Source: Patescibacteria group bacterium (GTDB lineage Bacteria > Patescibacteriota > Minisyncoccia > Phycocordibacterales > JAKFXT01). Taken from it: DNA of 25,952 nucleotides. Under the pieces are notes generated by a model. The model saw only the letters and a list, made by a program, of their open reading frames with translations, was not told where the DNA came from and ran no database searches. The stretch covers positions 1 to 25,952 of the forward strand of contig JBBTWL010000077.1 in the NCBI GenBank assembly GCA_038062775.1, written 5' to 3'. How positions within the stretch are numbered: the stretch's first letter is position 1; each line of letters starts with the position of its first letter. Made by a program: the position numbers and the translations under genes. Positions 1-25,952 of the stretch are shown here, in pieces.

Positions 1-2
1 TG

Positions 3-551
3 GAAGTGGGTTGCGGTAGTGGGGCCAACCTTTGGGTTATAGCCCGAGAAGGTTTTGACACGTATGGCATAGATATCGCTCCGACCGGGATAAAGCTCTG
101 CCGGCAGATGCTTCAAAGTTATGGCGTTAGTGCAAAAATTAAAGTAGGCAATATGAAAAAATTGGACTTTAGGAATAACTATTTTGACGCTGTTGTTGAT
201 GTGATGTCTCTTGAACACACTGATCTGTTGGGGCACAAAAAAGCTTTTGCGGAAATTTTTAGATGTTTAAAAAAAGGAGGTCGACTTTTCAGTTGGCACT
301 TGGGTGAGGACAGTGTTTCTTTTAAGAAAAGTGGAGGCAATAAAATTGACAAATTAACCGTGGATAATATTCCAAATACGAAGGTTCCTTATTACAACAA
401 TGGTATAACATGTTTCCTGACCACGAAGGTTGCCAGAAAAATGCTTACCGAAGCTGGTTTCCGCGACGTTGTTATTGAACGGGTAGAGAGAACATATAAA
501 GAAATGACTCAGCAAATAGAATACTTTTCTATCAGTGCCAGTCGTCCGTAA
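3..551 (+). CDS. Class I SAM-dependent methyltransferase, 5'-truncated by the window edge
   Basis: The frame is open from base 3 (GAA GTG GGT TGC GGT AGT GGG = EVGCGSG, SAM motif I). Followed by GIDI, GNMKKLDF, FDAVVD and LKKGG. The GTG at 6 in the ORF track is internal to motif I, so the true start is upstream of the window. Confidence 0.85.
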   Translation, partial: EVGCGSGANLWVIAREGFDTYGIDIAPTGIKLCRQMLQSYGVSAKIKVGNMKKLDFRNNYFDAVVDVMSLEHTDLLGHKKAFAEIFRCLKKGGRLFSWHLGEDSVSFKKSGGNKIDKLTVDNIPNTKVPYYNNGITCFLTTKVARKMLTEAGFRDVVIERVERTYKEMTQQIEYFSISASRP

Positions 552-591
552 AATTAAATTTTAAATGCACAATTTCACTTTAGGCGAGACT

Positions 592-620
592 TTGACATCC
601 TTTTAAAATAGGGCTAAGGT
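592..620 (+). promoter_or_regulatory. Sigma70-type promoter upstream of pseB
   Basis: TTGACA (592-597), 17-bp spacer, TAAGGT (615-620), in the intergenic gap before pseB. Confidence 0.65.
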
Positions 621-701
621 ATAAAACCACCTTAAATTACCGGGTTATTTAGACGGTCTTGTAAGAAGAGGAAAAGAGGTTATTCGCACCAAGTAACAAA
701 T

Positions 702-1736
702 ATGCCAAAATCACTGCCCCAGAATATGAATAAAATTGATTTTCTTAAAAATAAAACTGTGCTGATTACTGGTGGCACGGGCTCTTTCGGTAAGAACTTT
801 TCCCAATACTTACTTCTAAATTCTGAGATCAAAAAACTCATCATTTTTAGTCGGGATGAATTTAAGCAGTCGCAAATGCGCACCCTGCTTTCTGATGACG
901 AACGTCTGCGTTTTTTTATTGGGGATGTTCGCGATTTGCCACGGCTAGAACGCGCTTTCAGTGGAGTGGATATTGTCGTGCATGCCGCGGCGTTAAAGCA
1001 AATTCCCGCTTTGGAGTACAATCCTTTTGAAGCGGTTAAAACAAATATTTTTGGCAGTCAGAATGTCATTGATGCCGCCATAGACAGAGGAGTCAAAAAA
1101 GTTGTTTTGATTTCAACTGACAAAGCCGCACAGCCATCAAATTTGTATGGCTCAACAAAGTTGTGCGCGGAAAAATTATTTATAAGTGGCAATTCCTACA
1201 CTTCCGGGAAAACACTCTTTAGTTGTGTGCGCTATGGCAATGTTGTTGGCAGTCGGGGGAGCATTGTTGAAATATTATTAAAAGCAAAGAATCATAATTC
1301 CGTAAACATCACACACGAAGAGATGACCAGATTTTGGATCAATCTTGATCAAAGTTTCAAGTTGGTGTTGTTTGCCCTTGAGGCAATGTCGGGCGGTGAA
1401 ATATTCGTGCCAAAAATTCCAAGTATGAAAATAGTTGATCTTTTTAAAGCAGTCGCGCCTAAGGCTAAGCATAAAATAACCGGAATAAGGCCGGGGGAAA
1501 AATTACACGAGGTTCTCATCACTAAAGAAGAAGCTCGCCACACCATTGAGTTGGAGGATTATTTTGTCATTTTGCCAGAGCACGAGGAGGTTTTTAATGG
1601 CGGGGTCAATCATGTCAAAATTTTAGCTTCCGGTAAAAAACTGCCCAGAGATTTTATTTATTCTAGCGACACGAATACCGTTTGGCTTTCTAAGGGTGAG
1701 TTTGGCAGGATGGCGAAAACTATTCAATCATTATGA
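702..1736 (+). CDS. pseB: UDP-N-acetylglucosamine 4,6-dehydratase (inverting), PseB type
   Basis: TGGTGSFG Rossmann motif, FSRDEFKQ, HAAALKQ, STDKA, YGSTK (YxxxK), RYGNVVGSRGS, MTRFWI, GIRPGEKLHE. An alternative start is ATG 726. Confidence 0.92.
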   Translation: MPKSLPQNMNKIDFLKNKTVLITGGTGSFGKNFSQYLLLNSEIKKLIIFSRDEFKQSQMRTLLSDDERLRFFIGDVRDLPRLERAFSGVDIVVHAAALKQIPALEYNPFEAVKTNIFGSQNVIDAAIDRGVKKVVLISTDKAAQPSNLYGSTKLCAEKLFISGNSYTSGKTLFSCVRYGNVVGSRGSIVEILLKAKNHNSVNITHEEMTRFWINLDQSFKLVLFALEAMSGGEIFVPKIPSMKIVDLFKAVAPKAKHKITGIRPGEKLHEVLITKEEARHTIELEDYFVILPEHEEVFNGGVNHVKILASGKKLPRDFIYSSDTNTVWLSKGEFGRMAKTIQSL

Positions 1737-2872
1737 TTCCCTATGGGCGACAGCACATCACTTCAGAGGATATAGAAGCGGTGGTGGCAGTGCTCAAGTC
1801 CGATTTTTTGACACAGGGACCAAAAGTCAAAGAGTTTGAAGAATCTATCGCTAAATATTGTGACGCGAAATACGCTGTTGCTTTTTCTTCCGGCACGGCA
1901 GCGCTCCACGGGGCTTACTACGCGGCAGGCATAGGGAAGGGGGATGAGGTGATTACCACTCCACTTACTTTTGTCGCTACCGCCAACATGGTGGTGGCAG
2001 TGGGGGCAAAACCTATTTTTGCCGATATTGATTCCATGACTGGGAACCTTGATCCGAAAAAGGCGGAAGGAAAAATAACAAAAAAAACAAAAGCCATAGT
2101 TGTTGTTGATTATACCGGGTTGCCGGCAGATCTCGAGGCATTTAAAAAAATTTGTAAAAAAAGAAAACTCGTCTTTATTGAGGATGCGGCACAGGCACTT
2201 GGAGCCTCATATGGCAAAAAAAAGATCGGGGCTATTGCTGACATGACCATGTTCAGTTTTCACCCGGTAAAGTCCATCACCACAGGCGAGGGCGGCATTA
2301 TTGTTACTAACAGCAAAAAATACTTCGAAAAATTGGTTCTCTTCCGGAGTCATGGCATAACGAAAGATAAAAAAAATCTTTTGCATAAAAATCGCGAAGC
2401 ATGGTATCACGAAATGCATGACCTTGGTTTTAACTACCGCATAACAGACATACAAGCTGCGCTCGGCATAAGTCAAATGAGGAAACTCGATGTTTTTATT
2501 GAAAAAAGGAAGGCAATTGCCATGCGGTATCACGAAGCATTAGGCAACATAAAGCGATTTATTTTGCCAAAAGAAATTTCAGGTCGAAAATCAAGTTGGC
2601 ATCTGTACGTGATTCGGATTGTTCCGGAAGAAAAGCATCTTCGAGACGTTATTTTCGGGAAACTTCATAAAGCGGGTATTGGGGCACAGGTGCATTACAT
2701 ACCAGCGTATCATCACCCGTACTATGAATCGCTCGGTTACAAAAAAGGGCTTTGTCCGAATGCTGAAATTTTTTCAGAAACAGCGATTTCTATCCCGATT
2801 TTCCCGTCACTTTCTTTGGCAGAGCAGAGGAAAATTGTTCAGCATGTAAAGAGAGTAAGCCCAAATATATAA
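1733..2872 (+). CDS. pseC: UDP-4-amino-4,6-dideoxy-N-acetyl-altrosamine transaminase (DegT/DnrJ family), PseC type
   Basis: MIPYGRQ N-terminus, FLTQGPKV, SSGTAALH, EDAAQALG, FSFHPVKSITTGEGG (PLP lysine), GFNYRITDIQAALG. ATGA overlap with pseB. Confidence 0.92.
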   Translation: MIPYGRQHITSEDIEAVVAVLKSDFLTQGPKVKEFEESIAKYCDAKYAVAFSSGTAALHGAYYAAGIGKGDEVITTPLTFVATANMVVAVGAKPIFADIDSMTGNLDPKKAEGKITKKTKAIVVVDYTGLPADLEAFKKICKKRKLVFIEDAAQALGASYGKKKIGAIADMTMFSFHPVKSITTGEGGIIVTNSKKYFEKLVLFRSHGITKDKKNLLHKNREAWYHEMHDLGFNYRITDIQAALGISQMRKLDVFIEKRKAIAMRYHEALGNIKRFILPKEISGRKSSWHLYVIRIVPEEKHLRDVIFGKLHKAGIGAQVHYIPAYHHPYYESLGYKKGLCPNAEIFSETAISIPIFPSLSLAEQRKIVQHVKRVSPNI

Positions 2873-2882
2873 TTTTTTACAT

Positions 2883-4274
2883 ATGCCTGAACAGTTTGAA
2901 AAAATTAGAACAGAAAAAATCGGTTTTCGAGCAGATGAAATCTCTTTTATCAAAAAGAATAGCAATGAAATACTCGGTATTCTTGATGACCCTGAAGAGA
3001 GAGAAGCGGTAAAAAGAATTTCGGAAGAAACACTCTTTCCGGACGACGACGTATGGCAAAAGATGGGAAGAGGCATTCTCGAACGATTTGAGACAAAGAT
3101 TTTTGAGTTTGAAAAAAAAGAAGCGGATAAGAACGCGAAACGTGTTTTGGTAACCTCGGACAATCCCGGCTCTTTCGGCGCAATCAAAAACATTATTCGG
3201 GCACTTGAAAATGATTCACGTTGTAAAGGAATTGTGGCCCTGGTTTCCGGAGTTGCTGGCAAACAATTCACAGGAGAATTCCCAATATTCAAAAAAATAC
3301 ACGAGGAGAGAACGGTTCTTGGCGATATCATCGAGGTTTCAAAAAATGAACCAATAGATGTTGCTCTGGCATCGGTGAGTGTCAAAAATGGCCCCGAAGG
3401 CCTGGTTCTTTTTGGTGCCAAAAGTAATTTGGGTGTTTCCAAAACATTTTTTCTTTTTGAAGGATACGGCACGCCTGGAGGAACTTTTTTATTGGGGAAT
3501 AACGAAAGAATGGAAAGCATTGATGGGATTTTCTGCAACGATGAGTTTGCTAAAAAGATATTGGGACAACGAATGCCGGAGTATCCGCAAGAGAAGATAC
3601 ATATTTGCGGAGTCCTCTCATCTGAAGGGTTTGAACTCGAAAAAGCAGAATCGTATCGTGAAGAAACGCGGAGAAAACTTGGCATTGATAGCAATGCTTT
3701 TGTTGTTTTATACCTCGGCGATCTTTTTTCTGACGGTAAGGATGAGGGTTTCCTTGATCCGGATATAGACATCAAAACACTTGAAAAAACCATTCTGGCC
3801 GTTTCCCAATTTTCCCATAACAATGTCGGGGGAGTAGTTATTATTGTGCGCCCGCATCCCCGCGACCCGCAAAAAGAGAATCTCCTTGCTATTGGTGAAA
3901 AGATTGCATTGCCCGAAAATCTTTCAATCAGGAAAGGCGCCTCGCCACTTTCCTTCAATGGCGTGGCGTACGCCTCTGATGTTATAGTAAGCATCCAAGG
4001 CACCGAAAACTTTTTTGCCCCGCTTCGCGGGAAACCAAGCGTTTTTTTGGCGTATAATGATCTCGGGCTTGGGGGAGACGCGCTTCGGCAAGCATATGAC
4101 GAAGCGCTGATTGAAGAAATACGACAGATTCGTGGCATTTCAATCGCTTCTTCCTCGGAAGCGCTCACAGGCATTCTCGAAAAGGTTTCCAAGGAACCGC
4201 TCGTAGGTACGAAGTTAGATACAAAACAGATGCACAGTGCCACAGGCGCTCTTATCGATATCATCTTGGTGTAA
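2883..4274 (+). CDS. Orphan protein with GT-B-like features; candidate nonulosonate/glycosyl transferase
   Basis: 463-aa ORF tightly packed between pseC and a methyltransferase. RVLVTSDNPGS strand-loop, VIIVRPHPRD (HP motif), ASDVIVSIQGT. The CDS is well supported; the function is inferred. Confidence 0.5.
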   Translation: MPEQFEKIRTEKIGFRADEISFIKKNSNEILGILDDPEEREAVKRISEETLFPDDDVWQKMGRGILERFETKIFEFEKKEADKNAKRVLVTSDNPGSFGAIKNIIRALENDSRCKGIVALVSGVAGKQFTGEFPIFKKIHEERTVLGDIIEVSKNEPIDVALASVSVKNGPEGLVLFGAKSNLGVSKTFFLFEGYGTPGGTFLLGNNERMESIDGIFCNDEFAKKILGQRMPEYPQEKIHICGVLSSEGFELEKAESYREETRRKLGIDSNAFVVLYLGDLFSDGKDEGFLDPDIDIKTLEKTILAVSQFSHNNVGGVVIIVRPHPRDPQKENLLAIGEKIALPENLSIRKGASPLSFNGVAYASDVIVSIQGTENFFAPLRGKPSVFLAYNDLGLGGDALRQAYDEALIEEIRQIRGISIASSSEALTGILEKVSKEPLVGTKLDTKQMHSATGALIDIILV

Positions 4275-4931
4275 ATGAAAAAAAACAAAAAAACACAAGA
4301 TGCTCTTTTTTTGAAAAACGAAGGGGATCAGTGGTTCAAAAGAAACGAAAAAGCGCTGGGTAAAGCTAAATTTGAACCGGTCTCATATCTTCTTGACCTT
4401 TACTCACTGCGACCCAAAAGTATTATTGACATCGGATGCAGTGACGGTTGGCGGTTAGAGAGACTCCGAAAAAAATACGGGGCGCACTGTGTTGGCGTTG
4501 ATGCTTCGAAGTTGGCAATTAGAAATGGCCAAAAAAAATACCCTAAGCTTGATCTCAAAAAAAGCTCGGTCTCCGATATTCACATAAAAGATTTAAAATT
4601 TGATTTGGCAATTATTATTTTTGTTTTTCACTGGATATCACGGGAAACACTTATGCAGTCACTTTCAGAGATAGATAGAATGATTAAGCCCGGGGGGTAC
4701 TTGATAATAGGAGATTTTGCCCCGGATGCTCCAACAAAAAATAAATATCACCACTTGCCGAAAGATGATGTTTGGACCTATAAAGATTTTTATCCGGAAA
4801 TGTTTACCAAGACAGGAGCGTATTACGAAGTGGCTCGATTTACTAACGGATATCCACACTTAACCTTTACAGCAGACGCTCCCGCCGAAAATCGTGCCGT
4901 ATTTTGTCTGCTGAGAAAAAACACCAATTAA
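4275..4931 (+). CDS. Class I SAM-dependent methyltransferase
   Basis: IIDIGCSDG, GVDAS, FDLAI, IKPGGYLIIGDF. Start abuts the upstream TAA (TAAATG). Confidence 0.85.
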   Translation: MKKNKKTQDALFLKNEGDQWFKRNEKALGKAKFEPVSYLLDLYSLRPKSIIDIGCSDGWRLERLRKKYGAHCVGVDASKLAIRNGQKKYPKLDLKKSSVSDIHIKDLKFDLAIIIFVFHWISRETLMQSLSEIDRMIKPGGYLIIGDFAPDAPTKNKYHHLPKDDVWTYKDFYPEMFTKTGAYYEVARFTNGYPHLTFTADAPAENRAVFCLLRKNTN

Positions 4932-4979
4932 TTAATGACGACATACCCGAAAGTGTATTGAAAGAAAAAAATAGAAAAA

Positions 4980-6305
4980 ATGAAGAAAAAAAGTGTAAAA
5001 AAAGGACAAGCGCTATGGGAAAAAGCCAAAAAGCTTATTCCTGGTGGCAATCAACTTCTCTCCAAACGCTCGGAGATGTTTTTGCCGGGACAATGGCCCG
5101 CCTATTACTCCAAAGCCAAGGGGTGCGAAGTGTGGGATCTCGATGGCAAGCATTACTTCGATATGGGGAGAATGGCGGTGGGAAGCTGTCTGCTTGGCTA
5201 TGCTGATCCGGACGTGAATTCGGCGGTCAAAGATGCGGTGGATCGCGGTTCGATGTCAACACTGAATGTGCCAGAAGAAGTAGAGCTTGCCGAACTGTTA
5301 TGCAAGATACACCCATGGGCGCACATGGCGCGCTTCGCGCGCGGCGGGGGGGAAGCGATGGCTATCGCAGTGCGCATTGCGCGGGCATATACCGACCGCG
5401 ACATCATCGCCTTTTGCGGTTATCACGGTTGGGCCGACTGGTATCTGGCGACGAATCTCGGCACGACCGATGGGCTCAAGGAGCACTTACTCGCCGGGCT
5501 TGAGGCGAAGGGTGTGCCGAGAGGATTGCGCGGTAGTATTTTGCCTTTCCGCTACAATCATCTTGAAGAGCTCGAAGCGATTGTGAAGCATGCTGGCAAA
5601 CGACTCGCGGCGATTGTTATGGAACCGCTCCATGGTGAAGAACCAAAAGATAATTTTCTTAAAAAGATTCGTGCGATTGCCGACAAAACTGGTGCCGTAC
5701 TTATTTTCGATGAAGTATCGATTGGCTGGAAGCTCACCTACGGTGGCGCGCACCTTATTTATAAAGTCAATCCGGACATTGCGGTATTCAGCAAGGCGAT
5801 GAGCAACGGCTTCCCGATGGCGGCGATTATTGGCAAACACAATGTGATGCAAGCGGCGCAAAATACTTTCATATCGAGTACCTACTGGACCGATCGTACC
5901 GGCCCCGTGGCGGCACTCGCGACGCTCAAAAAGATGAAAAAGATGAATGTACCGAAGCGCATAGCCGAAGCAGCGGCACAGATGCGCGCAGGCTGGGCCA
6001 GCACGGCAAAAAAACACGGACTAAAAATCAAAATTGGCGGAACGATCCCCTATAATTTGTTTTCCTTTCTGTATGATGACGCGCAGGCGCTGAAGACTCT
6101 TTTTACGCAAGAAATGCTTGAGCGCGGGTTCCTTGCTTCGACCGAATTCAATCCGTCCTGCGCTCATACTCCTACCCATATCAAACGCTATGTCAAAACA
6201 CTCGACAGCGTGTTCGCTGAAATCCGCAAAGCGCTCGACACGGATTCGGTGCGCCAGCGTCTCAAGGGCCCCATCGCGCACTTGCACTTTGAACGCCTTA
6301 ATTGA
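4980..6305 (+). CDS. Class III PLP aminotransferase (glutamate-1-semialdehyde aminomutase-like, KdnA-like subgroup)
   Basis: KAKGCEVWDLDGKHYFD, LLGYADPDV, CGYHGW, AAIVMEP, LIFDEV, FSKAMSNGFPMAA (PLP lysine), ISSTYW. Cluster context argues against true HemL. Confidence 0.85.
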   Translation: MKKKSVKKGQALWEKAKKLIPGGNQLLSKRSEMFLPGQWPAYYSKAKGCEVWDLDGKHYFDMGRMAVGSCLLGYADPDVNSAVKDAVDRGSMSTLNVPEEVELAELLCKIHPWAHMARFARGGGEAMAIAVRIARAYTDRDIIAFCGYHGWADWYLATNLGTTDGLKEHLLAGLEAKGVPRGLRGSILPFRYNHLEELEAIVKHAGKRLAAIVMEPLHGEEPKDNFLKKIRAIADKTGAVLIFDEVSIGWKLTYGGAHLIYKVNPDIAVFSKAMSNGFPMAAIIGKHNVMQAAQNTFISSTYWTDRTGPVAALATLKKMKKMNVPKRIAEAAAQMRAGWASTAKKHGLKIKIGGTIPYNLFSFLYDDAQALKTLFTQEMLERGFLASTEFNPSCAHTPTHIKRYVKTLDSVFAEIRKALDTDSVRQRLKGPIAHLHFERLN

Positions 6306-6352
6306 TTTCTAGGGTATAAAAAAATAGATATGGCATACACACGTGTCTGAAT

Positions 6353-6382
6353 AAAAAATTCCTCCGCGGGTGAGGCGGAGGA
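6353..6382 (-). terminator. Intrinsic terminator of the EamA-like gene
   Basis: 8-bp stem TCCTCCGC (6360-6367) / GCGGAGGA (6375-6382) with a 7-nt loop. On the minus strand it is followed by A then T6 (6358-6353), just after the TGA at 6389. Confidence 0.75.
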
Positions 6383-6388
6383 GGGGAT

Positions 6389-7276
6389 TCACATCACAAA
6401 ACCTACAACGACGAAGAAGGAGCCGAGGATACCGAGGCAGAGATAGCACCACTCTGCGAAACCATAGTCTTTTTTCTCTCCAAAACCGATGAGGCCAATA
6501 AGCACGGGAAACACTATTTCGCTTACCAAGAATATCGGTTGAACAACGAGAAGAGGCGCGAGGATAAGCGCCCAATAGTTAAGTCCAAGCGCAGTCAAGA
6601 TGACGCATCCCAGACCAACCGAGAGCGTAACATCTCGTCTGCTTATGACCGAGCGCTCCTTGCGCCACTTCATGCGAATGATGATGATAGCCGCGAGCAG
6701 TGCTCCGAAATACCAACCAGCAATGAAGGTGCTCGGAGCAACCTGCTCTAGTGCCATAAGACGAGTACAAAAGATAGCCACACCCCAGATAACACTGTAG
6801 CCCGCGATCCATGCATACAGCGCCAGAGGATGAGCTCCGTTTGTGCTCGTCTCCTTAGTTTTTTGACGATAATCGCCGTATGAGAACAAGGCTACTGCCG
6901 TAAACGAAAACATGATGCCGAGAGTTATCGGCGTGTTGAGCAGTCGTCCCTCGTCCAAGAAGTAGTACGCAAGAGTCATGCCGATAAGGTCATCTCCCGG
7001 CGTGAAAAGAGAGGTCTTCGAGAGCGATAGTTCGATGGCCCGCCACTGGCAATAGGCGCCGAAGCCATTTATGAAACCGACCCCCACGGTAATGAGCAGA
7101 TTCGTGTCAAACGACAGTCCGAACACCAGCACGCCAAGCACAGAGAGCAACGCCGCACTTGCGAATTGGAGCATGAAACGCTCTTCTCGTCCGACCCCTG
7201 TCGCGGCCTTCTTTATCATCCATGGGGCAATGATGTGCCCCACGAATATTCGTAGTACCACCGGTATGAGCCACAT
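6389..7276 (-). CDS. Multi-pass membrane protein, probable DMT/EamA-family transporter
   Basis: 295 aa with about 10 hydrophobic segments in two similar halves, SLSKTSL and GLIGFGEK-type DMT features, GGAGG 8 nt before the ATG. Confidence 0.65.
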   Translation of the reverse strand: MWLIPVVLRIFVGHIIAPWMIKKAATGVGREERFMLQFASAALLSVLGVLVFGLSFDTNLLITVGVGFINGFGAYCQWRAIELSLSKTSLFTPGDDLIGMTLAYYFLDEGRLLNTPITLGIMFSFTAVALFSYGDYRQKTKETSTNGAHPLALYAWIAGYSVIWGVAIFCTRLMALEQVAPSTFIAGWYFGALLAAIIIIRMKWRKERSVISRRDVTLSVGLGCVILTALGLNYWALILAPLLVVQPIFLVSEIVFPVLIGLIGFGEKKDYGFAEWCYLCLGILGSFFVVVGFVM

Positions 7277-7321
7277 AAACTATCCCTCCGAATGTAAGTT
7301 AATCAGTCCGTTCCGTGTGAA

Positions 7322-7350
7322 AGAATAGCATTATTGATTAATTTTGTCAA
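7322..7350 (-). promoter_or_regulatory. Sigma70-type promoter for the EamA-like gene
   Basis: Minus strand TTGACA (7350-7345), 17 bp ending in TGC, TATTCT (7327-7322): consensus -35 plus extended -10. Confidence 0.7.
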
Positions 7351-7372
7351 TGAATGTGATAAATGCTACGAT
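7344..7372 (+). promoter_or_regulatory. Sigma70-type promoter for spsF and downstream genes, probably giving a leaderless mRNA
   Basis: TTGTCA (7344-7349), 17 bp ending in TGC, TACGAT (7367-7372). ATG 7380 lies 7 nt after the -10 box. Confidence 0.6.
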
Positions 7373-7379
7373 TCGAGGT

Positions 7380-8153
7380 ATGAAAATAGTAGCGATCATC
7401 CAAGCACGCACTGGCTCAGCGCGTTTGCCGAACAAGGTCCTGCGGCCGATTTTAGGAAGGCCGATGCTCGTACACATGATTGATCGGGTACAAAAGTCTA
7501 AAATACTCGATATGATTATTGTTGCGACAACTGACAAGATAGTAGATGATGCAATTGCACAACTCGCACAGGAATGTGGCGTTAGGTGTTTCCGTGGGGA
7601 TGAAAATGACGTGCTCGATCGATTTTATAAAGCGGCTAAAGAAGCTGATGCCAATGTTGTGGTGCGGCTCACTGGGGACTGTGTACTCCACGATTCTCTC
7701 GTGGTAGACGAAGTAGTTGAGCATTTTTTGACTTATACACTCGAGTATACACATGCTCCTGCAAATTATCCTGAAGGGCTTGATACTGAAGTGTTTTCGT
7801 TTAAAGCACTTGAGCGAGCGTGGAAGGAAGGGAAATTGCCCTCAGAGCGCGAGCATGTGACATTGTATATCCGCAATCATCCGGAAATATTTCATGTTGA
7901 TGAAATGTGGAGAAATGGAGAACAGGATTATTCCACTATGCATTGGTCAGTGGATACTGAACAAGACTTTGATTTTGTGACAAAGATATTCGAGCAACTG
8001 TATCCCATAACCCCAAGTTTTAGTAAGGACGATGTCCTTGCATTACTGGCACAGCGTCCGGAACTTTTGGAAATAAACAAAGGTGGCACGGGATATGAAG
8101 GTTTGGCAAAGTCTTTGAGAGAGGATAAAGAATTTAAAAAACGTTCTCTATGA
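7380..8153 (+). CDS. spsF: SpsF-type sugar cytidylyltransferase (CMP-nonulosonate synthetase family)
   Basis: MKIVAIIQARTGSARLPNKVL, FRGDENDVLDRF, VVRLTGDC, YPEGLDTEVF, REHVTLYIRNHP, WSVDTEQD. Start moved from 7344 to ATG 7380, where the family motif begins. Confidence 0.8.
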   Translation: MKIVAIIQARTGSARLPNKVLRPILGRPMLVHMIDRVQKSKILDMIIVATTDKIVDDAIAQLAQECGVRCFRGDENDVLDRFYKAAKEADANVVVRLTGDCVLHDSLVVDEVVEHFLTYTLEYTHAPANYPEGLDTEVFSFKALERAWKEGKLPSEREHVTLYIRNHPEIFHVDEMWRNGEQDYSTMHWSVDTEQDFDFVTKIFEQLYPITPSFSKDDVLALLAQRPELLEINKGGTGYEGLAKSLREDKEFKKRSL

Positions 8154-9076
8154 TCGCGAAAAAAACAAAACTTGTACTCGGCACGGTTCAACTCGGGATG
8201 AAATACGGCCTTAATAATACCGACGGCCAGCCAACAAAGGAAGAATCTTTCTCGATCTTGGATGCGGCGTTAGCCGCTGGCATTACTACTTTTGATACGG
8301 CATATGGGTATGGCACGGCAGAAGATATTCTTGGAGCATGGATCAGCAATCGTTCCTTGTCAGGCAATGTTCGCATCATTTCCAAGATGAACCCCCATGT
8401 TTTAAATGACTATCCTGATGGGACAAAGGCCACTGATGTTGTGCGGATGGAGCTAGAGAAATCATTGGCACGTCTCCATGTCGAGTCCCTCGACGGGTAC
8501 CTGTTCCACTCGCCTTATTACATCTATCTACGTCACATGGTAGAAGGATTACAGAAAGTTCGAGAGACCGGCATGGTGAAAAACATTGGTGTATCAATCT
8601 ATGATGAAGCCGAAGCTCTGCAGGCGGTTGAGCTCGGTGTCGATTATGTGCAGGTGCCATACAACGTATTTGATGGGCGTTTAGGCAGAACCGAATTTTT
8701 TGAACTCGCTAAGAAAAATAAGGTTACGGTTTTTGCTCGTAGCCCCTTCCTCCAAGGACTGTTACTCATGCAACCGGATCAGCTACCCGCACATCTCGCG
8801 CATCTTCGTCCCCACCTGGAGCGTTTCATTGGAATCGCCAAACGGTATCAGATGTCGCCTGTTGAGGCAGCGCTACGCTTCGTCGATGTGAAATGTCCCG
8901 CAGACTACATCGTCTTCGGCGTCGACACGACCGCACAGCTCAAGGAGGATGTCGGCATCATGGCAGTTCCTTCTTCCACGATTGAGAGTATCTGGATAGC
9001 TGAAATGCGAGAGGTCTTCAAGGACATCAACCATGGAGCCGTTAACCCGAGCTTATGGAGTAAGATAGTGCGATGA
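8150..9076 (+). CDS. Aldo/keto reductase
   Basis: LVLGTVQLGMKYG, FDTAYGYG, IISK, LFHS, IGVSIY, QVPYNVFD, ARSPFLQGLL, with the D-Y-K-H tetrad recognisable. ATGA overlap with spsF. Confidence 0.88.
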   Translation: MIAKKTKLVLGTVQLGMKYGLNNTDGQPTKEESFSILDAALAAGITTFDTAYGYGTAEDILGAWISNRSLSGNVRIISKMNPHVLNDYPDGTKATDVVRMELEKSLARLHVESLDGYLFHSPYYIYLRHMVEGLQKVRETGMVKNIGVSIYDEAEALQAVELGVDYVQVPYNVFDGRLGRTEFFELAKKNKVTVFARSPFLQGLLLMQPDQLPAHLAHLRPHLERFIGIAKRYQMSPVEAALRFVDVKCPADYIVFGVDTTAQLKEDVGIMAVPSSTIESIWIAEMREVFKDINHGAVNPSLWSKIVR

Positions 9077-9768
9077 AGGTATCAATTTTTCAGCCAACGT
9101 ACCTTTCGTGGATCGGTTTCTATAAAGCCATTGAATGGGCTGACACCTTTGTCTTTCTCGATGACGTTCAGTTTGAAAATCACTCTTGGCAAATTCGCAA
9201 TAGAATCAAAATGGCAGAGGGAGAGTTGATGCTCTCCGTGCCTATTGTGAGAAATTTTCCGCAAGACATTAATCAAGTTAAAATAAATTACACTACGAAT
9301 TGGGTTAAAAAACATCTAAAATCAATCGAACTCAATTATTCTAAAGCACCGTGTTCGAGAGAATTTTTTCTTTTACTAAAATCTATCTATCAAGCTCAAC
9401 CCGAGAAATTAGTAGCACTGAATGTCAACCTTATTAAAGGAATATGCAGTTTCTTGGGAATAAAAACTGATTTTCGTTGTTCATCTAAATTGGGGGTTGG
9501 CAACTTAGATAAAAATGAAAAACTTGTTGCCATTTTAAAAAAATTATCTGCCGATCATTTTTTGTATGCGGAGGGAGCATGGGGATACATGGAAAAAGAG
9601 ATAAACTTGTATTATGATAATAACATTCAATTAACACCGCTTACCTTCGTGCATCCCGTGTATACTCAACTCAATGGTACTTTTATACCGTACCTCTCAA
9701 TCATTGATATGATTTTTAACTGCGGGAAGGATAAAACGGTAGCGATACTTAAGAACATACAATTATAA
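9073..9768 (+). CDS. WbqC-family protein (putative aminoacyl transferase for an amino sugar)
   Basis: IFQPTYLSWIGFY, FVFLDDVQF, RNRIK, NYSKAP, HPVYTQL, FIPYLSIIDMIFNCG are typical WbqC-like motifs. ATGA overlap. Confidence 0.85.
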   Translation: MKVSIFQPTYLSWIGFYKAIEWADTFVFLDDVQFENHSWQIRNRIKMAEGELMLSVPIVRNFPQDINQVKINYTTNWVKKHLKSIELNYSKAPCSREFFLLLKSIYQAQPEKLVALNVNLIKGICSFLGIKTDFRCSSKLGVGNLDKNEKLVAILKKLSADHFLYAEGAWGYMEKEINLYYDNNIQLTPLTFVHPVYTQLNGTFIPYLSIIDMIFNCGKDKTVAILKNIQL

Positions 9769-9785
9769 ACCCAACTATAAACCCA
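9764..9785 (+). repeat. 10-bp direct repeat forming the WbqC / methyltransferase spacer
   Basis: TATAAACCCA at 9764-9773 and 9776-9785. The first copy contains the TAA stop; the second ends on the A of the next ATG. Confidence 0.8.
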
Positions 9786-10687
9786 TGCATACCGATCCTT
9801 TGTACCAAGATAGTATGTATAAAATCATACGAGACGCTACTCACGGTTACTATCGCCTTTCCCCTGTACCAACGCGGGACGAGCTGAAGCACTATTACGA
9901 TAAAGAATTTTACAATACCAACTATAACAAGCAAATAAACGATAGTTCCAAAAAAGTACAGGAAGAGGAGTCAGAATTTTTTGCTTTGCAACACGAAGAT
10001 GTGGTAGAAATACTGCACAAGGAAGCGCCGGGAAAGAGACTTATTGATATCGGTTGCGGATATGGTACCTTTTTAAAATTCTGTCAAAAACGGGGATTTG
10101 AAGTTTTTGGCCTTGATCCTTCATCGGACGCGGTGCACAGTACCCAGAAAATGGGTATTGAAGCGGTTGAAGCCGATATTGAAGATCTGAAAGATATCGT
10201 GCATAAGAAATACGATACTGCCGTGATGCTCAACGTGTTTGAGCATTTGCGTGAACCCTATACGATACTCAAAGATATACGGGAACATATATTAGAAGAT
10301 GATGGGGTATTGGTTATTCGAGTGCCGAATGAGTTCAATGCTTTACAGACTATTGCTAATCAGGCCTATAATTTAAAATCTTGGTGGGTGAGCGCCCCGC
10401 AACATATAAATTATTTTACCATTCCCCATCTCGTACGGTTACTACAGAATAATGGGTTTAACGTATTTTTAAAGGAAGCAACCTTTCCGCTCGAGATGTT
10501 TATCTTATTCGGGGAGCAGTATGTGGGTAATCCTGAAGTCGGGAAAATAATTCATAACAAAAGAGTACTATTTGATAAGACACTTCACCAATACGATAAC
10601 GCTTTCAAGCGCCAGCTCTACAGATCCTTTGCTGAATTGGGGATTGGCAGGGAAATAGTCGTATACGCTAAAAAAACGACTCATTGA
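9785..10687 (+). CDS. Class I SAM-dependent methyltransferase
   Basis: LIDIGCGYGTF, GLDPS, YDTAVMLNVFEHLREP, LVIRVPNEF, PQHINYF. Confidence 0.85.
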   Translation: MHTDPLYQDSMYKIIRDATHGYYRLSPVPTRDELKHYYDKEFYNTNYNKQINDSSKKVQEEESEFFALQHEDVVEILHKEAPGKRLIDIGCGYGTFLKFCQKRGFEVFGLDPSSDAVHSTQKMGIEAVEADIEDLKDIVHKKYDTAVMLNVFEHLREPYTILKDIREHILEDDGVLVIRVPNEFNALQTIANQAYNLKSWWVSAPQHINYFTIPHLVRLLQNNGFNVFLKEATFPLEMFILFGEQYVGNPEVGKIIHNKRVLFDKTLHQYDNAFKRQLYRSFAELGIGREIVVYAKKTTH

Positions 10688-10709
10688 TTTTAACCATATT
10701 TTAACCATA
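10688..10709 (+). repeat. 11-bp tandem repeat forming the spacer before the dioxygenase
   Basis: TTTTAACCATA twice (10688-10698, 10699-10709), ending on the A of the ATG. Confidence 0.8.
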
Positions 10710-11539
10710 TGTTGACTCTGGATAACGCCAAAAAAGAATTAGGAGAAAAAGGATATGTAATTTTAGAAAATATTCTTAGCCCGTTGGAATGCGAGCATTT
10801 TAAAGAGCTGCTAGAACACGATTACAAAAAATATTCCTCTCGGTACGTCGGTAGCAAAAAGAAATCAGAACACGGGCTTGAAGATACGAGCATCGTGAAG
10901 GTGGTGTATAACCTGCATAATAAACATTTAGATTATTTTAAGCTGTTTGACCATCCTGCCGTCCTACCCATTCTTGATTTGATGCTTAAGGATGGGTCGT
11001 ATCAAAATGCGGAGCCGTACCACCTGTTAAACACATCAGCTCGCTGTCCGTTGCCACATGTCCCGGCCCAACAACTACATTTAGACAGCAATTTACCGGG
11101 GGGCGATTACCAACTCATAATGGTGGTGTTATGGATGCTGGACGATTTTACACCCGAGAACGGGGCTACCAGAGTGGTTCCGGGCAGTCACAAATTTTTA
11201 GGATACCCGGCTACGGCCAAAACATACCCCGAAGAAATCTCCGTGATTGCTCCGCGCGGATCGGTACTTATCTATAACGGTAGTTTGTGGCATGGAAACG
11301 GTCTAAAAACTATTACCGGAGATCGTTGGGGGGCTATACTCGCGTATGGTCGCTGGTTCATAAAACCTTCTTTTGATTTTATGCAAAACATGCCCCATGG
11401 TATCTACGATAAGTTAACCGATCCTCAAAAGGATTTGCTTGGCTATCGCAGTAATCCGCCTAAAGACGAATTTACACGGTTACGGAGAAGGAGTGAGGAT
11501 TTTGAAAAGCCGGAAGAGTATGAGTTGCCAAGCGCATAA
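10709..11539 (+). CDS. Phytanoyl-CoA dioxygenase (PhyH) family Fe(II)/2-oxoglutarate dioxygenase
   Basis: GYVILENIL, QQLHLD (HxD), WMLDDFTPENGATRVVPGSH, APRGSVLIYNGSLWHG (distal His), followed by Arg. Confidence 0.85.
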   Translation: MLTLDNAKKELGEKGYVILENILSPLECEHFKELLEHDYKKYSSRYVGSKKKSEHGLEDTSIVKVVYNLHNKHLDYFKLFDHPAVLPILDLMLKDGSYQNAEPYHLLNTSARCPLPHVPAQQLHLDSNLPGGDYQLIMVVLWMLDDFTPENGATRVVPGSHKFLGYPATAKTYPEEISVIAPRGSVLIYNGSLWHGNGLKTITGDRWGAILAYGRWFIKPSFDFMQNMPHGIYDKLTDPQKDLLGYRSNPPKDEFTRLRRRSEDFEKPEEYELPSA

Positions 11540-11573
11540 AATGAAGATATAACAGATACCATCTATAGTATCC

Positions 11574-12629
11574 ATGTCGCTACAAGTCAAAATCAATAAA
11601 AAAATAATTGGAGAAAATCAGCCAGTATATATTATCGCTGAAGCGGGAAGCAACCATAATACAAACTTCGGTACGGCTTTAGAGTTAATAGATACTGCCG
11701 TGGCCGCACATGCCGATGCTGTAAAATTTCAGTTGTTTAAAGCTGAAAAGCTGTATCCTAAAAATGCCGGGATAGCAAAGTATCTCGCTAAAGACTATAA
11801 AAATATCCATGACCTCATACGGTCAATGGAAATGCCAGTAGAGTGGTTGCCGAAATTGGTCGCCTATTGCAAAAAGAAAAACATAGAGTTTCTTTGCTCA
11901 CCTTTTGACGAAGAGTCAGCGGATGCTCTTGATACGGTAGGCGTTGCTGCTTTTAAGATAGCCTCAAGCGAATGCAATCACACTAAGTTAATCGAGCATG
12001 TCGCCAAAAAAGGTAAGCCAATTATTTTATCGACGGGTATTTCTTCCTTGGGAGAAATAGAGGAGGCGGTAAACATCATCAGAAAATATCATGACAAAAT
12101 CATCATTATGCATTGTATCGTTAGCTACCCGGCTGAAATAAAAGATACGAATTTGCGATATGTGCAGTATCTTAAAGATGTCTTTCGGTGTCCCTCCGGG
12201 TTGTCGGACCATTCACTCGATCCTCTCGTACTGCCTATAGCCATGACCGCAATTGGCGGAAAAATTATCGAGAAGCATTTCACCTTAGACAAGAAATCGG
12301 CTGGCCCGGATCATAAGTTTGCGATTGAACCAGGGGAGCTTACGGCTATGGTTACCGCAATCAGGCTTACCGAGGCCACGCTTGCTCCTCGGCAGAATAA
12401 GATATTAGAGAGTGAGCAGGAGTTGGTAGAAGTATCTAAACGCGCGATACAGACGACAAAGAATATTAAAAAGGGAGAGACATTAAATACCTCCAATATA
12501 GCTATCTTGAGGCCGGGCAAGAACCTCAAAGGGATAGCACCACGGTTCTATGACGGTATAGTAGGCAAGAAAGTAAATAAAAATATCGAAGAGGGGAGTG
12601 GTGTACGGTGGGATGATCTCCTGAATTAA
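11574..12629 (+). CDS. spsE: NeuB/PseI/SpsE-family nonulosonate synthase with C-terminal SAF domain
   Basis: IIAEAGSNHN, ADAVKFQ, FKIASSE, ILSTG, MHCIVSYP, GLSDHS, IEKHFTLD, DHKF, and C-terminal ILRPG...WDDL. Product stereochemistry cannot be read from sequence. Confidence 0.8.
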   Translation: MSLQVKINKKIIGENQPVYIIAEAGSNHNTNFGTALELIDTAVAAHADAVKFQLFKAEKLYPKNAGIAKYLAKDYKNIHDLIRSMEMPVEWLPKLVAYCKKKNIEFLCSPFDEESADALDTVGVAAFKIASSECNHTKLIEHVAKKGKPIILSTGISSLGEIEEAVNIIRKYHDKIIIMHCIVSYPAEIKDTNLRYVQYLKDVFRCPSGLSDHSLDPLVLPIAMTAIGGKIIEKHFTLDKKSAGPDHKFAIEPGELTAMVTAIRLTEATLAPRQNKILESEQELVEVSKRAIQTTKNIKKGETLNTSNIAILRPGKNLKGIAPRFYDGIVGKKVNKNIEEGSGVRWDDLLN

Positions 12630-12637
12630 TAAAAGGC

Positions 12638-13846
12638 ATGCGTGTTGCATTGTTTGCATTAACGGGTTTTGGGAACAAAGTGCTGGACGCTCTTTTGGCC
12701 GAATCTTGTGAGGTGGGGTTTGTTTTAACGCGTAAAGAAAAAGGACCTTTTCCATATTATGCGGAAAAAAATCTAAGTGAATATGCTGCAGAGAAGAGTA
12801 TAAAAATATATGAATTTGTTGATTGGAATGCGGTAGAAAAAATAATTAAAGATTTTGCACCGCAGTTGCTATTAGTTTCTACATTTCATAAAATTATTCC
12901 TCAAAAAATCATTGATTCGGTGCCACTCGTGGTCAATATGCACCCCTCTCTGTTGCCTCGGTATCGGGGAGCTACTCCTATGGACGCGGTGTTATTCAAT
13001 CAAGAAAAAGAGACTGGGGTAACTGCGCATTACCTCACGAAAGAGTTGGACGCTGGAGATATACTCATTCAGAAAAAAGTTACGATAGCATCGGACGAAA
13101 CCAAGAATACTCTGATGAAGAAATTGGCTACTGCGACGGCTGTGGCAGTATCAGAACTGGTCAGAAAGATACAGATAAAAAAAGTGAGGGGAATGCCCCA
13201 AAACGAAACCGTAGCTACTTATGTTCCGAGATTTAAAAGTGCCATTGTCATTTTTGTACTCGGGGGTGCCCTGAAAAAAAGTAAAAATGGTACCTGGCGA
13301 ACCGCCACACTCCGTGAAAAGGGCGACCAATTCGGAGTAACGGGCGATCGGTTACGAGTAGTAGCGGCAAGCCATTTGTATAAAAGTAATCCGAATGCAT
13401 CTATTATCACAGTAGGGGGCAAAGGCCAACTCCAAAGAGTGCCGGGTGTTCCTCCAATATCACGTGTCATGAAAGAGGAGTTAGTGAAACTGAAAGTCTC
13501 TCCCGACGATATTTTAGAAGAGAATAAATCCGGCAGTACCCATATGCAGTTACAAGAAGTAAAAAGAATTATTACTCGGCATGCCATACGAGAAGCGATC
13601 GTGGTTTCTAATCAGTACCATCTCCCTCGGATCAAGGCTTTTATTGAACAGGATGCAGAGTTGAAGAGGATGATGCAGAGCAAACAGTTGCGGTTGCAAT
13701 CGGCAGAAGACGTGCTGGTACAGGCCGATTCTAAGAAATGGAAAGATATGATCAGTCGTACGTATAAAAGCAAATCAATGAAGGACCGAATTAAGATGGA
13801 AAAGAGAGGGGCGGATAGTATAAAACGTGGGACATACAAGCTTTGA
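12638..13846 (+). CDS. N10-formyl-THF-dependent formyltransferase fused to a DUF218 (YdcF/ElyC-like) domain
   Basis: N half: NMHPSLLPRYRGATP and TGVTAHYLTKELDAGDI (N/H/D catalytic set), ending ATYVPR. From about 13241: IFVLGG, TVGGKG, ILEENKSGST, IVVSNQYHLPR, which are DUF218-like. Confidence 0.75.
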   Translation: MRVALFALTGFGNKVLDALLAESCEVGFVLTRKEKGPFPYYAEKNLSEYAAEKSIKIYEFVDWNAVEKIIKDFAPQLLLVSTFHKIIPQKIIDSVPLVVNMHPSLLPRYRGATPMDAVLFNQEKETGVTAHYLTKELDAGDILIQKKVTIASDETKNTLMKKLATATAVAVSELVRKIQIKKVRGMPQNETVATYVPRFKSAIVIFVLGGALKKSKNGTWRTATLREKGDQFGVTGDRLRVVAASHLYKSNPNASIITVGGKGQLQRVPGVPPISRVMKEELVKLKVSPDDILEENKSGSTHMQLQEVKRIITRHAIREAIVVSNQYHLPRIKAFIEQDAELKRMMQSKQLRLQSAEDVLVQADSKKWKDMISRTYKSKSMKDRIKMEKRGADSIKRGTYKL

Positions 13847-13887
13847 TTGATAAAATATAATGAACGTGTTTAAATATTTTTTACCGC

Positions 13888-14685
13888 ATGAGTAGATATC
13901 TAAATCCGAAAACCTATTTTAATTGGTTTTATAAGCGCTTTTTTTTGTCATTTTTATATGATAGTGCTCGAGTCAATGCCGAAGAAGATAATAAGTTAAG
14001 TGCACTTGGGGGCGATAGAGCTACCGCACTCAATAAACTTAACGTATTTTTTAAGGCAGGTAACGGGCGGGAATTTGATTATCAAAATGACAGCATCCAT
14101 TCTTTGCTTTTCGCTATTATTTCTTTGCACCATCCCATTTCGCGAATTCTCGAAATAGGAACTTTTAGTGGAGAAAGTACCCGTCTTTTGGCACAATTGT
14201 TTCCTGATGCTGAAATTATTACGGTTGATTTACCGGAGGATGATCTGTTATTGCGCGCTTACTATAAGCGCGGATCTGATAAGGAATACCAAGCCTATCT
14301 TGAAAAACAAGAGAAAAATTTGGCTTCTCCCAATATTCGATTGATAAAAATTAATTCGTTTTTTCTCAATTCAAAAGTGTCAGGGATGTTTAACCTCATT
14401 TGGATTGATGGTGGTCATCTTTATCCGGAGGTGGCATGGGATATTTGCAATGCCTGGAATTTATGTGCCCCCCGGGGAATTATTCTGTGCGATGATGTTC
14501 TTCCTTATAAAAAATTACACAAGAGTCCGTATCATTCATCGGAGTCATTTGAGGTTTTACAGTATGTGGCCAATCGTTCATCAGCTTCTCCCACATTATT
14601 TTTAAAACGCCGCAATTCTAATCTCTACCCATTCCTTTTGAAAAGAAAGTATGTGGCATGTCTTCAGAAACCAGCTCTGCCCTAA
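13888..14685 (+). CDS. Class I SAM-dependent methyltransferase (O-methyltransferase-like)
   Basis: ILEIGTFSGEST, ITVDL, LIWIDGGHLYPEV, GIILCDD. Confidence 0.8.
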   Translation: MSRYLNPKTYFNWFYKRFFLSFLYDSARVNAEEDNKLSALGGDRATALNKLNVFFKAGNGREFDYQNDSIHSLLFAIISLHHPISRILEIGTFSGESTRLLAQLFPDAEIITVDLPEDDLLLRAYYKRGSDKEYQAYLEKQEKNLASPNIRLIKINSFFLNSKVSGMFNLIWIDGGHLYPEVAWDICNAWNLCAPRGIILCDDVLPYKKLHKSPYHSSESFEVLQYVANRSSASPTLFLKRRNSNLYPFLLKRKYVACLQKPALP

Positions 14686-14706
14686 ACGAGGAGACGTTTT
14701 AGTAAT

Positions 14707-14738
14707 AAAAAGCCGCTCCGCCTGTTCAGGCGGAGCGG
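14707..14738 (-). terminator. Intrinsic terminator of the SDR gene
   Basis: Perfect 11-bp stem CCGCTCCGCCT (14713-14723) / AGGCGGAGCGG (14728-14738) with a 4-nt loop, followed on the minus strand by CTTTTT. Confidence 0.85.
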
Positions 14739-14748
14739 TGAAGAAGAA

Positions 14749-15426
14749 CTACTGTTTTTCCAATGTTTCAACGCGGGGCGGATCGCGCAGAATACGAATG
14801 AGCTGATACTTGAAATCCGTTTTATACCACTCGAGTATTTGTGTCGCGACCCACGAAGGATTAAGCAAGATGCCTCCATACTTTCGCCCCACTTGCATTT
14901 TGGTATTCATTCCGGATGGCCCTACGACAAGTGTTTTTTTTATTCGTGGGTCAAGCGATACTGAAGCGACAAGCATGGCAAGTCCCGCTTTAGTTGCGGC
15001 GTATACCGGTTCTTCCATCCTTGGAATCCACTGCGACGTTGAGGTGATGACAATTAACCCTTGAAGGTTTTTTTGTCTTTGCAAAATTCTCTGGAGTAAC
15101 TTTGCGGGTACTGCAAGACTAATGTTAAGCATTGCATCAATCTCTTTGTCTGTAAGAACATCGAGAGTTCCAATTTGTGAGAACCCAGCGGCATATACCA
15201 AAAGATCAACAGGCCCAATTTTTTCAAGAATATGGTCTAGCTCCTCATCCATATTCTTTGTTTCTGCGCCAATAACAAGAGGAAGGTAAATAAGGGCCAC
15301 ATTTTCTGGATTGTGTTTTCCTGTGACAAAAACTTCTTCTCCTTTTTCACAAAGAAGGGTAGCTAAGGCAAGGCCTAAGCCGGATGTACCTCCAACAATA
15401 AGAACTCTTTGACTATTTGTTTTCAT
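14749..15426 (-). CDS. Short-chain dehydrogenase/reductase (SDR)
   Basis: RVLIVGGTSGLG, LLVYAAG, ITSTS, YAATK (YxxxK). Start set at ATG 15426 (AGGA 7 nt upstream). The ORF-track extension to 15594 crosses a terminator. Confidence 0.85.
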   Translation of the reverse strand: MKTNSQRVLIVGGTSGLGLALATLLCEKGEEVFVTGKHNPENVALIYLPLVIGAETKNMDEELDHILEKIGPVDLLVYAAGFSQIGTLDVLTDKEIDAMLNISLAVPAKLLQRILQRQKNLQGLIVITSTSQWIPRMEEPVYAATKAGLAMLVASVSLDPRIKKTLVVGPSGMNTKMQVGRKYGGILLNPSWVATQILEWYKTDFKYQLIRILRDPPRVETLEKQ

Positions 15427-15454
15427 CCTTGTTTCCTTTCTGGTATCTTTCCGC

Positions 15455-15482
15455 ACCTTACAATAAAATCTATATAATGCAA
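15455..15482 (-). promoter_or_regulatory. Possible sigma70-type promoter for the SDR gene
   Basis: Minus strand TTGCAT (15482-15477), 16 bp, TAAGGT (15460-15455), the same -10 hexamer as at pseB. Confidence 0.4.
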
Positions 15483-15545
15483 GATTCCCGTAATCCTCCG
15501 ACACCTTGGCACCACTTTGGTAGGGTACTATCAAAAGTCTGCCGT

Positions 15546-15576
15546 AAAAGAAAAAACCACCGCAATTGCGGTGGTT
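15546..15576 (-). terminator. Intrinsic terminator of the radical SAM gene
   Basis: AACCACCGC-AATT-GCGGTGGTT (15555-15576), running on the minus strand into TTTTCTTTT. Confidence 0.8.
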
Positions 15577-15603
15577 GCCCTGTGGAAGATGCAAGGGCGA
15601 TGT

Positions 15604-16845
15604 TTAAAGAAAGTAGTCTCCTTGGTCTGGGAGGGCCTCGAGATTTTCTTGAGGAATGTTCCCCTGAATAGCGTTCTCAAGCCACCAATTTGTTGGGTTG
15701 TAGATACAAGTTACTTCCCGACACTCCTTTTCCGCGTTGAAATTTCCAAGGATGGTAGCCGTCGATGCTTGGGTTTCTTTGGTATGCCCTTCGCTACTGT
15801 AGGCTTCAGGCGAAGCAATGCGAGCCTTAGCGACCCCGCGATGCGCCGGGCAGTTAAAAAGTCCTAGCGGTGAAAGAACTTGCCGAAGAGCCTGCATATG
15901 GCACATATTCGGTTGCCTCTTCCACTCCTCGAAGCTTTCACTCTCGAGAACTTTGAGGTTAATGCTTTCAAGCACTTGGAAGGATGGAGTTTCAAACTCC
16001 TTCGCTGTATGTATGGCCCCGCGGATAGCGACGAGGGTATTTTTGAATTCTACGATTGCTTCCGCATCCAAGACTTCACCCCCATTTTCAAAGCGCGTCA
16101 GAAATGGTTTAAACGAGATATAGTTAAACTGATGCTCTCGTGCCAATTTGGTAGCCGTGACAATCTCGTCAATGTTTGGAACGACTTCTACCTCTTTCCC
16201 CCGTGTTGCTCCTTGCCACGTAATGATGAAGGAGAATCCTATTTGAAGGTCCGGATTCCTTTCTCGAATTTTCGGAACAGAAGAGCAAATTTCTTCAAGC
16301 GAAATATTTCGTACGGGTTTGTGCATCCGTTGGAATGTTTCATTTGTACCGGAATCAAGAGAGAGGCGGACCCAATCTTTTCGGGTGAAAAAATGAGCTG
16401 TATCATAGATGGCTTTGTTTCGCGAGCCATTACTTACCACAGCGACTTGAACTTTCTGCTTTTTGAGAAATGAAACCACGTCTCCAAATCCTGGATACAA
16501 GGTTGGTTCCCCTCCGCCGATGAGAATTACTGAACGTAATCCTTGACGGATCATACTTTCTAAAGAAAGCAGGAGTTTTTGATGCTGATACTTCGCTCTG
16601 CTGTTCAGGATGTCCCAGTCGATACAGTGATCGCAACGGTAATTGCATGCCGTTGTAAGGTCCAAGTTGATAGACAGAGGACCAAATTTCGAAGGCAGAG
16701 CGGGCGGTTCCTGACCCGCGATAAATGCTTCCCGTACAGCCTTTTGCCATGCAATATAGGAGGAAATCATTGGGAGAACTGACTCTTGTCGTAACTTTGC
16801 TGTGAAATCGTGTCTTTGGTGAATTGATGCCGGTAGGTCACTCAT
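15604..16845 (-). CDS. Radical SAM protein with a C-terminal Cys-containing (Twitch/SPASM-like) extension
   Basis: DLTTACNYRCDHC (CxxxCxxC), IGGGEPTL, VSNG, RLSLDSG, and four C-terminal Cys (MCH, FNCP, ECREVTC). ATG 16845 has AGGA 8 nt upstream; TTG 16869 is the alternative start. Confidence 0.88.
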   Translation of the reverse strand: MSDLPASIHQRHDFTAKLRQESVLPMISSYIAWQKAVREAFIAGQEPPALPSKFGPLSINLDLTTACNYRCDHCIDWDILNSRAKYQHQKLLLSLESMIRQGLRSVILIGGGEPTLYPGFGDVVSFLKKQKVQVAVVSNGSRNKAIYDTAHFFTRKDWVRLSLDSGTNETFQRMHKPVRNISLEEICSSVPKIRERNPDLQIGFSFIITWQGATRGKEVEVVPNIDEIVTATKLAREHQFNYISFKPFLTRFENGGEVLDAEAIVEFKNTLVAIRGAIHTAKEFETPSFQVLESINLKVLESESFEEWKRQPNMCHMQALRQVLSPLGLFNCPAHRGVAKARIASPEAYSSEGHTKETQASTATILGNFNAEKECREVTCIYNPTNWWLENAIQGNIPQENLEALPDQGDYFL

Positions 16846-16886
16846 GGAGGCTTTCCTTTTGGTGTTCAAATGTTCAAACTCTTGTC

Positions 16887-16915
16887 ATTTTATACGCTGT
16901 GACCATTTTCGTAAA
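16887..16915 (-). promoter_or_regulatory. Possible sigma70-type promoter for the radical SAM gene
   Basis: Minus strand TTTACG (16915-16910), 17 bp, TAAAAT (16892-16887). Confidence 0.5.
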
Positions 16916-16947
16916 CTGACACATTTCTTGTTATTCTTGGGTATGGT

Positions 16948-17109
16948 ATGAAAAGAAAGACGAAAGGAAAAATAAGAGGAGAAAAAAACGTAGAAAAACT
17001 TACTCATTTCTCCTGTAGGAGTTGTAAAAAATTGTGAACGATTAGGGATGCCCCGAAAAGGAAGAATTGGTTTTGTCCGTGGTGCGGGGAGAAAAATTCT
17101 TATGAGTAA
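16948..17109 (+). pseudogene. Small zinc-ribbon-like ORF interrupted by an in-frame TGA (pseudogene, error or recoding)
   Basis: Manual translation: MKRKTKGKIRGEKNVEKLTHFSCRSCKKL*TIRDAPKRKNWFCPWCGEKNSYE*. Two CxxC motifs sit on either side of TGA 17035-17037. Missed by the ORF track. Confidence 0.6.
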
Positions 17110-17150
17110 CTCCACTGGTATTTTTTGCTCTCTCCGCTGATAATCCTTCC

Positions 17151-18446
17151 ATGGTGAAGATAAAAAATAGCGAAGCTTTGGCAACGACTCCGCTTCGAGA
17201 ATTGGCGCTTAAAATTTTAGAGGCGGGGCTTACGGCCATTGATACGAAGGAGGCGATTCGCAGTGGAATTCATTTTTCCGAAGGGGCGCTCTCCGTTCTT
17301 GGAAAGAATTTTTCTCTCGACGCCGAAGGGAAACTTTTTGTTGTTTGTGTCGGAAAGTGCGCGACAGACGCCGCGCGGGCGCTCGAAGACATTTTTGGGG
17401 CAAAGATTTCCGGAGGGGTGGCGATTGATATCCGTTGTGACGAAACGCTTGAATATATCGAATCCTGTGAGGGAGATCATCCGTTTCCAACGGAGAGGAA
17501 TATTGATGCGACAAAAAAAATCATAAAACTTCTTGAGGGAATCACTGAAAAAGATACGGTACTGTTTGTTATTTCCGGAGGAGGTTCAACGCTTCTGTGT
17601 CAGCCGGAGAATCACACGTGTCAAGATGAACGTTTGGTTGTCGAAGGACTTTTCGAAGCGGGAGCCGGCATTATCGAAATAAATACGATTCGAAAACATC
17701 TCTCTCTTGCTCGGGGTGGATACTTGGCGAAGTATAGCTATCCTGCCCAAGTCATTTCTCTTATTTTTTCAGATGTGGTCGTAAATGATTTTCAGTTTAT
17801 CGCTTCGGGTCCAACACTGAAGGACGAAACGACCGTGGCGGAAGCCAAGAAAATCTTCGAAAAATATGCCGACTCGATGAAATGTCTGTTTCATGCGGAT
17901 AATCTTTTCGAAACTCCGAAGGAAGAGAAATATTTCAAAAACGTTTCAAATATTCTTCTCGTTTCAAATGAAACGGCGCTTGAGGCGATGAAAAAAGAGG
18001 CAAAAAGGTTTGGATTCAGCGGAAAAATTTGCTCCTCTTGTCTTACTGGAGAGGCTAGAGTGGTGGGAAGAAATCTTTTACGCGAGATTGAATCGAGTCC
18101 TTCGAAAACAGCCCTCTTTTATGGCGGAGAAACTACCGTTCGTATAGAGGGGAAAGGAAAGGGGGGAAGAAATCAAGAGCTTTCTCTTTCAGCGCTCAAG
18201 GAACTCTCGCAAGAAAATGTTATTATTACTTCCTTGGCTTCGGATGGATGGGATAATTCACCAAGCGCGGGGGCGCTCTGTGATATGCTCATAAAGAAAA
18301 AAGCGGAAGAGGAGCATTTTTCTATAGAAAAGTTTCTTGAGAACAATGACTCCTTTACTTTTTTTGAAACTGTCGGCGGAAAAATTGAATCGGGACCGAC
18401 TGGTTCGAATGTCGCCGATCTCGTTCTGGCTTTGAAGGGGGAATAG
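17151..18446 (+). CDS. Glycerate 2-kinase (DUF4147/MOFRL, GckA/TtuD type)
   Basis: VGKCA, GDHPFP, VISGGGSTLL, INTIRKHLS, IASGPT, GGETTV, GKGGRNQEL, ASDGWD, GPTGSNVADL. Confidence 0.9.
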   Translation: MVKIKNSEALATTPLRELALKILEAGLTAIDTKEAIRSGIHFSEGALSVLGKNFSLDAEGKLFVVCVGKCATDAARALEDIFGAKISGGVAIDIRCDETLEYIESCEGDHPFPTERNIDATKKIIKLLEGITEKDTVLFVISGGGSTLLCQPENHTCQDERLVVEGLFEAGAGIIEINTIRKHLSLARGGYLAKYSYPAQVISLIFSDVVVNDFQFIASGPTLKDETTVAEAKKIFEKYADSMKCLFHADNLFETPKEEKYFKNVSNILLVSNETALEAMKKEAKRFGFSGKICSSCLTGEARVVGRNLLREIESSPSKTALFYGGETTVRIEGKGKGGRNQELSLSALKELSQENVIITSLASDGWDNSPSAGALCDMLIKKKAEEEHFSIEKFLENNDSFTFFETVGGKIESGPTGSNVADLVLALKGE

Positions 18447-18485
18447 CTCGGCAAAGTTTTAGGACTTTTGATTTGTATACTTTGT

Positions 18486-20909
18486 ATGCCTGAAAAAAAT
18501 AAAAATAATCGTTTTGTTTTATGGTTCGATGAAGTCGGGATTGAAGATATTCCACTCGTTGGGGGGAAAAATGCTTCGCTTGGCGAAATGCATTCGAAGC
18601 TCTCAAGTCTTGGCGTCAAAGTTCCGAATGGTTTTGCGATTACGGCCTACGCCTACCGCTATTTTCTCGAACAGGGACAGATTCGACCGAAGCTTGAGAG
18701 AGCGCTCAATGCCTTGGACACAAAAGATATCAAAGCTCTTCAGAAGGCGGGGAAAGCGGCACGCAAAGCGATTCTTGACGGGACTATTCCTCCAGAACTC
18801 CGAGCAGAAATTATTCAAAACTATAAGAAGCTTTCCGAAGAATATAAAAAAGAAAATGTTGATGTAGCGGTCCGTTCTTCTGCGACCGCGGAAGACCTCC
18901 CCGATGCCTCTTTTGCGGGACAGCAAGAAACTTACCTTAATATTTCTGGAGAAGAGGCCTTGATGGAGGCAGTGAAAAAGTGCCTTGCCTCCCTCTTTAC
19001 CGATCGGGCTATTTCCTACCGAACGGATAAATCGTTTTCGCACTTTGACACGGCGCTTTCGGTCACTATTCAAAAAATGGTTCGCTCTGATCTGGCTTCA
19101 AGCGGAATCATGTTTACGCTCGATACCGAGACGGGGTTCAATGATGTGGTGGTGATTAACAGCTCCTACGGACTCGGAGAGCTTATTGTCCAGGGGGCGG
19201 TAACTCCGGACGAATTTTTGGTTTTCAAACCCTCCCTCCGCGAAGGGCTGAACGCGGTTATCGGAAAAAACATCGGCACTAAGGAATTCAAAGCCGTTTA
19301 CGCTTTAGAGGGAATTTCAAAAAAAGAAACCACTCTTCTAGAACGGGAAGCATTTTCTCTGACCAACGACGAGGTAATCCATCTCTCAAAGTGGGGAGTC
19401 GTTATCGAGGAATATTTCTCAAAGAAAAAAAATCACTATCAGCCGATGGATATGGAATGGGCGAAGGATGGGGAAACCAACGAACTCTTCATCGTTCAGG
19501 CACGTCCGGAAACCATCCATTCAAGCGCGCCTAAAGACTCTTGGAAGGAATATCGTTTGAAGGGCGAGGGAGTGCTTCTCACCGAAGGAGCGGCGGTGGG
19601 CATGAAAATCGCAAGTGGCAAAGCCCGCATTATTCAAGAGGCGAAAAATATTGATCAATTTAAGGCGGGAGAGGTTTTGGTTACCGAGATTACCGATCCA
19701 GACTGGGAGCCCATTATGAAAATTGCTTCCGCTATTGTTACCGACAAAGGAGGACGAACCTCTCATGCCGCTATTGTGTCAAGGGAGCTTGGAATTCCAG
19801 CGGTTGTTGGGACGGGGAATGCGACGAGTAAAATAAAAAATGGAGAAGAGGTGACGATAGACTGCTCTTCTGGAAAGGCGGGACGAATATTGAAGGGAAA
19901 AATTCCTTTCGATATGGTAGAGCACAAGTTAGGGACTCTTCCTCAAACCAAAACGAAAGTCATGATCAATGTGGGTTCCCCAGAAGAAGCATTCAAGAAT
20001 CATTTCTTTCCGGTAAAAGGGGTTGGACTTGGGCGCCTCGAATTTATTATTAACTCCCATATTCGCATACATCCGAACGCGCTCATTGATTTTGGAAAGC
20101 TTCGCGCAAAAAAGGATGCTCAATCGAAAAAAGTGGTGGAAGAAATTTCCAAACTCACCAAAGGGTATGAAGATAAAATTGATTATTATATTGATGAACT
20201 TTCGGAAGGAATAGCGAAAATTGCCGCAGCCTTTTATCCAGAGCCGGTCATTATCCGTTTCTCTGACTTTAAGACGAATGAGTATCGAACGCTTATCGGA
20301 GGTTCTCTGTACGAACCGGAGGAGCAAAATCCGATGATTGGGTGGCGCGGAGCTTCCCGCTACTATCATCCGAAATTCGAATCTGCCTTTGGACTTGAGT
20401 GTGTGGCCCTCAAGCGAGTTCGTGAAGAAATGGGGCTTCGAAATGTCATCCCGATGATTCCTTTCTGTCGTACTCCCGAAGAAGGTCGAAAGGTGCTTGG
20501 GATAATGCAAAAATATGGACTTACGCGCGGAGTGTCGGGACTTAGGGTCTATATGATGTGCGAAATCCCTTCAAACATTCTTCTTATCGATGAATTTCTT
20601 GAACTTTTTGACGGGTACTCCATCGGCTCAAATGACCTCACCCAGCTTGTTTTGGGACTTGACCGAGATTCTGAAATGCTCGCTTCAATTGGCAATGAGC
20701 GTGATGAGTCGGTAAAGAAAATGATTGGGGCAGCAATTGCTCTTTGCAAAGCCAAAGGGAAATATATCGGCATTTGCGGACAAGCTCCCTCCGATTTTCC
20801 CGATTTCGTGAAGTTTCTCGTCGAAAGCGGGATTGAAAGTATATCGGTAAATCCGGATGCGATACTGAAGACGCTTGAGGTGGTAGCCGAGGCCGAGAAG
20901 AAGAGGTAG
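18486..20909 (+). CDS. ppsA: Phosphoenolpyruvate synthase (pyruvate, water dikinase)
   Basis: VGGKNASLGEM, VAVRSSATAEDLPDASFAGQQETYLN, QARPET, GGRTSHAAIVSRELG (phospho-His), RFSDFKTNEY, NPMIGWRGASRY, SIGSNDLTQL, GICGQAPSD. ATG 18486 preferred over TTG 18468. Confidence 0.95.
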   Translation: MPEKNKNNRFVLWFDEVGIEDIPLVGGKNASLGEMHSKLSSLGVKVPNGFAITAYAYRYFLEQGQIRPKLERALNALDTKDIKALQKAGKAARKAILDGTIPPELRAEIIQNYKKLSEEYKKENVDVAVRSSATAEDLPDASFAGQQETYLNISGEEALMEAVKKCLASLFTDRAISYRTDKSFSHFDTALSVTIQKMVRSDLASSGIMFTLDTETGFNDVVVINSSYGLGELIVQGAVTPDEFLVFKPSLREGLNAVIGKNIGTKEFKAVYALEGISKKETTLLEREAFSLTNDEVIHLSKWGVVIEEYFSKKKNHYQPMDMEWAKDGETNELFIVQARPETIHSSAPKDSWKEYRLKGEGVLLTEGAAVGMKIASGKARIIQEAKNIDQFKAGEVLVTEITDPDWEPIMKIASAIVTDKGGRTSHAAIVSRELGIPAVVGTGNATSKIKNGEEVTIDCSSGKAGRILKGKIPFDMVEHKLGTLPQTKTKVMINVGSPEEAFKNHFFPVKGVGLGRLEFIINSHIRIHPNALIDFGKLRAKKDAQSKKVVEEISKLTKGYEDKIDYYIDELSEGIAKIAAAFYPEPVIIRFSDFKTNEYRTLIGGSLYEPEEQNPMIGWRGASRYYHPKFESAFGLECVALKRVREEMGLRNVIPMIPFCRTPEEGRKVLGIMQKYGLTRGVSGLRVYMMCEIPSNILLIDEFLELFDGYSIGSNDLTQLVLGLDRDSEMLASIGNERDESVKKMIGAAIALCKAKGKYIGICGQAPSDFPDFVKFLVESGIESISVNPDAILKTLEVVAEAEKKR

Positions 20910-20918
20910 TTGAGAACC

Positions 20919-21051
20919 CATCCCGTAGTGAAAATGGCATGGTAAACTTACCCTGTCTTGAGACGTCATGTTATTATATTTCTACACTGATTAGTTATTA
21001 ACATAACCGCTTATCTCTGAAAGAGATAATGCCATTTTCTACTACGGGATG
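20919..21051. repeat. Long inverted repeat bracketing the ppsA / dehydrogenase intergenic region
   Basis: CATCCCGTAGTGAAAATGGCAT (20919-20940) is the reverse complement of ATGCCATTTTCTACTACGGGATG (21029-21051) except for one extra T at 21040. The right arm ends with the ATG of the next gene. Confidence 0.9.
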
Positions 21052-22059
21052 AAAACCGCAATATTCGGAACTAAAAAATGGGAGGAAGAGTATCTTCGCT
21101 TAAAACTCTCCAAAGTAACACTTGAGCTCACTTTTCTTGACGGCACGCTTTCTTCGGAGAGTATCCCAGCGGAAACTCATTTTGAAATTCTTTGCGTTTT
21201 CGTCGACTCTTCTTTGAAGCGCGAGACACTGGAGAAATTTCAAAATCTCAAAATGATTGCGACCCGTTCCACTGGCTTTGATCATATTGATCTGGCGTAT
21301 TGTAAGGAAAAAAATATTACTGTTTCCTCTGTTCCTTCGTATGGAGAAAATACGGTGGCGGAATTTGCTTTTGCCCTCATCTTGTCGTTGGCCCGAAAAC
21401 TCTATGCTTCGGTCGACTCCATTCGCGAGACCGGAAAATATTCTTTTGAAGGGCTCATAGGGTTTGACCTCAAGGGAAAAACTATCGGAGTGGTCGGAGT
21501 AGGTCGCATCGGGCGGCATCTTATTAAAATGGCAAAAGGTTTTGACATGAAAGTCATTGGGTATGATGCTTTCCCCAATCAAGAGACCGCGAAGGAACTT
21601 GGGTTTGAGTATCGCTCTTTTGAAGATCTTTTGAAAGAGAGTGACGTGGTGAGTATCCATGTGCCATTTATGAAAGAGACGGAAAAAATGTTTAATGAGA
21701 AAACGTTTGCTCTCATGAAAAAAGGAGCGATTTTGATTAATACCGCTCGCGGAGCCGTAGTAGAAACACAAGCGCTCGTCAAAGCGCTTCAAGAAGGTCG
21801 TCTCGGAGGAGCCGGGCTCGACGTTTTGGAAGAAGAAGGAGTGCTGAAAGATGAAATGGGTTTTGTCTTAAGCGGAAAGGTCGAGGGGCATGATGTTCGT
21901 ACCATCATTGCGAATCATGTGCTCATTGATATGCAAAATGTTTTGATTACTCCTCACACCGCCTTCAATACGACGGAGGCTATCCAGAGAATTCTTGATA
22001 CGACAGCAGAGAATATTTCAGGCTTCCTCGAAGGAACTCCGATAAATATTCCAAAGTAA
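21049..22059 (+). CDS. D-isomer-specific 2-hydroxyacid dehydrogenase (D-lactate dehydrogenase-like)
   Basis: TRSTGFDHID, GKTIGVVGVGRIG, GYD, SIHVP, LINTARG, GLDVLEEE, TPHTAFNT. The substrate is not determinable from sequence. Confidence 0.88.
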   Translation: MKTAIFGTKKWEEEYLRLKLSKVTLELTFLDGTLSSESIPAETHFEILCVFVDSSLKRETLEKFQNLKMIATRSTGFDHIDLAYCKEKNITVSSVPSYGENTVAEFAFALILSLARKLYASVDSIRETGKYSFEGLIGFDLKGKTIGVVGVGRIGRHLIKMAKGFDMKVIGYDAFPNQETAKELGFEYRSFEDLLKESDVVSIHVPFMKETEKMFNEKTFALMKKGAILINTARGAVVETQALVKALQEGRLGGAGLDVLEEEGVLKDEMGFVLSGKVEGHDVRTIIANHVLIDMQNVLITPHTAFNTTEAIQRILDTTAENISGFLEGTPINIPK

Positions 22060-23223
22060 ATGGCAATACTGAATCGTTTGGTGGCAAGGACTATTCTCGA
22101 TTCACGGGGTGAATGGACGATTGAAGTCTTGGGCATCAGTTCTTCGGGAAACAGTGCCAAAGCATCTATTCCTACGGGAAAAAGTATTGGGGAACGGGAA
22201 GCCGTTTCTCTTCCGGCGGAGAGGGCCCTCGAAAGTATCAAAGAGATTTTCTCAAAGTTTTCAGGATATGAACTCTGGGACTTAGAAAAAATAGATCGCG
22301 ATTTGTTGTCGCTTGACGGAACAAAAAATAAATCTCGTTTGGGGGCGAATGCGATTCTTGGGACCTCTCTCGTTTGTCATAAGCTTCAGGCGCTTGAAGA
22401 GGAAATTCCGCTCTGGAAGAAAATTGAGCTTCTTCTAAGGGTGGATGTTTCGCATCGTTCACTCCCGCTTCTTTTTGGGAATCTCATTAATGGCGGACTT
22501 CACGCAGAAGGAAGCAATCTTCCGTTTCAGGAATATTTGGTCATTCCGCAAGTTTCTTCTTTTCGTGAGTCAGCACAGATTTTGGTGACAATTTTTCACG
22601 CGCTTCATATAAAAAATCCCGGAAGATTTTCTTTGGTTGGAGACGAGGGAGGGTTTTCAGGGTTCTTTGAGGATCCGCTTGAGCCGTTTCGGATTTTGAA
22701 AGACACTTCGAATCGTCTCGGGTTTTCAGAAAAAATTCGCTTTGGCATCGATGCGGCGGGAAACACACTTCCTCTTTCTCCGCAGGAAGCGCTTGGATTT
22801 TATCGAAAAATGAAAAACGATTTCGACCTTCTGTACCTCGAAGATCCGTTTCCAGAGATGGATGAGAACTCTTTCATTCGTCTCCAAGAAGAATTCAAAG
22901 GAATCTTTATTGCCGGAGACGACCTCACCACGACAAATGCGTCTTCTATTCGCGAAATGGCGGATAAGGGGGCAATTTCCTCCGCCATCATTAAGCCGAA
23001 TCAAATAGGCACGATGACCGAAACGCTTGAAGCGCTTCGCGAATGCTACCGAAAAGGTATCGAACCGGTTCTCTCCCATCGAAGCGGAGAGACCAATGAT
23101 GACTTCGTGGCAGATATTGCTTACGGCGCGAGGGCGTATGGTATAAAACTCGGGGCTCCGTCTCGTGGGGAGCGAGTGGCGAAATACGACCGCTTACTTG
23201 AAATCGAAGAGACGCGTTCTTAA
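22060..23223 (+). CDS. eno: Enolase (compact form)
   Basis: ILDSRG, LGANAILG, INGGLH, FQEY, GDEGG, GIDAA, LEDPF, GDDL, IKPNQIGT, SHRSGET, ERVAKYDRLLEIEE. Confidence 0.92.
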   Translation: MAILNRLVARTILDSRGEWTIEVLGISSSGNSAKASIPTGKSIGEREAVSLPAERALESIKEIFSKFSGYELWDLEKIDRDLLSLDGTKNKSRLGANAILGTSLVCHKLQALEEEIPLWKKIELLLRVDVSHRSLPLLFGNLINGGLHAEGSNLPFQEYLVIPQVSSFRESAQILVTIFHALHIKNPGRFSLVGDEGGFSGFFEDPLEPFRILKDTSNRLGFSEKIRFGIDAAGNTLPLSPQEALGFYRKMKNDFDLLYLEDPFPEMDENSFIRLQEEFKGIFIAGDDLTTTNASSIREMADKGAISSAIIKPNQIGTMTETLEALRECYRKGIEPVLSHRSGETNDDFVADIAYGARAYGIKLGAPSRGERVAKYDRLLEIEETRS

Positions 23224-23231
23224 CCACTATT

Positions 23232-23882
23232 ATGCTGGATGCTATTTTTTATTTTGCCGAGCACCTTATCCGTTCCTTCGGGCCTTTGGGTGTTTTTTTC
23301 GCTTCTTTTATTGAAGAGGTTATTGTTCCTATTCCTTCAACGCTCATCATGTCTTTCGCGGGGGCGGTATTTTTGAACGGACTTTCTGGTTTCGATTTTT
23401 TCTTTGGGCTTATTTTTTTTGTGGCGCTTCCGGTCTCTCTTGGACTCACACTCGGATCGAGCGTTCTCTATGCCTTCTTTTATTTTGTCGGAAGACCGGG
23501 GATAGAAAAGTATGGGAAATTCTTCGGGCTTTCTTGGAAAGATGTCGAAAAAATTTCTCAAAAACTTGAAAAATCCGGGCGTAATTCATATGCGCTTTTT
23601 TTCCTTCGGGCGACTCCTTTTGTTCCCAGCGCGGTGTTGAACGCTTTTTGCGGAGTTATCCGCTGGAAGTACCGAAGTTTTGCTTTCATTACTTTTGTCG
23701 GAACCTTTATTCGAGCGTCTATTTTGGGGTCTCTTGGATTTTTCTTGGGGGTGGCCGCTGTTCGGGTTTCTCATATCTTCAAAACTCTTGAAGACGATAT
23801 ATTTATTCTCTCCGGAGTTATTTTTCTCGCCTTCCTTTTTTTCTGGAGGAAAAGACGAAAGAGAAAAATACTGGTAGAATAA
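23232..23882 (+). CDS. DedA/VTT-family membrane protein
   Basis: FIEEVIVPIPS, GLTLGSSVLY..GR, LFFLRATPFVP, FVGTFIR, and a basic C-terminal tail. Confidence 0.8.
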   Translation: MLDAIFYFAEHLIRSFGPLGVFFASFIEEVIVPIPSTLIMSFAGAVFLNGLSGFDFFFGLIFFVALPVSLGLTLGSSVLYAFFYFVGRPGIEKYGKFFGLSWKDVEKISQKLEKSGRNSYALFFLRATPFVPSAVLNAFCGVIRWKYRSFAFITFVGTFIRASILGSLGFFLGVAAVRVSHIFKTLEDDIFILSGVIFLAFLFFWRKRRKRKILVE

Positions 23883-23887
23883 AAAAA

Positions 23888-24337
23888 ATGCGAAAAAATA
23901 CATTCCGGTTTTTCGACCAGCTTGAAGACCGCATCCGCGGGCGACTCTCGCGATTTCCTATTTTGTATTCTTTTATCGGGGCAGTGGGGATTGTGTTGTT
24001 TTGGAGAGGGGTGTGGCTTATGGCGGATCATATTCCCGTTCCCGCGTTTATTCCAGATGAATTTCTGACTTTTTCTTCCGGATTTATTTCCTTTGCGATT
24101 GGATTGGCTCTCCTTCTTCTCACCGGGCTTTTTGTTTCCTTTTTTGTGGGGGACTCTATTCTTATCTCTGGAATTCGAAACGAGAAAAAACTTATTGAAA
24201 AAACGGAAGAAGAAGTTCAGGCCGAGAGTACTCTTATCCGATCTCTTTCAGGGGAAGTGGAAAAGGAGAATGAAAAACTTATTACTATCCAGAAGGAAAT
24301 TTCGGAAATAAAAACTCTCATTACACAAAGAAAATGA
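23888..24337 (+). CDS. Hypothetical membrane protein with a C-terminal coiled-coil-like tail
   Basis: Two hydrophobic segments (ILYSFIGAVGIVLFWRGVW; FISFAIGLALLLLTGLFVSFFVG) then a charged heptad-like tail. ATGA overlap with the next gene. Confidence 0.7.
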   Translation: MRKNTFRFFDQLEDRIRGRLSRFPILYSFIGAVGIVLFWRGVWLMADHIPVPAFIPDEFLTFSSGFISFAIGLALLLLTGLFVSFFVGDSILISGIRNEKKLIEKTEEEVQAESTLIRSLSGEVEKENEKLITIQKEISEIKTLITQRK

Positions 24338-24672
24338 AATTTATCTTCAAAATATTCATCATCGCTTTGGTAGTTCTTGGTATTGCCCAGTATTCGATTA
24401 TTCCAGGGATTTCCGTTTCAAGTTTCGCTGGGGCGCTTCTTTTTTCCTTTGTTCTTGCGGGAGTCAATGTTTTAGTTCGCCCCCTTCTTTTTATTTTGAC
24501 TCTTCCCATCACACTGCTCACCTTAGGCCTCTTTTCTTTTGTCCTCAATGCTTTGATGTTTCTCTTTGCCTCAACTTTGGTCTCTGGGGTAGTAGTCGCG
24601 GGATTCCTCCCAGCTTTCCTTTGCTCACTCCTTGTTTCTCTCATCTCGTCTCTTGCCAACAAGCTTCCCTGA
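24334..24672 (+). CDS. Four-TM 'phage holin family' (YvlD-like) membrane protein
   Basis: PGISVSSF..AL, VNVLVRPLLFILTLPITLLTLGLFSFVLNALM, GFLPAFL signature. Confidence 0.85.
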   Translation: MKFIFKIFIIALVVLGIAQYSIIPGISVSSFAGALLFSFVLAGVNVLVRPLLFILTLPITLLTLGLFSFVLNALMFLFASTLVSGVVVAGFLPAFLCSLLVSLISSLANKLP

Positions 24673-24726
24673 CTCTTTTTTTGCTCTTTTCTTGATTAAT
24701 CCCCAAGGTAAGGTACCCTTCGGAAG

Positions 24727-25653
24727 ATGAAAAAAGTAGTTACTCATAGCGGGAATTTCCACACGGATGAGCTTTTGGCCGTGGCAATCTTGAGGCTTAC
24801 CTTTCCGGAGCCATTTGAAATTATTCGAAGCCGAGAGGTAGAAGTGATTCAGTCTGGAGATTTTGCGATTGATGTGGGGGGAATATATGACCCTCCGCAT
24901 GGCCGTTTTGATCATCATCAGGAAGGGGGAGCAGGGAAAAGAAAGAATGGAATTTTGTACTCCTCTTTTTCTTTGGTTTGGAAAGAGTTTGGAGGGAAAG
25001 CTATCAAAGCTTTAGCAAAAAAGCATTCAGTAGAAATAAGCGAAGATCAAACTCAAGATATTTGGAACAGTATTGATGAACATCTGGGAGCTCCCATTGA
25101 CGCGCATGATGTGGGGATGGAAACCGTTTCGCCCGTCTTTGACGGAGTGTATCCCTATTTGGCGCACAATGTTTTCAGCGCATTTCATCCGACGTGGATT
25201 GAAGAGAAAACCTATGACGAAGCGTTTATTGAAGCTCTTCAAGTAGCAATAAAAACTTTATCAGGAGAAATTGTTCATCGTTTGGCGGAGAAGAAGGCGG
25301 AAGAAGAGGTGCTTTCTGTGTACGAAAAAGCGGAAGATAAGAGACTTATTATTCTGGAAAAGAAGTTTCCGTGGAAGGGAATTTTGAGTCGCTTTCCCGA
25401 GCCCCTTTTTGTTGTTGAGCCTGATTTGACCCCATCGCTTTGGAAAGTAGGGGCTGTTCGGGACGACAGGCACAGCTTCAAGAATAGAAAAAGCTTTCCG
25501 CTTACGTGGGCAGGAAAAAACGGGGAGGAGTTTAAGAATTTGACTGGAGTTTTTGGCGCTGTTTTTTGTCATAATGCTCGGTTTGTTGCCATCGCGAAAT
25601 CAAAGGAAGGAGCTATCGCTTTAGCCCGTCTTGCCGTAGACTCCTCAAACTAA
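24727..25653 (+). CDS. Myg1-family protein (DHH-superfamily nuclease-like)
   Basis: VTHSGNFHTDE, DVGGIYDP, RFDHHQ, IDAHDVG, RKSFPLTWAG, VFCHNARF. Confidence 0.88.
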   Translation: MKKVVTHSGNFHTDELLAVAILRLTFPEPFEIIRSREVEVIQSGDFAIDVGGIYDPPHGRFDHHQEGGAGKRKNGILYSSFSLVWKEFGGKAIKALAKKHSVEISEDQTQDIWNSIDEHLGAPIDAHDVGMETVSPVFDGVYPYLAHNVFSAFHPTWIEEKTYDEAFIEALQVAIKTLSGEIVHRLAEKKAEEEVLSVYEKAEDKRLIILEKKFPWKGILSRFPEPLFVVEPDLTPSLWKVGAVRDDRHSFKNRKSFPLTWAGKNGEEFKNLTGVFGAVFCHNARFVAIAKSKEGAIALARLAVDSSN

Positions 25654-25662
25654 GCCTTTTTA

Positions 25663-25697
25663 CTACCAGCTACCTTCTACTCACTACCCACTAATTT
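25663..25697 (+). repeat. Five degenerate heptamers in the obgE leader
   Basis: CTACCAG CTACCTT CTACTCA CTACCCA CTAATTT, then T and the ATG. Confidence 0.7.
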
Positions 25698-25698
25698 T

Positions 25699-25952
25699 AT
25701 GGCTTTTATTGACGAACTAAAACTCTACCTCAAAGCTGGAGATGGCGGGGACGGAGTGGTGCGCTGGCGTCATGATAAGGGGAACGAGTTTGCGGGACCT
25801 TCTGGTGGAAATGGCGGTAAGGGGGGGGACGTCTTTGTTCTTGGAGTTCGGGATATAGGAAAGCTTTAGCAGTATCGTCACGTAAAAGAATTTTTTTCCG
25901 AACGGGGAGGAGACGGAATGAAAGATAGTATGCATGGCAAAAATGGTGAGGA
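25699..25952 (+). CDS. obgE: GTPase ObgE/CgtA, N-terminal part, containing an in-frame TAG; runs off the window
   Basis: Manual translation: [83 protein letters not shown]. The glycine-rich Obg fold continues in the same frame past TAG 25867-25869. Confidence 0.9.

Follow-up and report, generated by a model that had tools for sequence, protein, structure and literature searches.

Three neighbouring genes, encoding a class III aminotransferase (AT3), an SpsF-type cytidylyltransferase, and an aldo/keto reductase (AKR), form, as comparison across genomes shows, a single functional unit that belongs to nonulosonate synthesis. Tentatively, the trio may be a conserved tailoring module of pseudaminic-acid-type pathways, in which late oxidation and transamination would aminate the nine-carbon sugar. 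A preliminary description had read these genes as an extra module beside PseB and PseC, with KdnA as precedent. A unit of AT3, an NAD(P) oxidoreductase, and a cytidylyltransferase beyond PseB and PseC is borne out by synteny, by repeated independent fusions, and by presence beside complete canonical pathways. The precedent fails, as KdnA is a DegT-family and not a class III enzyme.

The window, i.e., the whole stretch of DNA that was analysed (25,952 nucleotides), comes from an ultra-small groundwater bacterium, in which AKR, SpsF, and AT3 are an add-on to the genes for a surface sugar resembling sialic acid (Table 1). The genome is 637 kb and 98% complete. PseB catalyzes the first step of the pathway to which the trio is attached, PseC its ordinary amination, and the NeuB/PseI-type synthase the condensation step. 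Profile matches confirm the positions given earlier for the three genes, and PseB and PseC, upstream of them as described, both exceed their equivalog cut-offs. The synthase scores 291 bits with TIGR03586 and 329 bits with TIGR03569, each under the model's own cut-off. Neither PseH nor PseG is found in the host genome.

Table 1. Features of the nonulosonate cluster in the window
Feature	Position	Strand	Evidence
PseB, UDP-GlcNAc 4,6-dehydratase (inverting)	702..1736	+	TIGR03589 451.5 bits (cut-off 407.75); Polysacc_synt_2
PseC, DegT-family C4 aminotransferase	1733..2872	+	TIGR03588 492.7 bits (cut-off 423.5)
Class III aminotransferase (AT3), 441 aa	4980..6305	+	PF00202 (Aminotran_3) 149.8 bits
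Terminator-like hairpin and T-run	6360..6382	-	Pattern scan only
Multi-pass membrane protein, 295 aa	6389..7276	-	ORF and translation
Promoter-like site	7344..7372		Pattern scan only
SpsF-type cytidylyltransferase	7344 (or 7380)..8153	+	PF02348 (CTP_transf_3) 127.2 bits
Aldo/keto reductase (AKR)	8150..9076	+	PF00248 (Aldo_ket_red) 132.2 bits
NeuB/PseI-type nonulosonate synthase	11574..12629	+	PF03102 271.6 bits; SAF domain

The trio does lie in the interval first described, but the minus-strand gene within it had been overlooked. By eye, about ten membrane segments are predicted in its product, which has no Pfam or NCBIfam match and no homologue in 80 related loci. The gene is missing from the trio of the nearest relatives; in the closest of them (L113), nothing separates AT3, SpsF, and AKR. 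Because the membrane-protein gene is inserted, the host trio is divided into two transcription units. AT3 is the final gene of the upstream unit; its stop converges with that of the membrane-protein gene, and the hairpin lies between the two. SpsF and AKR overlap by 4 bases, as do AKR and WbqC, so these three genes are probably translationally coupled.

From alignment with homologues, ATG 7380 is the probable start of the cytidylyltransferase. This enzyme scores 45.8 bits against the PseF equivalog model (cut-off 205.7) and was rejected as PseF. It matches PDB 6oew at 1e-36, has the conserved QAR..S.RLP.K and DC motifs, and, KdsB aside, is the sole candidate in the genome for a CMP-nonulosonate synthetase, which it probably is. 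The catalytic tetrad of the AKR is intact (D49, Y52, K79, and H120), with Y52 assigned by alignment and Y54 as an alternative.

AT3 is a GSA-aminomutase-like class III protein with the family motif GYHGWxDW. It keeps the FDEV aspartate (D244) and the Schiff-base lysine (K272). HemL is the nearest characterised family and has the same fold and PLP lysine; HemL structures and models (about 1e-42 to 1e-78) are the best named matches of AT3. As judged from the sequence, however, AT3 is not HemL. It falls below all HemL cut-offs (212.6 bits with TIGR00713, cut-off 527.3), and in the alignment the HemL hallmarks are changed (YHGH to YHGW, GGG to SNG, and a 10-residue deletion). Clustering with true HemL, together with GSA mutase activity, had been named beforehand as a result that would refute the module. 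In the tree AT3 falls outside true HemL: its clade is separate from the HemL proteins of genomes holding both (SH-aLRT 98), and the two families are sister clades with support of 100 for the pair. HemB is not found in the 98% complete genome, nor is the tetrapyrrole pathway. Since the neighbourhood of AT3 is also consistently one of nonulosonate genes, the chance that AT3 is an ordinary HemL placed in the cluster by accident appears to be virtually nil.

The preliminary description placed AT3 in a KdnA subgroup by an N-terminal string, which is indeed present in AT3. KdnA (PDB 5k8b), however, is a DegT-family enzyme that matches PseC of the window at 2e-51, so this motif cannot mark a KdnA subgroup. 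KdnA is also absent among the 60 best of 101 PDB matches to AT3. In Shewanella oneidensis, KdnB and KdnA make 8-amino-Kdo by a similar logic, i.e., a dehydrogenase oxidises an ulosonic acid to a carbonyl that a PLP aminotransferase then aminates. Rather than an AKR, KdnB is an alcohol dehydrogenase of the iron type (PMC5125639), and it oxidises the primary alcohol at C8 of a sugar with eight carbons. The likeness of AT3 and AKR to this pair would thus be mechanistic at most, without homology. The PDB relatives of AT3 at 1e-30 to 1e-37 include the gentamicin GenB C-6' enzymes, FumI, and ForI. These show that class III enzymes can aminate sugar carbonyls after a separate oxidation, although they are farther from AT3 than HemL is, have aminoglycoside or polyketide scaffolds as substrates, and show no link to a cytidylyltransferase.

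The AT3 family is found in at least 598 species, archaea included. Among the 80 best AT3 loci, 52 have a nonulosonate context (PseB/PseC/NeuB clusters), and each of these 52 includes a cytidylyltransferase no more than 7 kb away. An oxidoreductase is found in 36 of the 52, either an AKR (25) or a GFO/IDH/MocA enzyme (11) and never both; the other 16, some of which are truncated contigs, have neither gene. The recurrent order is PseB-PseC-[AKR or GFO]-SpsF-AT3-PseG/PseH-NeuB. Fusions are frequent. The 150 best AT3 cluster representatives include 41 SpsF-AT3 and three AKR-AT3 fusions, as well as GFO-AT3, GFO-SpsF-AT3, GNAT-AT3, and Amidohydro_2-AT3. The last belongs to a sister subfamily whose loci either look catabolic, containing DHDPS/HpcH aldolases and a transporter, or have a BNR sialidase-like protein next to the fusion. 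SpsF-like proteins are fused to AKR, GFO, AT3, AT3 and GNAT, or AKR and AT3, and SpsF fusions arise at several separate positions in the AT3 tree. In one case AKR, SpsF, and AT3 are joined in a single 985-aa protein. Because the set recurs and is fused across phyla, the trio is on comparative grounds not a chance neighbourhood.

The trio is an add-on, since in some clusters it accompanies a full canonical pathway with PseF and PseG. True PseF stands beside the trio in two loci (L041, 280 bits; L035, 277 bits; cut-off 205.7), and clusters from bacteria other than the ultra-small ones retain a true PseG. SpsF-type and PseF-type enzymes are otherwise largely mutually exclusive in the same slot; in L058 a PseF-type enzyme fills it, while most clusters, including that of the host, have the SpsF type and no other CMP-nonulosonate synthetase. 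Compared with the canonical CMP-pseudaminic pathway of Helicobacter pylori and Campylobacter jejuni (PseB-PseC-PseH-PseG-PseI-PseF), the host shares the PseB and PseC equivalogs, has a NeuB/PseI-type synthase and a cytidylyltransferase, and shows the same overall gene order. It lacks PseH and PseG, however, its cytidylyltransferase is SpsF-type, and AKR and AT3 are extras with no textbook role.

Bacillus subtilis SpsF belongs to the same CTP_transf_3 subfamily as the host enzyme. The sps operon of B. subtilis is not known to include an aminotransferase or AKR as partner. When spsF is mutated in this species, legionaminic acid is still made but cannot be transferred (PMC7439481), placing SpsF between these two steps. 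This phenotype, together with the ability of PseF-type enzymes to fill the slot, points to the SpsF-type enzyme as the CMP-sugar synthetase of the pathway. AT3 would then act late, next to the synthetase, and its substrate would be the nine-carbon sugar, either free or as the CMP ester. The oxidoreductase (AKR in the host, a GFO/IDH/MocA enzyme in other lineages) would convert a free hydroxyl to a ketone, and AT3 would convert the ketone to an amine, which may later be acylated. Of the candidate hydroxyls, that of the C8 methyl-carbinol would suit a class III enzyme best, with C4 as an alternative. The redox direction, the carbon attacked, and the choice between free sugar and CMP-sugar are all inferred. 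PseC and the oxidoreductase co-occur with an odds ratio of 10-17 (Fisher p 0.001-0.005, shared ancestry uncorrected), which fits the need for a second keto group after PseC has used that made by PseB. The two genes are usually adjacent, and joint inheritance may explain their association.

A GFO/IDH/MocA dehydrogenase, an aminotransferase, and an acetyltransferase form an established route to extra sugar amines (WbpB/WbpE/WbpD and GnnA/GnnB). The same three-step logic is seen in AT3 lineages with a GFO/IDH/MocA partner and a fused GNAT, although the known aminotransferases are DegT-type enzymes acting at C3 of UDP-sugars and AT3 is a class III enzyme tied to a CMP-sugar synthetase. Next to the GNAT-SpsF-AT3 fusions is a second, separate protein of 522 aa with a GNAT domain; no PseG domain scored in it, but it may be a fusion of the PseG-PseH type. 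N-acyltransferase domains thus exceed the canonical need by one. Minimal clusters encode a single N-acyltransferase, so there the new amine would either remain unacylated or depend on an acyltransferase gene outside the cluster. Against tailoring by amination, AKRs in cells usually reduce rather than oxidise, and AT3 and SpsF/AKR of the host are on different transcription units. No triamino nonulosonic acid was found in the literature searched. The island of Aeromonas hydrophila AH-1 contains only pseB, pseC, AKR, pseF, the class III aminotransferase, pseG, and pseI (PMC7874193), and this strain carries a 403-Da pseudaminic-like sugar (oxonium ion m/z 404; PMC4691044). The even m/z implies an odd nitrogen count, whereas Pse5Ac7Ac has two nitrogens. 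The mass equally fits isomers without a third ring-chain amine, e.g., Pse5Ac with a glutamyl group, both being C16H25N3O9.

AT3 and the oxidoreductase could instead invert a centre bearing an amine or a hydroxyl (C7, C8, or C4), giving a pseudaminic stereoisomer with no added nitrogen. C-6' epimerase/aminotransferases and class III racemases are among the PDB relatives of AT3, PLP epimerases such as GenB2 belong to class III, and the single acyltransferase of minimal clusters agrees with inversion. The ela and aci modules of Acinetobacter baumannii, which have oxidoreductases, are proposed to convert legionaminic acid to its C7 and C8 epimers (PMC5595891, PMC9676051). Inversion is nevertheless unlikely. 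Epimerisation of a hydroxyl needs no aminotransferase and that of an amine no oxidoreductase, yet both are kept and fused; the GNAT-AT3 and GNAT-SpsF-AT3 fusions, with another GNAT-domain protein encoded next to them, suggest that an amine is newly made, and the odd nitrogen count in AH-1 is left unexplained. It is quite unlikely that AT3 acts on an N-acyl side chain (e.g., 2-oxoglutaryl to glutamyl) that the oxidoreductase prepares or trims: minimal clusters have no ligase or acyl carrier to install one, and the fusions to the CMP-sugar synthetase and GFO/IDH/MocA dehydrogenases point to the sugar itself. Nonetheless, the sister family of AT3 is glutamate-1-semialdehyde aminomutase, which acts on a C5 amino-aldehyde acid, and the AH-1 mass of 403 equals that of Pse5Ac carrying a glutamyl substituent. 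The flagellin of Clostridium botulinum is known to bear glutamyl-substituted legionaminic acid. PseH is missing in Aeromonas subgroup IA (PMC7874193), which suits a side-chain role.

The same absence, with that in the host genome, would also suit a reverse flow, in which AT3 removes an unacylated amine (e.g., N7) and AKR or GFO reduces the ketone, leaving a 7-hydroxy 9-deoxy nonulosonate. Reduction is the normal AKR direction, and the Amidohydro_2-AT3 subfamily looks catabolic. Such a flow has little to recommend it, however, since it is wasteful when the PseB product is already a directly reducible 4-ketone, PseC is retained, and many trio clusters have PseH; it predicts one nitrogen and not three, also odd, but 128 Da would then be unaccounted for with the minimal island of AH-1. 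Finally, the trio might make a dedicated activated precursor (cf. Campylobacter PtmF/PtmA/PtmE or CDP-alditol pairs) with no tailoring of the nine-carbon sugar. The legionaminic acid precursor branch also consists of an aminotransferase, an oxidoreductase, and a nucleotidyltransferase, reductase-cytidylyltransferase fusions are typical of CDP-ribitol synthesis, and some clusters have both PseF and SpsF. We consider this extremely unlikely, as the two synthetase types largely exclude each other from one slot, most clusters have no other synthetase, the host PseB is a confident UDP-GlcNAc enzyme, and B. subtilis SpsF acts downstream of legionaminic acid synthesis (PMC7439481).

Similar gene sets occur in the polar-flagellin islands of Aeromonas group I (pseB, pseC, AKR, cytidylyltransferase, class III aminotransferase, pseG, and pseI; PMC7874193) and in the LPS locus of Legionella pneumophila Sg6/Sg12 (PMC3694923), and an SpsF-AKR fusion is reported in Vibrio (PMC7371886). 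These hosts are Gram-negative Proteobacteria that keep PseG and target flagellin or LPS. In contrast, the trio described here is found in an ultra-small bacterium without PseG, interrupted by the membrane-protein gene and set among formyl-, methyl-, and WbqC-type tailoring genes. The module has therefore already been described in the Aeromonas, Legionella, and Vibrio papers, in each case with no function assigned, and late amination of the nine-carbon sugar may be that function.

The window comes from an ultra-small bacterium with a 637-kb genome (98% complete), and its closest protein relatives carry the labels Minisyncoccia, Kaiserbacteria, and Parcubacteria. A nonulosonic-acid cluster on the plus strand occupies bases 1-14,700 (see the table below). 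The three genes that the preliminary description had proposed as an extra-amination module for a new ulosonic acid are present at the positions listed: a class III aminotransferase (AT3), an SpsF-type cytidylyltransferase, and an aldo/keto reductase (AKR). PseB and PseC, which it had taken to supply the usual amination of the pathway, lie upstream of this trio, and both belong to their assigned families.

Features of the nonulosonic-acid cluster in the window
Feature	Position	Strand	Remark
Methyltransferase	3-551	+	
PseB	702-1736	+	
PseC	1733-2872	+	
Orphan 463-aa protein	2883-4274	+	
Methyltransferase	4275-4931	+	
AT3, class III aminotransferase	4980-6305	+	PF00202, GYHGWADW motif
Terminator-like hairpin	6360-6382		pattern only
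Multi-pass membrane protein, 295 aa	6389-7276	-	
Promoter-like site	7344-7372		
SpsF-type cytidylyltransferase	7344-8153	+	PF02348
Aldo/keto reductase (AKR)	8150-9076	+	PF00248
WbqC-like	9073-9768	+	
Methyltransferase	9785-10687	+	
PhyH dioxygenase	10709-11539	+	
NeuB	11574-12629	+	
Formyltransferase-DUF218 fusion	12638-13846	+	
Methyltransferase	13888-14685	+	

The SpsF, AKR, and WbqC genes overlap by four bases at each junction, and alignment with homologues suggests that SpsF starts at ATG 7380. AT3 is split from this SpsF-AKR-WbqC run by the hairpin, the promoter-like site, and the membrane gene, which the preliminary description had left out. The membrane protein has no homologue in the 80 related loci examined, nor elsewhere in its own genome. 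Since AT3, SpsF, and AKR are contiguous in the closest relative of the window (locus L113, a single run PseC-AT3-SpsF-AKR-DUF218-GNAT-NeuB), the membrane gene is an insertion here. Between AT3 and SpsF of a Kaiserbacteria locus, another membrane ORF, of 280 aa, is placed and oriented in the same way (L014:11455-12297, minus strand), but no similarity to the window's protein is detectable. GC3 is 0.52-0.60 in AT3, the membrane gene, and AKR, and 0.34-0.46 in SpsF and all flanking genes (genome GC 0.45). This mosaic across 4980-9076 suggests that the region has recently recombined with that of a GC-richer relative.

AT3 is a class III aminotransferase, scoring 149.8 bits with PF00202 against a gathering threshold of 30.5, and its PLP-binding residues, the aspartate D244 and the lysine K272, are kept family-wide. 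It is not a KdnA-type 8-amino-Kdo transaminase. KdnA (PDB 5k8b, 8-amino-3,8-dideoxy-octulosonate transaminase) finds its match in PseC of the window (2e-51) and is therefore a DegT-family enzyme, whereas AT3 matches PF00202 only and not DegT/DnrJ/EryC1. HemL enzymes head the best 60 of the 101 PDB matches of AT3; FumI, ForI, and gentamicin C-6' aminotransferases come next, and 5k8b is not in this set. The KdnA precedent therefore has to be given up, and the N-terminal motif cannot be the sign of a KdnA-like subgroup.

Nor is AT3 a HemL, as its TIGR00713 score is 212.6 bits against an equivalog cut-off of 527.3. True HemL (569-639 bits) is found in four of five genomes with an AT3 relative, and the AT3 relatives of those genomes score 185-200 bits. 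In the maximum-likelihood tree, HemL and the AT3 family are separate sister clades (SH-aLRT 98 each), so that AT3 falls outside true HemL. HemL hallmarks are altered in AT3 (YHGH to YHGW, and GGG after the lysine to SNG), and a 10-residue C-terminal segment of HemL is missing from it in the alignment. For the tetrapyrrole pathway, no match to ALAD/HemB is found in the 98% complete genome.

The SpsF-type enzyme scores 127.2 bits with PF02348 (CTP_transf_3; threshold 22.6). It has the QAR..S.RLP.K and DC motifs with the invariant Q20, A21, R22, R27, P29, K31, D112, and C113. It is not PseF: TIGR03584 gives 45.8 bits over the N-terminal part only, against a cut-off of 205.7 and 277-280 bits for the true PseFs of loci L041 and L035. 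The cytidylyltransferase slot is filled by either type (PseF-type, e.g., in L058), and in B. subtilis the loss of spsF leaves legionaminic acid to accumulate without being transferred (PMC7439481), which together argue that the slot is that of a CMP-sugar synthetase. The other CTP_transf_3 gene of the genome is KdsB in a Kdo cluster, leaving SpsF as the sole candidate. With this and the B. subtilis genetics, SpsF probably forms CMP-nonulosonate from CTP and the free sugar. The AKR scores 132.2 bits with PF00248 (threshold 24) and has an intact Asp-Tyr-Lys-His tetrad; its residues D49, Y52 (by alignment), K79, and H120 correspond to the tetrads of YhdN and a 2,5-DKG reductase.

The textbook pseudaminic and legionaminic acid pathways have six steps. 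A complete canonical CMP-pseudaminic acid pathway (PseB, C, H, G, I, and F) is not found in the window or genome. PseB and PseC are there, the window's synthase scores 291 bits with the PseI model (cut-off 340), PseG has a best match of only 14.6 bits in the genome, and PseH has no match in it. DUF218 occupies the position that PseG has in other lineages, as AKR-DUF218-GNAT-NeuB or NeuB-DUF218 (L113:11012-11650; L059:9524-10120). DUF218-SpsF fusions exist in dozens of ultra-small bacteria, also with NeuB and SpsF or GNAT and SpsF (proteins P0315-P0350), and in the window DUF218 is fused to a formyltransferase. From the PseG slot, these fusions, and the lack of PseG in the genome, DUF218 is a candidate replacement for the UDP-sugar hydrolase. 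The same genome also has a Kdo-type cluster on contig C66 (L008:5959-14027), with a GT9 heptosyl/Kdo-transferase-like gene, KdsA (DAHP_synth_1, 260 bits), KdsB (CTP_transf_3, 163 bits), a HAD phosphatase, and a Wzy_C/TPR O-antigen-ligase-like protein. Ultra-small bacteria of this kind are not known to have LPS.

The three genes of the trio are often fused. An exhaustive profile-free search with AT3 gave 1,553 cluster representatives at E <= 1e-30; the best 150 of them include 41 SpsF-AT3 fusions, three AKR-AT3 fusions, one GFO-SpsF-AT3 triple fusion, and fusions of AT3 with GFO/IDH/MocA, GNAT, or Amidohydro_2. Longer SpsF relatives are fused to AKR, GFO/IDH/MocA, DUF218, NeuB, AT3, or AT3 and GNAT, and in one 985-aa protein AKR, SpsF, and AT3 are all joined. 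SpsF-AT3 fusions are scattered at several separate tree positions and thus arose more than once. Among the 80 best AT3 loci, 52 are in a nonulosonate context (PseB/PseC/NeuB), 12 are linked to Amidohydro_2, and 16 are in other contexts. All 52 nonulosonate loci have a cytidylyltransferase within 7 kb of AT3 (SpsF-type in 46, PseF-type in 8, both in 2), and 36 have an oxidoreductase (AKR in 25, GFO/IDH/MocA in 11, never together). The co-occurrence of aminotransferase, oxidoreductase, and cytidylyltransferase thus holds in 36 of 52 loci, and the three enzymes make up a single functional unit. The recurrent operon is PseB-PseC-[AKR or GFO]-SpsF-AT3-PseG(-PseH)-NeuB. With its GYHGWADW motif, CTP_transf_3, and AKR in a PseB/NeuB cluster, the window carries this module. 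The family motif GYHGWxDW is found in genomes of at least 598 species, which among the matches listed include Patescibacteria, Chloroflexota, Acidobacteriota, Planctomycetota, Verrucomicrobiota, Proteobacteria, Bacteroidota, Firmicutes, Prochlorococcus, and archaea. Module enzymes are 50-88% identical across phyla.

Other genes of the window recur as well. A 462-aa homologue of the orphan 463-aa protein lies directly 3' of AT3 in an unrelated metagenomic genome (L036:11310-12698), and this protein may be a recurring module partner. The formyltransferase, WbqC, methyltransferase, PhyH dioxygenase, and NeuB block (window 9073-13846) is found on another metagenomic contig beside an AKR-AT3 fusion (L011:11923-16138), with the same gene content in almost the same order; this block may constitute another conserved group of tailoring genes. 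A sister AT3 subfamily, fused or adjacent to Amidohydro_2, exists outside biosynthetic clusters (L087:1219-11311, L018:2728-14591, L084, L086, L089, and L090). In Paenibacillus its gene adjoins a 2,587-aa ORF with BNR sialidase-like and SLH domains in the C-terminal part, and in one Anaerolineales genome its neighbours are aldolases of the DHDPS and HpcH types, an SDR, an AKR, and an ABC transporter of the peptide type. This subfamily may represent a breakdown route for such sugars.

One reading takes SpsF as a mere replacement of PseF and the other two genes as unrelated. It is ruled out by the fusions and by clusters that hold PseF plus the trio. True PseF stands alongside the trio in L041 and L035, and true PseG directly follows AT3 in clusters outside the ultra-small bacteria, indicating that the oxidoreductase and AT3 come on top of the six activities of the canonical pathway. 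AT3 was also considered as a stand-in for PseC; loci L055, L059, and L070 have no DegT gene near AT3, and DegT genes exist elsewhere in those genomes. The oxidoreductase tends to be present where PseC is (odds ratio 10-17, p 0.001-0.005), in statistics that are not corrected for shared descent and for genes that are usually adjacent. The predicted complex of AT3 and SpsF scores 0.00, which weighs neither for nor against.

An NAD(P) oxidoreductase and an aminotransferase, sometimes with a GNAT, are the standard means of converting a sugar hydroxyl to an (acyl)amino group. Where an enzyme is fused to the last one of a pathway, its own step most plausibly falls directly before or after that one. 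Free hydroxyls in pseudaminic-type sugars are at C4 and C8 only, and the C8 oxidation product would be a methyl ketone, on which class III enzymes typically act. The module could well add an extra amino group to the nonulosonate, a reading to which we give slightly less than an even chance. The remaining weight is shared by stereo-inversion, side-chain amination, deamination followed by reduction, and precursor supply. Extra amination is favoured by the co-occurrence of PseC and the oxidoreductase and by a GNAT-SpsF-AT3 fusion whose neighbour is a second GNAT-domain protein, of 522 aa and possibly fused in the PseG-PseH manner. Against it, AKRs usually reduce, and minimal clusters have one acyltransferase only.

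The recurrent operon has the same arrangement in Aeromonas group I flagellin islands, where no role is given for it (PMC7874193). A Legionella pneumophila Sg6/12 LPS locus lists a similar gene set (PMC3694923), and a Vibrio cluster carries an SpsF-AKR fusion (PMC7371886). The literature searched has nothing relevant on SpsF with GSA-type and aldo enzymes or on nonulosonic acids of Patescibacteria; a Thaumarchaeota paper mentioning class III aminotransferases is irrelevant to the module. The island of Aeromonas hydrophila AH-1 has only pseB, pseC, AKR, pseF, AT3, pseG, and pseI (PMC7874193), and its flagellin carries a pseudaminic-like sugar of 403 Da without assigned structure (oxonium ion m/z 404; PMC4691044). 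The even m/z implies an odd nitrogen count, a hint in favour of extra amination; the mass also fits isomeric explanations. The present analysis refutes the KdnA and HemL readings, provides a census of fusions that includes all-in-one proteins, shows that AKR and GFO can take each other's place, as can SpsF and PseF, shows the trio to be an add-on to complete pathways, and points to AH-1.

The most far-reaching proposal, which we consider rather unlikely, is that the product would be an undescribed class of nonulosonic acid, a 5,7,8-triamino (or 4-amino) nine-carbon sugar that arises by late oxidation and class III transamination and for which a dedicated SpsF-type CMP synthetase then provides the activation. 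No triamino or triacetamido nonulosonate was found in the literature searched. If true, such a sugar would be widespread in both bacteria and archaea, its hosts ranging from ultra-small groundwater bacteria to Aeromonas, Legionella, and Prochlorococcus. Flagella, capsules, and LPS carry pseudaminic and legionaminic acids, which influence how phages attach and how the immune system recognises the cell. The conservation of the module, its fusions, and its presence in at least 598 species suggest that the product of a sizeable proportion of 'pseudaminic acid' clusters is not Pse5Ac7Ac. Knowing the product would correct many HemL or aldo/keto reductase labels in genomes, account for glycan masses so far unassigned, among them that of the 403-Da sugar from A. 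hydrophila, and provide a new reaction type for class III aminotransferases. It would also show that even bacteria whose genomes have shrunk to 0.6 Mb devote resources to elaborate surface sugars.

Follow-up and report, generated by a model that had tools for sequence, protein, structure and literature searches.

The window analysed here is the whole of one contig (C77, 25,952 nucleotides) from a Patescibacteria metagenome-assembled genome (MAG; 88 contigs, 637,265 bases, 44.8% G+C, 98% complete as scored under standard gene calling). The last complete gene of the contig, encoding a 308-residue protein, occupies positions 24727–25653 of the forward strand and is followed on the same strand by the 5′ part of obg (25699–25952, codons 1–84), which runs off the contig end at base 25952. 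From the ATG at 25699, 56 sense codons lead to an in-frame TAG (25867–25869, forward strand), beyond which 27 further Obg-like codons extend as far as base 25952. The identity of the gene is given by its translation, by the N-terminus MAFIDELK, and by a match to the NCBIfam Obg_CgtA model TIGR02729 (25705–25950 against model positions 1–82) that has the one TAG within it. The first-pass annotation of the window had reported this amber codon after 56 codons of obg, and it is indeed present, as are the TAG codons said there to end three other genes (at 14749 on the minus strand, 18446 and 20909). The interrupting codon lies 84 nt away from the assembly break.

Searching the genome for the terminal sequence of the window brought up a sister contig, C62, whose first 131 nt (C62:1–131) form a dovetail overlap with positions 25822–25952 of the forward strand (93.1% identical), all nine mismatches being transversions. 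At the codon read as TAG in C77, C62 has TCT (Ser), and the remainder of obg occupies C62:1–852 (locus L002), with a stop codon at C62:850–852; this part matches TIGR02729 over positions 41–328 with 285.5 bits, passing the cut-off of 280.25. A profile search with the same model showed obg to be a sole locus split over the two contigs, and the second copy for which a search had been suggested is absent from the genome. C62 carries lesions of its own close to its start: a GGG>TGG change at C62:4 replaces Gly by Trp inside the conserved GKGGD motif, and a spurious in-frame TGA stands at C62:37–39 (37 nt from the C62 start), where C77 reads GGA. Both of these columns are Gly in C77 and in 10–11 of the 11 aligned relatives, and each contig is thus in error close to its own end and correct deeper inside. 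All three of the changes private to C62 in its first 37 nt are G>T. A run of eight G residues (25821–25828, forward strand) lies within the GGNGGKGGD motif, and C62 begins inside it (C62:1 = 25822); homopolymers of this kind find no support as a general cause of breakage, with only 2 of 17 G/C runs of at least 8 lying 125 nt or less from the end of a contig.

To reconstruct the gene, we used each contig away from its own tip, joining window positions 25699–25866 to positions 46–852 of locus L002. The resulting obg is 975 nt long (324 codons and a terminal stop) and open throughout, and its product resembles the Obg/CgtA/ObgE family of TIGR02729 in its glycine-rich N-terminal Obg fold, its length, and its GTPase motifs G1 (GLPNAGKS, residue 165), G3 (DIPG, 207) and G4 (TKTD, 274). 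The nearest Obg relatives belong to the Parcubacteria/Paceibacteria group of Patescibacteria (Taylorbacteria, Kaiserbacteria and similar); 10 of 11 aligned relatives are 322–329 aa in length and one is 351 aa, the N-terminus MAFIDELK is common to the product and the 11 relatives (all of which start MAF[IV]DE), and the column occupied by the TAG holds Ala, Val or Ile. Once the contigs are joined, no difference from the family is left, and these relatives likewise have the short form, which lacks a C-terminal extension. Across 30 related genomes, obg is free of internal stops in 27. In 4 of the 11 relatives, tblastn places a homologue of the 24727–25653 gene immediately upstream of obg, which supports the order C77 then C62. 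The 268 codons that remain of the gene are open and conserved, with no further decay, and the obg gene is almost certainly intact.

The stretch is present in eight public runs, all of them groundwater metagenomes and drawn from two studies, and we compared the Logan contigs of four (X1, X2, X4 and X6) over positions 25300–25952; these are assembled contigs rather than raw reads and do not show the base counts and qualities at 25868. The independent run X1 supplies one contig of 2613 bases that is gapless over this interval and extends past the window end, and it reads TCC (Ser) at 25867–25869; a 680-base contig of X4, covering 25859–25952, reads TCG (Ser), from which TAG is a single C>A step. 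The contigs of X2 and X6, both probably from the source study, show no differences to the window over the part they cover up to the break, ending at 25779 and 25852 respectively, with X2 restarting at 25907, such that the TAG base falls outside their coverage. TAG at 25867–25869 is therefore found on no contig except C77, with C62, X1 and X4 covering the codon and X2 and X6 stopping short of it. Comparison of C62, X1 and X4 delimits an unreliable tip of C77 (25868–25947, forward strand), in which the three agree against C77 at 25868, 25896, 25897 and 25905, the G at 25869 being common to C77 and X4 only. The letter at 25947 (5 nt from the tip) is probably private to C77 too, since X1, X4 and X2 each hold one further, unlisted difference that is most simply placed there. 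No stop codon arises from the substitutions listed for X1. Moreover, X1 has GGG (Gly) at the TGA codon of C62 and the same letter as C77 at 25825, and the deviations of C62 are thus private as well.

The third base of the Ser codon varies among the three other assemblies (TCT in C62, TCC in X1, TCG in X4), which places the codon in a truly polymorphic patch. Relative to the window and C62, X1 differs at 25857, 25860, 25863, 25869 and 25870 (five differences in 14 nt, four of them synonymous). Over the 550 nt upstream of the patch, X1 and the window differ at two positions, both by transitions. Four independent assemblies break within 25779–25907, and local strain microdiversity is probably what causes the break.

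We compared all contig termini of the genome with one another, and this revealed 20 terminus-to-terminus dovetail overlaps. Four, of 55, 55, 33 and 27 nt, match exactly, as k-mer overlaps should; the other 16 are imperfect, span 41–160 nt and are 93–99% identical except for one (87.5%). Among the longer examples are C36/C42 (160 nt), C24/C66 (129 nt), C56/C84 (123 nt), C13/C3 (118 nt), C51/C67 (100 nt), C21/C40 (99 nt) and C10/C55 (98 nt). The imperfect overlaps hold 61 mismatches, of which 54 are transversions and 7 transitions; the probability of at least 54 transversions in 61 is 8e-5 under unbiased substitution (two thirds transversions) and 5e-19 at a transition:transversion ratio of 2:1. 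Judged from these base changes, the transversion excess reads as an error signature and not as strain variation, and its recurrence at 16 junctions makes tip errors general in the assembly. The A/C or G/T class accounts for 32 of the 61 mismatches. Seven of the junctions have a frame that is clearly open, and of these C77/C62 alone shows private stops, automatic frame choice being unreliable at non-coding or gene-border junctions. A diversity-generating retroelement was rejected as an origin of the clustered changes, as these are not adenine-specific and recur at unrelated contig ends, and Obg is not known to be a target type of such elements.

Because the first-pass annotation had raised amber suppression or programmed readthrough as an option, we searched the whole genome for the means of UAG decoding. 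ARAGORN found no CUA, UCA or UUA anticodon among 38 tRNA genes across the 88 contigs (98% complete; a missed CUA-anticodon gene is possible though unlikely), and PylS is absent above noise, the best PylS_Cterm match in the genome scoring 28 bits against a cut-off of 178; neither the CUA-anticodon tRNA nor the pyl genes proposed for checking were thus found. An RF1-type release factor, whose status had likewise been queried, is present on C48 (370 bits for prfA versus 238 for prfB, with PAT and GGQ motifs), alongside an RF2-type factor on C29 (SPF and GGQ). The stop codon is TAA in 293, TAG in 169 (29%) and TGA in 116 of a set of 578 ORFs that do not overlap and reach at least 100 aa. Beyond the stop, the reading frame stays open for a median of 13 codons for TAG, 18 for TAA and 12.5 for TGA, and extensions of at least 60 codons follow 15%, 20% and 16% of these ORFs, respectively. 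TAG is therefore a frequent terminator with no excess of extension, giving no sign anywhere in the genome that it is read as sense. The lack of a UCA-anticodon tRNA, the RF2-type factor and the 116 ORFs closed by TGA likewise give no indication that TGA is recoded across the genome.

The TAG very probably arose as an artefact of assembly or sequencing at the tip of a contig, and the option that the first-pass annotation had put first, a sequencing or assembly error, holds in that three other assemblies read Ser at the codon. We propose that obg is where the assembly of this small Patescibacteria genome was interrupted, and that both fragments (the end of C77 and the start of C62) kept low-confidence tips with substitution errors. 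In C77, one such error very probably changed a Ser codon (TCN) to TAG, one C>A change relative to the TCG of X4; in C62, a G>T error changed a Gly codon to TGA. The tip errors could stem from low-quality or damaged reads or from a chimeric tip; a point against the artefact reading is that the k-mers used by the assembler there must have come from some process. Assemblers are known to stop at points of uncertainty and to retain sequence that is not unique at the ends of scaffolds (Chen, Anantharaman, Shaiber, Eren & Banfield 2020, Genome Res, PMC7111523). The present case resembles that description in ending at such a point, in leaving overlapping fragments that can be joined into one gene, and in the presence within the MAG of exact overlaps of about the largest k-mer (55 nt here). 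It differs in that Chen et al (2020, PMC7111523) describe perfect k-mer overlaps and variant sequences, whereas the 16 overlaps of 41–160 nt are imperfect and, with their 54:7 excess of transversions, point to erroneous bases in the tips themselves. Our search of the literature yielded general remarks about scaffold ends that are not unique, and no account of transversion-rich contig tips.

An unlikely alternative is that the TAG is a real nonsense allele, in which a minority strain with TCG>TAG in obg (an incipient pseudogene or deleterious variant) was followed by the assembler at the tip. The codon does lie within the patch of real strain differences marked by X1, it is one substitution from a sense codon seen in X4, and with a single obg locus the TAG does not come from a decayed second copy. 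The allele, however, is missing from every other assembly that covers the site and is accompanied by other transversions private to C77 in the 84 nt next to the tip; a tip divergence of 7% is unlike that of ordinary strains here (2 differences in 550 nt upstream), and the transversion-rich pattern is repeated at 15 other contig junctions. The real pseudogenisation entertained by the first-pass annotation fits poorly with a lesion private to one contig tip in a gene that is otherwise undecayed, lacks a second copy and is intact in most relatives. We would give a rather slim chance to a fuller version of this idea, in which a genuine TAG allele in a minority strain of this ultra-small groundwater bacterium would yield truncated Obg or low-level readthrough and a patch of ~50 nt in obg would be a diversity hot spot that breaks every short-read assembly.

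It is very improbable that the last ~85 nt of C77 derive from obg reads of a related organism, which would still make the TAG an artefact, though of another kind. Such a chimeric tip would agree with the behaviour of assemblers at scaffold ends, where non-unique sequence is retained (Chen et al, 2020, PMC7111523), and with the breaks shared by four assemblies. A real homologue, however, would carry no stop, and most of its differences would be transitions and synonymous changes; the letters private to C77 consist entirely of transversions, among them one nonsense change and one that puts Phe-Ser in place of Leu-Ala.

Programmed UAG decoding (by a suppressor tRNA, pyrrolysine or a TAG-sense code) that would read through obg is scarcely credible, sharing with known recoding systems only an in-frame TAG that interrupts a conserved essential gene and is flanked on either side by good Obg sequence, and differing from them in the missing tRNA-CUA and PylS, the retained RF1, the frequent use of TAG as a true terminator, the near-complete score obtained under standard gene calling, and the ordinary residues found at the site in relatives and in other assemblies. 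As far as the contigs show, the site is a sense codon elsewhere and no suppressor exists, the outcome that the first-pass annotation had associated with a TAG that is not genuine.

Read as a contig-tip artefact, the codon has no biological significance and is of practical value for annotation of the MAG. Annotated as is, the genome would present obg as two partial or pseudogenised pieces, with a TAG in C77 and a TGA in C62, from which one might wrongly conclude that an essential GTPase has been lost or that stop codons are recoded in the Candidate Phyla Radiation. The MAG can be joined at about 20 places, and in scans for unusual codons the last ~100–150 bases of every contig in the assembly should not be trusted.

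The genome also contains a perfectly palindromic repeat of ~36–55 nt, dispersed on at least 15 contigs and located at several contig ends, where it accounts for further assembly breaks. One copy, C62:9245–9299, equals C21:1–55, and the repeat reads in both orientations; other copies lie at C2:3164–3203, C48:5666–5701, C52:5790–5825, C81:1794–1829, C63:10933–10968 and C51:7680–7717, and on C38, C8, C49, C23, C64, C3, C11 and C83.
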